Positions 1 to 64,000 of a DNA stretch of 64,000 nt are shown piece after piece. Under the pieces are notes generated by a model. It ran no database searches, was not told where the DNA came from, and saw only the letters and a list, made by a program, of their open reading frames with translations. This DNA comes from Candidatus Latescibacterota bacterium. Lineage in GTDB: Bacteria; Latescibacterota; UBA2968; GCA-2709665. The first letter of the stretch is position 1, and every line of letters starts with the position of its first letter. The stretch is taken from assembly GCA_965219455.1 (NCBI GenBank), contig OZ244744.1, forward strand, positions 2,176,001 to 2,240,000, written 5' to 3'. The position numbers were made by a program, and so were the translations under genes.

Positions 1-1
1 T

Positions 2-157
2 ACTGTCTGCGCCTGGTTCAACAACCTGAGCATCGGTTTGCCGGCAGTACTGGTGTTTCACCTTTGCTTCCTGCATTTCCGGCAGTCGTACTCCACGTGC
101 CGGTCCCGTCGCACTTCCTTCCTCCTTCCCGATGGACGCGCCCCTCCTTTGTCCTGA
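2..157 (+). CDS. 3' part of a DUF2946-like (CruR/CutF-type) leader peptide ending in RAPP
   Basis: Frame +2 reads TVCAWFNNLSIGLPAVLVFHLCFLHFRQSYSTCRSRRTSFLLPDGRAPPLS-stop. The preceding codon ends in T (could be TGT, giving CTVC). It lies upstream of a metal-uptake lipoprotein and TonB receptor. 5' end is outside the window. Confidence 0.75.
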   Translation, partial: TVCAWFNNLSIGLPAVLVFHLCFLHFRQSYSTCRSRRTSFLLPDGRAPPLS

Positions 158-444
158 TCCATCCCCCAGTGTCCTGAGGACACTTCCGCAGTTTTTCGCG
201 CATTTTCCAAATTGTATCAGATCCGCTCTACAACTGTGTTCACGTTCACAGGAATCCGGATTCCCTGGACAGTAACACGGCTCTGCCCCTGCCGCGATTC
301 TCTCTCTGTGTCCGGCAGGAATGCGGTTCAGTAAAGCGGGAATACCAGCCAGGAAAACGGCATGCCACCAGCATGGTGAAATATCCGTATCGCGCCTTGC
401 CAGTTGCGGGTGAAGGTGAAATCCTGGCACACGGGAGACCCCAG

Positions 445-942
445 ATGCTTCGCTTGATGAAAATGATAACATCTTGTACCAACATTGCCACGGCAGCGGT
501 CTTAACCGTGTTCCTGGCCGCTTGTGGCAAGGACGACCCCCTGACGCCACAGGAGGAACATTACGAAGCCGAAGGCCTGGTTCTCATCGACTCCGGCCAC
601 CGGTTCTTCCGGTATTTCCAGGTTAAGGTGGACTCGGACGACGGCCGGGTGGACGTCCTCGAGGTTCCTCACGGCCAACTCACCAGCCATTGGAGCATCC
701 GTTTCCTGGATGAAGACGGAAACGAAATGGCGCCCCCCGGCGGCGAGGGCCACACTTTCACGTGGGAAATTGCGGATAAGTCGATCGTGGAAGTGGTCCA
801 GGACGAGGGCGACGAGGGTAAATTCGTCTTCTACCTGCGCGGTCTCGAAGCCGGCGAAACCACCATCAAGCTTCAGATCTCGCACGAAGGCCACGTGGAC
901 TTCACCACGCTACCCATTCCGGTGCGCGTCGAGTCACAATAA
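445..942 (+). CDS. Lipoprotein with His/Glu motifs, putative metal-binding partner of the TonB receptor
   Basis: GGGAGA RBS before ATG 445; lipobox LAAC; EEHYEAEG and C-terminal HEGHVDFTT motifs. Confidence 0.7.
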   Translation: MLRLMKMITSCTNIATAAVLTVFLAACGKDDPLTPQEEHYEAEGLVLIDSGHRFFRYFQVKVDSDDGRVDVLEVPHGQLTSHWSIRFLDEDGNEMAPPGGEGHTFTWEIADKSIVEVVQDEGDEGKFVFYLRGLEAGETTIKLQISHEGHVDFTTLPIPVRVESQ

Positions 943-1006
943 TTTCCAGGCGGATGGCGCCCTGAGTCGCCATTCTCATGGTTCACAGAATCGGAGTTCA
1001 TTCCAA

Positions 1007-3283
1007 ATGATTCATTTACTCGAAATCCGGGGTGTATTGTCGAACGCAAACGTGAGCGATCCAATCTTCACACGTTTGCACTTAAACAGGATCGTGCTGG
1101 CGCTGTTCTGTCTGCTTTTCTTGACGGGAACCGGCTTGGCGAATCGGGCAGCACTGGTCGAAGGGTATGTCTTCGACAGCGAAACCGGGCGGCCCATGGA
1201 GAACGTGAACGTCCAACCCGCAGATCACTCCGCAGGCACGTCTACCGATGAAAAAGGCCGGTTTGCGCTCCACCTGTCCCCGGGTGTATATCGGGTGTCC
1301 TTTACCCATGTCAGCTATCGTGAAATGAACTATAAACTGACCGTCACAGGCGCAGGACACCCTGTCGTCTATATTGAAATGGTCCCGCGGGAGCTTGAGT
1401 TGAATTCCATCGATGTCGTCTCCAAACGCGCCGAAACCCGATTTGACGAACTCCAACGGGCCACAGGCGTGCTCTCAGGAGACGAACTCAGGAAAAAATA
1501 CAGCATCACGCTCGCCGAAACCATGAAGAACGAACTCGGCGTTGCCATCCGCAGCATGGGACCCGCCCCGGCCCGCCCGGTCATCCGGGGACTCAGCGGC
1601 GACCGCGTACAGATCAACGTCGACGGCATTCAGGCTCAGGATCTCTCTTCAACGTCCGCAGATCACGCGGTGACGGTCGAGACCTTCAACGCGGAACGCC
1701 TGGAAATTATCCGGGGGCCCCGCACACTGCTGCACACGTCCACGGCCGGCGGCGGCGTTATCAATGTCGTCAAGCACAAAATTCCCGAAGCCCGGCCCAG
1801 GCGCTTTTTCGGCAGTGTCGGCGCCTATGGGGAAACGGTCAACCGGGGCTATCTCTCCTCCGCCGCCGTAACCGTGCCCGTAGGGCCGCTCGCGCTCTAC
1901 GCCGAATCCACGTACCGGGATACACGGGACATACAGACCCCCATTGGCAGCCTCGCCAACACACCCATCAACACCCGTACCTATACACTCGGCCTGTCCT
2001 ACGCGGTGGATCGAGGCTATATCGGCGCTTCTTTCGATCAATTCGATACACGGTACGGCATTCCCGGAGGGTTTATCGGTGCTCATCCAAACGGCGCAGA
2101 CCTTGACATCATGCGTCGGGTCTTCGACGGCAGGGCAGTCTACCGGTTCGATAGCCGGACGATAGACAGAGTGGAGGCGGGTTTCACAAAGGCGTATTAC
2201 CATCACGTCGAGTTCGAATCCAGCGGCCGCATCGGATCCGAATTCTTGTTTCACGACTACAGCGGCGATCTCAAGCTACACCTGAACACGCAAGGGCAAG
2301 CGCAAAACACCGTGCTGACCGCCGGCTTTGAACACCGCAATCTCAAACTGGGCGCTTTTGTCTTCACTCCGCCCACGCGAAAACAAGACGTAAACTTCGG
2401 TTTGTATCACAAAACAACCTACCGCCATATTGAGCTTCAGGCCGCTGCCCGGTACACCTACGCCTCCTTCGACCCGCGCCTCAACGTAATCTCAAGCACG
2501 AGTCTGGACATAGACCGCACCTTTCATGCCTGGTCCGCGGCCTTCAGCCCTCTCGTGCCGATCACCGACCAGCTGACCGCTGGCGCCAGCCTCAACCGCT
2601 CCCAGCGCGCACCCACCATCGAGGAACTCTACAACGAGGGACCTCACCTTGCCGCATACACCTTTGAGAAGGGCAATGTCGAACTCAATGCTGAACGGAG
2701 TTTCGGCCTGGAGGCATTCTTCCACTACCTGCAACCGGGTTTCGACCTGGTCTTCACGGGATTCTGGAATGAATTCGGCAATTACATCGCGCCTCGAAAT
2801 ACGGGTGAAATAAACTTCGCTCTACTCCTCCCCATCTACGCCGCCGAAGGCATCGATGCGAGAATGCTGGGCGTGGAGACGCACCTGAAGTGGCGTCCGA
2901 ATGCGCGTCTCGAACTGGAAATGAACCTCAGCCACGTACGTGGAGAAAATCGGGACGAGCGTATGCCCATGCCCGAAATGCCGCCGCTCAAATTCGTCGG
3001 CGGCGTAACCTACCGGCACCCCTGGCTGACCGCGGGAGGGACCGTTGAATGGGCCGCGGGGCAGGAACGCGTGGACACGTTTGAGGACCCCACGGCCGGT
3101 TATTCCGTTTTCGGCGCCTACGTACAGCGCGATTTCCTCACAGACCACGCCCGCCACAGCCTTATTCTTTCCCTGGAGAATCTCTTCGACACGGAATACC
3201 GTAACCACCTGTCGCGCATCCGGTCCGTGATGCCTGAAACAGGCCGGAACCTTAAATTGCACTACAAGATGTATTTCTTTTGA
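1007..3283 (+). CDS. TonB-dependent receptor, ZnuD-like, with N-terminal carboxypeptidase-regulatory-like domain
   Basis: Plug motifs RPVIRGLSGDRV, SADHAV, LEIIRGP; RAPTIEELYNEGPH; C-terminal ENLFDTEYRNH...GRN...F. Start placed at ATG 1007 after GGAG. Confidence 0.9.
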   Translation: MIHLLEIRGVLSNANVSDPIFTRLHLNRIVLALFCLLFLTGTGLANRAALVEGYVFDSETGRPMENVNVQPADHSAGTSTDEKGRFALHLSPGVYRVSFTHVSYREMNYKLTVTGAGHPVVYIEMVPRELELNSIDVVSKRAETRFDELQRATGVLSGDELRKKYSITLAETMKNELGVAIRSMGPAPARPVIRGLSGDRVQINVDGIQAQDLSSTSADHAVTVETFNAERLEIIRGPRTLLHTSTAGGGVINVVKHKIPEARPRRFFGSVGAYGETVNRGYLSSAAVTVPVGPLALYAESTYRDTRDIQTPIGSLANTPINTRTYTLGLSYAVDRGYIGASFDQFDTRYGIPGGFIGAHPNGADLDIMRRVFDGRAVYRFDSRTIDRVEAGFTKAYYHHVEFESSGRIGSEFLFHDYSGDLKLHLNTQGQAQNTVLTAGFEHRNLKLGAFVFTPPTRKQDVNFGLYHKTTYRHIELQAAARYTYASFDPRLNVISSTSLDIDRTFHAWSAAFSPLVPITDQLTAGASLNRSQRAPTIEELYNEGPHLAAYTFEKGNVELNAERSFGLEAFFHYLQPGFDLVFTGFWNEFGNYIAPRNTGEINFALLLPIYAAEGIDARMLGVETHLKWRPNARLELEMNLSHVRGENRDERMPMPEMPPLKFVGGVTYRHPWLTAGGTVEWAAGQERVDTFEDPTAGYSVFGAYVQRDFLTDHARHSLILSLENLFDTEYRNHLSRIRSVMPETGRNLKLHYKMYFF

Positions 3284-3363
3284 TATTGAAGGTTCTTAGT
3301 CAACCGGCCCTGCAACAAAACCTGGTCCAGGTGGGTACAGGCCGGCATGAAGACATGCTCATA

Positions 3364-3399
3364 GCCCCGGGTCTGTCTAACGACCCGGGGCCTATTTTT
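3364..3399 (+). terminator. Rho-independent terminator
   Basis: GCCCCGGGTC/GACCCGGGGC stem followed by CTATTTTT. Confidence 0.75.
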
Positions 3400-3457
3400 C
3401 ATCAGCCTTATTCTCGACCCGTAGCCTTCCTCGCGTTCAGATGAAGTACGCTTCTTC

Positions 3458-4237
3458 TTAATGGCCAGCGCCACCCTTCCGAATTTTTTCCAGCAACGCC
3501 CGCCGCATCACGGGTTCCACAATGCGGGGACACCACGTACCCAGAAAAGCCGCCGCACGATTTCCAAAACCCGGAATAACGAGACGTTTTCTTTTCTCGA
3601 TGCCTCGATGGATGGCGTCCGCCAATTCTTCCGGCGGCATTCGTCTTTCCTCTCGCGAATTGTCAGGGCTGTACCGGCGGGCATGGGCGGTGCGCGTAGG
3701 GCCCGGAAAGACCGTCATGACATGCATATCCCATTGAGCAAGCGCGACCGAGAGACTTCGTGAATAGGACGCCAGCCCGCTCTTGGTTGCCGCGTAGGTC
3801 GCTGCCCCCGGATAACTTACGTAGTGGGAGAGAGAGGAGACGAAAACCAGGGATGCACCTCTGGCAATGCGGTCGGCCCTCAGCAATCCCGCCGTAACCG
3901 CCATGGGCGCGTAGAAATTCACTTTAGTCACACGTTTCTGCGCTTCCAGGCTCACGTCGGAAAACCGTCCCACGGCATTGATGCCCGCGTTGTGGATCAA
4001 CACGTCAATAGGAACCATTGAAACCAATTGATCGTGAGCCCTTGCAATGCCCGCATCGCAGCTCAAGTCCGCAAAGACAAAACGTGCGCCTGTTTCCCGC
4101 TCAAGATTCGCCCCACCCTCCGCATCTATGTCCACGCCGGTCACGGAATACCCCGCACGTACGAATCTTCGGGTCAGCGCCTCGCCAATACCATTCGCCG
4201 CACCGGTTATGACCACGTGTTTCACTATGCTCTCCAT
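3458..4237 (-). CDS. SDR family oxidoreductase
   Basis: TGAANGIG, HNAG, YAATK motifs. Confidence 0.9.
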   Translation of the reverse strand: MESIVKHVVITGAANGIGEALTRRFVRAGYSVTGVDIDAEGGANLERETGARFVFADLSCDAGIARAHDQLVSMVPIDVLIHNAGINAVGRFSDVSLEAQKRVTKVNFYAPMAVTAGLLRADRIARGASLVFVSSLSHYVSYPGAATYAATKSGLASYSRSLSVALAQWDMHVMTVFPGPTRTAHARRYSPDNSREERRMPPEELADAIHRGIEKRKRLVIPGFGNRAAAFLGTWCPRIVEPVMRRALLEKIRKGGAGH

Positions 4238-4965
4238 CGCATCAGGGCATCCACAACCCCACCGAAATAACGCCCGCAGAACCGCAACCCTTTGTTTCCC
4301 AAACCGATTGTCACCACAGACTTTCGTCCATCGATCGCACGCACAATCCGCCGGGCGACCCGATCCGCCGATGGGAACGCTCTCGAATTCTCGTTGTCCC
4401 ATCCTGCCTTCCGATGAATGCCCGTTTGCGTCGCCCCCGGGTGTATGACCTGGACGTTCACGTCGCCCTCAACGCGCAAATTGCGCCCCAGAACATCCAG
4501 CGCCTCTTTGGTCGCCGCATACACGGCAAAATCGGGACACGGAAACGCGTGAGCGATGGAGCCAATAAACACGTGTTTGCCGCTTGCGTTTTTCACAAAC
4601 GGTACCAAAGCGTGTGTCAGGCGTAACGGCGCCAGAAGATTGACGGCTACGATCTCTCGAATGCCGGCGTCGGGCTGATCGGCGACGGAACCGTAATGTC
4701 CCGTTGCCGCGTTTTGAATCGCCAGATCCAATGCATCAATTTTCCGCGATCTCAGAAATGAGCACACCTTGTCCGCGCAATCCTCCTCCGACAGATCCAC
4801 TTCACAATAGGTCTCTTCGCTGTAAAGTTCGCATTTGAGCGAATCCAGCGCCCGCCTGCCCACCAGCACCAGCCGTTCTTCACGCGCGCGATAGATTTCC
4901 GCAAGCGCCCGTCCAATTCCATCCGTTGCACCTGTGATCAATACGGTCTCTCTTTCCTTTGCCAT
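4225..4965 (-). CDS. SDR family oxidoreductase
   Basis: TGATDGIG, QNAA, YAATK; overlaps the start of the next SDR. Confidence 0.9.
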   Translation of the reverse strand: MAKERETVLITGATDGIGRALAEIYRAREERLVLVGRRALDSLKCELYSEETYCEVDLSEEDCADKVCSFLRSRKIDALDLAIQNAATGHYGSVADQPDAGIREIVAVNLLAPLRLTHALVPFVKNASGKHVFIGSIAHAFPCPDFAVYAATKEALDVLGRNLRVEGDVNVQVIHPGATQTGIHRKAGWDNENSRAFPSADRVARRIVRAIDGRKSVVTIGLGNKGLRFCGRYFGGVVDALMRWRA

Positions 4966-5233
4966 GACATACATATCCTTCGTCGCATCTGTCCCCGACA
5001 CCCACGCCGCCCCCACTGGGGAGTTCGGGTGGATACGCACAGCACTGTATTGACCGTCCCATCCAGGGCTTGCTCTGCGACGCGTCAGATCCTATCTTTC
5101 CTCGAGCCCTGGCTCACACAATGCCGGAGGCCAAAGACAATCTTCGCGAGTTGGCCGCCAAGCCCGATACCGTTGACATCTTGTCGGTAGCGGAAGCCGG
5201 TATTTTACGGGAGGCGGCCGGAGAGACGAGACA

Positions 5234-6196
5234 ATGATTGATTCGCAGATGTTGACCGAAGGAGTGTCCGACGAGCGGGCATGGCGGACGAGTAGCGTCG
5301 ATGATTCCGCAGCGTGGTACTATCCATTGTCCGAGGATTATCTCTCCAGCTCTGAGCGCATCGTCCGTGATGCGCGAGTTCGTCAATTGCCCATTACGGA
5401 GATTTCCCGCCAGGGCGTATCGTTCAATTACTCCGGAGAATGCCTTCAACCGGTACGTGACGCCCTCGGATCGGGGCGTGGATTTGCCATCGTCAATCGC
5501 GTGCCGATCGAAGGGTATGTGATTGAAGAAGCGCTGTCGATGTACTGGATGATTGGCGAGAACCTTGGCACCCCCGTGGAGCAGAATATTGAGGGAACGC
5601 TATTGTACGATGTCCGAGATACGGGCAAGAATGTGGCGCAAGGAGCCAGGTTTTCAGTGACCAATGCGGAGAGCACGTTTCACAACGACAATGCCTTCGG
5701 CGAACCGCTGCCCTACATTGTGGGACTGCTCTGCCTGAGCACGGCGAAATCCGGCGGGCAGAGTCAGCTTGTCAGCGGCTACGCTCTCCACAATGAACTC
5801 CTCGAAAATCACGCCGATGTCCTCGAAATACTCTATCAGCTGTTCCATTTTGATCGTCGAGGACAGTTCAAGGCCGGGGACTCGCCGACGTCTCAATTCC
5901 CGATTTTTCAGTGGAGCCGGGGCGAACTGACGCTCCGATACATGTACTATTACATCCAGGTGGGTCACGAGAGGGCCGGCAAACCGCTAACCGCCGATCA
6001 GAGAAGCGCACTGGAAGTCGTGGAACAGTTGCTTGGCTGCGCGGATTTCAGGGTGGAGTTCAGTCTACAACCCGGACAGATGCTATTCACGAACAACCGC
6101 TGGATCCTGCACAATCGCACCGCATTTGAGGACCATCCCGACCCGGAACGCCGCCGGCATTATGTGCGGCTCTGGCTGCGCCGCCGCGACTGGTAA
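5234..6196 (+). CDS. TauD/TfdA family Fe(II)/2-oxoglutarate dioxygenase
   Basis: HxD (FHNDN) and distal HNRTAF...RRHYVRLWL. Confidence 0.85.
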   Translation: MIDSQMLTEGVSDERAWRTSSVDDSAAWYYPLSEDYLSSSERIVRDARVRQLPITEISRQGVSFNYSGECLQPVRDALGSGRGFAIVNRVPIEGYVIEEALSMYWMIGENLGTPVEQNIEGTLLYDVRDTGKNVAQGARFSVTNAESTFHNDNAFGEPLPYIVGLLCLSTAKSGGQSQLVSGYALHNELLENHADVLEILYQLFHFDRRGQFKAGDSPTSQFPIFQWSRGELTLRYMYYYIQVGHERAGKPLTADQRSALEVVEQLLGCADFRVEFSLQPGQMLFTNNRWILHNRTAFEDHPDPERRRHYVRLWLRRRDW

Positions 6197-6232
6197 TTGA
6201 GAACTTGGGTCCCATTTGTATGTATCCGGCGC

Positions 6233-6691
6233 TTACCCGTCCACAATCTCGTAAACACCCGAATTGTTCATGTTCTCCCGCGTCTCCACCCGGTAGACCC
6301 GGCAACGCCCATCCGTCTTCTCACGTATCATCCGATTGGCATAGTCAAACACGTACTTGGAGGAGGCCTCCATCCCCACGTTGGGTATCACGCGAAGGTC
6401 CACAATCCGCCTGCGGTGCATCTCCTCAAACAGCTCCCGCTCCGGGTCGTTTTCGTTGATCAGCATCGTGTGGTCAAACATGTTCTCCAACCAGGCCTTC
6501 AGGTCATTGAGCTTTCCAAAATCCACCACAAAGTGATTCTCATCCAGTTCGTCGCACGTAAAATGGAACGTAATGTCCCGGTTGTAACCGTGGATAAACT
6601 GACAGTGCCCGTCGTGATGCGCCTGTCGGTGTGAACATGGCAGATTGTGAAATGTCTTGGTGGATGAAAACCGCCCTTTTCCGCTGGCCAT
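6233..6691 (-). CDS. queD: 6-carboxytetrahydropterin synthase (QueD/PTPS family)
   Basis: CSHRQ, CQFIHGY, VVDFG, FDHT motifs. Confidence 0.8.
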   Translation of the reverse strand: MASGKGRFSSTKTFHNLPCSHRQAHHDGHCQFIHGYNRDITFHFTCDELDENHFVVDFGKLNDLKAWLENMFDHTMLINENDPERELFEEMHRRRIVDLRVIPNVGMEASSKYVFDYANRMIREKTDGRCRVYRVETRENMNNSGVYEIVDG

Positions 6692-6797
6692 AAACCCGTC
6701 TCTCTTCCGTGTTGATTCCTGGCGATCACCATAGAAAATACGGATCTCATCTTCTCTGTCAAGGCTTCCGCACCCGAAATCCACAAGGAGCGCGCCG

Positions 6798-7640
6798 ATG
6801 ATCATCGACACCCATACCCATTTCTACGATCCCCGACGCCCTGAAGGGGTACCCTGGCCGCCGCCGGACGACGCCCTGCTCTACCGCCGTGTGTTTCCTG
6901 AAGATTACAAAGCCGTGGCCGTTCCCGAGGGCGTGACCGGCACCGTGGTCGTGGAAGCCAGTGAATGGGTTGAAGACAATCGCTGGATCCTCGATCTGGC
7001 CGAAAATGAGCCCTTCGTCGTGGGCTTCGTTGGCAATCTCGACCCGGAATCCGACGCTTTTGAAAGACACCTTACTAAACTTTCAGCAAACCCCCTTTTC
7101 CGCGGCATCCGCCTTCACCGGAACGAGATTGCGACCGTCAGCGATTTGCTGTTTTCCAAACTCGAACTGCTCGTGCAGAAGGACCTCTCCCTCGACCTCC
7201 TCATCGACGTCGAGCAGCTTCACTCCGCAGTCCATATTGCTGCCAGGCTACCGGATCTGCGTATTGTGCTCAACCACGTAATCCACGTACCAATAGACGG
7301 CAAGACGCCGAACCCCGATTGGATCGACGGCCTGCACAATGTCGCACAGCACCCGAACATCTACTGCAAGGTCTCCGGCCTCGTCGAAACCGCCTTGGAG
7401 AGACCGGCGCCTCCCGAGTTGATCTACTACGCGCCGACCCTGGACCACCTCTGGGAAATTCTCGGCGTGGATCGCCTCATCTACGCCAGCAACTGGCCCG
7501 TGTGCGAACACGGCGCCGACTACGCCACGGTACAGCGCATCCCCATGGAATACTTCAAAGCCATTGGAGAAGATGCGGTCGAGAAGGTATTCTGGAAAAA
7601 CGCAAAAGCAGCTTACAAGTGGCCCGACCACGGGCATTAG
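6798..7640 (+). CDS. Amidohydrolase_2 family protein (sugar lactonase-like)
   Basis: IIDTHTHF, VLNH, CKVSG, YASNWPV. Confidence 0.85.
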   Translation: MIIDTHTHFYDPRRPEGVPWPPPDDALLYRRVFPEDYKAVAVPEGVTGTVVVEASEWVEDNRWILDLAENEPFVVGFVGNLDPESDAFERHLTKLSANPLFRGIRLHRNEIATVSDLLFSKLELLVQKDLSLDLLIDVEQLHSAVHIAARLPDLRIVLNHVIHVPIDGKTPNPDWIDGLHNVAQHPNIYCKVSGLVETALERPAPPELIYYAPTLDHLWEILGVDRLIYASNWPVCEHGADYATVQRIPMEYFKAIGEDAVEKVFWKNAKAAYKWPDHGH

Positions 7641-7745
7641 CAATCCGTGAGACGATGGGAGCGCGCCACCAGGACGATCCCACCGGGTGCAGAAAAACCC
7701 GGGGTCCGGGGGTCATTTTTCGTCCCTCCAGATGGCGGACAAACG

Positions 7746-8102
7746 TCATTGTTGCCGGGTGAGCATGGGCCCGAGCGGCCGACCGCCGATCAGATGCATA
7801 TGCAGGTGGTAGACCTCCTGACCGCCATGGTCACGGCAATTCACGATCAACCTGTAGCCGTCCTCGGCAAGTCCTTCCTCTTTCGCAAGCTGTGCCGCTA
7901 CCGTAAACAACCGGCCGAGTGCGGTCTCATCCTCGGTCGACACATCGTTTATCGTGGGAATCACCTTATTGGGAACGATCAAAATATGAGTCGGCGCCTG
8001 GGGGCTGATATCTCGAAACGCCGTCACCAGTTCATCCTGGTACGTTATTTCCGACGGTATCTCCTTCCTGATTATCTTGCTGAAAATCGTCTCTTCCGCC
8101 AT
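7746..8102 (-). CDS. hinT: HIT family purine nucleoside phosphoramidase
   Basis: [27 protein letters not shown]. Confidence 0.92.
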
Positions 8103-8230
8103 GAATTCTCCTTTCGGTAATCACCCCTTTTTGCTATCTTCTCCTGTCAGCGTCGGCTGGCATCAAAAAAACTCCTCGTCATTCACAGATCAAGCCAATC
8201 CTGATCTTAGACGTGAAAGAACGCCGGGAC

Positions 8231-8581
8231 ATGCTTCGCCCCATCGACCGCCTTCTGGCCGGTATAACGATTATCCTTCTAAGGTTTTACCGGTTGCTGA
8301 TCTCTCCTTTTTTCCAGGTCGTTTTCGGCCCAGGCAGCGGGTGCCGGTTTCACCCCACGTGCTCCCGGTACGCCCGTGATTGCTTTCGGCAACACCCCTT
8401 TCCAGTCGCCCTCTTTCTATCGGTCTCGCGAATTCTAAAATGTCATCCCTACCATTCGGGCGGATATGATCCCGTCCCGCCGCAACGTCGTGAGTGTTTT
8501 GTCCCGGAAATAGATTGCCGGAATTCGGCCGACGAGTCGCCCGGCTCGCGTCCTTCGACAGGCTCAGGAAACGGCGCCTGA
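8231..8581 (+). CDS. yidD: Membrane protein insertion efficiency factor; C-terminus reads into a MITE
   Basis: CRFHPTCS, RILKCHP, GGYDPVP. Confidence 0.9.
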   Translation: MLRPIDRLLAGITIILLRFYRLLISPFFQVVFGPGSGCRFHPTCSRYARDCFRQHPFPVALFLSVSRILKCHPYHSGGYDPVPPQRRECFVPEIDCRNSADESPGSRPSTGSGNGA

Positions 8582-8701
8582 GCGAGGCGACCTGCGGAAG
8601 GTCGGCGAGAGAAGACACTTCGACAAGCTCAGCGCAAGCAACGCAGCGAGACGGGATGAACCGGCGGACGAATGGTGACATATTTCCGGGACAGAACAAT
8701 A
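8492..8701 (+). mobile_element. MITE family A, full copy
   Basis: Terminal inverted repeats TGTTTTGTCCCGGAAATA / TATTTCCGGGACAGAACA; homologous to 20866-21102 and 36959-37114; two internal CTTCGACA(G/A)GCTCAG motifs. Confidence 0.85.
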
Positions 8702-8713
8702 GTCCAGACTCCC

Positions 8714-9499
8714 ATGTTCGAAATCGCCCAGTTCCATTGGAGTGCCGACCCCGAGATTTTTAGCGTCGGCCCCGTCGTCTTGCGCTGGTACAGCCTGTGC
8801 TTTCTCGTCACCTTCACCCTCGGCTACTTCATTATGCGCCGCATGTTCCGGTTCGAGGGGAAATCGGCAAAGGACCTGGACAGCCTGGTAAACCACATGG
8901 TGCTCGGTACCCTCATCGGCGCGCGCCTGGGACACTGTCTGTTTTACGACCCCGCATTCTACCTCACGAACCCGATCGAAATCTTCAAAATCTGGCGAGG
9001 CGGCCTTGCCAGCCACGGCGCCGCCATCGGTATCTTTACCGCCCTATATCTGTACGCCCGAAACCGGCCGGATCAATCCTATCTCTGGATTCTCGACCGC
9101 GTTGTCGTTACGGTTGCCCTTGGCGGTTGTTTCATCCGCATTGGAAACCTGTTCAATTCCGAAATCTATGGCACCCCTGCCGACCTGCCCTGGGCCATTG
9201 TTTTTTCACACGTAGATGCAATCCCAAGGCATCCGGCGCAGCTCTACGAGTCCCTCGCCTACGGACTGATTTTCCTCCTCCTGTATGCCGTCTATGCGAA
9301 ACGACGCGCCCAGACTCCCTCCGGATTGCTTCTCGGCCTGTTCCTCGTTTCCGTATTCTCATTCCGGATGGTCGTTGAATTCGTCAAAGTCCGCCAGGCC
9401 GCTTACGGCCACGGCTTCCCCCTCAGCGTGGGACAGTGGCTCAGTATTCCCCTCATCATCCTTGGCTTCATCCTGCTCGTAAAAACATCGAGAAAGTGA
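8714..9499 (+). CDS. lgt: Prolipoprotein diacylglyceryl transferase
   Basis: LRWY, GARLGH, GGLASHG, RIGNLFNSEIYG, HPAQLYE. Confidence 0.95.
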   Translation: MFEIAQFHWSADPEIFSVGPVVLRWYSLCFLVTFTLGYFIMRRMFRFEGKSAKDLDSLVNHMVLGTLIGARLGHCLFYDPAFYLTNPIEIFKIWRGGLASHGAAIGIFTALYLYARNRPDQSYLWILDRVVVTVALGGCFIRIGNLFNSEIYGTPADLPWAIVFSHVDAIPRHPAQLYESLAYGLIFLLLYAVYAKRRAQTPSGLLLGLFLVSVFSFRMVVEFVKVRQAAYGHGFPLSVGQWLSIPLIILGFILLVKTSRK

Positions 9500-9579
9500 G
9501 GGCTCCACAGCCCCGCGGTCAGTCAGAGCGGAACGACAGATACAGCTGTCCCCGAAATATCACAGAAAGGCGGGATCCC

Positions 9580-10335
9580 ATGAACTCGTACACGGAAATT
9601 TCCAGCACGCTGCAGAAATCCCTGCACCTTGCCTTGCCTCCCATTGCCATCTGCATTTCGGACGAAGTGCCTGAAGGCGTGCCGGACTATCATGGTCGGG
9701 CGCCTGCCGGCTGTCTGTTCTGGCAGGAGGTTGGGAACGGACCCTTTGCCACCCGGACTTCCGACCACGAACTGTGCGCCGTCGGCGTCCATACACACCA
9801 TATGGCCAATCCTCCGGACTCGTACGAAGCCGAACTGGGCGACGTTTTGAAGACGATGGCCGACATGGATTACGTGCGTGAACAAGACGTAATGGAGATC
9901 CCGGTGCTGGAGAACGAAACCAGGCACGTAATTTACGCCCCTCTGGACAAAACGCCACTTGAACCGGCCGTGGTCCTGCTCTTTGCGCATTCGCGGCAGA
10001 GCCTGATTATTACCGAAGCCGTCCAGCAGGTCGAACCGGCCGTGCCGCCGGCAATGGGCAGGCCCGCCTGCGCCGTGGTTCCCCAAGCCGTCAGAACCGG
10101 ACGGGCCGCCCTCAGCCTGGGCTGCTGCGGCGCGAGGGCATACCTGGATATCCTCACCGACGACGTCGCCATATGGGCGCTGCCCGGCGACAAGGTGAAT
10201 ACGTACGCAGCACGCATCGATATTCTCGCCAGAGCCAACTCTGTCCTGGGTGAATTTCATTCCCTGCGTCGAAAAGACGTCGAAGCCGGACTTGAACCCA
10301 CCGTTGCGGAATCTCTCTCAAGGCTGGGAAACTGA
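9580..10335 (+). CDS. DUF169 domain protein
   Basis: Cys pattern AGCLFW...CAVG...RPACA...SLGCCGAR; YAPL. Confidence 0.75.
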   Translation: MNSYTEISSTLQKSLHLALPPIAICISDEVPEGVPDYHGRAPAGCLFWQEVGNGPFATRTSDHELCAVGVHTHHMANPPDSYEAELGDVLKTMADMDYVREQDVMEIPVLENETRHVIYAPLDKTPLEPAVVLLFAHSRQSLIITEAVQQVEPAVPPAMGRPACAVVPQAVRTGRAALSLGCCGARAYLDILTDDVAIWALPGDKVNTYAARIDILARANSVLGEFHSLRRKDVEAGLEPTVAESLSRLGN

Positions 10336-10474
10336 CCCCACACCAACGGATTGAAGGTGCGCGGCCCGACCGGACACCGGACGCCCATCTTTCGCTTGAA
10401 ACAGCACCAATCCATGGTATATTGTGAAAAAATCGTTGCACGTAGATTCACTTCCTCATCAGATGGAAACTTCG

Positions 10475-11197
10475 ATGCGTTCCACTTCCAAAGAAGAAAC
10501 CCTGGACCTGCGTGAAAAAGGCAAACCCATCAATGGACAGGTACAGGCCAGCAACCGACGGCTCTATATGCAGTTGCACGTCTTAGGAAACTGCACGCGC
10601 ACGGACGTCCTGGCCGGCGCACTCGGTGAATCCGGCGTCGACGCCGTCCTGTACGTCGACCTGAACGATCCATACGGCGTTGCCATTCTCACCCTGTCCG
10701 AATCTCCGGGCACGTTCGTGGGGGAAATCCGCACATTGCTGAACAGCCATCCCTTCACCGGGCTTCGACCCAATTCCGACCTCACCATGATCGGACGAAC
10801 CTACGCCCACGGGTACGAACCCGACCTTGAAGACACACTGTTGCATAAACCACGCCGTAAGGTCCTCAACCCGGACTGGCCCTGGGCCATCTGGTATCCT
10901 CTGAGACGCAAGCCGGAATTCGGCCTGCTAACGGGAGACGATCTGCGGGGAATTCTGGGCGAACACGCACGAATCGGACGCGCCTATGCCGAGGCCGGAT
11001 TTGCCCAGGACATCCGCCTGGCCTGTTATGGCATGGACCGCAACGACAACGACTTCGTCATCGGCCTGCTGGGGCCCGAGTTGCATCCGCTCTCACACGT
11101 TGTCCAGGAAATGCGAAAGACCCGGCAGACCGCGCAATACGTGCAATCCCTCGGACCGTTTTTCGTTGGCAAAGCCATCTGGCAAACGCCTTTCTGA
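10475..11197 (+). CDS. Chlorite dismutase/HemQ family heme protein
   Basis: WYPLRR, ILGEHARIG, DIRLACYGMD, NDFVIGL, GPFFVG. Confidence 0.8.
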   Translation: MRSTSKEETLDLREKGKPINGQVQASNRRLYMQLHVLGNCTRTDVLAGALGESGVDAVLYVDLNDPYGVAILTLSESPGTFVGEIRTLLNSHPFTGLRPNSDLTMIGRTYAHGYEPDLEDTLLHKPRRKVLNPDWPWAIWYPLRRKPEFGLLTGDDLRGILGEHARIGRAYAEAGFAQDIRLACYGMDRNDNDFVIGLLGPELHPLSHVVQEMRKTRQTAQYVQSLGPFFVGKAIWQTPF

Positions 11198-11245
11198 GAC
11201 TGACGAAAAAGGACATTGAGGCCGCTTCACCCACGGCACGTCGAC

Positions 11246-12499
11246 ATGATTCGTAAAATCGAAGTCCTCCGCTACGGCTGCCTGCGTTTCATCAGCCGAC
11301 CGCTGGATCCGTTCCACATACTGGTTGGGCCGAATGCCAGCGGGAAAACCACCCTGCTGGATGCCATCGCGTTCCTCGGCGACCTCGTTTCCGTCGGCCT
11401 GGAGGAGGCCGTCGGAAAACGCACGGCCGACCTGCGAGATCTGGTCTGGCGTCGGACGTTCGACCCGTTCGAACTGGCCATTGATCTGAGCATACCGGCG
11501 CAGAAAACCGACCTTTTCGAAAACCGGCAATACAATCGATGCCGTTACGAAATCGCCATTGGGCCGTCAACCGAAACCGGTGAGACTGCCATTCTCGCGG
11601 AACGTGTTCTGCTTCTCCCCGACGTTCCCCACGAAGACGTCGAGTCCGAACAGCAGACGCTTTTCCCGATCGACCGCCCCATGCCCGACACGCTTGCCCT
11701 GCCCCGCCTCAGAGGCGCCAGAACCATTGTACACAAAGTTCACGGAAGCAACGATAACTTCTACTACGAAACCGGCACCGGATGGGACCACTCTTTCAAA
11801 CTGGGTCCGAGGCGGTCCGCTCTGGCAAATCTGCCCGAAGACGAAACCCGTTATCCCGTTGCCACCTGGCTGAAGGGCGTACTCAACGACGGAATCCAGC
11901 GTCTGGTGCTGAACAGCGCCAGCATGCGCCGTCCCAGCCCGCCCGGCCGTCCCGCCGGGTTCCGGCCCGACGGTACCAATCTGCCCTGGGTCATCTCCGC
12001 ACTGCAGACCAGCGCACCCGACCGATTCACGGCGTGGATCGCGTGCCTGCAGTCCGTCCTTCCCGACCTGAGAACCATTCGCACAATCGAACGTCCCGAG
12101 GATCGGCACTGTTATCTGGTCGTCCAGGATCGGAACGGCCTGGAAGCGCCCTCCTGGACAATTTCAGACGGCACCCTTCGCCTTCTGGCCCTTACGCTCC
12201 CGGCCTACCTGCCGGACTTTGGTGGCGCCTACCTCGTTGAAGAGCCCGAAAACGGGATACATCCGCGGGCTGTCGAAACCGTTTTTCGTGCGCTGTCGTC
12301 GATACAAGACGTCCAGGTTCTCTTAACCACGCACTCGCCCGTCATTGTGGGCCTGGCTGAAGGCAGTCAGGTCATCTGTTTCTCCAAGACCGAAACCGGC
12401 GCCACCGACCTGGTCCTCAGCACCGAAAATCCCGCGCTCCGCGAATGGCAGGGCGAAACCGATCTGGGTTCCCTGTTTGCCGACGGTGTGCTGGGATAG
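11246..12499 (+). CDS. AAA_21/ABC-type ATPase resembling MADS MAD3
   Basis: GPNASGKTT, ISDGTLRLLAL, VEEPENGIHP, LTTHSP; resemblance to MAD3 from recall. Confidence 0.75.
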   Translation: MIRKIEVLRYGCLRFISRPLDPFHILVGPNASGKTTLLDAIAFLGDLVSVGLEEAVGKRTADLRDLVWRRTFDPFELAIDLSIPAQKTDLFENRQYNRCRYEIAIGPSTETGETAILAERVLLLPDVPHEDVESEQQTLFPIDRPMPDTLALPRLRGARTIVHKVHGSNDNFYYETGTGWDHSFKLGPRRSALANLPEDETRYPVATWLKGVLNDGIQRLVLNSASMRRPSPPGRPAGFRPDGTNLPWVISALQTSAPDRFTAWIACLQSVLPDLRTIRTIERPEDRHCYLVVQDRNGLEAPSWTISDGTLRLLALTLPAYLPDFGGAYLVEEPENGIHPRAVETVFRALSSIQDVQVLLTTHSPVIVGLAEGSQVICFSKTETGATDLVLSTENPALREWQGETDLGSLFADGVLG

Positions 12500-12552
12500 C
12501 ACCCTGAGCGCCGGATGCGCTACGCGAGATATCCTGGAAACCTGAAAAAAAG

Positions 12553-12656
12553 AACCGGCCGGCGAAAGCGCCGACGCACCATGGAAGACCGCGGGAGGAA
12601 CCGACGACGACCCGACCGCCCGGGCAGTTAACCTTCATCGCCCGGGCTATTGTATT
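12553..12656 (+). promoter_or_regulatory. Probable ZMP/ZTP (pfl) riboswitch with terminator
   Basis: CCGGCGAAA...ATGGAAGACCGC GGGAG 5' domain and CCCGACCGCCCGGGCA P3-like hairpin (GGCG/CGCC pseudoknot possible). A second GCCCGGGC plus TATTGTATT can pair with the P3 3' arm. Directly upstream of purH. Confidence 0.65.
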
Positions 12657-12703
12657 CCAGTCACGTCAGTATCGAATTTCGAAGACACTCGAGGCCATGC
12701 GCC

Positions 12704-13873
12704 ATGGTTGAACTCGCCCTGAAATACGGATGCAACCCACACCAGAAACACGCAAGAATATACAACAAATATGGCTCGCTGCCCTTCACCGTATTGAACG
12801 GCTCGCCCGGCTATATCAACCTGCTCGATGCGCTCAATTCCTGGCAGCTTGTAAGGGAATTGAGGCAGACGCTCGGCGCACCTGCGGCCGCTTCCTTCAA
12901 ACACATCAGCCCCGCCGGCGCCGCAGTGGCCGTTCCTCTGAACGACGACCTGAAGAAAGCCTATTTTGTTGAAGACCTGGATCTCTCGCCCTTAGCCGTG
13001 GCATACGCCCGCGCCCGGGGCGCCGACCGGCTATCTTCATATGGCGATTGGGCTGCCCTTAGCGACACGGTGGACGACCCCACCGCCAGACTCCTGCGCC
13101 GCGAGGTCTCCGATGGCGTGATTGCGCCCGGGTATGAACCGGAAGCCCTGGATATATTGAAGCAGAAAAAAGGAGGCGCCTACCCGGTCCTTCAAATCAA
13201 TCCGGATTACAAACCCCGGGAAATGGAGCGCCGGGAGGTGTTCGGACTCACTTTTGAGCAGCAATGCAACACCCGGGTCGCCGGTCCTGAGATATTGAAA
13301 AACGTCGTTACTCGCAGACAGGAAATCCCCCCGGACAAAGCCCGCGATATGCTTGTGGCCACAATCACGCTCAAGTTCACCCAGTCCAACTCCATCTGCT
13401 TCGCATTGCAGGGCCAGGCCATTGGCGTGGGTGCGGGCCAGCAAAACCGCATTGCATGCACCGATCTCGCTGCAAACAAGGCCGAAGCGTGGTTTCTTCG
13501 CCAGCACCCGGCGGTTCTCAATCTGAGATTCAGAAAGGGAGCCAGGCGGCCGGAAAAAATAAACGCGATCGATCTCTATCTCAAGGGAGACATGACACCC
13601 GAGGAACAAAGCGCGTGGCGGTCCTCGTTCCGCGAAGCGCCCCAGCCCATCGGCGATACCGCCAAGCGGGAATGGTTGCAGCGTCTCGAGGGCGTCGTGC
13701 TCGGCTCCGACGCGTATATTCCCTTCCGCGACAATATCGACCGCGCCGCTCGAACGGGTGTGGAATACGTCGTCCAGACCGGCGGCTCCGTACAGGATGA
13801 TGCCGTGGCCGCCGCCGCCGATGAATACGGCATGGTTATGGTCAATACCGGCATCAGGCTCTTTCATCATTAG
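12704..13873 (+). CDS. purH: AICAR transformylase (short PurH lacking the IMP cyclohydrolase/MGS domain)
   Basis: LKYGCNPHQ, GYINLLDA, SFKHISPAG, KFTQSNS, GSDAYIPFRD, RLFHH. Confidence 0.9.
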   Translation: MVELALKYGCNPHQKHARIYNKYGSLPFTVLNGSPGYINLLDALNSWQLVRELRQTLGAPAAASFKHISPAGAAVAVPLNDDLKKAYFVEDLDLSPLAVAYARARGADRLSSYGDWAALSDTVDDPTARLLRREVSDGVIAPGYEPEALDILKQKKGGAYPVLQINPDYKPREMERREVFGLTFEQQCNTRVAGPEILKNVVTRRQEIPPDKARDMLVATITLKFTQSNSICFALQGQAIGVGAGQQNRIACTDLAANKAEAWFLRQHPAVLNLRFRKGARRPEKINAIDLYLKGDMTPEEQSAWRSSFREAPQPIGDTAKREWLQRLEGVVLGSDAYIPFRDNIDRAARTGVEYVVQTGGSVQDDAVAAAADEYGMVMVNTGIRLFHH

Positions 13874-13898
13874 TGTTCTGTCCCGGAAATAGTTTGCC
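13871..13898 (+). mobile_element. MITE family A, solo left end starting on the purH stop codon
   Basis: TAG-TGTTCTGTCCCGGAAATAGTTTGCC. Confidence 0.75.
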
Positions 13899-14016
13899 AA
13901 TCACCCTTCTAGCCGGGAAGACGGTTTATTCTTCCCGTCGACGGTCCGGATGTACGCAAGGGGAAGCCGAGGTCGTCGCATATTTCCAATGGCTCAAAAA
14001 AACGTCGAATTTTCCA

Positions 14017-14045
14017 TTGACGACCGCGTGACCGGGTCTTATATT
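14017..14045 (+). promoter_or_regulatory. sigma70-type promoter
   Basis: TTGACG-N17-TATATT upstream of the sigma factor gene. Confidence 0.6.
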
Positions 14046-14256
14046 TATCGCTGAACGCAGTTCGATTTTCAGGAAAATGCGACTGCTGGTCTGTTCTTTT
14101 GGCATCGAAAACCATCGGCACCCGAACGGTCGCTCAGTTTCAGATCCTGCATGAGCCTCCAGACGCCGGTAATGCAGGATGAGCATCAACACGCTTCCTG
14201 ATGGATAAATGGGTGTACCTGAGGCATACGCCATCGCATATGGAGGTGCTCCGGAC

Positions 14257-15084
14257 ATGCAATCCAAGTATTTGGACGGCGACACCAACATCTATCTGCG
14301 CGATATCCGAAAATTCTCGCCGCTGAGCAAAGAAGTTGAGCCTGGTGTGATCGCAGACGCTCAGAAGGGTAGCCGTAAAGCCCTCGACTGTCTCATCACT
14401 GCCAACTTGCGATTTGTGGTCCGTATTGCGCGGGAATACAGCGGACGGGGTTTGCCGCTGGCGGACCTGATTGCCGAAGGCAACCTGGGTCTGATCCGAG
14501 CCACACGGACATTCGATCTTGCTCGTGGGCACAAATTTATCACTTACGCTGTCTGGTGGATCCGCCAGGCCATACTGTCAGCGCTCAATCGGTATACCCA
14601 CCCGGTTGTTTTTCCGGTGAATCAAATCGACGACCTTGACGTAATCAACAGGGCAAAGAACGCCCTTTCGCAATCGTTGGGCCGAATTCCCGATCTGGGC
14701 GAACTGGTTGAGAAAACCGGCATGCCGCTTAGAAGGCTGCGCCGCGCCCTCGAAGCCAGACGGACGACCGTATCGCTCGACAACTCCACGCACGACGGAT
14801 CCTCGGGAGTATACGCGGATACGCTCCCGTCCCAGGAGTCACGCCCGGACGAACAGTTCGAGGATGCCCGGATCAAGAAACTCCTGAAGGAATGCCTGAA
14901 CCGGTTACCCCGACGTGAAGCGCGGATCCTGAGTCTTTATTTCGGCCTGGACTCGGATAAGCCCGAGCCCCTCGAACGGATCGGCAAACGCCTGCAGATC
15001 AGCAGGGAGCGGGTCCGGCAACTCAAAGACAGAGCACTCAACAGACTCCGCCTCAGTTTTGTACAGGGGAATTTAATTTCGTAG
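14257..15084 (+). CDS. RpoD/RpoS-like sigma70 factor lacking region 1.1
   Basis: [38 protein letters not shown]; GGAGGT RBS. Confidence 0.9.
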
Positions 15085-15107
15085 ACGGCAGAAAAGCACA
15101 CCCATAA

Positions 15108-15142
15108 ACAAAGCGGGCGGCCTGAGTGGCCGCCCGCTTTGT
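15108..15142. terminator. Bidirectional terminator
   Basis: ACAAAGCGGGCGGCC-N5-GGCCGCCCGCTTTGT between convergent genes. Confidence 0.8.
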
Positions 15143-15161
15143 CTGTACTGATGTTACCCGC

Positions 15162-16358
15162 TCACTGACCGGAAAAACCCGGGGGGTTCTTGATCATTTG
15201 CTGCTTCAACAACTGCATTTCCCGTTGGAGACGTAGGAACTCCCGATACAGGGCCTGGTTGCCCTGCTGCATTGAAAGCTGCGAAGAGGCCGACAATTCG
15301 TCATAACTGACCGGTGGAAATCCACCGGATTCCGGTGAGAGTTCACCCACCTCAACGCGGGGAGTGTCCGGTTGTTCACCTCGTTTGACTTTCATCCGGA
15401 CTTCGGTTCCCGGAGTTGTGGAAAGGACCAGGCTCTGAAGATGCTCGGCGCTTTCCACCTGCTGCTCCTGGAACGAGATAATCAGGTCCCCCCGCACGAT
15501 ACCACTTCTCTCCGCAGGGCCGTTGCGCGCAATGCTATCGACACGCACACCGTGGTATTCGGGGTCGTACTCTCCAGTAACGCCCAGCCATCCGTATACC
15601 GTCTGTGAATCATTCAGAAGGCGTTGGGCAATGCGAACTGCACGGTTGATAGGCACCACAAATACCGTGGTCGGAATCTCCTGTGCCATTCGGGCGCCCG
15701 GAGCCCCTTCCGGCAGAATTCCGGACCAAGGATCGGGCAACGCCCAAACCAGGCCCAGAATCTCCCCGGAACTGCAAAATACCGGTGCGCCGCCAAAACT
15801 GAGGTGCACCCGCGCCGCAACATGAATCAGATCCTGAGCGTGGTCAACATTGTAAACGAAACCAAACGAAGGCGTCAGGTCACCAAAATTGTTGCCAAGA
15901 ATAAATGCATAATGGCCGATGCGGACCCGGTCGGAATTCCCAATTGCAATCGGCTGCAGACCCTCGGCTTCAACGCGGATAACCGCCACTCCCGAAACCG
16001 GATCTGATGCCACCAAACGGGCCTGGAGACGACGCCCCGTACCCAGGGTTACCCAGATTTCCTCGGCATCTTTTACCGCGCGATGGACGGTTACGATGGT
16101 ACCCTTGGAATCCAGAACAAACCCGGTGCCATGCATAAATCCCTTGCCGTACTGCAGCCCTTCCACCGCCCCCGCCTGGGTATAGCTGGCATGGATGCGT
16201 ACGACCCCGGTCCGGTTCTTTTCCAGAATCTCGGCTCTCTCTTCTTCCATTCCCTTGAGCACGCTGCCAGCATCGCAATCTGCCGCACCGGGCCCGGAGA
16301 ACAGTATCCCCATTATTGTGGGAACCATCCATAGGGATCTGCACCGTCGTGTTTTCAT
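15162..16358 (-). CDS. HtrA/DegP-like protein (trypsin-like + PDZ) with degenerate catalytic triad
   Basis: GTGFVLD, GNSDRVRIG, GWLGV PDZ; TNxHV appears as TVHRAV, DxxxD as DPVSG, GNSGGPL as SFGGAPV. Confidence 0.8.
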   Translation of the reverse strand: MKTRRCRSLWMVPTIMGILFSGPGAADCDAGSVLKGMEEERAEILEKNRTGVVRIHASYTQAGAVEGLQYGKGFMHGTGFVLDSKGTIVTVHRAVKDAEEIWVTLGTGRRLQARLVASDPVSGVAVIRVEAEGLQPIAIGNSDRVRIGHYAFILGNNFGDLTPSFGFVYNVDHAQDLIHVAARVHLSFGGAPVFCSSGEILGLVWALPDPWSGILPEGAPGARMAQEIPTTVFVVPINRAVRIAQRLLNDSQTVYGWLGVTGEYDPEYHGVRVDSIARNGPAERSGIVRGDLIISFQEQQVESAEHLQSLVLSTTPGTEVRMKVKRGEQPDTPRVEVGELSPESGGFPPVSYDELSASSQLSMQQGNQALYREFLRLQREMQLLKQQMIKNPPGFSGQ

Positions 16359-16390
16359 TGTCCGTACGACTTTCTCTCCCTGAAGATTCA

Positions 16391-16993
16391 CTAAAAGGAC
16401 ACCCGACGCACGTTGGCCAGGTGCCGACCCGGCCGCATACGCACCATTGACGCGGCCTTTACGGAATCCGCCGGCGCGGTCCGAGAAACCTGTTCCGAAA
16501 TCGGATAGGACGTTTTCTGGGACAGCCTCTTCAGCGCCCCCTTGCGGTCCGCGGCGGGAAACGGCGAAAATGCGGGCGCAACCACCGTCAACTGATGCAC
16601 ACGATCCGTGGTGACCGCGCGTGTTGCCGGCGCCTCGTCGAGTGCCGTAGTCATGCCGAGCGCCATCAGCACGACCGCCACGCCAGATGCAAACGCCCTT
16701 GGAAGGGTTGGAAAAAATACGTCTGGCAGCCTGTTCCAGAACGAAGTCTTTTGAGCCGCCTCCATCATCAGTCGGCTCCGAAGCGCAAAATCAAACCCGG
16801 CGGAAGGCGGTACCCGCGACATCCTGGCCAGCCGCTGGGTCAGGTTCCTGACGCCTTCAAGGGAATTGGCGCATGTGGGGCATTCTTCCACATGGCGATC
16901 CATATGCGCCCGCTTTGCGCCTGCTACCTCGTTTTCAAGATAGGCCGATAATCGGGCCGCAAACTCACCGCAAGTTATGTGACCCTCACCCAT
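16391..16993 (-). CDS. zf-HC2 anti-sigma factor
   Basis: C...HVEECPTC followed by one TM segment. Confidence 0.85.
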   Translation of the reverse strand: MGEGHITCGEFAARLSAYLENEVAGAKRAHMDRHVEECPTCANSLEGVRNLTQRLARMSRVPPSAGFDFALRSRLMMEAAQKTSFWNRLPDVFFPTLPRAFASGVAVVLMALGMTTALDEAPATRAVTTDRVHQLTVVAPAFSPFPAADRKGALKRLSQKTSYPISEQVSRTAPADSVKAASMVRMRPGRHLANVRRVSF

Positions 16994-17060
16994 GTAATTC
17001 CTCCGATGGTTCTATTTCAATTGCCAATGTCCGTGTGGTTCGGAAAACGGCGTCATACTG

Positions 17061-17666
17061 TCAGATCACCAACCCCACGTCCCTTCCCTCATTCTTCAGC
17101 TTTTGCTGCAACTTCAGACGAGCCCTGTTCACGCGAGACTTGACAGTACCTACCGGACACCTGCTGATTTCTGCAATCTCCTGGTAGGACAGCCCTTCCA
17201 CGTCTCGAAGCAGGATGACCTGCCGGTAGTTTTCCGACAACGACATGATGGCCTGATGAATCTGCACATCGGCGATCGAAGATTCGGTAATTCGATCCGG
17301 CCGGTAGGACTCGTCCGGCAATTCCATCCCCGTCTCACTCTCCTCATCCCGGTGAAGCGGAAACAGCCGCCAACGTTTTCGACGTCTTAACTCGCTTTTA
17401 GCCAGGTTGCCGGCAATGGTAAACAACCACGTGGAGAAATTCGCTATTGCCCGATATTCGTTTCGCTTTCGATAAGCCCTGAGAAAGGCCTCCTGAACAA
17501 TATCCTCGGCTGTCTCCCGGTCGCCGACAAACCGAAAAACAAAGTTATAAAGCCTTCCTCTATAACGATTTACAATCTTTCCATAGGCTTCAATATCGCC
17601 ATTCGCAACATCTGTCAGAATATCAACATCCGACACCGCTCCGTTATCCGTGTTAACCATGAGCAT
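17061..17666 (-). CDS. ECF sigma factor (RpoE/SigW-like)
   Basis: AEDIVQEAF, FSTWLFTIA, LSYQEIAE, GTVKSRVNRAR. Confidence 0.92.
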   Translation of the reverse strand: MLMVNTDNGAVSDVDILTDVANGDIEAYGKIVNRYRGRLYNFVFRFVGDRETAEDIVQEAFLRAYRKRNEYRAIANFSTWLFTIAGNLAKSELRRRKRWRLFPLHRDEESETGMELPDESYRPDRITESSIADVQIHQAIMSLSENYRQVILLRDVEGLSYQEIAEISRCPVGTVKSRVNRARLKLQQKLKNEGRDVGLVI

Positions 17667-17924
17667 GGTCTTTCCCCCCTTTCACCTGCTACATCCACCG
17701 GGAATGGGGTATACAGAACCCTCAATCCAGACGATCACCGAACAGCTATTAAACCCTCTGGATTGAGAAAAGTTCCCGAAAAGCAAAAAATCTGTACTGG
17801 TACCCTAAAGCGCAACTCGCCTCTGCAAAGCATTCTCAAGACCGGATTGAGAGAACAACCAAACATAAGGAATTCCAGGAAAGAAAACAGCTGAATATCC
17901 ACGCATTCGATCCGGTTTCTCCGC

Positions 17925-17952
17925 TTGACATCCGCCTGCGATGTGGTATAAT
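17925..17952 (+). promoter_or_regulatory. Near-consensus sigma70 promoter for acs
   Basis: TTGACA-N16-TATAAT with TG extended -10. Confidence 0.7.
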
Positions 17953-18044
17953 TACAGCCGTTCCATCCGGGAATTTCAAGACCCGCTTTTACCGACATCG
18001 AATCTGCCATTTCATCCGTTTTAAACCGAAAGAAAGGGTTTTCA

Positions 18045-20045
18045 ATGGCGGCAAATCCAGACCGGATTCTAGAGAAGGGCGGACGATATTTCCCACCTCA
18101 ATATCTCAGTGGGCAGGCGCATATCGGTAGTTTCGAAGAATACCAGCAGCGATACCAGGATTCCATAAAGGACGTCGAGGCATTCTGGGCTGACGTGGCC
18201 GGAGACTTCCATTGGTTCAGAAAGTGGGATAACGTACGCGCATACAACTACAACGTCGACGAAGGACCCGTCTCCATCAGATGGTTTGAAGGTGCGAAGA
18301 CCAGCATTGCCTACAATTGCCTCGACCGTCACCTGGAAACACGCGGGGATCAGGTTGCGATCATCTGGGAAGGCAACGAACCGGGTGAAGATGGCCGGCT
18401 GACCTACCGGGAACTCCACCAGCAGGTCTGCAAATTCGCCAACGTGCTGAAGTCTCGGGGTGTAAAAAAAGGAGACCGCGTTTCCATATATATGCCAATG
18501 ATTCCCGAACTGGCCATTGCGATGCTCGCTTGCGCCAGGATCGGCGCAGTACACTCCATCGTTTTCGGCGGATTTTCCGCGGATGCGCTTGCCGACCGCA
18601 TTGTCGATTCCACCTGCCAGGTCGTCGTTACGACCGACGGCATGTTTCGTGGCGACAGACCGATGGAGCGCAAGGCGTTTGCCGATCACGCCATCGCCAA
18701 TGCCGATAGCCGGATGGGCGGCAAATCCGTAGATACCTGCATTGTCGTCCGCCGCGTGGGCGAACACGAGGGTATTTCCTGCCCCATGCGGGAGGGCAGG
18801 GACATCTGGTGGCACGAAGCCATGGAAACCGCCAGCCAGGATTGTCCCTGTGAAGAGATGGACGCGGAAGACCCGCTATACATCCTGTATACGTCGGGGT
18901 CCACCGGCAAACCCAAGGGCGTGCAGCACACTGTGGGCGGATATATGGTATACACCGCCTACACCCACAAAAATATCTTCGACTATCACGATGGCGACGT
19001 TTATTTCTGCGCCGCCGACATCGGCTGGGTTACCGGACACTCTTACATCATCTATGGTCCATTGGCGAACGGCGCCACGTCGGTCATGTTCGAAAGCACG
19101 CCCCTATATCCCGATCCGGGGCGTTACTGGCAGGTGATCGATAAATACGAAGTTGATCAGTTCTATACGGCGCCCACGGCAATCCGGGCAGTTGCCAAAG
19201 AGGGCAAAGCGTGGCCGGCCAAATACGACCTCTCCTCCCTGAAGCTTCTGGGGACCGTTGGCGAGCCCATCAACCCGGAAGCCTGGCTCTGGTACCACCA
19301 CAACGTGGGTCGAGGCCGGTGTCCGATCGTCGACACCTGGTGGCAAACCGAAACCGGGGGCATCCTCATCACCCCGCTTCCGGGCGCAACCGCCACGAAG
19401 CCCGGCTCCGCAACCCTTCCCTTCTTCGGCATCAAACCGGTTGTACTCGACCCCGAGTCGGGCAAAGAACTGGAGGGTAACGACGTCCGCGGCGTCCTTG
19501 CTATTGCGGAACCCTGGCCGGGGCAGATGCGCACCGTGTACGGCGACCACAAACGATTCGAGGAAACTTACTTTCAGCAATACAAAGGCTATTATTTCAC
19601 CGGCGACGGGTGCCGCAGGGACGAAGACGGTTATTACTGGATCACCGGTCGCGTGGATGACGTTATTAACATATCCGGGCACCGCATGGGCACGGCCGAG
19701 GTCGAATCCGCACTGGTCTCTCACGAGGGCGTGGCGGAAGCGGCTGTGGTGGGTTTCCCCCACGAAATCAAGGGTCAGGGAATCTACGCCTACGTAACCC
19801 TGAACGTCGGCGTGGAATACATCGATGCATTGAAAGACGAACTGAAGGCATGGGTTCGAAAAGAGATCGGGCCCATCGCCACACCTGACGTGATCCATTG
19901 GGCGCCGGGATTGCCCAAGACCAGATCCGGCAAAATAATGCGCCGTATTCTGCGCAAAATTGCCGCCGCCGACACCGGCGATCTCGGCGACACTTCCACG
20001 CTTGCAGAACCGGCGGTTGTGGATCAACTCCTGGAGAATCGATAG
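18045..20045 (+). CDS. acs: Acetyl-CoA synthetase
   Basis: [31 protein letters not shown]. Confidence 0.97.
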
Positions 20046-20067
20046 GAAACCGATTGGTTTGCACTCA

Positions 20068-20099
20068 GTCAAGAGGGAGCCGGATGGCTCCCTCTTGAC
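20068..20099 (+). terminator. Strong hairpin after acs
   Basis: 14-bp perfect stem GTCAAGAGGGAGCC/GGCTCCCTCTTGAC. Confidence 0.6.
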
Positions 20100-20127
20100 G
20101 TTTATATGAGAAGGGTACCGCCCCGGG

Positions 20128-20835
20128 ATGACCCCGTTGCCCCAGAAATCTCTGCTCCTGCTCTCCGGCGGCATGGACTCCACGACGCTGCTCTGGTGGA
20201 TGCGAGACCGCGGCATTTCCGAGATCCACACCGTCTCGATCGACTACGGCCAGCGCCACGCTGTCGAACTCGAATCCAGCGCAACACTTTCCCGGATAGC
20301 GGGCGCAAACTCCCACCGCTGCCTCAAAGTCGACCTTCGGCAGATCGGCGGGAATCCGCTCACGGATAGAGGGCGCCCTATTCCCGCAGCGGAACAGGAT
20401 CGGCAGGCTCTAACCGTTGTCCCTTTCCGCAACATGCTCTTCGTCACGCTGGCTGCCGCGTGGGCAGAGGCGAAGGGTTGCAAGGATCTCTATCTCTCGC
20501 CGGTCCGGGACGACTTTCAAATCTACCGGGATTGCCGTCGCGAATTTTACGATATGCTGGAGAAGGCCCTGTCCCTGGGCGCCACGCGACAGACCCGCTA
20601 CCGTATCCATACCCCATTTGTGGAGAAATGGAAAGACGACGTCGTGAGCATGGGCCTGAACCTGGGTGTGCCCTACGCCGAGACCCACACCTGCTACGAA
20701 GGCAAACGCCCCGCCTGCGGCCGTTGCGACGCCTGCGTGGAACGCGTCGCCGCCTTTCGCGCCAACCACACCGTCGATCCTTTGGCCTACGAAATCGAAA
20801 TCGACTGGACAATATCCCCGGCGTCGCATCAATAG
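20128..20835 (+). CDS. queC: 7-cyano-7-deazaguanine synthase
   Basis: SGGMDS, YGQRH, VPFRN, YRDCR, TCY...CGRCDAC. Confidence 0.92.
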   Translation: MTPLPQKSLLLLSGGMDSTTLLWWMRDRGISEIHTVSIDYGQRHAVELESSATLSRIAGANSHRCLKVDLRQIGGNPLTDRGRPIPAAEQDRQALTVVPFRNMLFVTLAAAWAEAKGCKDLYLSPVRDDFQIYRDCRREFYDMLEKALSLGATRQTRYRIHTPFVEKWKDDVVSMGLNLGVPYAETHTCYEGKRPACGRCDACVERVAAFRANHTVDPLAYEIEIDWTISPASHQ

Positions 20836-20865
20836 GCGGCCATGCGCGACGATCCCCGGCCGGAC

Positions 20866-21102
20866 CAGTGTCCCGTCCCGGAAATATGTTACCATTCGGC
20901 CGCCTGCCTCGCATGCTTCAGCAGGCAGGCCGATTCATCCCGTCTTGCTGCGTTGCCTGCGCTGAGCTTGTCGACGTGCCCTCGATCGCCGAACTTGCGC
21001 AGGTCGCCTCGCTCAGGCGCTGGTTCCTGAGCCTGTCGAAGGATGCAAGCCGGGCGACTCGTCGGCCGAATTTAAGCAATCTATTTCAGGGACAGAACAT
21101 TA
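20866..21102 (-). mobile_element. MITE family A, full copy in reverse with an extra GCCTGC...GCAGGC hairpin
   Basis: Reverse complement of the 8492 copy; left end starts on the TAA of the 21100 gene. Confidence 0.85.
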
Positions 21103-22359
21103 GGCGTTTTTCAATGCCGTCATGGTGTCGATCAGACGCCGATCCGCATTGTATCGAAGCTGAAGAATCTGAACGAGTTTCTCCGGACTGGCGTCCGCGG
21201 CCGTCAACCGATAGACCTCGAGTCTGTCCGCCAACGCGTTCATGACCATATCGAGCAAGATGAGATCCGATGCATCGTCCTCGACCATACACTCATCCGC
21301 CAGCACACGCCGGACCACCTTGAGGCGGTCCCGCAGCGCCTCATCGTCTATCTCCTCGACCTTTTCTCGACTGACCAGTGGGGTGGACAGCGTCGCCAGA
21401 AATCCTTCACTCAGATATTTTCGGGCTTTCTCTTCGGTCCAGGTGTCCGTCAGAATGTCCACGACAGACTGCGGGATCCGCTCAGCACGCTCCCGGCTTT
21501 CAGCAGGCCCGCCACCTTCGTTTTGCCGGCGCGGCTGCCGGCGCCGTCTCGTTCGGCGATGTTCCTGCGAAGCGCCCCTTGCGGGGGGCTCCTGCGTCCT
21601 TTCAGCCGGGGTCTCCGCGGGCGCGCCCGCTCCCGCATCGGGCGGTGACGCCGCCGCAGCCTCCGTGGTCTCCGCTACAGGCTCTTCAGCGGATTCCCTG
21701 GCGTTCGCCGGTTCAGGGGGCGCCGCGACTGGTGCCGCCGCTTCCACCGGCTCCACCGTTGTCTCGGCCTCTTTCTCGGATTGACTCTGCTTCTTGTCCT
21801 CCGCTTTCCCGCGTGTCGTGCGCTTCGTGGATTTTGTCGGCCCACGCGACCGTTTCACCGGCCGCCGCGACACCACACGCTTCTCCGGAACGTCCGCCGT
21901 TTTCTCAGTAGATTGACCTGCATCTTCCGTGGCGTCAGGTTCCGGCTCTTCCCTCTTTTCCTCTACCGGCGTGGTTCGGCTGCGGGTTGTCCTTTTCGTT
22001 TTCTTGCTCCGGGTACGCTTGGCCGGCCGCCGCGACACCACCCGCCTTTCAGAATCCCTGGCGTCGTCTTTCTTCTCCCCGTCCGGGGCTTCCGATACGG
22101 GTTGATCATTCTCCCCGTCCGGGGCTTCCGATACGGGTTGATCATTCTCCCCGTCCGGGGCTTCCGATACGGGCTGATCATTCTCCCCGTCCGGGGCTTC
22201 CGATACGGGCTGATCATTCTCCCCGTCCGGGGCTTCCGATACGGGCTGATCATTCTCCCCGTCCGGGGCTTCCGATACGGGCTGATCATTCTCCCCGTCC
22301 GGGGCTTCCGATACGGGCTGATCATTCTCCCCGGATGGAGAATCCAAAATATCGTCCAT
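21100..22359 (-). CDS. Hypothetical protein: acidic 12-aa repeats, basic blocks, helical C-terminal domain
   Basis: GGGAGG RBS before ATG 22359; open frame; same strand as and downstream of groEL. Confidence 0.7.
   Translation of the reverse strand: MDDILDSPSGENDQPVSEAPDGENDQPVSEAPDGENDQPVSEAPDGENDQPVSEAPDGENDQPVSEAPDGENDQPVSEAPDGENDQPVSEAPDGEKKDDARDSERRVVSRRPAKRTRSKKTKRTTRSRTTPVEEKREEPEPDATEDAGQSTEKTADVPEKRVVSRRPVKRSRGPTKSTKRTTRGKAEDKKQSQSEKEAETTVEPVEAAAPVAAPPEPANARESAEEPVAETTEAAAASPPDAGAGAPAETPAERTQEPPARGASQEHRRTRRRRQPRRQNEGGGPAESRERAERIPQSVVDILTDTWTEEKARKYLSEGFLATLSTPLVSREKVEEIDDEALRDRLKVVRRVLADECMVEDDASDLILLDMVMNALADRLEVYRLTAADASPEKLVQILQLRYNADRRLIDTMTALKNA
22073..22333 (-). repeat. 7 x 36-bp coding tandem repeat (GENDQPVSEAPD)
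   Basis: Unit TTCTCCCCGTCCGGGGCTTCCGATACGGG(T/C)TGATCA; one synonymous variant position. Confidence 0.95.
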
Positions 22360-22492
22360 ATGCCTCCCTTTGAGCTGCAGACGACGCATAACAGGCCATT
22401 TCGTCTACAACCCTCCTCGTTGTTGAACCTACCCTAAAACATCAAGCCGACACACACCAATATAAGCAAATGTGATCACCGTTTGCCAGACG

Positions 22493-22523
22493 AAAAAAGG
22501 TCGGCCAGTACCGGCCGACCTTT
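22493..22523 (-). terminator. groEL terminator
   Basis: AAAGGTCGGCC/GGCCGACCTTT stem with a U-run on the minus strand. Confidence 0.8.
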
Positions 22524-22553
22524 GAACTCTTGCCCGATGTTGCGGACAGGGCA

Positions 22554-24182
22554 CTAATAATGATCGTGGCCGTGGCCCTGACCCTGCGGCTCTTTTTCCT
22601 CTTCCGGAACTTCCGTTACCAGCGTTTCAGTTGTCAACAGGAGCCCGGCAATGCTGGCCGCATTCTCAACCGCGGAACGCACAACCTTGGTGGGATCGGC
22701 CACGCCGGACTCGATCAGGTCTTCGTAGGTTTCGGTAAGCGCGTTGAATCCGAAGGCGCCATCTCCCTCTTTCACCCGTTGCGCAACCAGGCTGCCCTCG
22801 TGGCCCGCGTTATCGGCAATCTTTCTAAGAGGCGCTTCCAGCGCCTTGCTCAGGAGGTCCACGCCCGTCTTCTGATCTGCGCGAACCCGGCTGCGCACCG
22901 TGTCCAGCGACGAAATACATCTCACGAGGGCTACGCCGCCGCCAGGCACGATTCCTTCCTCCACAGCCGCCCGGGTCGCGTGCAGAGCATCTTCAACTCT
23001 CGCCTTCTTCTCTTTCATTTCGGTTTCGGTCGCGGCGCCGACGTTTACCACTGCCACACCGCCGGCCAGCTTGGCGAGTCGCTCCTGGAGTTTTTCCCGG
23101 TCGTAGTCCGAGGTCGTCTCCTCAATTTGCATGCGAATCTGGCTGACGCGTCCCTGGATGTCGTCGGTGGCTCCGGCTCCTTCCACGATTGTCGTATTGT
23201 CCTTGTCAACGACGATCCGCTTGGCCTGCCCCAGATCGTCGAGCTGGATATTTTCGAGTTTAATGCCCAGATCTTCGGAAATCACCCTACCGTCGGTGAG
23301 AATGGCGATATCCGCAAGCATCTCCGTCCGACGGTCGCCGTAGCCGGGCGCTTTTACCGCCGCCGCTTTAATGGTCCCGCGGACTTTATTCACAACAAAG
23401 GTCGCCAGCGCCTCACCCTCGACGTCTTCGGCGATCACCAACAACGCCCTGCCCGTTTGCGCCGTCTTCTCCAGCAACGGAAGGAGATCTTTCATGTTGG
23501 ACAGCTTTTTCTCGTGGATGAGGAGGTAAGCATCTTCCAGAACCGCTTCCATATTGTCCTGGTCGGTTACAAAATACGGCGAAATATAACCCCGGTCGAA
23601 CTGCATGCCTTCCACCACGTCCAACGTCGTCTCGATCGACTTGGCCTCTTCGACCGTAATCGTGCCGTCTTTGCCCACCTTCTCCATGGAATCGGCGATA
23701 ATTTCACCTATGCCACTGTCGTTGTTGGCCGAGATCATTGCCACCTGGGCGATTTCCTTGCGACCCTTGACCTCCTGTGACTGTGCCCTTAACGCATCGG
23801 TCACGGCCCCGACGCCCTCGTCGATTCCCCGCTTGATATCCATTGGGTTGGCTCCGGCCGTCACGTTCTTGAGCCCCTCGCGATAGATGGCTTCCGCAAG
23901 CACTGTGGCAGTGGTGGTGCCGTCACCTGCCACGTCTGACGTCTTGGAAGCCACCTCTTTCACCATCTGGGCGCCCATATTCTCGTAGGGATCAGGCAAT
24001 TCGATCTCTTTGGCCACCGTCACTCCGTCTTTGGTTACGGTTGGCGAACCCCATTTCTTGCCCAGAACGACGTTTCGGCCACGGGGGCCCAGCGTCGCTT
24101 TCACGGCTTTACACAGGATGTCCACGCCATCGAGAACCTTTGACCGGGCGTCTATCCCGTAGCTCAGTTGCTTAGCTGCCAT
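22554..24182 (-). CDS. groL: Chaperonin GroEL with His-rich tail
   Basis: [29 protein letters not shown]; ends GQGHGHDHY. Confidence 0.98.
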
Positions 24183-24324
24183 AATGCCCCTCCTAATTGC
24201 GGTTAATTACGAAAACGGTACAGGATTCGATTCCGGGGATTTTGTTCCCACTTACCCTTCAGACATCCCATCGGTGCCCGGCTCGAATCAGGACACGCAT
24301 CATTGCGTTGTCCGTGATTGTTTA

Positions 24325-24615
24325 TTATTCCAGGATTCCCAAAATATCGTCTTCCGACGCGATAACAAGCTCCTCTCCGCCCACTTCCACCTCGGTGCCA
24401 GCATATTGGCCAATGAGAACACGGTTGCCGATACCCACCGAAACCGGTACCGGATCGCCGGTTTTGTCGTTGACTTTGCCCGGCCCGACAGCAACGACCT
24501 CGGCTTCGAGTGGTTTTTCTTTGGCCGTATCGGGAACAATAATGCCGCCCTTGACCTGTCCATCGGCTTCAATCCGCCGGAGAAGTATCCGGTCGGCCAT
24601 AGGCTTCACTGTCAT
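24325..24615 (-). CDS. groS: Co-chaperonin GroES
   Basis: KPMADRIL, GGIIVPDTAKEKP, VGPG; AGGAGG RBS. Confidence 0.95.
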   Translation of the reverse strand: MTVKPMADRILLRRIEADGQVKGGIIVPDTAKEKPLEAEVVAVGPGKVNDKTGDPVPVSVGIGNRVLIGQYAGTEVEVGGEELVIASEDDILGILE

Positions 24616-24691
24616 TAGCCCCTCCTTCGCAAAAAATTGAGTTATTAAGTTTGTGTTAACCCGTTTATTTATAGATATTTTTTTCTGATTA

Positions 24692-24718
24692 TTAGCACTC
24701 ATCGCATTCGAGTGCTAA
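24692..24718. promoter_or_regulatory. CIRCE (HrcA operator)
   Basis: Perfect TTAGCACTC-N9-GAGTGCTAA upstream of groES. Confidence 0.97.
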
Positions 24719-24725
24719 TAACGCA

Positions 24726-24754
24726 AATATACAAGCTTTGACTTTGCGGCGCAA
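24726..24754 (-). promoter_or_regulatory. groESL sigma70 promoter
   Basis: Minus-strand TTGCGC-N17-TATATT immediately before CIRCE. Confidence 0.65.
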
Positions 24755-24849
24755 GGATAAATTCCCGAAAAGAAAAAGCGCATTACGAATGGTAATGCGC
24801 TTCGTCCGAATTTCCACGTATCGACTAATGTCTGTCCGGGACGCTCTGC

Positions 24850-25326
24850 CTACTGAATCGAACTCCTCAGCAGCGTTTTCTTCCGCGCGATCCGTTTCTC
24901 CAGGTGTTCAATTTCAGCTTCCAACAGTTCAGGGCGATCCAGATCGTCCGCCTCTTCAGGTGGCGGCGCCTGTTCCGACGGAAGGGCGGCATCCGCCCAG
25001 TCTTCGTACCCACCCGCCATCGAAATCACGCGCCTATAACCCAGTTCCTTCAATGACTCCGCAGCCAGAAGAGAACGTACCCCGCCAGCGCAATACACCA
25101 CCACTTCCCGGCACTTGTCGGGAATCCTGGATTCCGCCTCGGCTTCCAGGCGCCCTCGCGGTATGTGAACGGCCCCCCGCAAATGTCCCGACTCCCATTC
25201 TTCCTGGGCGCGCACATCCAACAGGACGGTACTCTCGCCGCTTTCCAGATGGTTGTGCACCTCCTGCACGCTCATCTCCGGAATCTCCCTGCGGGCTTCA
25301 TTCAACAGGTCATCTCTGGATTTCAT
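24850..25326 (-). CDS. Rhodanese-domain protein with C-terminal coiled coil
   Basis: LLDVR, GHLRGAVHIP, YCAGGVRS, MAGGYEDW. Confidence 0.85.
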   Translation of the reverse strand: MKSRDDLLNEARREIPEMSVQEVHNHLESGESTVLLDVRAQEEWESGHLRGAVHIPRGRLEAEAESRIPDKCREVVVYCAGGVRSLLAAESLKELGYRRVISMAGGYEDWADAALPSEQAPPPEEADDLDRPELLEAEIEHLEKRIARKKTLLRSSIQ

Positions 25327-25340
25327 CGCCTCTGAGCTCC

Positions 25341-25405
25341 TATCAGTCCGTTGAAAAAGTCCATCCGGTCTCCGGCCGGCTCTTGTGGCCGAATTACTGC
25401 GTTGC
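25341..25405 (+). mobile_element. MITE family B, one end only, next to the secA stop
   Basis: TATCAGTCCGTTGAAAAAGTCCATCCGG...TACTGCGTTGC matches the reverse complement of 43442-43506. Confidence 0.8.
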
Positions 25406-25408
25406 TTT

Positions 25409-28400
25409 TCACGCAGGCACCCGGCCCGCCTGACCATGACATTTTTTATATTTTTTGCCGCTACCACACGGACATGGATCGTTTCTGCCCACCTTCTGCA
25501 CCCGAACAGGACGCTGCCTGGGCGGACCGCCTTCCGAAGCGCTGGTGGCGGTATCCGACATCGGCGACGCCTCGACTCCAGTGGAAAATCCCATACCTGT
25601 GGCATCCTGGTGCATGAGGGAGACCTGTTGAGGCAGACGGCTTCTGGGCCTTGTCAATTCCTCTTCAACGGGAATGCGAAACAGGGTTTTCAGGGTTTCG
25701 CGGTTGATCTCGTCCAGGAGATCGACGAACATCTGAAACCCTTCACGCTTGTATTCGATCAGCGGGTCCTTTTGTCCGTATCCGCGCAGACCGATGCCTT
25801 CCTTGAGGTCGTCCATCTCCCGGAGGTGGTCCTTCCACTTGTCGTCCGTTACGCCCAGATAGACCATCCGCTCGATGTCCCGCATCCTTCCCGCGCCAAT
25901 CAGACTCTCGCGGCGTGTGTAGGCTGCCCTGATCCCATCGAACAACTTTTCCCGGAATCTATCCTCTTTAAGCTCGGGCAACGCCTCCGGAGGCACTTCC
26001 GGGACCTGGAGGAAAATCTGGCGCAGATCGCGATAGAGTCCGTCCAGATCCCAGTCTTCCTGGGTTCCTTCCTCTGGAAGATGGCTCTCGAAAGAAGCGT
26101 TCACCACCTCCTCCATCTCTTCCTCGATCTGCTCGTGGATATTGTGTTGCTCCAACGCGTGGCGTCGCCGGTCGTATACGACCTCCCGCTGCTGGTTCAT
26201 CACGTCGTCGTATTCCAGTAGATGTTTGCGCACCTCAAAGTTTCGGCCTTCCACGCGTTTCTGCGCCCGCTCGATAGATCGGGTCACCATCCGGTGTTCG
26301 ATCATCTCGCCCTCTTCGGCTCCCAGCCGGTCCATAATCCGGGCAATCCGTTCGGATCCGAACAGCCGCATCAGATCGTCTTCCAATGAAATGAAAAACC
26401 GGGAATTTCCGGGGTCGCCCTGTCGGCCGGCGCGTCCCCGAAGCTGCCGGTCTATCCGCCTCGCCTCGTGTCGCTCGGTGCCGATTATGTGCAATCCGCA
26501 GGGCAACGCCTCCTGACACCGGTATTCTTCCAGGTGCGGGCACAATGGGCGACCGCCATTGGCGCCGGGGATCAGCGCGCATTGATGGCCTTCCGGCGCC
26601 TTGACCACGCCGTTACCCAGCTTGATATCCGTACCGCGACCCGCCATATTGGTGGCAAGAGTCACAGCTGCCGGCTGTCCGGCTCTGGCGACGATCTGGG
26701 CTTCCTGCTGGTTGTGGCGGGCGTTGAGCACTGAATGATTAATCCCTTTTCGCTTCAACATGCGGGATAGCAACTCCGATACTTCGACGCTGATCGTACC
26801 GACGAGTACCGGCAGGTTATTGTCGTTCAACCGCTCGATCTCATCCACGATGGCGTTGTATTTCTCCCGTTTGGTTCTGAAGATCAAATCCTCCGAATCC
26901 ACCCGCCGAACCGGTTCGTTCGTAGGCATCACCACCACGTCCAGCTTGTAGATCTGAAACAGTTCCACCGCCTCGGTTTCGGCGGTTCCCGTCATCCCGG
27001 CCAGTTTGTGGTACAATCTGAAGTAGTTCTGCAAGGTGATCGTGGCAATCGTCTGGGTGTCCCGTTCCACCTTGACCCGCTCTTTCGCTTCCAGAGCCTG
27101 GTGCAGCCCGTCCGCGAATCGCCGACCCGGCTGGGGGCGCCCGGTGAATTCGTCTACAATAATCACCTGGCCGCCGTCCACGATATACCTTACATCCTTC
27201 TCATAAAGCGTATAGGCGACCAGAAGCTGTTGCACACTGTGAATCGCCTCGCTCTTCCGGGCGTAGTCCTGATAGGCATCGTCCTGAGATCTGGCTTTTT
27301 CGTCCGGCGCCAGTGAATCATCCGCTTCGATTTCGTGCAGGATTTCATCCAGGTCCGGCAGCACAAAGTCGTCTGGCTTCCTGCTGATCTCGACACGACC
27401 CTTGTCAGTCAGGTCAATGACATGACTCTTCTCGTCCACGCTGAAGAAGAGGGTTTCGTCGATCTCGCCCATTCGCTTGTCGCGCATGTAATCCGCCTCA
27501 ACCCGGCCAATCAGGCGTTTGATTCCCTCCTCCTGCACCAACTTCATGAATCGGCGGTTTTTGGGCATCCCCCGCTGAACCTGAAGCAGCCGGATCCCCG
27601 CCTCGTATTCCTCCTCGTCGAGGAGTTCCTCCGCTTCGTTTAAAGTCCCGGTCACCACCCGCGTCTGCGCCCTGACCAACCGATCCACCAGTGGCCGCAT
27701 CTCATCGTAGCGCTGATTATCGGCCTCCGCCACCGCGCCGGAAATGATCAGCGGCGTCCTGGCTTCGTCGATCAATATGCTGTCCGCCTCGTCGATAATT
27801 GCGAAATAGTGTTCGCGCTGCATCAGGTCATCCGGTCGAACCGTCATATTGTCGTAAAGATAATCGAATCCGAACTGGTCTTTCGTGCCGTAGATGATAT
27901 CGGCCCGATAGGCCTCATGATGATCGCACTCCCGCAGGCGGTAACCGCCATGGCCATCCTCCTCCATGCGATACGCCTCCGCCTCCATGGACCGGTCCTG
28001 GATGATGCCCACGCTCATCCCAAGAAAGAGATAGACGGGCCCAAGCCACATGGCGTCTCGCTTTGCCAGATAGGAGTTAACCGTCACGAGATGCGCGCCC
28101 CGTCCCGTCAATCCGTTCAAATAAAGCGGCATTCCCGCCACGAGCGTCTTGCCCTCGCCAGTGGCCATCTCGGCTATTTTTCCCTGGTGCAGCACGACGC
28201 CGCCGAGCAACTGCACGTCGTAAGGCACCATATCCCAGACAATGGATTCCCCTGCACGCTCCCACTGCTTCCCCTCCGCCTTGAAGCGGCGACATGTCTC
28301 CTTGTAGACCGCAAATGCCTCGGGCAATATCCCCTCCAGAGCCTCCGCCTCGAGTTGCCTGGCCTCGCCCTCCAGTTCCGAGATCTCGTCCAGCAGTGAG

Positions 28401-28639
28401 GAACGATCCATTTCGTCCTCACGCTTCAACTCTGCCCGCATCCGATCCACCTGATCCGTGCATTCCTCTGTCGCGTCCTGCAGCCTCTGTCTGAACTCAG
28501 CTGTCTTGTCGCGCAGACCCGCATCCGAAAGCGGGGAGAATGACTCGCAAAGTCCGTTGATTCTATCGACCATCGGCCAGAGTTTCTTCAGATCCCGATC
28601 GTATTTGGTCCCGAAGACTTTTTTGATCACACCCATCAT
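25409..28639 (-). CDS. secA: Preprotein translocase SecA
   Basis: [35 protein letters not shown]-terminal [13 protein letters not shown]. Confidence 0.98.
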
Positions 28640-28656
28640 AAGCGGTTATCCACCCT

Positions 28657-29091
28657 TTAACGACAATCCATGGGATTTGTAATGATTCCCTGCTGTCTGA
28701 CCAGCGCATCCAGAATTCCGTTGATAAACGTGGGCGCCTTCTCAACGCTGTACCGCTTTGCGAGTTCAATGGCTTCGTTCATCGAGACCTTGACCGGTAT
28801 ATTGTCGAATGCCAGCATTTCAGTAAGCGCCATCCACAGCAGGATCCGATCGATTCTCGAGATGCGTTCCAACGCCCAGTTCCTGGAAATCCCCTCAACC
28901 ATACGGTTCAGTTCGTCTTTCCGCGTCCAGGTCTCCCGACCCAGCGTCTGTGCGAATTCGGCGGCGTCCTCCGACAGTTGTGCGCGAGCCGCCATGGCAT
29001 GGAGCGTCTGATGCACGGGGTCTCCCGAACTTTCGCTCCAATACAACGCCTGCAGCGCAACTTCGCGGGCTTTTCGGCGCGAACCCGTCAT
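28657..29091 (-). CDS. nusB: Transcription antitermination factor NusB
   Basis: [28 protein letters not shown]. Confidence 0.95.
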
Positions 29092-29567
29092 GCCTCGTCT
29101 TCGTTCCAGGTTGCCAGCAGATTCGCCATCTCAACAGCGCCCAGGGCAACCTCCCATCCTTTGTTGCCGGCCTTGGTTCCCGCCCTTTCGATTGCCTGTT
29201 CGACGGTATCGGTCGTCAACACGCCAAACAGGCACGGCACACCCGATTCCAGCCCTACCGATGCAATGCCCTTGGAGACCTCGTTGGCCACATAATCGAA
29301 ATGGGGCGTACTCCCGCGAATCACGGCACCCAGGCAGATCACCGCGTCGTAACGCCCGCTGCGTGCCATTTTCTGAGCCATCAGTGGAATCTCGAACGAA
29401 CCCGGTACCCAGGCCACGTCCACGTTATCCGGTTCGCCTCCATGTCGCTTCAGACAATCCTCGGCACCTTCCAGCAACTGCTTGCTAACCAACGCGTTGA
29501 ATCGACTTACGACGATACCGAAGCGTTTGCCGTCGGCACTCAATCCACCTTCAAACATTCTGGCCAT
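29088..29567 (-). CDS. ribH: Lumazine synthase
   Basis: [25 protein letters not shown]. Confidence 0.96.
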
Positions 29568-30825
29568 ACGTTCCCTCCGGGGCGCCATCGACCAACTTCA
29601 AGTCTTTTTCGTCAAAAATGTGTCCCATTTTCTTCTGTTTGGTGCGTAAATACCGGATATTCCATGGCGTTGGGACAATCTTGACAGGCACTCGCTCCAC
29701 AATCTCGATTCCATACGCTTCCAGCCCCACCCGCTTGGCCGGGTTGTTGGTGATCAGTCGCGCCTTCCTGATGCCCAGGTCCAGCAGGATCTGCGCACCG
29801 ATGCCGTAATCCCGCTCGTCCATCTTGAATCCCAGCTTCAGATTCGCCTCCACCGTATCGTAGCCTTCTTCCTGAAGTCGGTAGGCGTGTATCTTTTCAC
29901 GGAGTCCGATACCGCGGCCCTCCTGCCGCATGTAGACGACGGCGCCGCGACCCTCTCGTTCAATCATCTCGATCGCCGAGTGGAGGTTCGAGCTGCAGTC
30001 GCACCTTAGCGACCCGAAGGTGTCGCCGGTCAGACACTCGGAGTGCATCCGAACCAGCACGGGATCGCCTGCCGACAGGTCTCCCTTGGTCAATGCCACG
30101 TGCTCCCGCTGGTCGACTTCGCTATCGTAAAGGTGCAGCTTAAACTCGCCGAACCGGGTGGGGAGACGAACGGTCTCCAGGCATCCGACCAGCTTTTCCG
30201 ATCGGCGGCGATACGCAATCAGATCGCGAATTGTGATAATCTTCAGGTTGAACTGCCGGGCCATTTCCACCAGTTGCGGCAGCCGGGCCATCGTTCCGTC
30301 AGGATTCAATATTTCGCACAGGACACCCGCCGGATAGAGGCCGGCGAGCCGCGCCAGATCCACCGTCGCCTCCGTGTGCCCCGCTCGGCGCAATACACCT
30401 CCCGGACGGGCACACAGAGGAAAGATGTGTCCAGGTCTGGCAAAATCAGGGGGCCGGGCGCTCGGGTCCACAAATCGCTGTATTGTGACGGCCCGATCCT
30501 GCGCTGAAATCCCGGTGGTGGTGCCCTCTACCGCGTCGATGCTAACCGTGAAAGGCGTTCCATGCAGTGCTGTGTTTCTGCCCACCATCATCTCCAGATC
30601 CAACTCCTGTAGTCGCTCCGACGTTGCCGGCAGGCAGACCAGCCCGCGCCCGTTAAGGGCCATAAAATTGATAATCTCAGGCGTGACTTTTTCCGCCGCC
30701 GTGATCAGGTCCCCTTCGTTTTCCCGGTCCTCGTCGTCCACGACGATCACCAGCTTGCCCGCACGAATGTCGTCAAGCGCCTCTTCGATGGACGCAATAC
30801 GGAACCCGTTGTCGATTTCAGACAT
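29551..30825 (-). CDS. ribBA: Bifunctional DHBP synthase / GTP cyclohydrolase II
   Basis: [24 protein letters not shown]...RCDC, QEGRGIG. Confidence 0.96.
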
Positions 30826-30907
30826 GAAATGCTGCTCCCGGCAAAGTGACGGTGCGATATGAAGAAACCTCATCCCGTGCGATTCTCGTTAAACCCCTTC
30901 TCTTTCG

Positions 30908-31543
30908 CTACCGTATCTGCATGTCCCGCGCCGTCGCCAATTCGCCATTCGACGCGTGGCGGCCGATCAACCTGTCCAGATACCGCGCCACCATGTCGAC
31001 CTCCAGATTCACAGCGTCGCCGACCCGGCGTTCACCGATCGTTGTCACTTCCATCGTATGCGGTATTACCGTCACCGTGAAGTCGCGTGCGCCTGCAGAC
31101 ACAACCGTCAGGCTGATCCCGTCCACGGCTATTGAACCCTTATTTGCCACAAACGGGACGAGTTCGGCCGGCATCCCTATCCGGAACACGACGTTGTCCG
31201 CCCATCGCCGCCGCTCCTGCACTCGGCCCATCCCATCCACGTGCCCGGCCACCAGATGGCCTCCCAGGCGATCCGACAGCTTTAGCGACCGTTCCAGATT
31301 CACCCTGTCACCCGTTTTCAACCTACCCAGCGTCGTCCGCTCCAGGGTCTCCGAGACGGACTCAAATGAGAACCCCTGCCGCCCCACTTCGACAACGGTG
31401 TGGCAGGCGCCGTCGATCGATATGCTATCGCCGATCGCGACATCCGCCAGCACGCGCTTCGCTTCCAGACTCGTTCGCTGATACCCCGTCCGCCTCTGAA
31501 TCGTACGCACCAGCCCCACTTCCTCGACAATTCCCGTAAACAT
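30908..31543 (-). CDS. ribE: Riboflavin synthase
   Basis: MFTGIVEE, GGHLVAGHVDG, VNLEVD. Confidence 0.95.
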   Translation of the reverse strand: MFTGIVEEVGLVRTIQRRTGYQRTSLEAKRVLADVAIGDSISIDGACHTVVEVGRQGFSFESVSETLERTTLGRLKTGDRVNLERSLKLSDRLGGHLVAGHVDGMGRVQERRRWADNVVFRIGMPAELVPFVANKGSIAVDGISLTVVSAGARDFTVTVIPHTMEVTTIGERRVGDAVNLEVDMVARYLDRLIGRHASNGELATARDMQIR

Positions 31544-31631
31544 CAAGCCCATCCTTTCCTGGGCCACGGAGTTCGGGAAATCAGAACCACGCCAAAAACC
31601 GGGTCCAGGTTTGCCATTCTATTCCCCGGCT

Positions 31632-31695
31632 TATCAGCCCGTTGAAAAAGTCCATCCGGCCTCGCCTGCAGAGCAACTTTTTCAACGGACTGTCA
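31632..31695 (+). mobile_element. MITE family B, internally deleted 64-bp copy abutting the ribD stop
   Basis: Both ends (TCAGCCCGTTGAAAAAGT / ACTTTTTCAACGGACTG) joined at a CGG microhomology relative to the 43341 copy. Confidence 0.8.
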
Positions 31696-32793
31696 GGGCG
31701 CCCGTGTCGGGACGGCAGCGCCCTTCACCCGTGCCGTGTAAAATAAATCGGGACCGGTCCAATCCACGTCGACTTCATTCAGAAGAATCGCATCCACCAC
31801 TCTTGTTATCCCAAGATCACCCACCGAGTCAATCCCCTTACCCAAAATCACGGGGGCGATAAACACCGCCAGCCTGTCGATCAACCGGTCGCGCATCGCG
31901 GACGCCGCCACCGTACCGCCGCCTTCAATCAACACATGGGTGATTCCTTCATTGCCCGCCCGGGAAAGCACGTCTCGGAGCATGGGCCTTCCATCCATCT
32001 GCGAACAGATCCAAACGCGAGCGCCGCATGCTTCCATCGCTTCTATTTTTTTTTTCGAGACCCCTCGAGCCGCGGCAAGAATCAGCGGCGCCCCATCAAA
32101 TACCTTTGCCTTTCTTGAAATCTCAAGGCGACTGTCCAGCACGATTTTTACCGGATCAACACCGTCCAGATGCCGAACCGACAGCGCCGGATCGTCCGCG
32201 TCGACCGTCCCCCGCCCAACCATAACCGCCGTTGCTTCAGCGCGCAGCCCGTGCGCCCGTGTTCGGGACACATCCGAGGAGATCCACTTAGATTCGCCCG
32301 AAGCGGTCGCGATCCGGCCGTCCAGTGTCTGCGCCAGCTTCAGGGTGACAAACGGAAAACCCGTCGTCCGGTGTTTGACGAACACCTCGTTCTGTCGCCG
32401 CGCCTCTCCCTCGAGCACGCCAACGTCCACCCGTATGGCCGCCTCGCGCAACCGGCCGATACCCCTGCCCGAAACCCGTCTATCCGGATCTACCATTCCG
32501 CACACGACCCGCGCAACCCCTTTTCTAATCAATAAATCGACACACGGCGGCGTACGGCCGGTATGAGCGCACGGTTCAAGCGTCACATAAAGCGTGAGGT
32601 CTGGCGTTCCGTCGGCCACGCCTTCAAGCGCATAAACCTCTGCGTGCGGTTTTCCGGATTCAGGATAATACCCATGTCCCAAAATTTGCCCATTCCGAAC
32701 CGCCACCGCGCCCACCAGCGCTCCGTCCCGTACCCGGCCGCGTCCTTTTTCAGCCAACGACAACGCCAGCCGCATATAATCCACATCCGTCAT
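31693..32793 (-). CDS. ribD: Riboflavin deaminase/reductase
   Basis: HAE, TLEPCAH...PPC, TLDGRIA, EGGG. Confidence 0.95.
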   Translation of the reverse strand: MTDVDYMRLALSLAEKGRGRVRDGALVGAVAVRNGQILGHGYYPESGKPHAEVYALEGVADGTPDLTLYVTLEPCAHTGRTPPCVDLLIRKGVARVVCGMVDPDRRVSGRGIGRLREAAIRVDVGVLEGEARRQNEVFVKHRTTGFPFVTLKLAQTLDGRIATASGESKWISSDVSRTRAHGLRAEATAVMVGRGTVDADDPALSVRHLDGVDPVKIVLDSRLEISRKAKVFDGAPLILAAARGVSKKKIEAMEACGARVWICSQMDGRPMLRDVLSRAGNEGITHVLIEGGGTVAASAMRDRLIDRLAVFIAPVILGKGIDSVGDLGITRVVDAILLNEVDVDWTGPDLFYTARVKGAAVPTRAP

Positions 32794-32842
32794 AAACCAC
32801 CCCGTGTCGCCTGGACCGGGAATCCCGTAAGGTGGACGGGCT

Positions 32843-34924
32843 CTACTTCACATCCACCGTCGCCTTGCCAACCCCCACGTTTCCCAGCGCATCGGTCGCA
32901 CGGACCACCACCGTATATTCTCCCGCCGTCAGCTCTTGAATTTCAAAACGCAAGGTTTCGGTTCTAGAGTCGAAAATCCGATCTACGGGAAAAATCACCT
33001 TCCAGTCTCCCGAATTCACCGCATAGGCCGCCTTCCAGAGTGGGCTCGCCGCGTCGTTCAGCGATCCCTCGACGAGTACGGGTCCGCCCGCAGCCAGCCT
33101 TATCTGCAGCCGCACGGAGGGCGGTGTATGGTCAAGATCGAACGGCTTGCTTTCCTTCTCGCCAACCAGCGCCAGTTCTTCCGGATTGTTCAACCGGTCA
33201 GACGCCACCACCCGGACCAGCATCGTACCTTCGGGCGCAGACTCGGTATTCCACTCGTAGAAATTGGCAAGCAAGTCCTCTTTCAGGAGTTTCCACCTTT
33301 TCTCGGAGCGACCCCGATAGTACAACGCATACACCAGTCGGTCGTTATTTGCGTCTGCGGCTTTCCAGGAGATCCGCCAGACGCCTCTTGCGTTACCGGG
33401 CGCCTGCCGGCCCTTTCCGGTGTCCTGCGGCGCGGCGCCGTTACCCTGGGACTCAAGGGGCGAGACGACGAGTGCAAGCACCTGCGGGCCCATGTTTTCC
33501 TGGAGGCCCACAAGACTCACCTCTCGAATCATCGGTGTCGCCGCGCCCGTTACCGAACTCAGCTCGGCCCGATACTGCAGGAAACGGGCGGGCGGACTGG
33601 ATATCTGACCACCCTGGGCGACTGAAGACCATTCACTCCAGGTATTGTCCGGTTTTTCGCTGTTTCCCGACCGCGTCCGGAATTGAATCGACGCATCCTG
33701 GGCGGGTTCTGAATCCCATCTGATCTTGCCCCATCTGGAAACCAGAAAGAAATCTCTCGCCCTGGATTCCAACCTGCCTTCGCGCGTGTATGCCTTACCC
33801 AACCGGTACACTTTCCCAGCACCCGTGGTCCCCACCCAGAACTCGCCTGTTGCGGACCTGCAGAATGCCCATGGTTGTACGTCTTTCAGACGGGTCAGCA
33901 GGGTGGCCTGACCGGCCAGGTCCACGCGATAGATACTCCCCCTGTCTCCCGTCAGCGCGGTAATTTCCCGGTCGTCTGCCTCCAATGCCAGGAGCAACGG
34001 TTCATCCACCTCCCAGAGACGAACCGTCGCACCCGAAGGCCGTATGGCGTACAACACGGAACCCTGTTGCGCGGAAGAGGATCCCTGACCCTTGGCGGCT
34101 GGCTGGGATCCGCCCTTTCCGCTCCCCTTGGAACGCCTGGACATCGCACCCGCAAACAGGATTCCGTCTGTTCCCATCGCCAACGCATGAATTTCATCCT
34201 CCGCCGCATCGTACAACACTTCCACTCGTCCCTTCGTATTGACCCGATAGACCAGACCGCTCTGATCCGTACCCGCATACACCTGGCCGTCGGCGTCCCG
34301 AATCAGCGAAACCACATTGTGGTCTTCGCTCTGATAAACCTCGTCGACTTTTCCGGCCGAGGAAATTCGCAGGATGCGTCCGTGTCTGCCGCCGGTTGCC
34401 GCGTACAGGCCTCCCTGTCCATCCACCACCAACGCCCAGACGTGTTCGTCTCCCGTTCGACAAAACATTTCAGGCTCTCTGCCCGGAGCAACCCTGTATA
34501 CAATCCCGTCCGGGGAGGAGCCCGCATAGAGTATCCCGTCCGGTCCGACGGCAAGACTGAATATGGCCACTTCGGGAGAATCAAAGAGAAGCACCGGCTC
34601 GCCAGAGCCATCAAACGCAAAGATCTTTCCGCCATTGCCCGTCGCAATATACAGACGGCCACCCTGCCCCTCCGCGAGTGCCCACACGAATTCTTCGCCC
34701 GTATCCGCCGCGACTTGAAGCTCCGGCGCGAGCGACACCGTGCCCTCTCTGGTTATCGAGACGCCGTCGGCTTCGCCCCTGGCAAACGCTTCCTGCGAGT
34801 GGTCGCGCCAAACGATCGGTTCGACGCCGTCTGCTGAACCCGGCAGGCAGTTCAGAACGAACCACAGGCCCATAAACAATACACGATTCTTCACATGTCC
34901 GTTTTCTCGATCCAACGGCCTCAT
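32843..34924 (-). CDS. Exported beta-propeller protein with C-terminal Ig/FN3-like domains
   Basis: Signal-like N-terminus; repeated VWAL...LYxxTG..G.IYR blades; TRSGN..PD..WSEW, RFLQYR motifs. Confidence 0.7.
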   Translation of the reverse strand: MRPLDRENGHVKNRVLFMGLWFVLNCLPGSADGVEPIVWRDHSQEAFARGEADGVSITREGTVSLAPELQVAADTGEEFVWALAEGQGGRLYIATGNGGKIFAFDGSGEPVLLFDSPEVAIFSLAVGPDGILYAGSSPDGIVYRVAPGREPEMFCRTGDEHVWALVVDGQGGLYAATGGRHGRILRISSAGKVDEVYQSEDHNVVSLIRDADGQVYAGTDQSGLVYRVNTKGRVEVLYDAAEDEIHALAMGTDGILFAGAMSRRSKGSGKGGSQPAAKGQGSSSAQQGSVLYAIRPSGATVRLWEVDEPLLLALEADDREITALTGDRGSIYRVDLAGQATLLTRLKDVQPWAFCRSATGEFWVGTTGAGKVYRLGKAYTREGRLESRARDFFLVSRWGKIRWDSEPAQDASIQFRTRSGNSEKPDNTWSEWSSVAQGGQISSPPARFLQYRAELSSVTGAATPMIREVSLVGLQENMGPQVLALVVSPLESQGNGAAPQDTGKGRQAPGNARGVWRISWKAADANNDRLVYALYYRGRSEKRWKLLKEDLLANFYEWNTESAPEGTMLVRVVASDRLNNPEELALVGEKESKPFDLDHTPPSVRLQIRLAAGGPVLVEGSLNDAASPLWKAAYAVNSGDWKVIFPVDRIFDSRTETLRFEIQELTAGEYTVVVRATDALGNVGVGKATVDVK

Positions 34925-35063
34925 CTCCTATCCTTCGCAATCGGTCTCCGCTGCAAGTTGCCCCCACCAAGTCCCGTGCGGTCCATCCGTTGCGGGCGCG
35001 CCCTTCGTCTTCGCGAAGACTTCGTGTCGGATGGACGCCTGGCGATGGCGTCCCCGGGACTGC

Positions 35064-36872
35064 CTACTTCCCTTTAGCGCCAGCGCTTCCACCCTCGGCA
35101 AATGTGACGCCGTTCGGTTTCCTGTTCACATTCAGTACAACAACCTGACTTCCCGAAAGCACATAGTCCGTGGGAATTCGTGCCCTTTGGACAACTGTCT
35201 GCCGAACCTGCTTTACCACATCCGACGAACGGGAAAACCGGAGCACCGAAAGTACCGACGGCGGCAGCCTTGACACCTCCCGTCCCTCAATCGTCACACC
35301 CTGGGCGCCGGACAGCAACTCAACAACCATTTCGTTGTTGCGGCCCGCCCGCCCCAGCAGGCGGATGAGATGATCCAGGTCTCTGGCGTTATATTCACCC
35401 GGCGCCCGCTTGGCCTCCTGTTTCTCGTGGGCGGATGCGTTGGAAACCTTGAGAATCAGCCGGCCGCCTGGCGTCTGATTCGGAATGACCAGCGCCTCCT
35501 GCACTTGCTGCAGTCCGCCCCAATAGGGTCTTAAAGAAACCGTGACGTGCACCGTATCGCCAGGCTGGAACGATGTCTTCTGCAGACCGATTGACTTGAT
35601 GTGAGCGGTGTGCGCCCGCTCTGCTTCAACATCCAGGTCGAAGGTCACCCGTTCGATCTGTACCGGCTCAAATGGATTCCGGATCAGCTTCGCAAGCGGC
35701 GCGGTGACCCCCAGCACGGCATGACCCAGCCCCAACGGGCCGGCATAGACGTTTTCGGCCTCAACGGATGGACGTCCTTTCAGGTCAATTCGCACACGGG
35801 ACTTCACCGTTACCTCTCCCGTCAGCTTCTCGGACGAAATCATCGCGCTGAATACCGCCATATTCAACAACGTGGGGCTGAGATCACGGTTTCGCAGGAC
35901 CTCCATCCGGAACTGGGCACGCTTGCCCGGGGAACGCAAATTGATCTGTGCCGGCATCATGTCCACGTCCAGGCCGATGGTACCCGCAATGCCGGGTGCG
36001 CGGTCCTGAACGATGGCACCCATGGTTTTCCCGGCCACACCCAGTTTGAAGGACGCAAATTGACTGGGCAACACTTCGTGAATATAGGCTGCCGTCATCG
36101 GCAACGCCGTGGCGCCGCCGAAAATCATGGAATGCCCGAAACCGACCACCCGGTCTCCGTCGCGATGGGTCAGCGTTCCGATTCCCGTAACGCTGAAATC
36201 GCCGCGTACCAGTTGCACGCCAAGGGCGGCGCCCGGTTCGAACGCACCGGCAGGCAGACCTGGATCCATTCCACCCCCGCCCTGAACCGGCGTCCAGCCC
36301 ATCTTCGAAAATTCCCGTCGGAATTCAGCCACCGCCTGCCGTGCGAAACCGGAGACCACGATCGGCAGGCTGATCGGCGTCAACTCAGCCGCATCCATCC
36401 CCGTCAGATCGACCAGGCGGCGCACGCTGGATTCCGTCGTCAATCGGGCCGCGGAGCTGACGCCCTGAGACGCGGTTGGTCGGTTGAACAGATCAACCAT
36501 TGCCGCTATCGGAGTAATCCCGGCGATGGGTTCTTTGGCGAAAGCGCCAACTCGATACGATACCGCTCCGACCAGCTTTCCATCGACATAAACCGGACTG
36601 CCGCTCATCCCCAGGATAACCCCGGTATTCGACAGGGGGCCGCCGGACAGCCGGGCGAGAATAAGGTCGCTACGTGGACCGATCGCGTTGCGTAGTACAC
36701 CCAGGATTTCGACCTGAAAGGTATCGATGCGCATGCCCTGGAAGACCGTCCGTCCGATACCCCGCATACCTCTCCGGAGTTCTTCCACGGGCATAGTCGC
36801 CACAGTCCCCCAGGAATTGCCGACCAATGCGCCCCATAGTAAAGCGGGGAGCGTTATTTTCAGCAGGCTCAT
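35064..36872 (-). CDS. SpoIVB peptidase S55 domain protein
   Basis: FQVEILGV, GMSGSPVY..GKLVGAVS, GTLT...GFGH; start at ATG 36872 because the longer ORF runs into a MITE. Confidence 0.85.
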   Translation of the reverse strand: MSLLKITLPALLWGALVGNSWGTVATMPVEELRRGMRGIGRTVFQGMRIDTFQVEILGVLRNAIGPRSDLILARLSGGPLSNTGVILGMSGSPVYVDGKLVGAVSYRVGAFAKEPIAGITPIAAMVDLFNRPTASQGVSSAARLTTESSVRRLVDLTGMDAAELTPISLPIVVSGFARQAVAEFRREFSKMGWTPVQGGGGMDPGLPAGAFEPGAALGVQLVRGDFSVTGIGTLTHRDGDRVVGFGHSMIFGGATALPMTAAYIHEVLPSQFASFKLGVAGKTMGAIVQDRAPGIAGTIGLDVDMMPAQINLRSPGKRAQFRMEVLRNRDLSPTLLNMAVFSAMISSEKLTGEVTVKSRVRIDLKGRPSVEAENVYAGPLGLGHAVLGVTAPLAKLIRNPFEPVQIERVTFDLDVEAERAHTAHIKSIGLQKTSFQPGDTVHVTVSLRPYWGGLQQVQEALVIPNQTPGGRLILKVSNASAHEKQEAKRAPGEYNARDLDHLIRLLGRAGRNNEMVVELLSGAQGVTIEGREVSRLPPSVLSVLRFSRSSDVVKQVRQTVVQRARIPTDYVLSGSQVVVLNVNRKPNGVTFAEGGSAGAKGK

Positions 36873-36958
36873 CACGACGCAGACCCTTTCACGTAAATCG
36901 GTACGGGAGCCACGGAATCTACGGTGTGCCATAAGAAAAGTCAAGCATTGTGACGTTC

Positions 36959-37114
36959 TAATGTTCTGTCCCGGAAATAGATTGCCGAAACTCGGCCGAC
37001 GAGTCGCCCGGCTCGCAAGGCACCTGAGCGAGGCGACCTGCGCAAGGTCGGAAACGCAGCGAGACGGGATGAATCGTCGGAAGAATGGTGTTATCTTTCT
37101 GGGACAGAACACTG
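36959..37114 (+). mobile_element. MITE family A, compact full copy
   Basis: TAATGTTCTGTCCCGGAAATAG...TTCTGGGACAGAACACTG; lacks the CTTCGACAGGCTCAG inserts. Confidence 0.85.
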
Positions 37115-37226
37115 AGTTCTTGCAGAACAATATCGGAACGTTTTCAATTACGCGTATAAATTACCCGTTTTTGGAGTGTGGAACAAGCCCCTTGTGCAAA
37201 CTCGATCTTATCGTTATCATAATCCC

Positions 37227-37698
37227 ATGCAAATCATGTTGCTGGCCGTTGGCAAATGCCGCAAACCGTACCTCAGAGAAGGTGTGTCGGACTATATCGA
37301 TCGCATCCGGAAGATACACCAGCCTGGAGCATATCGAACTGAGAGAGGAACGCACCCCGAGAACGGGCACCGCGCCGGGTGGCCTCTGCAAAGAACGCGA
37401 ACGCATCCTCCGAAGCCTGCCGGAGAAGGCTTATGTTGTCGCCCTGGATCCGGCCGGAGATACCTGCAGTTCCGACGCCCTCGCCCGGCGTATCCTGAGA
37501 ATCGGTATCGAAGGGTTAAGCCGAATCGCGTTTGTAATTGGCGGCCCCTCCGGCCTTTCCTCCCGGGTTATCCGGCGTCCCGACTGGCGCCTGTCGCTGT
37601 CTTCCTTCACGTTTCCGCACGAAATCGCCCGTCTGCTTCTCCTTGAACAGATCTACAGGGCATTTACCATTATGCGCGGCGAACCGTATCACAGGTAG
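37227..37698 (+). pseudogene. rlmH: 23S rRNA m3-pseudouridine1915 methyltransferase split by a 1-nt frameshift near 37311
   Basis: N-terminal MQIMLLAVGK...YIDRIR in one frame; RYTSLEHIEL...FVIGGPSGL...TFPHEIAR...EQIYRA...GEPYHR in another. Confidence 0.85.
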
Positions 37699-37765
37699 TC
37701 GCCACCACAGACAGACCCGTAACGACTGTGAAGAATTCAGGCCGAACTTTTTCGGCAGTCTGCAG

Positions 37766-38009
37766 AAACAAAAAGCCCGGAAAACAGGTTCATCCGACAG
37801 CCGTGGAGAGATGATTCCGCCACTGGAATCCGGCTGCCGCGAACGCCTCCTGTTTCCGGGCTTTTTAAACACAGACCGAAATGCCTGGATATGCAGTTTC
37901 GGGGGAATGGAAGAGATCCGGATCCGACAACCGCTGACAACGGCCGAAGGGGGATCGGCCCGAGGGGCGCCGGAAGAGGGGTTGCCTCAATCGCATACTT
38001 TTTGAGAGC
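37766..38009 (-). ncRNA. Candidate small RNA
   Basis: Own promoter, several hairpins with C/U-rich segments, long terminal hairpin plus U-run, no credible ORF. Confidence 0.45.
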
Positions 38010-38015
38010 AATTGA

Positions 38016-38044
38016 AAGATAAGCCATTGTTTTTTTTTAGTCAA
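38016..38044 (-). promoter_or_regulatory. sigma70 promoter firing toward the rlmH 3' end
   Basis: Minus-strand TTGACT-N17-TATCTT in an AT-rich patch. Confidence 0.65.
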
Positions 38045-38412
38045 GGGTAAGTTTGTCCTAATATACTGTTTTACATTATCTTGTGGTCTCCCAGTCGAGA
38101 TATACCTTATATAGATTTTGACGCGGCGAACCATCGCAAAACGCGTTTCACGTCGCTGGCCGCGAAGGGATTCCCGGAATCGCATGACGACTTCGCCCTT
38201 TCCCCCCACACCTTATTCTCGCACGATTTCGAAAGAACGTCCCTGTTCCATATCGCCACGTTGAGCGAGGAGGGTGGACCTCCCGACCTCAGCCGTCGAT
38301 AGATACTTCTGGACAGGTTCCCTATTCAGCGCTATCTTCGATACCCGGCGATAAGGAATCGTGTCCGTACAATTCGAGCTCACACGCTTTCCTCTTTCAT
38401 CGCAATTTACCC

Positions 38413-39765
38413 ATGCCACATACCCTTACCATAACCCAGGCCGCGGCGGAAATTCGGGCGGGCCGTCTTTCTCCCGTGGAACTTCTACACGCATGTTTTT
38501 CGCAGATCGACGCCCTCGACAGCCGCCTGCACGCCTGGGTCAACGTGGACCGGGAAGGGTCCGAGCTTTGCGCACGGCGTCTTCAGGAGGAACTCGCCCA
38601 GGGCCGCTACCGTGGTCCCCTGCACGGAATCCCGGTGGGTATCAAGGACATCATCAACACAAAAGGCTTGCCTACCACCGCTGGAGCAAGACATCTTTAC
38701 AACCTGGTATCGAAAGAAGATGCAACGGTGGTTGCCCGCTTGCGCCGCTCCGGGGCGGTCATCCCCGGCAAAACGGTTACCACGCCGTTTGCATGTTTCG
38801 ATCCGGCCGAAACCAGGAACCCCTGGAACCCTGATCATTCGCCCGGCGGCTCCAGCAGCGGTTCCGCAGCCGCCGTCGCGGCGCGAATGTGTCCCGCCGC
38901 CCTGGGTTCCCAGACCGGCGGCTCCATCAGTCGTCCCGCCGCGTATTGCGGCCTCGTGGGTCTCAAACCCACCTTTGGCCGGATCAGCCTGTATGGGATC
39001 CTGCCCGTCAGCTACGAACTGGACCATCCGGGTCCGATCACACGTTCAGTCTCCGATGCAGCCGTAATCCTCCAGAGCCTGGCCGGCAAAGATCCGCTGG
39101 ATCCGCTCAGCGCCGACGTTCCTGTTGGAAGTTTCCGCATCAACCCGTTGACGCGTCCTCCCCGCATAGGCATCATCCGTACATACTTCCCTGAAAACGC
39201 CGACGAAACCATGCGTGCGGCGACCAACGAAGCCACAAAACGCCTCGACGCCGCCGGCGCCGAATTCAACGACGTGCACATGCCAGCATCCTTTGCGGAA
39301 CTGCACGAGAATCACGCCCTCCTGCTCGCCGTTGGCGCGGCAAGCGTCCACCGGGAACGATATGACGCGCACCGCGACCGCTTTCCGCCCGGCCTCCGCG
39401 AAATCATCGAACGGGGTCGCGCCGCCAGCGCCGTCGACTACGCCGAGGCACGGCGCCACCAGATAGCATTCAAATCGGAGGTTCTCGCTGCTTTCGAAGG
39501 CGTGGACCTGCTCCTCACCCCCGCAACGCCCACACCGGCGCCGTCAGGCCTGACATCCACCGGCAACCCTGCCTTCAACAGCCCCTGGAGCTACGCCGGT
39601 CTCCCCACGACCGTCCTGCCGGCTACCTGTACCCCCGACGGGCTGCCCGCCGGCATCCAGCTGGTTGCCCGACCCTTTGCCGAATCCTGCCTGCTCTCTA
39701 TTTGCGCCTGGTGCGAAACCCACCTTGAGTGGACCCTTACCCCATCGAATCTATCTGGCAATTAG
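38413..39765 (+). CDS. Amidase signature family protein
   Basis: GPLHGIPVGIKD, GGSSSGSAA, GSQTGGSISRPA. Confidence 0.92.
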   Translation: MPHTLTITQAAAEIRAGRLSPVELLHACFSQIDALDSRLHAWVNVDREGSELCARRLQEELAQGRYRGPLHGIPVGIKDIINTKGLPTTAGARHLYNLVSKEDATVVARLRRSGAVIPGKTVTTPFACFDPAETRNPWNPDHSPGGSSSGSAAAVAARMCPAALGSQTGGSISRPAAYCGLVGLKPTFGRISLYGILPVSYELDHPGPITRSVSDAAVILQSLAGKDPLDPLSADVPVGSFRINPLTRPPRIGIIRTYFPENADETMRAATNEATKRLDAAGAEFNDVHMPASFAELHENHALLLAVGAASVHRERYDAHRDRFPPGLREIIERGRAASAVDYAEARRHQIAFKSEVLAAFEGVDLLLTPATPTPAPSGLTSTGNPAFNSPWSYAGLPTTVLPATCTPDGLPAGIQLVARPFAESCLLSICAWCETHLEWTLTPSNLSGN

Positions 39766-39769
39766 AGTT

Positions 39770-40987
39770 ATGTGTCCGCGTCGGGCCCTCAAGCATCTCG
39801 TATGGTTGACGTTCGTTGTACATATTTCCGGCATCGCCCATGCTGCCCGCGTGCATGCCCCCAGGCAGCATGCCGTTCGCTTGGGGATTGACCATATGCT
39901 CAACGAGCGTTTCGACCTCTCCCACGCCATATTCGATTCCCTTGTCGCGGTCGAACCCGACCGCCCCGAAGGGTACCTGGGTAAAGCCCTTGCGTACTGG
40001 AACGAAAGCATGCTTCTGGCAGACGGCGAACGGTTTGTCGACCGCGTTGACCACCTGACCGGACGCGCCATCAAGTTTGCCGAGCGGGCCCTCAAAACCG
40101 ACAATGACAACGCGGAGATGGTATTCCTTCTCGGAAAAGCCTATGGCCTGCGCGCGGGCCTGGCGCTCATCCACGGCAGCCCCATAGACGGCGTGCTCCA
40201 CGGCCTGAAGTGCCGCGACTACCTCAAGGAGACCATCCGCCTGGATCCGAACCTAGTGGACGCCTATTTCGGACTGGGTCTTGCAGACTATGTCGCCGCG
40301 CGGCAGCCGCGTTTCCTCCGGATGGTGAGCCGACTCCTATCGCTTCCCGACGGGAACCGGAAACGCGGCCTCGAACGACTGCAGCGGGTTGCCCGGGAAG
40401 GCATCTACACCCAGCGGCATGCCGTCTCCAGCCGTGCCTTCATCGCCCTATATTACGAGAAAGATTACGAAGACGCCCGCCTTCGTTTCACGGACCTGCA
40501 CCGGCGCTACCCCCACAGCCTGGATTACCGTATCCGTTATCTGGACGCTCTCTTCGGACTCACCATCCAGGGCAGGCAGGATTACCGCCAGGCTCTGATC
40601 GACTCCGTGCGATCGATCCGGCGCCTGGCAAAAAAGCGCAACTGTGACCTGAATCGCTGGTCCCGTACCAAACTGGATTTTATTGAAGGTTTTGGCCACT
40701 ACCTCTCCGGCAACGAGGAGGCAACAAGAAGACATCTGGAAATCTACATACGGGAAGCCTCAAAAAAGAGCTGGCTGCTCGGCCCCGCACATCTCATTCT
40801 GGGCAAACTGGCCGACCTGCGAAACGACCGGGAAATCGCAATCCGCCATTACCGCCGCGCACGAAAACATGAAGACGTATGGGGCGTCCACAACGAAGCC
40901 GACACCTATCTTCGGCACCGGTTTACCGGGGATGAGCCCGGCAGGCGCCCTCCGGACACGGTCCGGCGCTATCCGGAGAAACCTTGA
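39770..40987 (+). CDS. TPR-like exported protein
   Basis: Helical repeats (LDPNLVDAYFGLG, AHLILGKLAD...AIRHY); signal-like N-terminus. Confidence 0.7.
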   Translation: MCPRRALKHLVWLTFVVHISGIAHAARVHAPRQHAVRLGIDHMLNERFDLSHAIFDSLVAVEPDRPEGYLGKALAYWNESMLLADGERFVDRVDHLTGRAIKFAERALKTDNDNAEMVFLLGKAYGLRAGLALIHGSPIDGVLHGLKCRDYLKETIRLDPNLVDAYFGLGLADYVAARQPRFLRMVSRLLSLPDGNRKRGLERLQRVAREGIYTQRHAVSSRAFIALYYEKDYEDARLRFTDLHRRYPHSLDYRIRYLDALFGLTIQGRQDYRQALIDSVRSIRRLAKKRNCDLNRWSRTKLDFIEGFGHYLSGNEEATRRHLEIYIREASKKSWLLGPAHLILGKLADLRNDREIAIRHYRRARKHEDVWGVHNEADTYLRHRFTGDEPGRRPPDTVRRYPEKP

Positions 40988-41297
40988 AGCTTGCTCAACC
41001 CGGAAAACTCCGGCAGCGTCCCATGAGGCGCGATACCTCACTGGCCAATGGCACACGCCAGCAGCGCCGTTCCCGTTCTCGCGGGAGGAGTCCCCTGCAA
41101 TTTCCAGGGGATCGATTAATTCTTGCAGGATGGCCTTGACGACCCCGCACAAATAGGCTTAATTTATCTAATGAATCAATGTGATATTCCTCATACGGGA
41201 CGGTCCGCGGAAGAACGGCCGATCGCAGAAACCGAAGAAAATCCCCGCCGTACTCCGTACAGGAACACGCCGGGATCTATTCTCTTAGGGAATCGGT

Positions 41298-42104
41298 ATG
41301 GCGTTAGCATCCTCGATATCCTTGCACCACACGAGACTCGGTCATTCCCGGGAGCCTATCCGTTACCCTACGCCTTCGGCACCGCCGTGGATCGTCCCCA
41401 CCGTGGTCCGCATCAAAAACCCGGATGTAGATCTGAAGCTTCATTATGTGAAGGCCTTCCGCGTTTCTATCGTCCTTTCCTCAATCCTCCTCGCTGTTCT
41501 GTGCCTTGTCTTCCCTGAATATGAATCTCGCAGCTATTCAGCCTACCCCGCGCCGGTTATCATCACGCTCGAAGACATACCTGAAACCTATCAGGCGCCA
41601 AGACCCGAAACCGAAGATGTGATTTTGGGCGCGGGCGACCTGGATGGCGTGGCAGTCGTTGACACCGCCGAAGAAGAGGAATCGGACATCGACTTTCTTG
41701 CCAACCTCCACATCGATGACACCCTTGGAGATATGGATCGGACGCTTGACGAGGATGCCGTGGATTTCTGGGATGTTTCAAAAGAACCGGTACTCGTACG
41801 GGAAGTTCTGCCCATCTACCCCAAAATCGCCCACGAGTCCGGCCGCGAAGGGGTTATCTTCGTCAAATTCGCCGTTGGCACGGACGGACGAGTCAAAGAA
41901 GCCTCCATTCTGAAGGGTCCCAGGATTTTTCACGCATCCGCCCTGGAAGCCGTCTACAAATTTACCTTCAGACCGGCCCTTCAAAACGACAAGCCCGTCG
42001 CGGTCTGGATGACGCGCCCCATACGCTTCCGCCTGGTTGACAACCCGCTCGAGCCCCTGCCCCTGCAGGTAATCGAAACGCCATCGGTGCGCATTTCGCA
42101 TTAG
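41298..42104 (+). CDS. Energy transducer TonB
   Basis: One TM, acidic linker, PIYPKIA...EGVIFVKF...FRPALQ TonB_C domain. Confidence 0.85.
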   Translation: MALASSISLHHTRLGHSREPIRYPTPSAPPWIVPTVVRIKNPDVDLKLHYVKAFRVSIVLSSILLAVLCLVFPEYESRSYSAYPAPVIITLEDIPETYQAPRPETEDVILGAGDLDGVAVVDTAEEEESDIDFLANLHIDDTLGDMDRTLDEDAVDFWDVSKEPVLVREVLPIYPKIAHESGREGVIFVKFAVGTDGRVKEASILKGPRIFHASALEAVYKFTFRPALQNDKPVAVWMTRPIRFRLVDNPLEPLPLQVIETPSVRISH

Positions 42105-42123
42105 ACCTACCCACGCCTCCATT

Positions 42124-43122
42124 CTACTGCTCCCGTTCGATCGCACCGCCTGAATAAACCACTTCCTTCAGGCGATCCTGTTCGTCCAGCCGAACCCGCA
42201 GGGTGAACGCTCGCCTGTTCAGAAATTGCGGATTGTGATCCAGCGCCGCACGCAAGGCCAGCGAACCCAGCCACCCCAGGCCGTCGGCCCGAATGCCAAA
42301 CCGCAAATCGTGGATCAAAAATGTTCGCCCGCTGTCACCGGACTCCGCCACCACCGGAAAACGCGCGAACCAGCGATAAATTCTCCCATCCCGCCGTTCC
42401 CACAGGCCTTCCAGACGGGGATCGGCAAGGGCCGACCGGTACGCGGTCGGCGCCTCGGCGATCCCCGATAACAAAGACACGGGTATTTCGTACCATTCTC
42501 CTTCACCGGATGCGATTCCCCGCCGGTGCAGAGGCGAAAAAGGCACTGGAACGGCCGCTACGGCCGTCAGGCCCCTATCGGTTGCCCAGCGGTCCACGTA
42601 GAGAAAGGCGATAGCCGAAACGGCGATACTGAGCGCCATATAGGCGCCAAGCGCCGCAGCGCCCAGGCGGTACCCCCTTTCTCCCCATCCCTTCCATCCG
42701 AGAACCAGTCCGCCGATCAGAATAATGTCCAGGTACGGGTCGATGATGAACAGCACGTCAAACAACGCCCGGTACCTGGAAAATGGCATAAAGATCATGG
42801 TCCCATAGGAGGTCACCAGGTCGAACAGAATATGCAGCGAAAAACCGGAAAGGGCGACAGCATACAGCTTGAGAAACGGAACTTCCTTGAGTATGAATCG
42901 CCGGACAACCCACGCAACGGCGAGGGCGCCGATTGCAGCACCGAAAAACGAATGTGTCATCCCCCGGTGCGTCTGCAGGCTGTCGAGCGCGTCGCTTGAC
43001 AGGAACACATCCACGTCGGGCAACACACTGGTGAGGGTAACCAGATTTACAAACCCACGGTTCTGCGGCCATACGGATCGCGCAACCAGACGGCCAACGA
43101 GGCCATGGGTCGGGGTGTCCAT
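42124..43122 (-). CDS. Membrane metal-dependent hydrolase (YdjM-like)
   Basis: MDTPTH, LPDVD, HRGMTHS, HILFDLVTSYGT, FIIDP. Confidence 0.85.
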   Translation of the reverse strand: MDTPTHGLVGRLVARSVWPQNRGFVNLVTLTSVLPDVDVFLSSDALDSLQTHRGMTHSFFGAAIGALAVAWVVRRFILKEVPFLKLYAVALSGFSLHILFDLVTSYGTMIFMPFSRYRALFDVLFIIDPYLDIILIGGLVLGWKGWGERGYRLGAAALGAYMALSIAVSAIAFLYVDRWATDRGLTAVAAVPVPFSPLHRRGIASGEGEWYEIPVSLLSGIAEAPTAYRSALADPRLEGLWERRDGRIYRWFARFPVVAESGDSGRTFLIHDLRFGIRADGLGWLGSLALRAALDHNPQFLNRRAFTLRVRLDEQDRLKEVVYSGGAIEREQ

Positions 43123-43340
43123 CCCGTTTACCTTTGCTTGTGAAGAGAATGAAACGGAAATTACAGGCGGCGTTCTCTGTTCTCAAGTCCCTGCTGTGGG
43201 GCGCCACTTGCAGCGGTCATCTGACGCCGGATCGATGCGTTTGCATTTGAATTGCGGGACACACAGAATATACCCAATGCTCCGGCTGAATCAACCCCGC
43301 ACAAACGCCGCTTGACAGCGCGTGACCTGACGATGTAACA

Positions 43341-43506
43341 TAGCAGTCCGTTGATAAAGTCGCTCTGCAGGCGAGGCCGAGTCATTGTGACCGAGGACAA
43401 GGCGCGCGACCGCGTCGAATCGAGGGATTCGGGGAGGGAGTGCAACGCAGTAATTCGGCCACAAGGGCCGGACGCAGCCCGGATGGACTTTTTCAACGGG
43501 CTGATA
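43341..43506 (-). mobile_element. MITE family B, full copy flanked by TA
   Basis: TA-GCAGTCCGTTGATAAAGT ... ACTTTTTCAACGGGCTGA-TA. Confidence 0.85.
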
Positions 43507-43511
43507 GGTCC

Positions 43512-43564
43512 AGACGGGATGAACCGGTGGAATCATGGTGCCATATTTCCGGGACAGGACGCTA
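43512..43564 (+). mobile_element. MITE family A, solo right end adjacent to the family B copy
   Basis: AGACGGGATGAACCGG...ATGGTGCCATATTTCCGGGACAGGACGCTA. Confidence 0.75.
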
Positions 43565-43609
43565 ATTGCCCCTTCCTCAAAAGTGAAGGGTTGATGGGAG
43601 GCTGAAAAT

Positions 43610-44341
43610 ATGTCCAGGCTCGAAGGAAAAGTCGCGTTGGTAACCGGCGGAAACCAGGGTATCGGGAAAGGAATCGCGCGGGCACTGGCCAAAGAGGGCG
43701 CGAATCTGGTGTTGACCGCCCGAACGGTGGAGACACTGGAATCGGCAGCGGAAGAGATCAGGGCGGAGGGCGTGGAGGCGCTGGTCGCTCCCGCGGACGT
43801 CACCGACGAATTGCAGGTCGAGGCTGTGTTCGCCCAAACGATGGACCGGTTCGGGAGGGTGGATGTCCTGGTGAACAATGCGGCGGCTTTTGACGGGGGA
43901 CCTATCGACGAACTATCCGCATCGGCCTGGGATTGGGCGATGGCGGTGAATCTGCGCGGACCCTTTTTGTGCACGCGGGCGGCGTTTCGCATCATGAAGG
44001 AACAGGGCGGAGGCCGGATAATAAATATAGGCAGCATTTCCGCGCAGCGGGTTCGTCCGAATTCCGCGCCCTACAGCACGAGCAAATTCGGCATCACGGG
44101 CCTTACGCATGCCACGGCGCTGGACGGCCGGGACTACGGTATTGCCTGCTCCTGCCTGCATCCCGGCAATACCCTGGTGGAACGGCGCCAGGAATCCAAC
44201 GTGCCCACGGACGAGGAACCAATGATGACGGTGGATGAATTGGCGCAGGCCGCGGTAACTATGGCCACGCTGCCGCTTCACGTCAACATGCTGGAGGCAA
44301 TCGTTTTGCCCGTAGGGCAGCTGTACGTTGGGAGAGGATGA
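43610..44341 (+). CDS. SDR family oxidoreductase
   Basis: TGGNQGIG, NNAA, YSTSK. Confidence 0.92.
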   Translation: MSRLEGKVALVTGGNQGIGKGIARALAKEGANLVLTARTVETLESAAEEIRAEGVEALVAPADVTDELQVEAVFAQTMDRFGRVDVLVNNAAAFDGGPIDELSASAWDWAMAVNLRGPFLCTRAAFRIMKEQGGGRIINIGSISAQRVRPNSAPYSTSKFGITGLTHATALDGRDYGIACSCLHPGNTLVERRQESNVPTDEEPMMTVDELAQAAVTMATLPLHVNMLEAIVLPVGQLYVGRG

Positions 44342-44501
44342 ATGGATATCGGCATGTATCCCGACCTACCTGCATCCGAAACCCGGCGCCGGCCACAGGC
44401 GATCACAGGAAGGGGAAGCGGCTGTATCGGGAATCGAGTCCGCGAGTGTGTGATGGCTGAGTTTTAGGCGCCGCCGGATTTTTTCAAATCGAGGAATTTT
44501 C

Positions 44502-44530
44502 TTGACACTCGCGGTATGATTGTTTAATGT
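44502..44530 (+). promoter_or_regulatory. sigma70 promoter of the aromatic cluster leader
   Basis: TTGACA-N17-TAATGT. Confidence 0.7.
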
Positions 44531-44616
44531 TACACCGTCCCTAGTTGGTGCGGCTATTCGGCGAAAACCGGCGCCGGTAATAGGTCGACAGGGGCTTGGA
44601 ACAAGGGGGATCGAAC

Positions 44617-44724
44617 GTGACGGATCATGGACAGTACGGGTTTTCCTGGCGCGGGTATTTTTATCGCTCCTACCGGTGGTATTACCGGGAGGTCTCGGAA
44701 CGTCATGTCTGCCCACGCGAATAA
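44617..44724 (+). CDS. Aromatic-residue-rich attenuator leader peptide (35 aa)
   Basis: AAGGGGGA RBS, GTG start; MTDHGQYGFSWRGYFYRSYRWYYREVSERHVCPRE; 6 Tyr, 2 Phe, 2 Trp in codons 7-23. Confidence 0.8.
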   Translation: MTDHGQYGFSWRGYFYRSYRWYYREVSERHVCPRE

Positions 44725-44747
44725 GCCGTTGACAGAGTTGGAAACTT

Positions 44748-44778
44748 AGCCGTGGGCGTCTGCTCACGGTTTTTTTTT
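44748..44778 (+). terminator. Attenuator terminator
   Basis: AGCCGTGGGC-GTCT-GCTCACGGTT then a T-run; the 5' arm can instead pair with GCCCACG at 44711-44717. Confidence 0.85.
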
Positions 44779-44925
44779 ATCCCGTCGAAACAGAACGCCA
44801 GTGAGACGTTAAAGCGTCAATCCCGCCGGCTGGCTGCCTGTCTCCGGATGCAGGACAATCGCTCGTCCGGCACAAACGGACGCGGAAGTTCGATGCGCGA
44901 ATTCTGATATATATTTCGAAGTCAG

Positions 44926-46416
44926 GTGAAATTCGTGAGTACACCCGATTTGAAGGCGTTGAAAACGCTGGCTGAAGGCCGGGGGGTGGTTCCGATTTCC
45001 AGGGAAATCCTCGGGGATACGGAAACCCCGGTGTCCGCCTATCTGAAGCTGCGGCCCCGGAGTCCCTACAGCTTTCTTTTCGAGAGCGTGGAAGGGGGAG
45101 AGAAGATCGGGCGCTATTCTTTCCTGGGAGTGGAGCCCTTTCTTGCGTTTCGGTCGTGGAAATCCCGGATAGAGGTGGAGGATTTGAAGCAGGGCGACGT
45201 TCGGGTATATGAAGGGTCACCCATCGCCGAGCTCAGGCGGCTGCTGAGAAAATACCGTTCAGCGCAGTTGGAGGGACTGCCCAGGTTTACCGGAGGGGCT
45301 GTAGGTTACGTGGGCTACGATGCAATCCGGTTGGTTGAAAATATCCCCGACCGCACGCGCGACGACCACGGTTTGCCGGACATCGTGCTGCTTTTCTACG
45401 ATACGCTTCTTGGCTTCGACAACATTCGGCAGAAGATCCACCTGATTTCCAACGTGCATACCTCCGGAGATATTGAAGACAATTACCGGGAGGCGGAGGC
45501 GCGAATCGATGCGCTGGAAGGTGCCTTGCGCGCGCCGATTCCCACGACCTGCGTTCCGGAAAGAGCGCCCCGACGCCGGGCGTGCGACATCCGGTCGAAC
45601 ACGGAGCGGTCAGTCTATCTGGACAAGGTGCGGCGCTGCAAGGAATATATCGTGGCAGGCGATATTTTTCAGGTCGTACTTTCGCAGCGCTTCGAGACGG
45701 AGATAACCGTCGGGTCACTGGACATTTACCGTGCGCTTCGAACGGTGAATCCGTCTCCATATATGTTCCATCTGGATTTGAAGGACGTGCGGCTTGTCGG
45801 CGCGTCGCCGGAGCTGCTGGTTCGGGTCGAGAACGGCGTTGTGCAGGTGCGTCCGATTGCGGGCACACGGTGGAGAGGGGCTACGGAAGAGGAGGATTCC
45901 GCTCTCGAAGCGGATCTGCTGGCAGACGAAAAGGAACGTGCGGAGCACATTATGCTTCTGGACCTGGGCCGGAATGACGTGGGGCGGGTATCCCGTTACG
46001 ATACGGTACGCGTAACGGAACAGATGGCGATTGAGCGCTATTCTCATGTGATGCATATTGTGTCGAATGTTCAAGGGCGCCTCAAAGATGGCGTGGATGC
46101 TCTGGATGCGCTTTATGCCTGTTATCCGGCAGGCACGGTTTCCGGCGCGCCCAAGATCCGCGCCATGGAAATTATCGACGAACTGGAGCCGACCCGGCGT
46201 GGACCGTACTCGGGGGCCGTGGGCTATATTGATTTTTCGGGCAATATGGATACGTGCATTGCCATTCGTACGATGGTGTTGCTGGGCAAGAAAGCCTACG
46301 TTCAGGCCGGTGGGGGAATTGTGTTCGATTCCGTGCCGGAGAACGAGCACCAGGAAACGATGAATAAGGCGAAGGCGCTGTTCCAGGCCGTGGAATTGGC
46401 GGAAGGTACGGTGTAG
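44926..46416 (+). CDS. trpE: Anthranilate synthase component I
   Basis: [43 protein letters not shown]. Confidence 0.96.
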
Positions 46417-46466
46417 CATCTAGGGATATATCCTGCCACTCTTCAACGATCACGACCCACATTCTT

Positions 46467-47030
46467 ATGATTCTGGTAATCGACAATTACGATTCGTTCA
46501 CGTACAATCTGGTTCAGTATCTGGGCGAGTTGGGTGCGCGGATAGAGGTGTTTCGGAACGATCAGATCGGGCTGGACCAGATCGGCGCGTACCGACCTGA
46601 GAAGATGGTGATTTCGCCCGGGCCATGTACGCCGAACGAGGCGGGAATCTCCGTGGATCTGGTCCGGCGGTTTAGCGGAGAGATTCCGATGCTGGGCGTC
46701 TGTCTGGGGCATCAGTGCATCGGACAGGCCTTCGGCGGCACCGTCGTGAGGGCTCCGGCGATTCTACACGGGAAAGTGTCCGAGATTCATCACGACGGAC
46801 GTTCGATTTTCAGGGGGATGTCACAGCCCTTTATCGCCACGCGATACCATTCCCTGATTGTCGAACGGGACAGCCTGCCGGACTGCCTCGAGGTTACCGC
46901 GCAGACACACGACGGAACAATAATGGGGTTGCGGCACAGGGAGTATCCGGTTGAGGGCGTGCAGTTTCATCCGGAGTCAATTCTGACGGCTGAGGGCAAA
47001 GTGTTGTTGAAAAATTTCCTGGATGGTTGA
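46467..47030 (+). CDS. trpG: Anthranilate synthase component II
   Basis: [27 protein letters not shown]. Confidence 0.95.
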
Positions 47031-47085
47031 ATTCGGGGATCGAAAGGCTGGACCGGATCTCTGTTTACGGGTTGGGGAGACGGCT

Positions 47086-48105
47086 ATGGCGATACAGGAT
47101 GCGATTGCGAAGCTGATTGAGGGACAGGACCTGACACGTGACCAGATGATCGGGACGATGGACCAGATTATGTCGGGGGAGGCGACGGACGCGCAGATCG
47201 GTGGGTTTCTGGTGGCTCTGCGTGTCAAGGGGGAGACAGTTGAGGAGATCGCGGGCGCCGCGGAGGTGATGCGGGAGAAGGCGACCCGGGTCGTGACGCG
47301 ACACACCACGGTGGTCGATACATGCGGCACGGGGGGCGATGGGTCGGGAACGTTCAATATATCGACGGCGGCAGCGTTTGTCGTGGCCGGCGCTGGCCTG
47401 TGTGTGGCCAAACATGGTAACCGCGCGGCAACCAGCCTTTGTGGAAGTGCGGATGTCTTGAAGGAACTGGGGGTAAATATCGAAGCGGCGCCGGGGACGG
47501 TGGGGCAGTGTCTGGATGAGGTGGGCATCGGGTTCCTGTTTGCTCCTGCCCTGCATGGCGCCATGAAATATGCGATTGGACCCAGACGCGAGGTCGGCGT
47601 GCGTACGATTTTCAACGCGCTGGGCCCACTGACCAATCCGGCTGGCGCAACCCGACACCTGATCGGGGTATATAGTCGATCGCTGACTGACCGGCTGGCC
47701 GAGGTGTTGCAAACATTGCAATCGGAACGCGCGTTTGTGGTACACGGGCTGGACGGGCTGGATGAGATCACCACGACCGGACCAACGCAGGTGAGCGAGT
47801 TGAAGAATGGGACCGTGTCCACGTATGAGATCAGGCCGGAGGACCTGGGCATCGCCAGGGCGACAGCAGGTGATCTGGCAGGTGGCAACGCCGAGACCAA
47901 TGCGGCGATCCTGCGCAGGGTGTTGCATGGTGAGCCCGGTCCGCGGCTGGATATTGTCCTGCTGAATGCGGCAGCCGCCATCGTTGCGGGTGGCGCCGCG
48001 GATGACCTGTCGGCGGGATTGGAACTGGCCAGGGAGACCGTGGATTCGGGGCGGGCGATTGATAAGCTGGAAAAACTGAAACTCGTCGCGAACGAGGGCA
48101 GTTGA
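47086..48105 (+). CDS. trpD: Anthranilate phosphoribosyltransferase
   Basis: DTCGTGGDG..TFNIST, KHGNR, GLDE. Confidence 0.96.
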   Translation: MAIQDAIAKLIEGQDLTRDQMIGTMDQIMSGEATDAQIGGFLVALRVKGETVEEIAGAAEVMREKATRVVTRHTTVVDTCGTGGDGSGTFNISTAAAFVVAGAGLCVAKHGNRAATSLCGSADVLKELGVNIEAAPGTVGQCLDEVGIGFLFAPALHGAMKYAIGPRREVGVRTIFNALGPLTNPAGATRHLIGVYSRSLTDRLAEVLQTLQSERAFVVHGLDGLDEITTTGPTQVSELKNGTVSTYEIRPEDLGIARATAGDLAGGNAETNAAILRRVLHGEPGPRLDIVLLNAAAAIVAGGAADDLSAGLELARETVDSGRAIDKLEKLKLVANEGS

Positions 48106-48183
48106 CACCGGGCAATTTCGTCGCTCACGCCCCGAGCGTACCCCTTGAACGGGAAAATTGGAGGTCGCCCGGCCGAAACGAAG

Positions 48184-48984
48184 ATGGGGAGTATGGCTAC
48201 GATCCTCGATGAGATCATCGCATATAAGCGGCGCGTGGTGGCTGCGGCAAAACAACGGGTCTCCCCCGAGGTGTTACAGAAGCGGGCGGACCTGGTCCGT
48301 GAGCCGGGCTCGCTGATGGAAAGCCTGACTGTCGCGGAGGATATCGCGCTGATCGCGGAGATAAAAAAGGCGTCTCCGTCAAAAGGGGTGATCAGGGAAA
48401 ATTTCGATCCGGTGGAAATCGGTCGGGCTTACGAGGAAAACGGCGCGGCGGCAATTTCCGTGCTGACGGACGTGAAGTATTTTCAGGGCTCCGACGACAG
48501 TCTGACGGCCGTAAGCGAAGCCGTGGAATTGCCGGTACTCCGGAAGGATTTCGTGGTTGATCCTTATCAGATCCATGAAGCCAGGACAATCGGGGCGTCT
48601 GCGGTTCTGCTCATTGTTTCAGCGCTCTCGTTTCGTGAATTGGCAGGGATGCTCGCCGTTTGCAGGGAGTCGAAACTGGGCGCACTGGTAGAAGTGCATA
48701 CCAGAGAGGAATCGAGGATTGCGCTGGATGCTGGAGCGGATCTGCTGGGAGTGAATAACCGCGACTTGAAGACGTTTGAAACAGACCTGCGAACCACGTT
48801 CGATCTGATTGAACATCTACCGGCAGAACTGGTAATTGTAAGCGAGAGCGGCATTGAGACCCGGGACCATGTGGTCCGCTTAAGGGATGCGGGCGTGGAT
48901 GCGGTGCTGGTCGGGGAACATCTGATGCGTCATCCTGATGTCGGTCGAAAGCTTCGAGCGCTGTTGGGCAAGGAAGGCGGCTGA
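48184..48984 (+). CDS. trpC: Indole-3-glycerol phosphate synthase
   Basis: IAEIKKASPSKG, LRKDF, GVNNRDL, SESGI. Confidence 0.96.
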   Translation: MGSMATILDEIIAYKRRVVAAAKQRVSPEVLQKRADLVREPGSLMESLTVAEDIALIAEIKKASPSKGVIRENFDPVEIGRAYEENGAAAISVLTDVKYFQGSDDSLTAVSEAVELPVLRKDFVVDPYQIHEARTIGASAVLLIVSALSFRELAGMLAVCRESKLGALVEVHTREESRIALDAGADLLGVNNRDLKTFETDLRTTFDLIEHLPAELVIVSESGIETRDHVVRLRDAGVDAVLVGEHLMRHPDVGRKLRALLGKEGG

Positions 48985-48992
48985 TCCAAACC

Positions 48993-49625
48993 ATGGTTCG
49001 GGTGAAGATTTGCGGCATCACGAATCCGGAGGATGCGCTCTTTGCGGTTGCCCAGGGCGTTGACGCCCTGGGGTTCATCTTTTATGAACCCAGCCCGCGT
49101 TACGTGCATCCTGGCCACGTGAGCGAGATCGTGTCGGCGTTGCCGCCGTTTGTCACGCCAGTTGGCGTTTTCGTGAACAAGGTCAGGGAGGATATCCTGG
49201 CAATCGTGCGTTCGACGGGGCTTCGGGCGGTCCAATTGCACGGCGACGAGACGCCGGCTGATTGCCAGGGGTATCCTTTTCCGGTCATCCGTGCGTTGCG
49301 GGTCGGCGAGGGATTCAACCCTGCGTCGCTGAGCGTTTATCCCGTAAACACGTTTCTGCTGGATACGGCCAAGAAAGGATGGTACGGCGGCACGGGAGAA
49401 ACGTTCGACTGGCGGGTTGCAAGGGCGGCTTCGGCACACGGTCGGATCATTCTATCGGGGGGGATCGATCCGTCAAACGTGGCGGAGGCGGTCCGGACGG
49501 TGAATCCATATGCAGTCGACTGCGGCAGTGGCGTTGAGGCCGCGCCTGGCAGGAAAGACCACAACAGAATCGCCGAATTCTTCGGCGCGCTTCGCTCCGT
49601 AACAAGTGTTCTGCCCCGGAAATAG
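48993..49625 (+). CDS. trpF: Phosphoribosylanthranilate isomerase; last codons and stop come from a MITE end
   Basis: VKICGIT, VQLHGDE, GGTGETFDW, SGVE..PGRKD. Confidence 0.95.
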   Translation: MVRVKICGITNPEDALFAVAQGVDALGFIFYEPSPRYVHPGHVSEIVSALPPFVTPVGVFVNKVREDILAIVRSTGLRAVQLHGDETPADCQGYPFPVIRALRVGEGFNPASLSVYPVNTFLLDTAKKGWYGGTGETFDWRVARAASAHGRIILSGGIDPSNVAEAVRTVNPYAVDCGSGVEAAPGRKDHNRIAEFFGALRSVTSVLPRK

Positions 49626-49645
49626 ATTGCCGAAATTCGGCCGAC
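49604..49645 (+). mobile_element. MITE family A, solo left end
   Basis: AGTGTTCTGCCCCGGAAATAGATTGCCGAAATTCGGCCGAC. Confidence 0.75.
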
Positions 49646-49927
49646 CAGAAGCAGCAAGAACAGCTATCAGCGATCAGCCGTCAGCTTGAAGCAAAAACCC
49701 AATCAGTTGACGTCAGCGCCGTGAAAAGCCAGCACCCGGAACGGGCGCAATGAGGGCACTTCTACAGGCTCGGTGTCAACATTTCCACAAACTTGCTTCG
49801 GCAAGCCGTTTCGACAGGCTCGACGTAGAAAACGCACCCGGCGAACGCAAAGCGGATAGATTGCCGAAATCTGCGACAATCAGCGTAATTTTGCTTCATC
49901 AACCGAATCGATCTGGAGCGAGACATT

Positions 49928-51190
49928 GTGGACATCTTGAAAGATCTGGAGTTCCGGGGGTATGTTTTTCAGGTAACGGACGCCAGCGGACTCACGGCGC
50001 GGCTCGCCCGGGGGCCGATAACGCTCTATTCGGGGTTCGACCCCACGGCAGCCAGCTTGCACGTCGGCAACCTGATACCCATTCTGGGACTGCGGCGGTT
50101 CCAGTTGGCCGGGCATCATGCAATCGGCCTTATCGGAGGAGGTACCGGTTTGATTGGCGATCCGAGCGGAAGTAAGGAAGAACGCCGATTGAACCCGCCC
50201 GAGGTGATCGCGGCATATACCGAGAAGCTGACAGAGCAACTGGCTAAATTTCTGGATTTCGATACAAGAACCAATCCCGCCCAGGTGGTCAGCAATATGG
50301 GCTGGCTCTCCGAGCTCAAGGCAATTGACTTCCTGAGGGACGCGGGCAAGCATTTCCCCATGGGTTATATGCTGGCGAAAGAGTCCGTGGCTTCCCGTCT
50401 GGAATCCGGAATATCCTTCACCGAGTTCAGCTATATGGTCATTCAGGCATATGATTTCATGGAGTTGTTTCAAACGTGCGGATGCGAGTTGCAAATTGGC
50501 GGGAGCGATCAATGGGGCAATATTACAGCGGGAATCGAGTTGATCCGACGTCGTCTGGGCGGACAGGCACACGGTCTGACGTTTCCACTGCTGCAGAAAG
50601 CCGACGGTTCCAAGTTCGGCAAGACGGCCTCCGGTACTGTCTGGCTGGACGCGAGAAAGACAACGCCCTATCAGTTCTACCAGCACTGGATCAATACGGA
50701 TGACCGGGACGTCGTGAGCTTTCTGAAGCTGTTTACGTTTCTCTCGGAGGATGAGATCCGAAATCTGGAAATGGAGGTGTCACAACGCCCCGAGAAGCGC
50801 GAGGCACAGCGGGTTCTGGCCGACGAGGTAACCACATTCGTACATGACAGTACCGCAACAGACCGGGCGCGACGGATTTCCGAGGCATTGTTTTACGGGG
50901 ATCTGCGAGATCTGAGTGCACAAGAGATAGAGGAAGGGTTCAGCGACGTGCCATCTCATGCGCTCAATGGCGCGACTGAAGTGGGTTTGATTGGCTTGTT
51001 GGTCAATGTCCGCATTTCATCTTCCATGCGCCAGGCGCGCGAAGATATCAAGTCCGGCGCGATACATATCAATGGCCGGCGTTGCACGGATATGGGCCGG
51101 ATCCTTGAACCTTCCGAGAGACTCGCCGGAAAATACCTGGTGGTTCGCCGGGGCAAACGCCGCTACTTTCTGGTGCGCTGGAACAATTGA
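49928..51190 (+). CDS. tyrS: Tyrosine--tRNA ligase
   Basis: GFDPTA.SLHVGN, QIGGSDQWGN, KFGKT, S4-like tail. Confidence 0.97.
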   Translation: MDILKDLEFRGYVFQVTDASGLTARLARGPITLYSGFDPTAASLHVGNLIPILGLRRFQLAGHHAIGLIGGGTGLIGDPSGSKEERRLNPPEVIAAYTEKLTEQLAKFLDFDTRTNPAQVVSNMGWLSELKAIDFLRDAGKHFPMGYMLAKESVASRLESGISFTEFSYMVIQAYDFMELFQTCGCELQIGGSDQWGNITAGIELIRRRLGGQAHGLTFPLLQKADGSKFGKTASGTVWLDARKTTPYQFYQHWINTDDRDVVSFLKLFTFLSEDEIRNLEMEVSQRPEKREAQRVLADEVTTFVHDSTATDRARRISEALFYGDLRDLSAQEIEEGFSDVPSHALNGATEVGLIGLLVNVRISSSMRQAREDIKSGAIHINGRRCTDMGRILEPSERLAGKYLVVRRGKRRYFLVRWNN

Positions 51191-51286
51191 CGGGCAGGCG
51201 CGGGGCGGCTTGTACGTATCGGAATGCAAATCAGGATATGAATATTCGGAACTCAGCAGCAAAAACAAAAGGAGAGGATTCTTTAC

Positions 51287-52264
51287 ATGAAAGCACCATG
51301 GATTACCTATCGGCCGGAACTCAAGGTACTTGATTGTACGATTCGAGACGGCGGATTGATGAATGACCATCATTTTACCGATGATTTCGTGAAGGCAGCT
51401 TACGAAACCTGCGTTGAAGCAGGGGTCGATTATATGGAAATCGGGTACCGAAACTCCAAGGAGATGTTCCCAAAAGGACAATTCGGACCCTTTCGACACA
51501 GTGACGAAGAAGATATCCGCAAGATTGCGGGCGATCACGACCCTGAAACGACCGGCCTGAAGCTCGCCATTATGGCCGATGCGGGCAAGAGCGATTGGGC
51601 GGAAGACATCCTGCCGGCCAGCGAGAGCGTGGTCAGCATGGTGCGCGTAGCCTGCTATGTCGAGCAGATCCCTGAAACCGTCGAAATGCTTTGCGACGCC
51701 CATGAGAAAGGTTATGAAACCAGCTGTAACATTATGGCCATTTCGACCGTGCAGGAGGTCGAGATCGACCAGGCGCTGGAAGTACTGATAAAAACCCCGG
51801 TTGGAACAATATGTGTTGTAGATAGTTTTGGCGCATTGTACCGCGAGCAGGTGGATATGCTCATTCGGAAGTATATGGAAGCCGTCAGCGGAACGGGAAA
51901 AGAAGTGGGCATTCACGCGCACAACAACCAGCAACTGGCGTTCGCCAATACCCTGGAAGCGCTTATTCTGGGCGCCAACCGGGTTGATGCCACGGTGGAC
52001 GGACTTGGCCGCGGCGCAGGAAATTGCCCGCTGGAATTGCTGCTCGGTTTCTTGCGCAATCCCAAATTCAAGATTCGACCTGTCTACAAGCTATTGGAAG
52101 ACCATTTTGTCAAATTGCGCGGTGAATTGACGTGGGGGGCCCTCATTCCGTACAACATCACGGGTCAGCACAACCAGCATCCCCGCTCGGCAATGGCGCT
52201 CCTGGACGGGGACGACCGCGATCGGTATCTGACATTCTACGATCAGGTGATGAGGGATATCTAG
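51287..52264 (+). CDS. DRE-TIM (HMGL-like) aldolase catalytic-domain protein
   Basis: LDCTIRDGG, VDSFG, HAHNN, GLGRGAGN. Confidence 0.85.
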   Translation: MKAPWITYRPELKVLDCTIRDGGLMNDHHFTDDFVKAAYETCVEAGVDYMEIGYRNSKEMFPKGQFGPFRHSDEEDIRKIAGDHDPETTGLKLAIMADAGKSDWAEDILPASESVVSMVRVACYVEQIPETVEMLCDAHEKGYETSCNIMAISTVQEVEIDQALEVLIKTPVGTICVVDSFGALYREQVDMLIRKYMEAVSGTGKEVGIHAHNNQQLAFANTLEALILGANRVDATVDGLGRGAGNCPLELLLGFLRNPKFKIRPVYKLLEDHFVKLRGELTWGALIPYNITGQHNQHPRSAMALLDGDDRDRYLTFYDQVMRDI

Positions 52265-52306
52265 TGTTCTGTTCCGGAAATAGATTGCCGTAGTTCGGCC
52301 GCCGAG
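52262..52306 (+). mobile_element. MITE family A, solo left end on the aldolase stop codon
   Basis: TAG-TGTTCTGTTCCGGAAATAGATTGCCGTAGTTCGGCCG. Confidence 0.75.
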
Positions 52307-52373
52307 GCGCGGGCCCCGAACAACGACGGCGCCTGAGTCCGCCCGGCCACCACACCTTAACGGGATGGAAATT

Positions 52374-53585
52374 ATGGCACTTCCCAAAGCAGATGAATCC
52401 ACCGGCACAACACCCGACTCCGGGGGGCATTTCGGACCCTACGGTGGGCGCTACGTGCCGGAAACGCTGATGCCCTTGTTGGAGGACTTGGAGGCAGCCT
52501 ACCGCGATGCGAAGGACCGTCCGGATTTCAAGGAAGAACTGGACCGGTATCTCAGGGAATTTGTGGGAAGGCCGACGTCACTTTATTTTGCGCAGCGGCT
52601 GACCGCCGAACTGGGTGGAGCCAGAATCTATTTGAAGCGGGAGGACCTCGCGCACACCGGCGCGCACAAGATAAACAACACGATGGGCCAGATTCTCCTT
52701 GCCAAGCGAATGGGCAAAACGCGGATCATCGCGGAAACGGGCGCAGGTCAACACGGTGTGGCGACAGCAACCGTGGCGGCGATGTTCGGAATGGACTGCG
52801 AGATTTACATGGGCACCGAAGACATGGACCGTCAGGCGTTGAATGTGTTTCGAATGCGGCTCCTGGGCGCGAATGTAACGGGGGTGGATTCGGGCAGCAG
52901 GACTCTGAAGGATGCGATCAACGAAGCCATCCGGGATTGGGTGACGAATGTGGAAGATACGTTTTATATATTCGGATCCGTCCTGGGACCGCATCCGTAT
53001 CCGATGATCGTGCGCGATTTTCAGCGGGTGATCGGGGTGGAAACGCGCGAACAGATCCTGCAAGCCGAAGGCCGCTTGCCGGACTGTCTGATCGCATGCG
53101 TCGGCGGCGGCAGCAATTCCATCGGGCTGTTTCACGCCTTTTTGAATGACACGGACGTGCGGATGGTTGGTGTCGAAGCGGGAGGGCATGGCATTGCCTC
53201 CGGCGACCATGCGGCGCGATTTCAGGGCGGGGATCTGGGCGTACTGCACGGGGCAAGGATTTACCTCCTGCAGGACGAGGACGGGCAGATCGCGCTGACC
53301 CATTCGGTGTCCGCGGGCCTGGATTATTCGGGTGTGGGGCCCGAGCACTGTCATCTGCGGGATGCGGGTCGGATCGAGTACGTCTATGCCACCGACGACG
53401 AAGCCCTGAAGGCTTTCCAGCAGTTGAGTCGCACTGAGGGTATAATTCCCGCACTGGAAAGCGCACACGCGATCGCGCACGTGTCCAGAGCGGCGCCCGA
53501 ACTGGGCAAGGATGCCGTAATCGTGGCGAATCTTTCCGGCCGGGGCGATAAAGACGTGCAGCAGGCGGCAAAATACCTGCATTAG
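52374..53585 (+). CDS. trpB: Tryptophan synthase beta
   Basis: [40 protein letters not shown]. Confidence 0.98.
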
Positions 53586-53638
53586 GCAGTATTGCACCGT
53601 TCGTTTTCAGGTCGGAATCGAAGAATGGGGTCGATCGG

Positions 53639-54451
53639 ATGACAAGAATCGGGAAACGGTTCGAGGCGTTGAAAGAAGCGCGCAGGACCGGATTTGTGGC
53701 CTACATCACCGCGGGAGATCCGGACCTGGCAATCACCCGCAAGCTGGTGCCGGAACTGGAACGGCGCGGGGTGGACATTCTCGAGTTGGGCGTGCCGTTC
53801 TCCGATCCACTGGCGGATGGACCGGAGATCCAGCGGGCATCGCAGCGCGCCCTGCGACATCGGGTGTCAATCGGTGACGTGCTGGATCTGGTGGCAGACC
53901 TGCGGCGGGAGACGGAGATACCGATTGTGCTGTTTACGTATTTCAATCCGATGCATCGTTTTGGTCTGAAACGACTTGTCGACCGGGCGGCCGAAGCGGG
54001 GGTGGACGGCATTCTGGCGCTGGATCTTCCGCCCGAGGAGGCGGCGGAGTACAAGTGTCTGATGTCGCAACAGGGACTGGATACGATTTTTTTGATTGCG
54101 CCAACGAGCCGTGAGGATCGTATTCAACGGATTGCGGCGCATTCCAGCGGGTTTGTGTATTACGTGTCACGCACGGGCGTAACGGGGGAACGGAAAAGCC
54201 TGGAGGAGACACTTGGCGCCAAGGTGGCGACCATCCGTCGCTACACGTCGCAACCGGTTGCGGTGGGATTCGGTATTTCGACGCCCGAACATACCAGGGA
54301 GGTTGCAGTTTATGCGGATGCAGTCGTCGTTGGCAGCGCGATCGTGCGGCGAATTGCGGAGCGGCAGGGCGACCCGGATCTCGTTTCACACATCGGAGTA
54401 TTTGTGGAAGAACTCGTGCAACCGTTGAAGGGAGCACCCGATGGATCTTGA
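53639..54451 (+). CDS. trpA: Tryptophan synthase alpha
   Basis: ELGVPFSDPLADGP, DLPPEE, VGFGIS. Confidence 0.97.
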   Translation: MTRIGKRFEALKEARRTGFVAYITAGDPDLAITRKLVPELERRGVDILELGVPFSDPLADGPEIQRASQRALRHRVSIGDVLDLVADLRRETEIPIVLFTYFNPMHRFGLKRLVDRAAEAGVDGILALDLPPEEAAEYKCLMSQQGLDTIFLIAPTSREDRIQRIAAHSSGFVYYVSRTGVTGERKSLEETLGAKVATIRRYTSQPVAVGFGISTPEHTREVAVYADAVVVGSAIVRRIAERQGDPDLVSHIGVFVEELVQPLKGAPDGS

Positions 54452-54773
54452 AGACTGGCGAAAGGAAATCGACGTCCTGAATCAACAACTGCTGGAGCTT
54501 CTCAATCGACGAGCCGAATGTGCACTTGAGATTGGCAGGATTAAACAGGCAATCGAGCAACCGATTTATGCGCCGGAACGGGAGACGTCGATCCTGAACC
54601 GAATCCGTAAACTGAACACGGGGCCCCTGACCGACGAAGCGGTGCATCGGATATTTCAGCAGATAATCGATGAGTCCAGGCGCCTGGAACAGGAGCATGG
54701 CGACCGGGAAACGGGGGCACAAAACCCCTCTGAATCCGTTCGTGAAACCGGCCGAACGACTAAACCGGATTGA
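54441..54773 (+). CDS. Monofunctional chorismate mutase (AroQ type)
   Basis: WRKEID...LLNRR...IGRIK...PERE...IIDESR. Confidence 0.88.
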   Translation: MDLEDWRKEIDVLNQQLLELLNRRAECALEIGRIKQAIEQPIYAPERETSILNRIRKLNTGPLTDEAVHRIFQQIIDESRRLEQEHGDRETGAQNPSESVRETGRTTKPD

Positions 54774-54802
54774 CGGTCGCCAACCCCCGGAGCTGAAGGC
54801 AA

Positions 54803-55831
54803 ATGGCGTTCAGAAAGATCCTGAAGATACCCACCCCGGAAGCCGTACTGGAGAAGATGTCGCTTCCGAAGAAGCTGAAGGCTGTAAAGGATGAACGCGA
54901 CGCGGAAATCAGGGATATTTTCGCGCGGAGGAGCGATAAGTTTCTGCTGGTGATCGGCCCCTGTTCGGCGCACAACGAAGATGCCGTATGTGAATACGTG
55001 TCCCGGCTGGCGAAACTGCAGGAGGCCGTCCGGGAAAAACTGGTTCTGGTGCCGCGCATTTATACCAACAAACCCCGAACAACCGGCGAGGGGTACAAGG
55101 GGATGGGGCATCAGCCGGACCCGCGGAAGGCACCGGATATTTCCGAGGGGATCTATGCGGTTCGTCAGATGCATATCCGGGCGGTCCGGGAGTCCCATCT
55201 GACGGCCGCCGACGAAATGCTGTACCCGGGCAATCTGCCGTATGTCGAGGATCTGCTGAGTTATATAGCCGTGGGCGCACGGTCGGTGGAGAATCAACAG
55301 CACCGCTTGACCTGTAGCGGCGTCGGCGTGCCGGTCGGAATGAAGAACCCGACGGGAGGAGATCTTTCGGTCATGCTGAACGCGATTCACGCCTCACAGA
55401 TTCCACACGTCTTCATTTATAACGGCTGGGAGGTGAGTACCGATGGCAATCCCCTGGCACACGCCGTGCTTCGGGGCGCCGTGGATGTGACCGGGCGCAG
55501 TATTCCGAACTATCACTTTGAAGACCTCATACACGTTGCGGAACTCTATCGCCAGCGGCCGCTTGCCAATGCCGCAATCGTTGTGGATACGAATCACAAT
55601 AATTCCGGCAAACAGTTCAGCGAACAACCCAGGATCGGGTTGGAGGTGATACGCAGCCGGCAGAGTTCGGGATTCTTGAACGATATGATCCGTGGGTTGA
55701 TGGTGGAAAGTTTTCTGGTTGAGGGCACACAGAACGTTAATGACGGCGTGTACGGCAAATCCATTACCGATCCGTGCCTGGGGTGGAAGGATTCCGAGGT
55801 GTTTGTGAAGGAACTGGCGGAAAAAATATGA
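54803..55831 (+). CDS. DAHP synthase, type I-alpha
   Basis: VIGPCS, KPRTT, GARS, GMKN, HAVLRG, KSITDPC. Confidence 0.93.
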   Translation: MAFRKILKIPTPEAVLEKMSLPKKLKAVKDERDAEIRDIFARRSDKFLLVIGPCSAHNEDAVCEYVSRLAKLQEAVREKLVLVPRIYTNKPRTTGEGYKGMGHQPDPRKAPDISEGIYAVRQMHIRAVRESHLTAADEMLYPGNLPYVEDLLSYIAVGARSVENQQHRLTCSGVGVPVGMKNPTGGDLSVMLNAIHASQIPHVFIYNGWEVSTDGNPLAHAVLRGAVDVTGRSIPNYHFEDLIHVAELYRQRPLANAAIVVDTNHNNSGKQFSEQPRIGLEVIRSRQSSGFLNDMIRGLMVESFLVEGTQNVNDGVYGKSITDPCLGWKDSEVFVKELAEKI

Positions 55832-55909
55832 GAGCGGCCGGGCTCCGGATTCAGGAGTGAATCGGAACGTTTTCCTGACGCTCTTGCCTGTTCTTCCGAG
55901 GATGAAGGT

Positions 55910-57022
55910 ATGGCGAATGATCCTCCGTTTGCGCGTGAGACGATTGCTATTGTGGGTGTTGGGTTGATCGGCGGATCTCTTGGCGTGGCACTCAAGGGTC
56001 TGGGCATCGGGCGAAGCATCGTTGGCGTCAGCAGGCAGGAGACACTGGATGCAGCCGGCGAATTGAATGTAATTGACGCGGGCTATCGCTATGAAGAGCT
56101 GGCAGCGGGAATTGCCGAAGCGGCGCTGGTTTTCCTGTGTACTCCCATTGTACGTATTCTGGACCTGCTGCCGCGGGTGCTGGGGGCGGCGCGGAAGGGT
56201 GCGGTCGTGACCGATGTGGGCAGCACCAAGCACGCGATTGTTTCCGCGGCGACGGCGCATCAACGGGATGGCGTGTGCTTTGTGGGAGGGCATCCGATGG
56301 CCGGGTCCGAACATCGCGGGGTAAGCGCGGCGGATCCTTTCCTGTTTCAGAACGCCATTTACGTATTGACGCCGTCGCCGGACACGCCCGATTTCGTGGT
56401 CGAAAAGCTCGCGCGCCTCGTGAGGGCGCTCGGGGCGAGACCCATGAGGATGACGCCTCAGGCACACGACAGGGCGGCGGCGGCGGTGAGCCATTTGCCG
56501 CAGATGATGGCCACAAGCCTGGTGTCCATGATCGGACGGATGACCGAGGCCGAAGGGTTGCCGATACGGATGGCGGCGGGTGGGTTTCGGGATCTGACAC
56601 GCATTGCATCCAGCCCGTATGAAATGTGGCGGGATATCTGCCATACAAACGGGGCCTCGATCCGTGAGATGATCGATCTCTATATTGAGTCGCTGGCAGC
56701 GATTCGCGGGGAAGTGGACCATGACGGTCTGGAGCAGGCATTTGTCTATGCGAATCGGGTACGGGGACAGATCCCGAAGGACTCCAAGGGGTTTTTGCAT
56801 CCCCTATACGAAATCCTCCTGGTGGCGGAAGACAGACCGGGCGTGATTGCCGACGTCGCTCAGACCCTGGCCGGAGAGAACATCAATATTAACGACATCG
56901 AGGTGTTGAATGTACGGGAGGGGGAAGGGGGCACCATCCGGATGGGGTTCGATTCACGTCCATGCGCGGAAGAGGCCGTAGGTGTGTTGGGGAAGGCGGG
57001 ATACAGCGTCAGGCTGAGATAG
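55910..57022 (+). CDS. tyrA: Prephenate/arogenate dehydrogenase with C-terminal ACT domain
   Basis: GVGLIGGS, DVGSTK, GGHPMAG, HD..AAAVSHLP, RDLTRIA, DRPGVIA. Confidence 0.92.
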   Translation: MANDPPFARETIAIVGVGLIGGSLGVALKGLGIGRSIVGVSRQETLDAAGELNVIDAGYRYEELAAGIAEAALVFLCTPIVRILDLLPRVLGAARKGAVVTDVGSTKHAIVSAATAHQRDGVCFVGGHPMAGSEHRGVSAADPFLFQNAIYVLTPSPDTPDFVVEKLARLVRALGARPMRMTPQAHDRAAAAVSHLPQMMATSLVSMIGRMTEAEGLPIRMAAGGFRDLTRIASSPYEMWRDICHTNGASIREMIDLYIESLAAIRGEVDHDGLEQAFVYANRVRGQIPKDSKGFLHPLYEILLVAEDRPGVIADVAQTLAGENININDIEVLNVREGEGGTIRMGFDSRPCAEEAVGVLGKAGYSVRLR

Positions 57023-57101
57023 ACGGAAGGATCCCGAACGGGAAACGGTTGAACGAGAGAGATTGCTGCCCGTCCTTTAGTGACTCCATTTTGAAGAAGG
57101 C

Positions 57102-58415
57102 GTGGTTTTGGAATTCGCGGGTTCGGTGATTTCCCGGGGCACGATCAGGCCCTCGCCAGGGCTTGTGGGGACATGCGACCTCCCGGGCGATGCCAACATG
57201 TCGATAATGGCCCTGGTGCTATCGTCCACGGCCGATGGAATCTCCCGGATTCACAGGTGTTCGCGACGACGCGACGTCGGGCGAGCCGTAGAATTGCTGT
57301 CGAAACTCGGGATTTCGGTCGGGTGGGACGGTGAGACCGCGACGGTGACCGGCGGCCGCTTCAGGGCGCCGGACGACGTGCTGCACGTGGATGGGTCCCC
57401 GGTTCTGTTTTCCTGTCTGGCGGGATTGCTGTCGAATGCGCCCTTTGTGACCAGACTCTCCGGAGTTCGGGCGGATGCCGACGTCGACAGGGTTTTCGGG
57501 GCGCTCCGCGCATTGGGCGCACAACTGGACATTCCGGCTGAGGATCGGACATCGGCAGGTGTGGGAGGGGGTAAGTTAACGCCCGGTTCCTACCGCGTCG
57601 GACTTCCGGATATGTTGGTGAAGTGTGTAATGCTTATGGCCGGGTTGGGTGTGGATGGTCCGGTTGAACTGTTGCAGGACACCCGTGGGGATGACGACCT
57701 GGAAGTGTTGCTGCAAGCAGCAGGATGCGGGCTGAAGAAGAGGCGCATGAAGGGCGCCGGCGGTCATCGATTGTTGATGGAAGGACCCGTACGGCTCCAT
57801 GGCGTTACCCATGAGTTGCCGGGTAGTTCGGACGCGGGGCTGTTTCTTGCTCTCGCTGCGGCAATGTTGAAACGGTCTGATGTGACGGTAACCCATTTCG
57901 GAATGGATTCGAGAAGCCGCAGGATCGTAGATATATTGCGGCGAATGAACGTATCTATGGATGTGGAGCAATACTGGACGAATTCCGGTTTTCCCGTACG
58001 ACGACTTCGGATCAGGGGGTCCGAATTGCGTGGTATAAAAATCTCGGGTGCGAATGCGAGACGCTTCAGGGACGTGCTCCCGCTCCTGGCAGTCGCGGGC
58101 GCGGTATCCCGGGGTGAAACGATTTTACGGGATGCCGAGGCGTTGAGGGACGGCCCGGTGGACTGTATTTCGGTAATGGTGGAAAACCTCAGGAAGATGC
58201 AGATTCAAGTTGGGGAGATGCCGGATGGGCTGGTTGTGAAGGGCGGGCAACTGCAGGGCGCCGAACTGGATGCTGCCGGCGACGCCCGTGTGTCAATGGC
58301 ACTCACGCTGGCAACGCTGGCGAGCGAAGGGGAAACCCTTGTAATGAACCCTGGGCCCGTGGATCAGATGCATCATGGGATCATGGAAAGATTGGCTACG
58401 GTTTTGGAGACGTAA
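57102..58415 (+). CDS. EPSP synthase (AroA) homolog with active-site motifs degenerated
   Basis: Collinear with class II AroA over ~430 aa, but most substrate-binding residues are substituted (see findings). Confidence 0.8.
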   Translation: MVLEFAGSVISRGTIRPSPGLVGTCDLPGDANMSIMALVLSSTADGISRIHRCSRRRDVGRAVELLSKLGISVGWDGETATVTGGRFRAPDDVLHVDGSPVLFSCLAGLLSNAPFVTRLSGVRADADVDRVFGALRALGAQLDIPAEDRTSAGVGGGKLTPGSYRVGLPDMLVKCVMLMAGLGVDGPVELLQDTRGDDDLEVLLQAAGCGLKKRRMKGAGGHRLLMEGPVRLHGVTHELPGSSDAGLFLALAAAMLKRSDVTVTHFGMDSRSRRIVDILRRMNVSMDVEQYWTNSGFPVRRLRIRGSELRGIKISGANARRFRDVLPLLAVAGAVSRGETILRDAEALRDGPVDCISVMVENLRKMQIQVGEMPDGLVVKGGQLQGAELDAAGDARVSMALTLATLASEGETLVMNPGPVDQMHHGIMERLATVLET

Positions 58416-58507
58416 GTCGTGTACGTAATTCGGTTGCCCGACGTGTATTGTGGCGGCATGGGCCGCTCAAAACAACGTGGGTCAATCATCGGTACGAGGA
58501 GAGTCTT

Positions 58508-58648
58508 ATGAGACTGGTTGGCAGGTTGTTCTTTCTGGCGTTACTCGTGTTCCTGGGAGGCGTGGTTTTCATTCGGTACACCTACAACTGTTCCTGGAAA
58601 GAGAGTTTTGCAATTGCCGATCAGTTTGTGTCTGACCTGACCGGTTGA
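58508..58648 (+). CDS. 46-aa single-TM small protein
   Basis: GAGGAG RBS; MRLVGRLFFLALLVFLGGVVFIRYTYNCSWKES... Confidence 0.65.
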   Translation: MRLVGRLFFLALLVFLGGVVFIRYTYNCSWKESFAIADQFVSDLTG

Positions 58649-58738
58649 GCAACGCGATGCTGGTCGACGTGCGGGGGAACTTCAACCGGCCAGACGCGAA
58701 AACCGGGTTTAGGAACTGATAGGTCAGGGGAGTCTGTT

Positions 58739-59605
58739 TTGGGTATTGTGTCAACCACGCAGTTGCTGGGGGTGATAGGCGATCCGATTGCCCATTCGTT
58801 GTCGCCGGACATGCACAATGCGGCCATAAGCGTTCTTGAAGCAGACTACTGTTACGTTGCCTTTCACGTATTGCCGAATGGGGTTGAATCGGCGCTTCAG
58901 GGGATGCGCGCCTTGCAGATCCGGGGTTTGAACGTAACCCTTCCGCACAAGACTGCAGTGATGGCACACCTGGACCGGATTTCCGAAGAAGCACTGGCCG
59001 TGGGCGCGGTGAATACGATTTCTTTCAATGACGGCGAACTGGTCGGGCACAATACAGACGTGTACGGGTTGGCCACCGCGCTGGAGCGGACGGCCGGCCT
59101 CGCCGTGTTGCCGGAGCATTGCGTGATTCTCGGCGCGGGCGGCGTGGCGCGGGCGGCTGTTTATGCGCTGGCTACGCAAAATGAGGTGCGGCGGGTGAGC
59201 ATTCTGAATCGAACTGTAGGCCGGGCGGAAGCGCTTGCGCGTAATATGGAACGGATCACAGGCAAGACAATAGACGCGGGCGATCTGACGACAGACACCC
59301 AAATGAGGCGGTTCGCGGATGCCGGCCTCGTCGTGAATGGTACTTCGCTGGGGATGCACCCGAACGTAGAGCGGACGCCGCTTGCGGATACAGACACGAT
59401 ACACTCACAACTGGTGCTCTACGATACGGTTTTCAACCCGCTGGATACGCTGCTGATGCGGCAGTTTCGATCCGCGGGCGCGCTGGCTTTTGGAGGACTG
59501 GATATGCTTGTACACCAGGGTGCGCGTTCGTTTGCCATCTGGACGGGAGTCGAGCCGCCCGTCGACGTCATGAAGCAGGCGGTAATCGACCGGTTTCGGG
59601 CGTAG
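58739..59605 (+). CDS. aroE: Shikimate dehydrogenase
   Basis: HSLSP.MH, NVTLPHK, GAVNT, NTD, GAGG, GLDMLVHQ. Confidence 0.95.
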   Translation: MGIVSTTQLLGVIGDPIAHSLSPDMHNAAISVLEADYCYVAFHVLPNGVESALQGMRALQIRGLNVTLPHKTAVMAHLDRISEEALAVGAVNTISFNDGELVGHNTDVYGLATALERTAGLAVLPEHCVILGAGGVARAAVYALATQNEVRRVSILNRTVGRAEALARNMERITGKTIDAGDLTTDTQMRRFADAGLVVNGTSLGMHPNVERTPLADTDTIHSQLVLYDTVFNPLDTLLMRQFRSAGALAFGGLDMLVHQGARSFAIWTGVEPPVDVMKQAVIDRFRA

Positions 59606-59607
59606 CT

Positions 59608-60327
59608 GTGGTGAGGTCCGACCTACAGGAACGCCGGGCAAAACGGACTTTTGTGCGTCAGATGTTCGACGGCATAGCCGGTACGTACGATCTGTTGAAC
59701 CACCTGCTGAGCGCCGGCGTGGACATTGTCTGGCGGCGATGGACAGTAGACGCACTGGAATTGCAAGCCGGAGAGTGGATCCTGGACCTTGCAACGGGAA
59801 CGGGCGATTTGGGCCTCGAAGCGGCTGCGCGTGATTCGGGCGTGCGGGTTGTGGGCGCGGACCTGTCCCTACCGATGCTTCGGCTAGCAAACAAAAAACG
59901 GGATAGGGGATCCGGCCGACTGCTTCTCCTATGTGCAGACGCGGAGCGGCTGCCGTTTCCCGACGTGCAGTTTCATGCCGTAACGATTGGTTTCGGAGTA
60001 CGGAATTTTTCGGACTTGAACAATGGCCTTCAGGAGATACATCGGGTTTTACGCGCCGGAGGCCGGTTGGCAATTCTGGAGTTTTCCAGGCCCAGGGCGT
60101 TTCTATTACGCAGGATCTACTTTTTTTATTTCAAATTTATCCTGCCCGGCATCGGCCGGCTTGTTTCCCGGAATCCTCTGGCGTATCGGTATCTTTATGA
60201 GTCTGTAATGGGTTTTCCTGAGGGGGAAGCATTCCGAAGGCGTCTGACGCAGGCCGGTTTTGTCGAGGCGGTGGAACGCCGGTTGACCTTTGGGATTGCG
60301 ACCATCTATTTGGCTTCAAAACCGTAA
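59608..60327 (+). CDS. ubiE: UbiE/MenG quinone C-methyltransferase
   Basis: YDLLNHLLSAG, DLATGTGD, FGVRN, LEFS, YRYLYES. Confidence 0.9.
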   Translation: MVRSDLQERRAKRTFVRQMFDGIAGTYDLLNHLLSAGVDIVWRRWTVDALELQAGEWILDLATGTGDLGLEAAARDSGVRVVGADLSLPMLRLANKKRDRGSGRLLLLCADAERLPFPDVQFHAVTIGFGVRNFSDLNNGLQEIHRVLRAGGRLAILEFSRPRAFLLRRIYFFYFKFILPGIGRLVSRNPLAYRYLYESVMGFPEGEAFRRRLTQAGFVEAVERRLTFGIATIYLASKP

Positions 60328-60371
60328 AAGCGCTTTGCTTATTGGTCAGCGTGTTGGGCTTGAGAAAGTAA

Positions 60372-60485
60372 CGAGATGGCATTTTCAAAGCGCGAGGATT
60401 ACAAGTTTTACGCATTTCAAATGTTGAAATTCGCACGCATTCAGATGGCGTTCTCAAATCAATCAGAGCATATATAAGGCAGCGT
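60372..60485 (+). pseudogene. C-terminal remnant of a DUF559-type endonuclease
   Basis: RDGIFKARGLQVLRISNVEIRTHSDGVLKSI after an in-frame TAA; lower GC; no start. Confidence 0.6.
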
Positions 60486-60505
60486 TCGCTCAACGCTTGG
60501 TTCAA

Positions 60506-60545
60506 CTCCCCCTTTCCTTGTAGGAGAGGGGGCTGAGGGGAGAGG
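60506..60545 (+). repeat. REP-like palindrome of the CCCCTCTCC...GGAGAGGGG type
   Basis: CTCCCCCTTTCCTTGTAGGAGAGGGGGCTGAGGGGAGAGG. Confidence 0.65.
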
Positions 60546-60554
60546 TCCTCCTTT

Positions 60555-62258
60555 ATGGTCAATCCTTTTATTGAAGAAATTGTATCGCAGGTGTCAAAAA
60601 CGACTGACATGCGCCCCGATGAGGTGAGGGCGCTGATCGAGGTCCCTCCAAAACCCACTATGGGGGACTACACCCTTCCGTGTTTCAGGCTTGCAAAAAC
60701 GCTGCGAAAGGCGCCGAATCAGATCGCCGCGGATCTTGGAGAGCGGGTACGGACGGGCGGACGCATCGCCCGGGTCAGGGCTGAGGGCCCATATCTCAAC
60801 ATTTTCGTTAGCCGGACCGAATTTGTACGGGAGACGCTTTCGGAAATTCTCGCAAGGGGCGAGCAATTCGGACGGAGCGAGGCAGGCGCGGGGAAAACAG
60901 TCGTGGTCGATTTTTCGTCACCGAATATCTCCAAGCCATTCACTATAGCCCACATCCGTTCGACAGCGATTGGAAATTCGCTCTGCAGGATATACAGGGC
61001 CCTCGGTTGGAACGTGCTCGGTATCAATCACCTTGGTGACTGGGGCGCCCCGCACGGGATGAATATCGCGGCGTACAAACGCTGGGGAGACGAGAACGCG
61101 GTTCGCAGGAATCCGGCCTATGAGCTATTTAACCTGTACGTAAAATTCAATGCCGAGATGGAACGGGATCCGTCTCTCAGAAACGACGTGAAGGACTGGA
61201 CCAGGAAGCTGGAGGCGGGCGATGCCGAGGCGCTCAGACTCTGGAATTGGTTCAGGGACGAGACCATAAAGGACTTCAAGCGAATTTATGAATTGATGGA
61301 CGTGGAATTTAGTGAATATACAGGAGAGAGTTTTTTTCACAATAAGGTGGGGCCGGTTATCGAAGCACTTAAGGCGAATGGCCTGGCGGTGGAGAGTGAG
61401 GGCGCCCTCGTGGTGATGCTGGACGATGAAGATATGCCCCCGGCCATCATCCAGACCGGACACGATACCAGCGTCTATCTCACACGCGATCTGGCCGCGG
61501 CGATTTACCGCAAGCAGACCTACGACTTCGATAAGTTGATCTATACGACCGACGCCGGGCAGTCCCTGCATTTTCGGCAGCTATTCAAGGTGCTGGAACG
61601 GATGGGCTATGAGTGGGCGAAAGACTGTGTGCACGTCCCGTTCGGTATCATTTCCTTCAAAGAGGGAAGGATGTCTACGCGCAGGGGCAACGTGATTTTC
61701 CTGGAGGACGTGCTGAACCGTGCGATAGAGCTGACACGGGATATTATAGAGGACAAGAATCCGGAGCTTCCCAATAAAGACGGGATCGCCCGGGACGTGG
61801 GCATCGGCGCGGTGGTCTACGCGGATCTCGATTCCCGCCGGACGCGGGACGTGGTGTTCGACTGGGATGAGATCCTTAACTTTAACGGCGAGACCGGCCC
61901 CTACGTCCAATATACCCATGCGCGTTATCGCAGTGTCCTACGTAAATACGGAGGCGCCGTGCCGCCGCCCGATGCAGACCTTTCTCTGTTAACCGAACCC
62001 GAGACGGTGGCGGTGGTCAAGTGCCTGGAACGGTATCCGGCGCGAATCCGGAACGCGGCCGAGGCCTGCGAGCCGTCTCTGATTGCCGGGTTCCTGATCG
62101 AACTCTGTACAGAGGCGAACCGGTTTTACAACGCCCACCGGGTCATTTCAGATGACCTGCCCCTGACCCGGGCGCGCATCGCCCTGGTTTATTCCATCAC
62201 TGTCGTGCTGTCGGCCGGCCTTCATCTGCTCGGGTTGCGGGCGCCCGAGGAGATGTGA
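60555..62258 (+). CDS. argS: Arginine--tRNA ligase
   Basis: DFSSPNISK, NHLGDWG, MSTRRG, GETGPYVQYTHAR, PEEM. Confidence 0.97.
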   Translation: MVNPFIEEIVSQVSKTTDMRPDEVRALIEVPPKPTMGDYTLPCFRLAKTLRKAPNQIAADLGERVRTGGRIARVRAEGPYLNIFVSRTEFVRETLSEILARGEQFGRSEAGAGKTVVVDFSSPNISKPFTIAHIRSTAIGNSLCRIYRALGWNVLGINHLGDWGAPHGMNIAAYKRWGDENAVRRNPAYELFNLYVKFNAEMERDPSLRNDVKDWTRKLEAGDAEALRLWNWFRDETIKDFKRIYELMDVEFSEYTGESFFHNKVGPVIEALKANGLAVESEGALVVMLDDEDMPPAIIQTGHDTSVYLTRDLAAAIYRKQTYDFDKLIYTTDAGQSLHFRQLFKVLERMGYEWAKDCVHVPFGIISFKEGRMSTRRGNVIFLEDVLNRAIELTRDIIEDKNPELPNKDGIARDVGIGAVVYADLDSRRTRDVVFDWDEILNFNGETGPYVQYTHARYRSVLRKYGGAVPPPDADLSLLTEPETVAVVKCLERYPARIRNAAEACEPSLIAGFLIELCTEANRFYNAHRVISDDLPLTRARIALVYSITVVLSAGLHLLGLRAPEEM

Positions 62259-62527
62259 TTCACGGCCCGCTGTATCACCCTTCCGAAATGACGTTTAACG
62301 CCGCCGGTATCCAGGCGTCGTCGTTATTGACGGGACACTGGAGACATATTTCTTCACAGGTGGTAGTGAATGAAAACCGGACCGGCAACGCTTAATTCCA
62401 TTAACCCGCTACTGGAAACGCGACACCCGAGCCCTCTTGCTGCATCCGGAATGAACTCCGCGCTGGTCGTCGCAGTTCAGAGCACCATTACAGATCGCCA
62501 GGCGCACGCAGGGCGGGGGCGCGCATC

Positions 62528-63073
62528 GTGAACCGGTTGCAGGGCAGGCATATTTTCCTGACCGGGTTCATGGCGACCGGCAAGAGCAAGATCGGGCCAA
62601 TTCTGGCGCAGCGCCTGGGTCGGGTATTTGTAGATACGGATGAGATGATCGTTGAGACGGCCGGTAAGTCGATACCCCGGATCTTCGCGGAAGACGGAGA
62701 GGCCGCATTCCGTCGTATCGAGCGCGGTTGCGTGGTGCGGGCGGGCGGGATGAGGGATGCCGTGATTGCTCTGGGTGGCGGCGCGGTCACACACGAGGAG
62801 AACTGGGATACGATTCGCGCATCCGGTGTGTGCCTGTGTCTGCGGGCATCTGCTGAGACCATCTTCATGCGCCTGCGCAGGGTGGAGGGTGAACGGCCGC
62901 TGATGGCCGGATTAAACGATGAAGATCGGATGGCAAAGATCCGGTCGATGCAGGCCGCCCGGGCGCCGTTTTACGAACGTGCGGATGTATTCGTGGAGTC
63001 GGCGGAGTGCCGTACGCTGGAAGAGACCGTTGAACTGGCAGTGTTGGCTTTGAAAGGCCTTGATTCGCAATAA
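62528..63073 (+). CDS. aroK: Shikimate kinase
   Basis: GFMATGKS, DTD, GEAAFR, LGGG, RPL. Confidence 0.95.
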   Translation: MNRLQGRHIFLTGFMATGKSKIGPILAQRLGRVFVDTDEMIVETAGKSIPRIFAEDGEAAFRRIERGCVVRAGGMRDAVIALGGGAVTHEENWDTIRASGVCLCLRASAETIFMRLRRVEGERPLMAGLNDEDRMAKIRSMQAARAPFYERADVFVESAECRTLEETVELAVLALKGLDSQ

Positions 63074-63122
63074 GGGCATTGGAAGGCCACTGCGTATGGA
63101 ATCTCAAGTCGTACAGAGCGGT

Positions 63123-64000
63123 ATGCAGACGGTGCAGGTCGATCTGGGCAGTCGCAGTTATCCGATCCTTATTGGACACGGGGTTCTGTCCGAATTCGGC
63201 GAGGCATACGCTGCGGCCGGGTTGGGTTCGACCGCGGCGGTGGTGACCAACCCGACAGTGGCGCCGCTCTACCTGGAGCCGGTCAGGGCCGGTCTGGAGG
63301 CGCGGGGTGTGGCCGTGAGGGTGGTGGAGATTCCGGATGGAGAGGAATTCAAGACCCTGGAGACGGCAGGTTGGATATATGGCGAACTGATTCAGGCCGG
63401 CCTGGATCGGCGCAGTTGTATTGTAACGCTGGGGGGCGGTGTTGTGGGCGATACGGCGGGATTCGTGGCGGCGACGTATCTGCGCGGAGTCGACTTCGTG
63501 CAGGTCCCCACCACCCTGGAGGCGCAGGTCGATGCCAGCGTGGGCGGGAAGACCGGAGTAGATCACCCGCTGGGTAAGAATATGATCGGGGCATTTTATC
63601 AGCCGAAGCTGGTTTATGTTGACACGGAAACGCTGATGACCCTGCCCAGGCGGGAGGTGGCTGCCGGGATGGCTGAGGTGATTAAACACGGATTGATCCG
63701 CGACGTGGGACTCGTGGAAGTCCTGGAAAAATCTATCGAGAATGTGGCGGATCTGGCGATAGGACCGGAACAGCTGGTGAGGTTAATCGCTCGAAACTGT
63801 CGCATTAAGGCCGACGTCGTGGCGGCGGATGAGACCGAGGCGGGATTGCGGGAAATCCTCAACTACGGTCACACGGTGGGACACGCGATAGAGGCGGAGA
63901 CGAATTACACGGTTTACAAACACGGAGAGGCCGTATTGTTGGGCATGCTCGCCGCTGGTAGAATCGGAGTCATCAAGGGGTTCTGGGAACCCGCGGAACT
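63123..64000 (+). CDS. aroB: 3-dehydroquinate synthase (runs off the window)
   Basis: Manual translation: MQTVQVDLGSRSYPI, DGEEFK, GGGVVGD, QVPTTL..QVDASVGGKTG, KNMIGAF, LNYGHT. Confidence 0.95.
   Translation, partial: MQTVQVDLGSRSYPILIGHGVLSEFGEAYAAAGLGSTAAVVTNPTVAPLYLEPVRAGLEARGVAVRVVEIPDGEEFKTLETAGWIYGELIQAGLDRRSCIVTLGGGVVGDTAGFVAATYLRGVDFVQVPTTLEAQVDASVGGKTGVDHPLGKNMIGAFYQPKLVYVDTETLMTLPRREVAAGMAEVIKHGLIRDVGLVEVLEKSIENVADLAIGPEQLVRLIARNCRIKADVVAADETEAGLREILNYGHTVGHAIEAETNYTVYKHGEAVLLGMLAAGRIGVIKGFWEPAE

Follow-up and report, generated by a model that had tools for sequence, protein, structure and literature searches.

The window analysed here, a stretch of 64,000 nucleotides from a Candidatus Latescibacterota bacterium, carries on its plus strand a co-oriented cluster of genes (44926..63998) that NCBIfam and Pfam matches identify as trpE, trpG, trpD, trpC, trpF, tyrS, an HMGL-like gene, trpB, trpA, a chorismate mutase gene (54441-54773), a DAHP synthase gene, tyrA, aroA, aroE, menG/ubiE, argS, aroK and aroB, the last of which runs off the window. 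These approximately 18 genes cover the common aromatic pathway and the Trp and Tyr branches, and they include two tRNA-ligase genes, tyrS and argS, which are found 5 and 16 kb downstream, embedded among the biosynthetic genes. The cluster is preceded by an SDR gene that ends at 44341. Between this gene and the start of trpE at 44926 lies a leader (44502-44778, plus strand) that is the subject of this analysis.

The leader begins with a promoter-like site read from the sequence, TTGACA-17 nt-TAATGT (44502..44530, TTGACA at 44502-44507 and TAATGT at 44525-44530), located 160 nt beyond the end of the SDR gene. The promoter scan made no call at this site because its -10 hexamer matches 3 of 6 positions. 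A Shine-Dalgarno box, AGGGGGA (44604..44610), stands 6 nt 5' of the GTG start of an open reading frame of 35 codons (44617..44724, TAA stop at 44722-44724), which was identified from the sequence and by comparison. Ten codons for aromatic amino acids are gathered in codons 7-23 of this ORF (44635..44685): Tyr at 7, 14, 16, 19, 22 and 23, Phe at 9 and 15, and Trp at 11 and 21, that is six Tyr, two Phe and two Trp codons without an adjacent Trp-Trp. The other two frames of the same stretch hold 2 and 3 such codons. Three further segments were defined by folding, in part together with an alignment. Region 1, CGCGGGTA (44650..44657), corresponds to codons Arg12-Gly13-Tyr14 and nearly repeats the 5' arm of the terminator described below. 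The hairpin P1, CUCCUACCGGUG-GUAU-UACCGGGAGG (44667..44692), is predicted within the tract at -11.4 kcal/mol; the Arg CGG codons on either side of the Trp-Tyr-Tyr codons form its stem, and its loop holds Trp/Tyr codons. Region 2, UGCCCACG (44710..44717, containing GCCCACG at 44711-44717), is the predicted 5' strand of an antiterminator and ends 4 nt 5' of the leader TAA. An intrinsic terminator (44748..44778) follows, with a stem at 44748-44771, a GTCT loop and then nine T; it was called by the terminator scan with 10 pairs, of which 6 are G-C, it is supported by the alignment, and its 5' arm includes CGTGGGC (44751-44757). The start of trpE lies 3' of it. An earlier sequence-only reading of this DNA had listed the promoter, the ribosome-binding site, the 35-codon ORF, the 10 aromatic codons, the GCCCACG segment and the terminator, and the coordinates that it gave for them proved exact on re-reading.

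Two minus-strand ORFs run across the site (44366-44767 and 44777-45220). Neither matched a Pfam family, and one-base indels seen in the genus alignment would break their frames. The genome encodes a TonB-dependent receptor, FtsZ and few multihaem proteins, which points to a diderm bacterium that uses Shine-Dalgarno sequences.

The conservation of the leader was examined with TrpE as an anchor. The protein was found in 41 out of 41 genomes, this genome and 40 relatives, which represent two families and nine genera. The 600 nt upstream of trpE were read in 30 loci, one of which ends at a contig edge, leaving 29 usable leaders; these are kin and not independent samples. A search for aromatic-rich short ORFs upstream of trpE in relatives had been set beforehand as a check, and such an ORF, rich in Tyr, Phe and Trp and ending 60-295 nt from trpE, was found in all 29. 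Its length is 30-35 codons in every case. It starts with ATG, GTG or TTG, and each of the 29 has a GGAG, GGAGGA or AGGA box on the 5' side of this start. A TTGACA-N16-18-TAnnnT site was seen upstream of the leader in 28 of the 29.

The density of aromatic codons sets these ORFs apart. The best 17-residue window contained at least 7 aromatics in 28/29 relatives and at least 9 in 16/29, against 3/78 and 0/78, respectively, for 78 control regions upstream of trpE in other phyla. Across the 5.84-Mb genome only three stop-to-stop tails carry 10 aromatics in 17 residues, and the trpE leader is the only one of the three with a run of at least six T within 90 nt behind it. The core pattern occurred once in a genome-wide search, and no second aromatic-rich ORF with a terminator was found in the genome. 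The enrichment follows the reading frame: over the 29 leaders 266 aromatic codons are in the ORF frame versus 81 and 86 in the other frames, and for seven representatives, one per genus, the counts are 66 in frame versus 18 and 19 out of frame. Tyr, Phe and Trp together make up 6.7% of the codons in the cluster's own genes. Each of the three is present in 29/29 leaders, Tyr usually being the commonest, while the peptide itself varies between genera (WRGYFYRSYRWYYRE; FFWRSFRYYRYYRQ; YFWYFWRRFDGRYYYYRR). Within the genus the alignment shows that synonymous positions are conserved as well, and for this reason selection on codons and selection on the RNA cannot be separated at that level.

In RNA libraries, contigs that derive from close relatives, at about 95-96% likeness, span 44458-44744, 44482-44738 and 44589-44738; ends, strand and level are not readable from these contigs, and for two of the four runs the RNA origin is itself a guess. 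The word depth of the same leader contigs is above that of the trpE contigs, as a property of contigs that give no expression level.

The terminator is present in all 29 leaders. The automatic pick for L029 was another stem, the true one being visible in the alignment and the folds. Over the 29 aligned sequences 98.3% of the cells of the terminator pairing are paired, and three outer pairs changed on both sides (11 cells), the inner GUGGGC/GCUCAC being invariant. When the terminator 3' arm was omitted, folding predicted the antiterminator UGCCCACG:CGUGGGC(A/G). Its five core pairs are formed in 29/29 leaders, three of them invariant, and the full set of eight pairs is 87% paired. With both of its strands nearly invariant, the antiterminator offers no covariation, so that the covarying stems expected in relatives were obtained for the terminator, with its three compensated pairs, but not for the antiterminator. 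The pairing of GCCCACG, just before the leader stop, with the CGTGGGC of the terminator arm, as first read from this one sequence, is nevertheless borne out, for its five core pairs, in the leaders of the relatives.

The core of region 2, TGCCCA, is invariant in 22/29 leaders. The remaining seven belong to one genus (six species) and carry TGTCCT / UGUCCUGCG in place of the usual region 2, with loss of the ACG. In this genus GGUUUGUCC pairs with GGGCAAAC(U) by means of a terminator loop, AAAC, that is unique to it, and the shifted pairing is a lineage-specific compensation. The position of the stop codon is also kept: it ends 25-31 nt ahead of the terminator core in 29/29 leaders, and 0-7 nt separate it from region 2. 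The reading frame over GCCCAC is shifted in two genera, giving ...CMPTL versus ...VCPRE, and since the frame shifts, conservation there concerns the RNA element and where the stop falls, not the end of the peptide.

Region 1 has the consensus CG(U/C)GGGUA, and its pairing with region 2 (CGUGGGUA:UGCCCACG) was found in folds of the relatives L003, L010, L020 and L021. Reading the alignment by eye, we found this pairing perfect in 8 of the 14 species of the genus; it has one C-A mismatch in the present genome and is not evident in several other genera. Hairpins comparable to P1 are formed around Tyr-Tyr codons in the folds of other genera. The P1 loop differs among relatives (UGGU, UUGU, AGGU, UAUU), and P1 may serve as a pause site.

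As isolated helices the terminator and the antiterminator have similar energies, -15.6 and -16.7 kcal/mol. In the nascent RNA ending at 44760, region 2 pairs with the terminator 5' arm (the 2:3 pairing) with a probability of 0.6-0.74, and this probability is zero with a ribosome placed at the stop codon. At equilibrium the full transcript kept the terminator whatever segment was masked, therefore the switch has to be kinetic. Folding with the ribosome footprint masked, proposed together with the sequence-only reading, showed that a ribosome at the stop codon excludes the 2:3 pair in nascent RNA; that the complete transcript never loses its terminator at equilibrium says nothing on a switch of the kinetic kind. 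The attenuation switch of E. coli is likewise kinetic. Termination in the no-translation state was not clearly predicted by folding in this genome. The folding energy of the single sequence was no better than that of shuffles (z = -0.26 and +0.24), and the 2:3 complementarity was equalled by 113/1000 shuffles for this window and by 8-247/1000 in six other genera, values that are not significant singly. Single-sequence statistics being weak, the attenuator case is carried by comparison.

To extend the comparison to the class, a covariance model covering the element's 3' two-thirds was run over 132 genomes. The model matched 21/21 and 30/31 genomes of two families; most of these had served to train it or are related to genomes that did. 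The single genome without a match is 82% complete, and its trpE contig is cut. In a third family, which had not been used in building the model, 3/3 genomes were matched, and these matches precede trpE and encode new Phe/Tyr/Trp-rich leaders that end in ...DCPSR or ...DCPLH. Matches were obtained for 4/76 genomes of a fourth family, and the two that were retrieved are plain terminators, as are most of the second matches in relatives, which follow unrelated genes. TrpE itself was found in only 13 of 31 genomes of the fourth family (E up to 1e-60). A leader stands before each of its 10 full-length trpE genes, together with a terminator that has a complementary region 2 of its own. The leader is Trp-centred there (RYWWRF, RWWWRFW and similar), with adjacent Trp codons in 9/10. 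On these sequences a single design is in use throughout the class, its codon content shifting from Trp-Trp-centred to Tyr-dominated.

The genes behind the leader are conserved as well. The order trpEGDC...CM-tyrA-aroA-aroE-(menG)-argS-aroK-aroB is kept in 15/15 loci of relatives from four families, with argS inside the cluster in 13/15, the remaining two loci not being reached. In the two Tyr-rich families all 9 of 9 loci have a tyrS-like gene after trpF, which in two of them shows about 30% identity; the third family has such a gene in 1/2 loci and the fourth, Trp-Trp, family in 0/4. DAHP synthase was seen in the cluster only in the first two families. No second strong plus-strand terminator was found within 44400-64000. 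Several junctions, trpF-tyrS, aroA-aroE, menG-argS and argS-aroK, are often 13-60 nt in relatives, and co-transcription is therefore favoured there. In the present genome the same junctions measure 302, 323, 227 and 269 nt, and such gaps, of about 227-351 nt overall, could hold promoters. The proposal that one pan-aromatic leader runs the whole cluster is thus sustained as to its mixed Tyr/Phe/Trp codons and its place at the head of the cluster, but control by this leader over all ~19 kb was overstated: the genes are co-oriented without a second strong terminator, yet the gaps leave room for promoters.

Taken together, the element is probably (we would put it at about 0.72) a transcription attenuator of the classical Yanofsky type, in which the ribosome that translates the leader peptide would respond to the supply of several aromatic aminoacyl-tRNAs. 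The parts by which such an attenuator is recognised can be read in the sequence: an ORF with a ribosome-binding site, end-product codons in frame, a terminator and a putative antiterminator strand that a ribosome at the stop would cover. The trpL/pheL-like geometry proposed for the site, a translated leader with a terminator and an antiterminator strand just before the stop, agrees with what was seen in the relatives. We infer the dependence on translation, the amino acids that count and the downstream reach of control, the amino acids actually sensed being deduced from codon counts alone.

In the mechanism that we propose, transcription would start at the conserved promoter and a ribosome would translate the 35-codon leader. 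With charged tRNA-Tyr, tRNA-Phe and tRNA-Trp in plentiful supply, the ribosome would get to the stop codon at 44722 and cover UGCCCACG (44710-44717), so that the terminator at 44748-44778 would form and transcription would end before trpE. A shortage of any one of the three charged tRNAs would stall the ribosome in codons 7-23, on or between regions 1 and 2, leaving region 2 free. The free UGCCCACG would then pair with the emerging CGUGGGC(G/A) of the terminator 5' arm, the terminator would be blocked, and RNA polymerase would read into trpE and the genes behind it. If the leader is not translated, region 1, as a near-copy of the terminator arm, could hold region 2.

An ordinary tryptophan attenuator (trpL), in which only the Trp codons matter and the Tyr and Phe codons are RNA structure or neutral filler, has several points in its favor. 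The first gene behind the leader is trpE, at least one Trp codon is kept in 29/29 leaders, and the 10 leaders that stand before trpE in the fourth family all have Trp codons (adjacent in 9), suggesting a Trp-sensing ancestor. The leader aroR of Corynebacterium glutamicum is also relevant here, because PMC11802643, in the part that retells Neshat et al. 2014, reports a response to Phe and no effect of Tyr supply despite a Tyr codon; on that account the presence of a codon does not prove sensing. However, many leaders, for example L003, L005-L007, L009, L010, L016, L017 and L029, are left with a single Trp codon and keep 5-11 Tyr/Phe codons in frame. Moreover, Leu or Arg replaces Trp positions within the genus while the Tyr-Tyr pair stays, and the products of the cluster also serve to make Tyr and Phe precursors, with tyrS among its genes. 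We consider a device that responds to Trp only to be unlikely.

The attenuator could also be tuned more closely to its operon than the three-amino-acid reading implies, its codon repertoire matching the operon content including the tRNA ligases. Under this reading the leader may sense four amino acids, Tyr, Phe, Trp and Arg, and place tyrS and argS under the same control as aromatic biosynthesis, and it may have been re-tuned from a Trp-Trp ancestor to the Tyr-dominated form where tyrS and DAHP synthase joined the cluster. Hints in this direction are the Trp-Arg pair, which is kept across families and whose Arg codon differs there in its third base, the argS gene in 13/15 loci and the presence of tyrS by family. 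Arg makes up 12-27% of the leaders versus 8.2% in the cluster genes. Against it, Arg codons are barely frame-specific (31 in frame versus 23 and 17 out of frame in the seven representatives), several of them lie in the conserved hairpin stem, and only two or three independent lineages are compared. The link between the recurring Arg codons and argS, which the sequence-only reading had raised, came out weak and is speculative, and the tuned repertoire as a whole is a doubtful extension of the pan-aromatic attenuator.

The terminator and antiterminator could in principle be switched by an RNA-binding protein, a tRNA or a small ligand acting on conserved RNA, either the 44667-44692 hairpin or UGCCCACG, the ORF being incidental. 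Within the genus nucleotide conservation does reach third codon positions, a conserved hairpin lies inside the tract, and GGUGGUAUUACCGG superficially resembles a T-box core. A T-box was suspected from this likeness and was rejected on the lack of an Rfam match and on the loop that varies among relatives. No Rfam family matched at gathering score in the window, and within 44350-44950 a threshold of E up to 10 gave no match to T-box (RF00230), Trp_leader (RF00513) or the other curated leader families. The genome's sole T-box-like match lies away from the trpE leader. The closed genome had no match to TRAP (Pfam PF02081), for which a control search was positive in B. subtilis, and no match to the Trp-repressor (TrpR) family. 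A switch of this kind would leave unexplained the in-frame aromatic enrichment, the start codon with its Shine-Dalgarno box and the fixed position of the stop, and it is distinctly unlikely.

Even less probable is a TnaC-like arrest peptide, whose nascent chain would detect a free aromatic amino acid in the ribosome and halt translation close to the stop codon. Most leaders do have a conserved Cys-Pro at a distance of two to three codons from the stop, and a Pro near the stop is a feature of TnaC. But this Cys-Pro derives from the conserved RNA element UGCCCA, the peptide end differs in the two frame-shifted genera and the rest of the peptide varies from family to family. Stalling at the stop would furthermore cover region 2 and favour termination, which is the wrong sign for a biosynthetic operon.

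That the site is a chance meeting of the unregulated terminator of an upstream transcript with an accidental ORF is, even with weak single-sequence statistics, very unlikely given the comparison, the least probable of these explanations, since ORF, promoter, stop position and terminator are kept across three families and the design across four, and the SDR gene upstream already stops at 44341, leaving 160 nt to the promoter-like site.

Most known cases of leader-peptide attenuation come from Proteobacteria and Actinobacteria, and the leader usually has a single cognate amino acid. The ilvL (Leu/Val/Ile) and thrL (Thr/Ile) leaders of Enterobacteria are multivalent attenuators; as proposed here, one leader integrates the shortage of several amino acids that share a pathway, the amino acids sensed being other ones. 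The aromatic supraoperon of Bacillus subtilis is controlled by TRAP, and the tyrS and trp genes of Firmicutes are under T-box control. These share with the present locus the layout of an aromatic supra-operon and a choice between terminator and antiterminator that reads tRNA charging or Trp, but the sensor here is neither TRAP nor T-box and appears to be the translating ribosome.

The classical case, trpL-trpEDCBA of E. coli (RF00513), also has a short translated leader before trpE and a terminator with a T-run (the mechanism is summarised in PMC11802643). In both, the regulatory codons lie in or beside the segment that competes for the antiterminator strand, and a ribosome at the stop codon covers that strand. 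The E. coli leader differs by its 14 codons (35 here). The present element does not match RF00513, spreads 6 Tyr, 2 Phe and 2 Trp codons over 17 codons with no adjacent Trp-Trp, and heads an operon to which common-pathway, Tyr-branch and two tRNA-ligase genes are added. Mixed aromatic codons in a leader peptide are shared with aroR of C. glutamicum, in which ribosome stalling at Phe-Tyr-Phe controls the DAHP synthase operon, according to the retelling in PMC11802643; that leader has three such codons and no Trp, and stands before aroF and not trpE in another phylum. With ilvL and thrL, this Phe-Tyr-Phe leader shows that the statement of the sequence-only reading that known leaders sense a single amino acid was wrong. 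Control of aminoacyl-tRNA ligase genes by leader-peptide attenuation with cognate codons is described for pheM-pheST in E. coli and for trpS and leuS in Streptomyces (PMC1262725). A comparable arrangement may be present here, tyrS lying in a cluster behind a Tyr-rich leader. It differs in that tyrS and argS are 5 and 16 kb downstream within a biosynthetic cluster.

A full-text literature search returned no description of a Tyr/Phe/Trp leader before trpE or of an aromatic leader of such breadth; subscription papers may hold related predictions. The trpE leader would be unusual in addressing all three aromatic amino acids, in heading a cluster of about 18 genes and in being kept, with changing codons, across the whole class. 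It leaves unchanged how attenuation is thought to work, as it would be a three-amino-acid form of a known mechanism and not a new mechanism. The passage from Trp-Trp-centred to Tyr-dominated leaders offers a natural series on how leader codon content sets the input logic of an operon. There is also a point for annotation, in that gene callers and Rfam miss this leader. Outside the class, three of the 78 control loci are possible cousins, with FWYW in a Latescibacterota MAG, YWYW in an Acidobacteriota MAG and WWPWW in a Poribacteria MAG.

The positions of two genes in the aromatic cluster were compared among relatives. The first, argS (arginine-tRNA ligase, 60555-62258), lies inside the cluster between aroE/menG and aroK. 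Gene order was compared across 15 relatives' loci from four families, and argS was found at the equivalent position in 13 of them; the other two loci did not reach that position. The gaps around the embedded argS in these loci are often merely 13-60 nt. The second, an HMGL-like aldolase gene (Pfam PF00682, 51287-52264), is inserted between tyrS and trpB both in the window's genus and, within the second family, in its large genus (87-94% identity); it was not seen at this place in the remaining compared loci. Within the 323-nt gap separating aroA from aroE there is also an unannotated ORF of 46 codons (58508-58648). The N-terminal half of its predicted product is hydrophobic, and it may encode a small membrane protein or may be a chance ORF.

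At the trpE leader itself, the 5' untranslated stretch from the -10 box to the Shine-Dalgarno box (44531-44603) was found to be weakly conserved among relatives, with indels. Its length is 79-86 nt in the window's genus as opposed to 26-47 nt in other genera, a difference of about 40 nt.

In two species of that large second-family genus (L142 and L144), a second small ORF was observed at matches of the covariance model built on the leader element. This ORF, of about 41 codons, is Phe-rich and hydrophobic, ends in ...RGDVCP(C/G)VSRS, and is accompanied by a GUGUGCCCA element and a terminator, with a methyltransferase-like gene downstream in both species. Its 3' architecture is the same as that of the trpE leader.

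TrpE was not found in 18 of the 31 fourth-family genomes searched (E up to 1e-60), several closed genomes being among the 18. These genomes could be auxotrophic for tryptophan, or their anthranilate synthase could be very different.

The source genome gave a single T-box-like match, located outside the window on the minus strand (L190, G000:C1:555683-555981), which scored 72.4 bits (E 2e-15), under the gathering score of 93.

Possible distant cousins of the trpE attenuator were seen among the control loci. Upstream of trpE, a Latescibacterota MAG (L031) and an Acidobacteriota MAG (L074) each carry a short ORF, with FWYW and YWYW, respectively, followed by a terminator. The third candidate, from a Poribacteria MAG (L110), is a short ORF with WWPWW and then a terminator, placed upstream of a his-like gene that precedes trpE.

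Follow-up and report, generated by a model that had tools for sequence, protein, structure and literature searches.

Why would an aromatic amino-acid operon keep an intact reading frame for an EPSP synthase that has lost its active site? The question is raised by a gene, which we call aroAx, in a window of 64,000 nucleotides (the whole stretch of DNA that was analysed) from a genome of the Latescibacterota. On the plus strand, the window carries an aromatic supraoperon that runs through trpE, trpG, trpD, trpC, trpF, tyrS, an HMGL-like gene, trpB, trpA and an AroFGH-type DAHP synthase gene into tyrA, aroAx, aroE, ubiE, argS, aroK and aroB. The order tyrA, slot gene, aroE is kept in every locus examined across the phylum, and tyrA and the slot gene adjoin or overlap in many lineages. 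In the source genome aroAx is an ORF separate from tyrA, with a gap of 80 nt after the tyrA stop. It is annotated from a GTG; a TTG at 57108, located 7 nt after an AAGAAGG stretch, is likelier and is probably the real start, and the closest homologues are annotated from there.

Features of the aroAx locus and the second aroA of the source genome (window positions, except for the last line, which refers to contig C1)
Feature	Position	Strand	Remarks
DAHP synthase, AroFGH type	54803..55831	+	upstream of tyrA; PF00793; TIGR00034 247 bits (cut-off 173)
tyrA, prephenate dehydrogenase + ACT domain	55910..57022	+	directly upstream of aroAx; Pfam PDH_N, PDH_C, ACT
aroAx, degenerate class II EPSP-synthase homologue	57102..58415	+	437 aa, ORF list; annotated start GTG
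N-terminal strand, residues about 14-28	57141-57185	+	belongs to domain 1
EPSPS domain 2 part, residues about 29-237	57186..57812	+	less constrained; excised in some relatives
Most of EPSPS domain 1, residues 238-437	57813..58412	+	most constrained unit
46-aa unannotated ORF between aroAx and aroE	58508..58648	+	ORF list; hydrophobic N-terminal stretch
aroE, shikimate dehydrogenase	58739..59605	+	downstream of aroAx; Pfam Shikimate_dh_N, SDH_C, Shikimate_DH
Canonical class I aroA	C1:1630978-1632204	-	PF00275 410.5 bits, TIGR01356 451.5 bits; 0.6 Mb from aroAx

Downstream of aroAx, the hydrophobic N-terminus of the small ORF, read by eye, would form one putative membrane helix. The ORF matched no Pfam or NCBIfam family; by tblastn it was detected in every lineage from which loci were fetched, also where aroA is intact and in the congener without aroAx. 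Around aroAx there is no known leader or riboswitch, since an Rfam search of positions 43000-64000 with E up to 1 gave no match. Scanning of positions 54400-60600 detected one promoter-like site (shuffle mean 2.8) and 10 terminator-like sites (shuffles 6.2, sd 2.6), with no convincing signal of either kind between tyrA, aroAx and aroE. Two metatranscriptome runs and two runs only guessed to be RNA contained short contigs that match parts of the stretch almost identically (X19 spans 57033-57209 and 58399-58567; X17 spans 58111-58323). As DNA may occur in such libraries, these contigs are at most a weak hint that the aroAx region is transcribed, and nothing follows from the parts that they leave uncovered.

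The frame had been predicted to be full-length and to resemble class II EPSP synthase. The ORF list gave it the same coordinates, and its product matched the EPSP_synthase profile from end to end (PF00275, 157.3 bits against a gathering threshold of 22.8; residues 20-429 on profile positions 6-415 of 417) and the Bacillus halodurans enzyme 3rmt at E = 1.5e-41. The aroA equivalog model TIGR01356 scored it at 143.1 bits, under the cut-off of 287.25. The top NCBIfam match was a TyrA-EPSPS fusion family, at a score far under that family's cut-off, and MurA models gave only 47-53 bits. An AF2 model of aroAx (pLDDT 91.4, pTM 0.90) displays the predicted two-domain enolpyruvyl-transferase fold, built of six beta-alpha-beta-alpha-beta-beta units. 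Foldseek comparison of the model yielded TM-scores of 0.76-0.82 with class II EPSPS structures (3rmt, 3roi, 2gg4) and of about 0.73 with MurA structures.

To follow single residues, we aligned aroAx to the solved class II enzymes 3rmt, 4gfp and 3tr1 and to 75 canonical class II sequences. Every motif change listed in the original prediction was seen in these alignments: PGDKSISHR to PGDANMSIM, GNSGTTxR to DGSPVLFS, RPM to ADV, SAQxK to DMLVK, RDHTE to DDDLE, KExxR to GPVDC and DHR to DAR. The equivalents of the PGDKS Lys, the SHR Arg, the GNSGT loop, the RPM Arg, SAQ, the KExxR triad and the DHR His are all replaced. The added claim that only the IDE Asp and the DHR Arg remain proved too strict: both are kept, as D324 and R396, and so are K174, D198, E201, R349, D354 and D394. 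Over the 30 canonical S3P/PEP-contact and catalytic positions that we tracked, aroAx keeps 5, against 27-29 in the canonical references. A wider set comprised the 121 positions with a conservation of 85% or more among the 75 canonical sequences, and aroAx keeps 61 of them. Retention differed by residue type: polar or charged positions are kept at 14 of 46 and lost at 32, whereas the others are kept at 47 of 75 (Gly/Pro 23/33, hydrophobic or small 24/42; Fisher p = 0.0007). This pattern points to a protein that has retained the scaffold and lost the chemistry, and the alignments show that, by any known residue set, aroAx would not be an enolpyruvyl transferase.

Loss of the active site in the operon copy had been taken to imply a second, true aroA elsewhere, and a search of the genome located one. 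The source genome consists of one 5.84-Mb contig and carries three PF00275 genes, namely aroAx, a MurA-like gene and a class I aroA. The class I copy retains all motifs in an alignment to the Vibrio and E. coli class I EPSPS, and scored 375 bits with Vibrio cholerae 3nvs; it is this gene that presumably does the EPSPS job. Of 41 relatives, 40 carry an aroA that passes the TIGR01356 cut-off; the one without it is a genome that is 95% complete and in 320 contigs. A separate canonical aroA was found in all five genomes of the sister order. In deep-branching genomes with an intact slot copy, the slot copy was the sole aroA above the cut-off (5/5).

A homologue search demonstrated that aroAx belongs to a discrete family. 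It retrieved 39 proteins at E values from 3e-271 to 7e-74, followed after a gap by canonical class II enzymes, the first of them at 1.5e-48. We aligned the query with the 37 hits of at least 400 aa (38 members) and excluded those that were shorter. Throughout this alignment, substrate contacts have been lost. Pairwise identity ranges from 36 to 97%, and 87 positions are at least 90% conserved, of which 44 are family-specific; aroAx shares the family-specific positions C105, Q192, DDD-x-E, D269, R273/R274, R280, F297, R300, R310 and G351. A degenerate copy is present in 40 of 41 relatives with zero internal stops among the matches listed, in agreement with the expectation of a maintained copy free of stops and frameshifts.

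Next to these relatives, we fetched 20 loci across the phylum to survey the origin of the degenerate copies. Four deep families (f5, f6, f9 and f13) have an undamaged slot gene in which every tracked residue is present. The gene is degenerate in both further loci of the source genome's order and in all 11 loci from the sister order, and it is cut down in the only f4 locus fetched; two f10 hits are class I-like and located outside the tyrA-aroE slot. In a tree of 49 rows (quick search, SH-aLRT support only), the degenerate copies form one clade (93) on long stems within the canonical class II clade of the Latescibacterota (99), and the aroAx family has a clade of its own (100). The tree suggests a single origin of the degenerate copies, a signal that could be inflated by long-branch attraction. 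As judged from slot and tree, aroAx appears to be the class II EPSP synthase that the phylum had originally, kept at its ancestral place between tyrA and aroE, and the pattern would fit a second aroA having displaced the old class II enzyme, whatever the order of events. The dead copies of the sister order share few family-specific residues with the aroAx family (12 positions), so that one common function for all dead copies is not evident. Furthermore, when 146 further representatives were scored by profile search and fast alignment, 24 of them (two being fragments) kept at most 21 of the 30 canonical positions; degenerate EPSPS-like proteins are therefore probably more widespread.

The gene evolves faster than its neighbour. 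Within the genus, aroAx copies are 72-85% identical and tyrA copies 85-93%; between families the corresponding values are 42-45% and 64-72%. To estimate selection, we fitted codon models with a single omega (IQ-TREE GY+F3X4, fast trees, gap-free columns). Among the 14 genomes of the source genome's genus (g1), omega was 0.285 for aroAx, 0.122 for tyrA and 0.138 for aroE; the aroAx value is twice that of the neighbouring genes, and fixing omega at 1 was worse by 259 lnL. In genus g18 of the sister order (20 genomes; 19 for aroE) the values were 0.20, 0.074 and 0.092, with a penalty of 546 lnL for omega = 1. The absolute omegas are rough, because the trees in these fits total 3-7 substitutions per codon, and the comparison with neighbour genes of the same genomes is the safer reading. 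A third genus, g6, in which the slot gene encodes a single domain, gave 0.18 against 0.15 for tyrA and 0.16 for aroE, and omega = 1 was worse by 195 lnL. Thus omega = 1 is rejected in three genera, which rules out a decaying pseudogene as the main reading and bears out the part of the original prediction that called for a gene maintained rather than neutral. Together with the discrete conserved family and the frames without listed internal stops, it also supports the prediction of a maintained pseudoenzyme: by the operational definition (catalytic residues lost, purifying selection, active-type counterpart present), aroAx would qualify as one.

Selection is not spread evenly over the protein. 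In the source genus, aroAx residues 1-237 gave an omega of 0.38 and residues 238-437 an omega of 0.19, with omega = 1 worse by 92 and 183 lnL units, respectively. Genus g18 gave 0.23 for domain 2 and 0.17 for domain 1 (penalties of 233 and 316 lnL). Mean pairwise identity in the dead family is 0.585 for domain 1 and 0.468 for domain 2, whereas canonical class II enzymes, used as control, conserve the two domains equally (0.516 and 0.530); of the two sets compared, domain 1 is the better conserved only in the dead family. Full-length and cut-down forms have 20 invariant columns in common, and both keep the charged, family-specific residues R273, R280, R300, R310 and E339. A search of the ESM Atlas with residues 238-437 met only clusters of EPSPS domains and fragments.

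The cut-down forms show which part of the protein can be dispensed with. In all 20 genomes of genus g6, the slot gene encodes only 214-223 aa and domain 2 is absent. A conserved ATG with a GGGAG-like ribosome site follows the tyrA stop by 13-19 nt in 17 of the 20. In the product, the N-terminal strand of the family runs straight into the segment starting at the second PGD motif, with 72% identity to a full-length family member over the kept part. Domain 2 has thus been excised in frame between the two repeats of the PGD motif, and domain 1 remains whole. The predicted fold of the 216-aa form is a single EPSPS domain (pLDDT 94.6, TMq 0.80). A split gene was considered and rejected: an N-terminal half was found elsewhere in none of the five g6 genomes searched, where the N-half query met only canonical class I aroA in four and nothing in the fifth. 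A similar domain-1-only form, again separate from tyrA, is encoded by the f4 genome G117. Such shortening was seen only in these relatives, g6 and G117, and aroAx itself is not a TyrA-fused, N-terminally shortened EPSPS of the P. syringae type. A search for shorter homologues in a set of 5.8 billion proteins yielded four, three of them on contigs under 1.5 kb and one, of 197 aa, on a 6.4-kb contig; the g6 forms were not among the proteins that it recovered.

Loss goes further in two genomes. One of the 14 congeners (G001) has aroAx deleted, with the last ~9 codons and the downstream intergenic region left; the locus lies on a 906-kb contig with no N in the 8 kb fetched, and its TyrA is unremarkable (88% identity). 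The second genome, G016, retains only an out-of-frame remnant that is 80% identical to the copy of a congener. The clean deletion and the broken copy indicate that aroAx is not essential, and the deletion in a congener indicates that its role is accessory.

The explanation that we favour, and consider probable, is that aroAx is a maintained, non-catalytic relic in which domain 1 is the selected unit, with a role possibly linked to TyrA. In such a course of events, the class II slot enzyme would have lost its S3P/PEP contacts, the separate class I aroA presumably carrying the activity, and aroAx would have been kept as a folded protein by purifying selection acting most strongly on domain 1 (the N-terminal strand and residues 238-437). 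Relatives without domain 2 would keep domain 1 under selection as strong as that on the neighbouring enzymes. We hold with high confidence that aroAx has lost nearly all S3P/PEP contacts, coexists with a class I aroA, would perform no enolpyruvyl transfer, and is a folded protein under purifying selection that is strongest on domain 1. What domain 1 would do is a more tentative matter, and it is somewhat doubtful that it serves the aromatic operon in binding or regulation, as a module without catalysis, with TyrA as the most plausible partner. Class II EPSPS is fused to TyrA in pseudomonads. TyrA is the first candidate because of its tight adjacency, the match of aroAx to the TyrA-EPSPS fusion family and the remnant described in the consulted part of a report on P. 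syringae (PMC1173090). Prediction of two TyrA copies folded together with aroAx residues 238-437, with alignment inputs, gave a score of 0.00 against a mark of 0.32, which weighs neither way on binding. It is fairly unlikely that domain 1 of tyrA-linked class II EPSPS has long had a further, non-catalytic task, such as docking to TyrA or the 46-aa peptide. Such a task would explain the survival of domain 1 whenever a second aroA takes over catalysis, as in the Latescibacterota, with their full-length and domain-1-only forms, and in the fusion remnant of P. syringae. If true, dead EPSPS would be a regulatory or scaffold subunit that recurs in aromatic amino-acid synthesis, similar to HisZ.

Constraint on aroAx might also arise if the protein had no job of its own. 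As an eroding relic translated within an essential operon, it would be subject to selection against a misfolded or toxic product, or for the flow of translation to the small ORF and aroE. Erosion is suggested by the excision of domain 2 in g6 and G117, by the remnant in G016 and the full deletion in G001, and by evolution faster than that of the neighbours, at twice their omega in the source genus. What has been retained is for the most part Gly/Pro and hydrophobic scaffold, and the small ORF begins within a few bases of the slot-gene stop in many loci. However, the stand-alone domain of g6 is constrained on a par with tyrA and aroE, the five charged residues are invariant in full-length and cut-down forms alike, and the dead state extends across the whole class, again with no internal stop among the matches listed. 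The clean deletion in G001 suggests, moreover, that the operon tolerates removal, hence polarity alone should not preserve 1.3 kb. We regard an explanation by erosion alone as unlikely.

A third possibility is that the cleft has been remodelled into a new enzyme or a sensor, possibly for a cationic ligand, with a site formed by K174, Q192, C105 and D197-D198-D199-x-E201. These cleft-side residues are 84-100% conserved in the 38 family members, and several basic substrate contacts have turned acidic in the family (R197D, H199D, S170D, S244D and N269D in the alignment with canonical enzymes). Most lineages retain both domains, and domain 2 is itself under purifying selection in the source genus. 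But domain 2, which bears most of the motif, is deleted in all 20 g6 genomes while the rest stays under strong selection; the motif is not common to the dead copies of the sister order, and the former substrate-closing loops are among the least conserved family positions (34-50%). A new function of the cleft is quite improbable. That aroAx is a still-active, highly divergent EPSP synthase, and thus a new enzyme class, deserves almost no credence: the full-length fold, the aroA slot of the operon and the labels given to relatives by some sources would fit it, but nearly every S3P/PEP contact and the catalytic Lys/Glu equivalents are gone, canonical aroA coexists in nearly all relatives, half of the protein is dispensable in g6, and the score is half of the equivalog cut-off.

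How a maintained, non-catalytic relic of this kind would relate to known systems was assessed by comparison. Class II AroA (EC 2.5.1.19; B. halodurans 3rmt, Coxiella burnetii 3slh/3tr1, Agrobacterium CP4 2gg4) has the same two-domain fold and the same slot after tyrA, and aroAx would descend from the phylum's own class II gene; it differs in the loss of polar positions, the score under the cut-off, the class I aroA alongside and the shift of selection to domain 1. MurA has its fold and Pfam family in common with aroAx, but aroAx scores far lower with MurA models and the genome has its own MurA. NikO-type enzymes are other enolpyruvyl transferases that share fold and Pfam family. HisZ is a dead paralogue of HisRS that regulates ATP phosphoribosyltransferase as a non-catalytic subunit, and a role of this kind may apply to aroAx, likewise a dead enzyme homologue in the context of amino-acid biosynthesis. 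HisZ, however, has a known partner, whose activity requires it, whereas the aroAx gene can be lost.

The nearest case in print, in the portions of the sources that we drew on, is a partial precedent, the TyrA-AroF remnant of P. syringae. According to the consulted part of that report, once a second EPSPS gene had been acquired, the TyrA-fused EPSPS domain was shortened by ~200 N-terminal residues, the stand-alone aroF having come by lateral transfer; its authors suggested for the remnant a possible future in regulation (Song et al. 2005, BMC Biol 3:13; PMC1173090). Compared by this description, the two cases agree in the displacement of a tyrA-linked EPSPS and, for g6, in the loss of ~200 N-terminal residues (PMC1173090). 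In contrast to the remnant as described there, aroAx is a separate and full-length gene; its dead state spans a class, purifying selection on it was measured, and the conserved surface is specific to its family. A literature search on non-catalytic EPSPS found no free-standing, conserved dead EPSPS in the parts of the sources it covered. An EPSPS classification preprint uses the term 'unclassified' EPSPS, and a term search did not meet 'non-functional' or 'pseudogene' in its main text.

Across the phylum, one operon slot holds a natural series of forms, from the intact enzyme of the deep branches through the dead full-length protein and the dead single domain to the out-of-frame remnant and the clean deletion, and this series lets one ask why dead enzymes persist. 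The 216-aa form offers a small target, predicted to fold with confidence, for finding a partner or a ligand. If the retained half binds TyrA or another operon product, a regulatory layer would be added to a long-studied pathway, and the 2005 remnant of P. syringae, as far as the consulted text describes it, would be explained too. Finally, some sources name members of the aroAx family 3-phosphoshikimate 1-carboxyvinyltransferase, so that pathway reconstructions and surveys of glyphosate sensitivity would mis-score these genomes if they count PF00275 hits.

The gap between aroAx, the degenerate class II EPSP-synthase homologue, and aroE holds an unannotated 46-aa ORF, preceded by a GGAGAG ribosome site. 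Its N-terminal stretch is hydrophobic and, read by eye, may form a single membrane helix, while the C-terminal tail is strongly conserved. Searches of Pfam and NCBIfam matched no family to this ORF, and a large protein set held 16 homologues, all without a name. A tblastn search of the fetched loci matched the ORF in every lineage, including the loci with an intact aroA, and in many loci only a few bases separate the upstream stop from its start.

The tblastn search also showed that the congener G001 retains the small ORF despite deletion of aroAx. The deletion is clean (locus L091, G001:C15:221035-229000, 2611-2994): of aroAx only about 9 codons at the 3' end survive, after which come the conserved small ORF and aroE. 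In G117, a relative in family f4 (locus L050, G117:C190, about 1640-2920), an insertion of two ORFs, ~79 aa and ~321 aa long, separates tyrA from a cut-down aroAx missing domain 2 of the EPSPS fold.

A profile search also turned up degenerate EPSPS-like proteins: of the 146 representatives closest to the family profile (P0142-P0287), 24 keep at most 21 of the 30 positions canonical for class II, and two of these 24 are fragments. Several of the 24 retain the domain-1 residues while their domain-2 residues are gone; one bears the name EPSP synthase of a Gemmatimonadota bacterium. The MurA-like protein of the window's own genome carries Asp, in the motif PGGDKIG, at the presumed place of the MurA Cys targeted by fosfomycin.

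Within the trp/aro supraoperon, the top NCBIfam match of the HMGL-like gene was 4-hydroxy-2-oxovalerate aldolase, at 122 bits, below the cut-off of 229. The embedding of tyrS, ubiE and argS within the trp/aro genes is conserved across the order.

Features of the trp/aro supraoperon and the MurA-like protein of the same genome
Feature	Coordinates	Strand	Source
tyrS, among trp and aro genes	49928-51190	+	window
HMGL-like gene, between tyrS and trpB	51287-52264	+	window
Unannotated 46-aa ORF, aroAx/aroE gap	58508-58648	+	window
ubiE, among trp and aro genes	59608-60327	+	window
argS, among trp and aro genes	60555-62258	+	window
MurA-like protein	L002:1453-2745 (G000:C1:466423-467649)	-	window's genome
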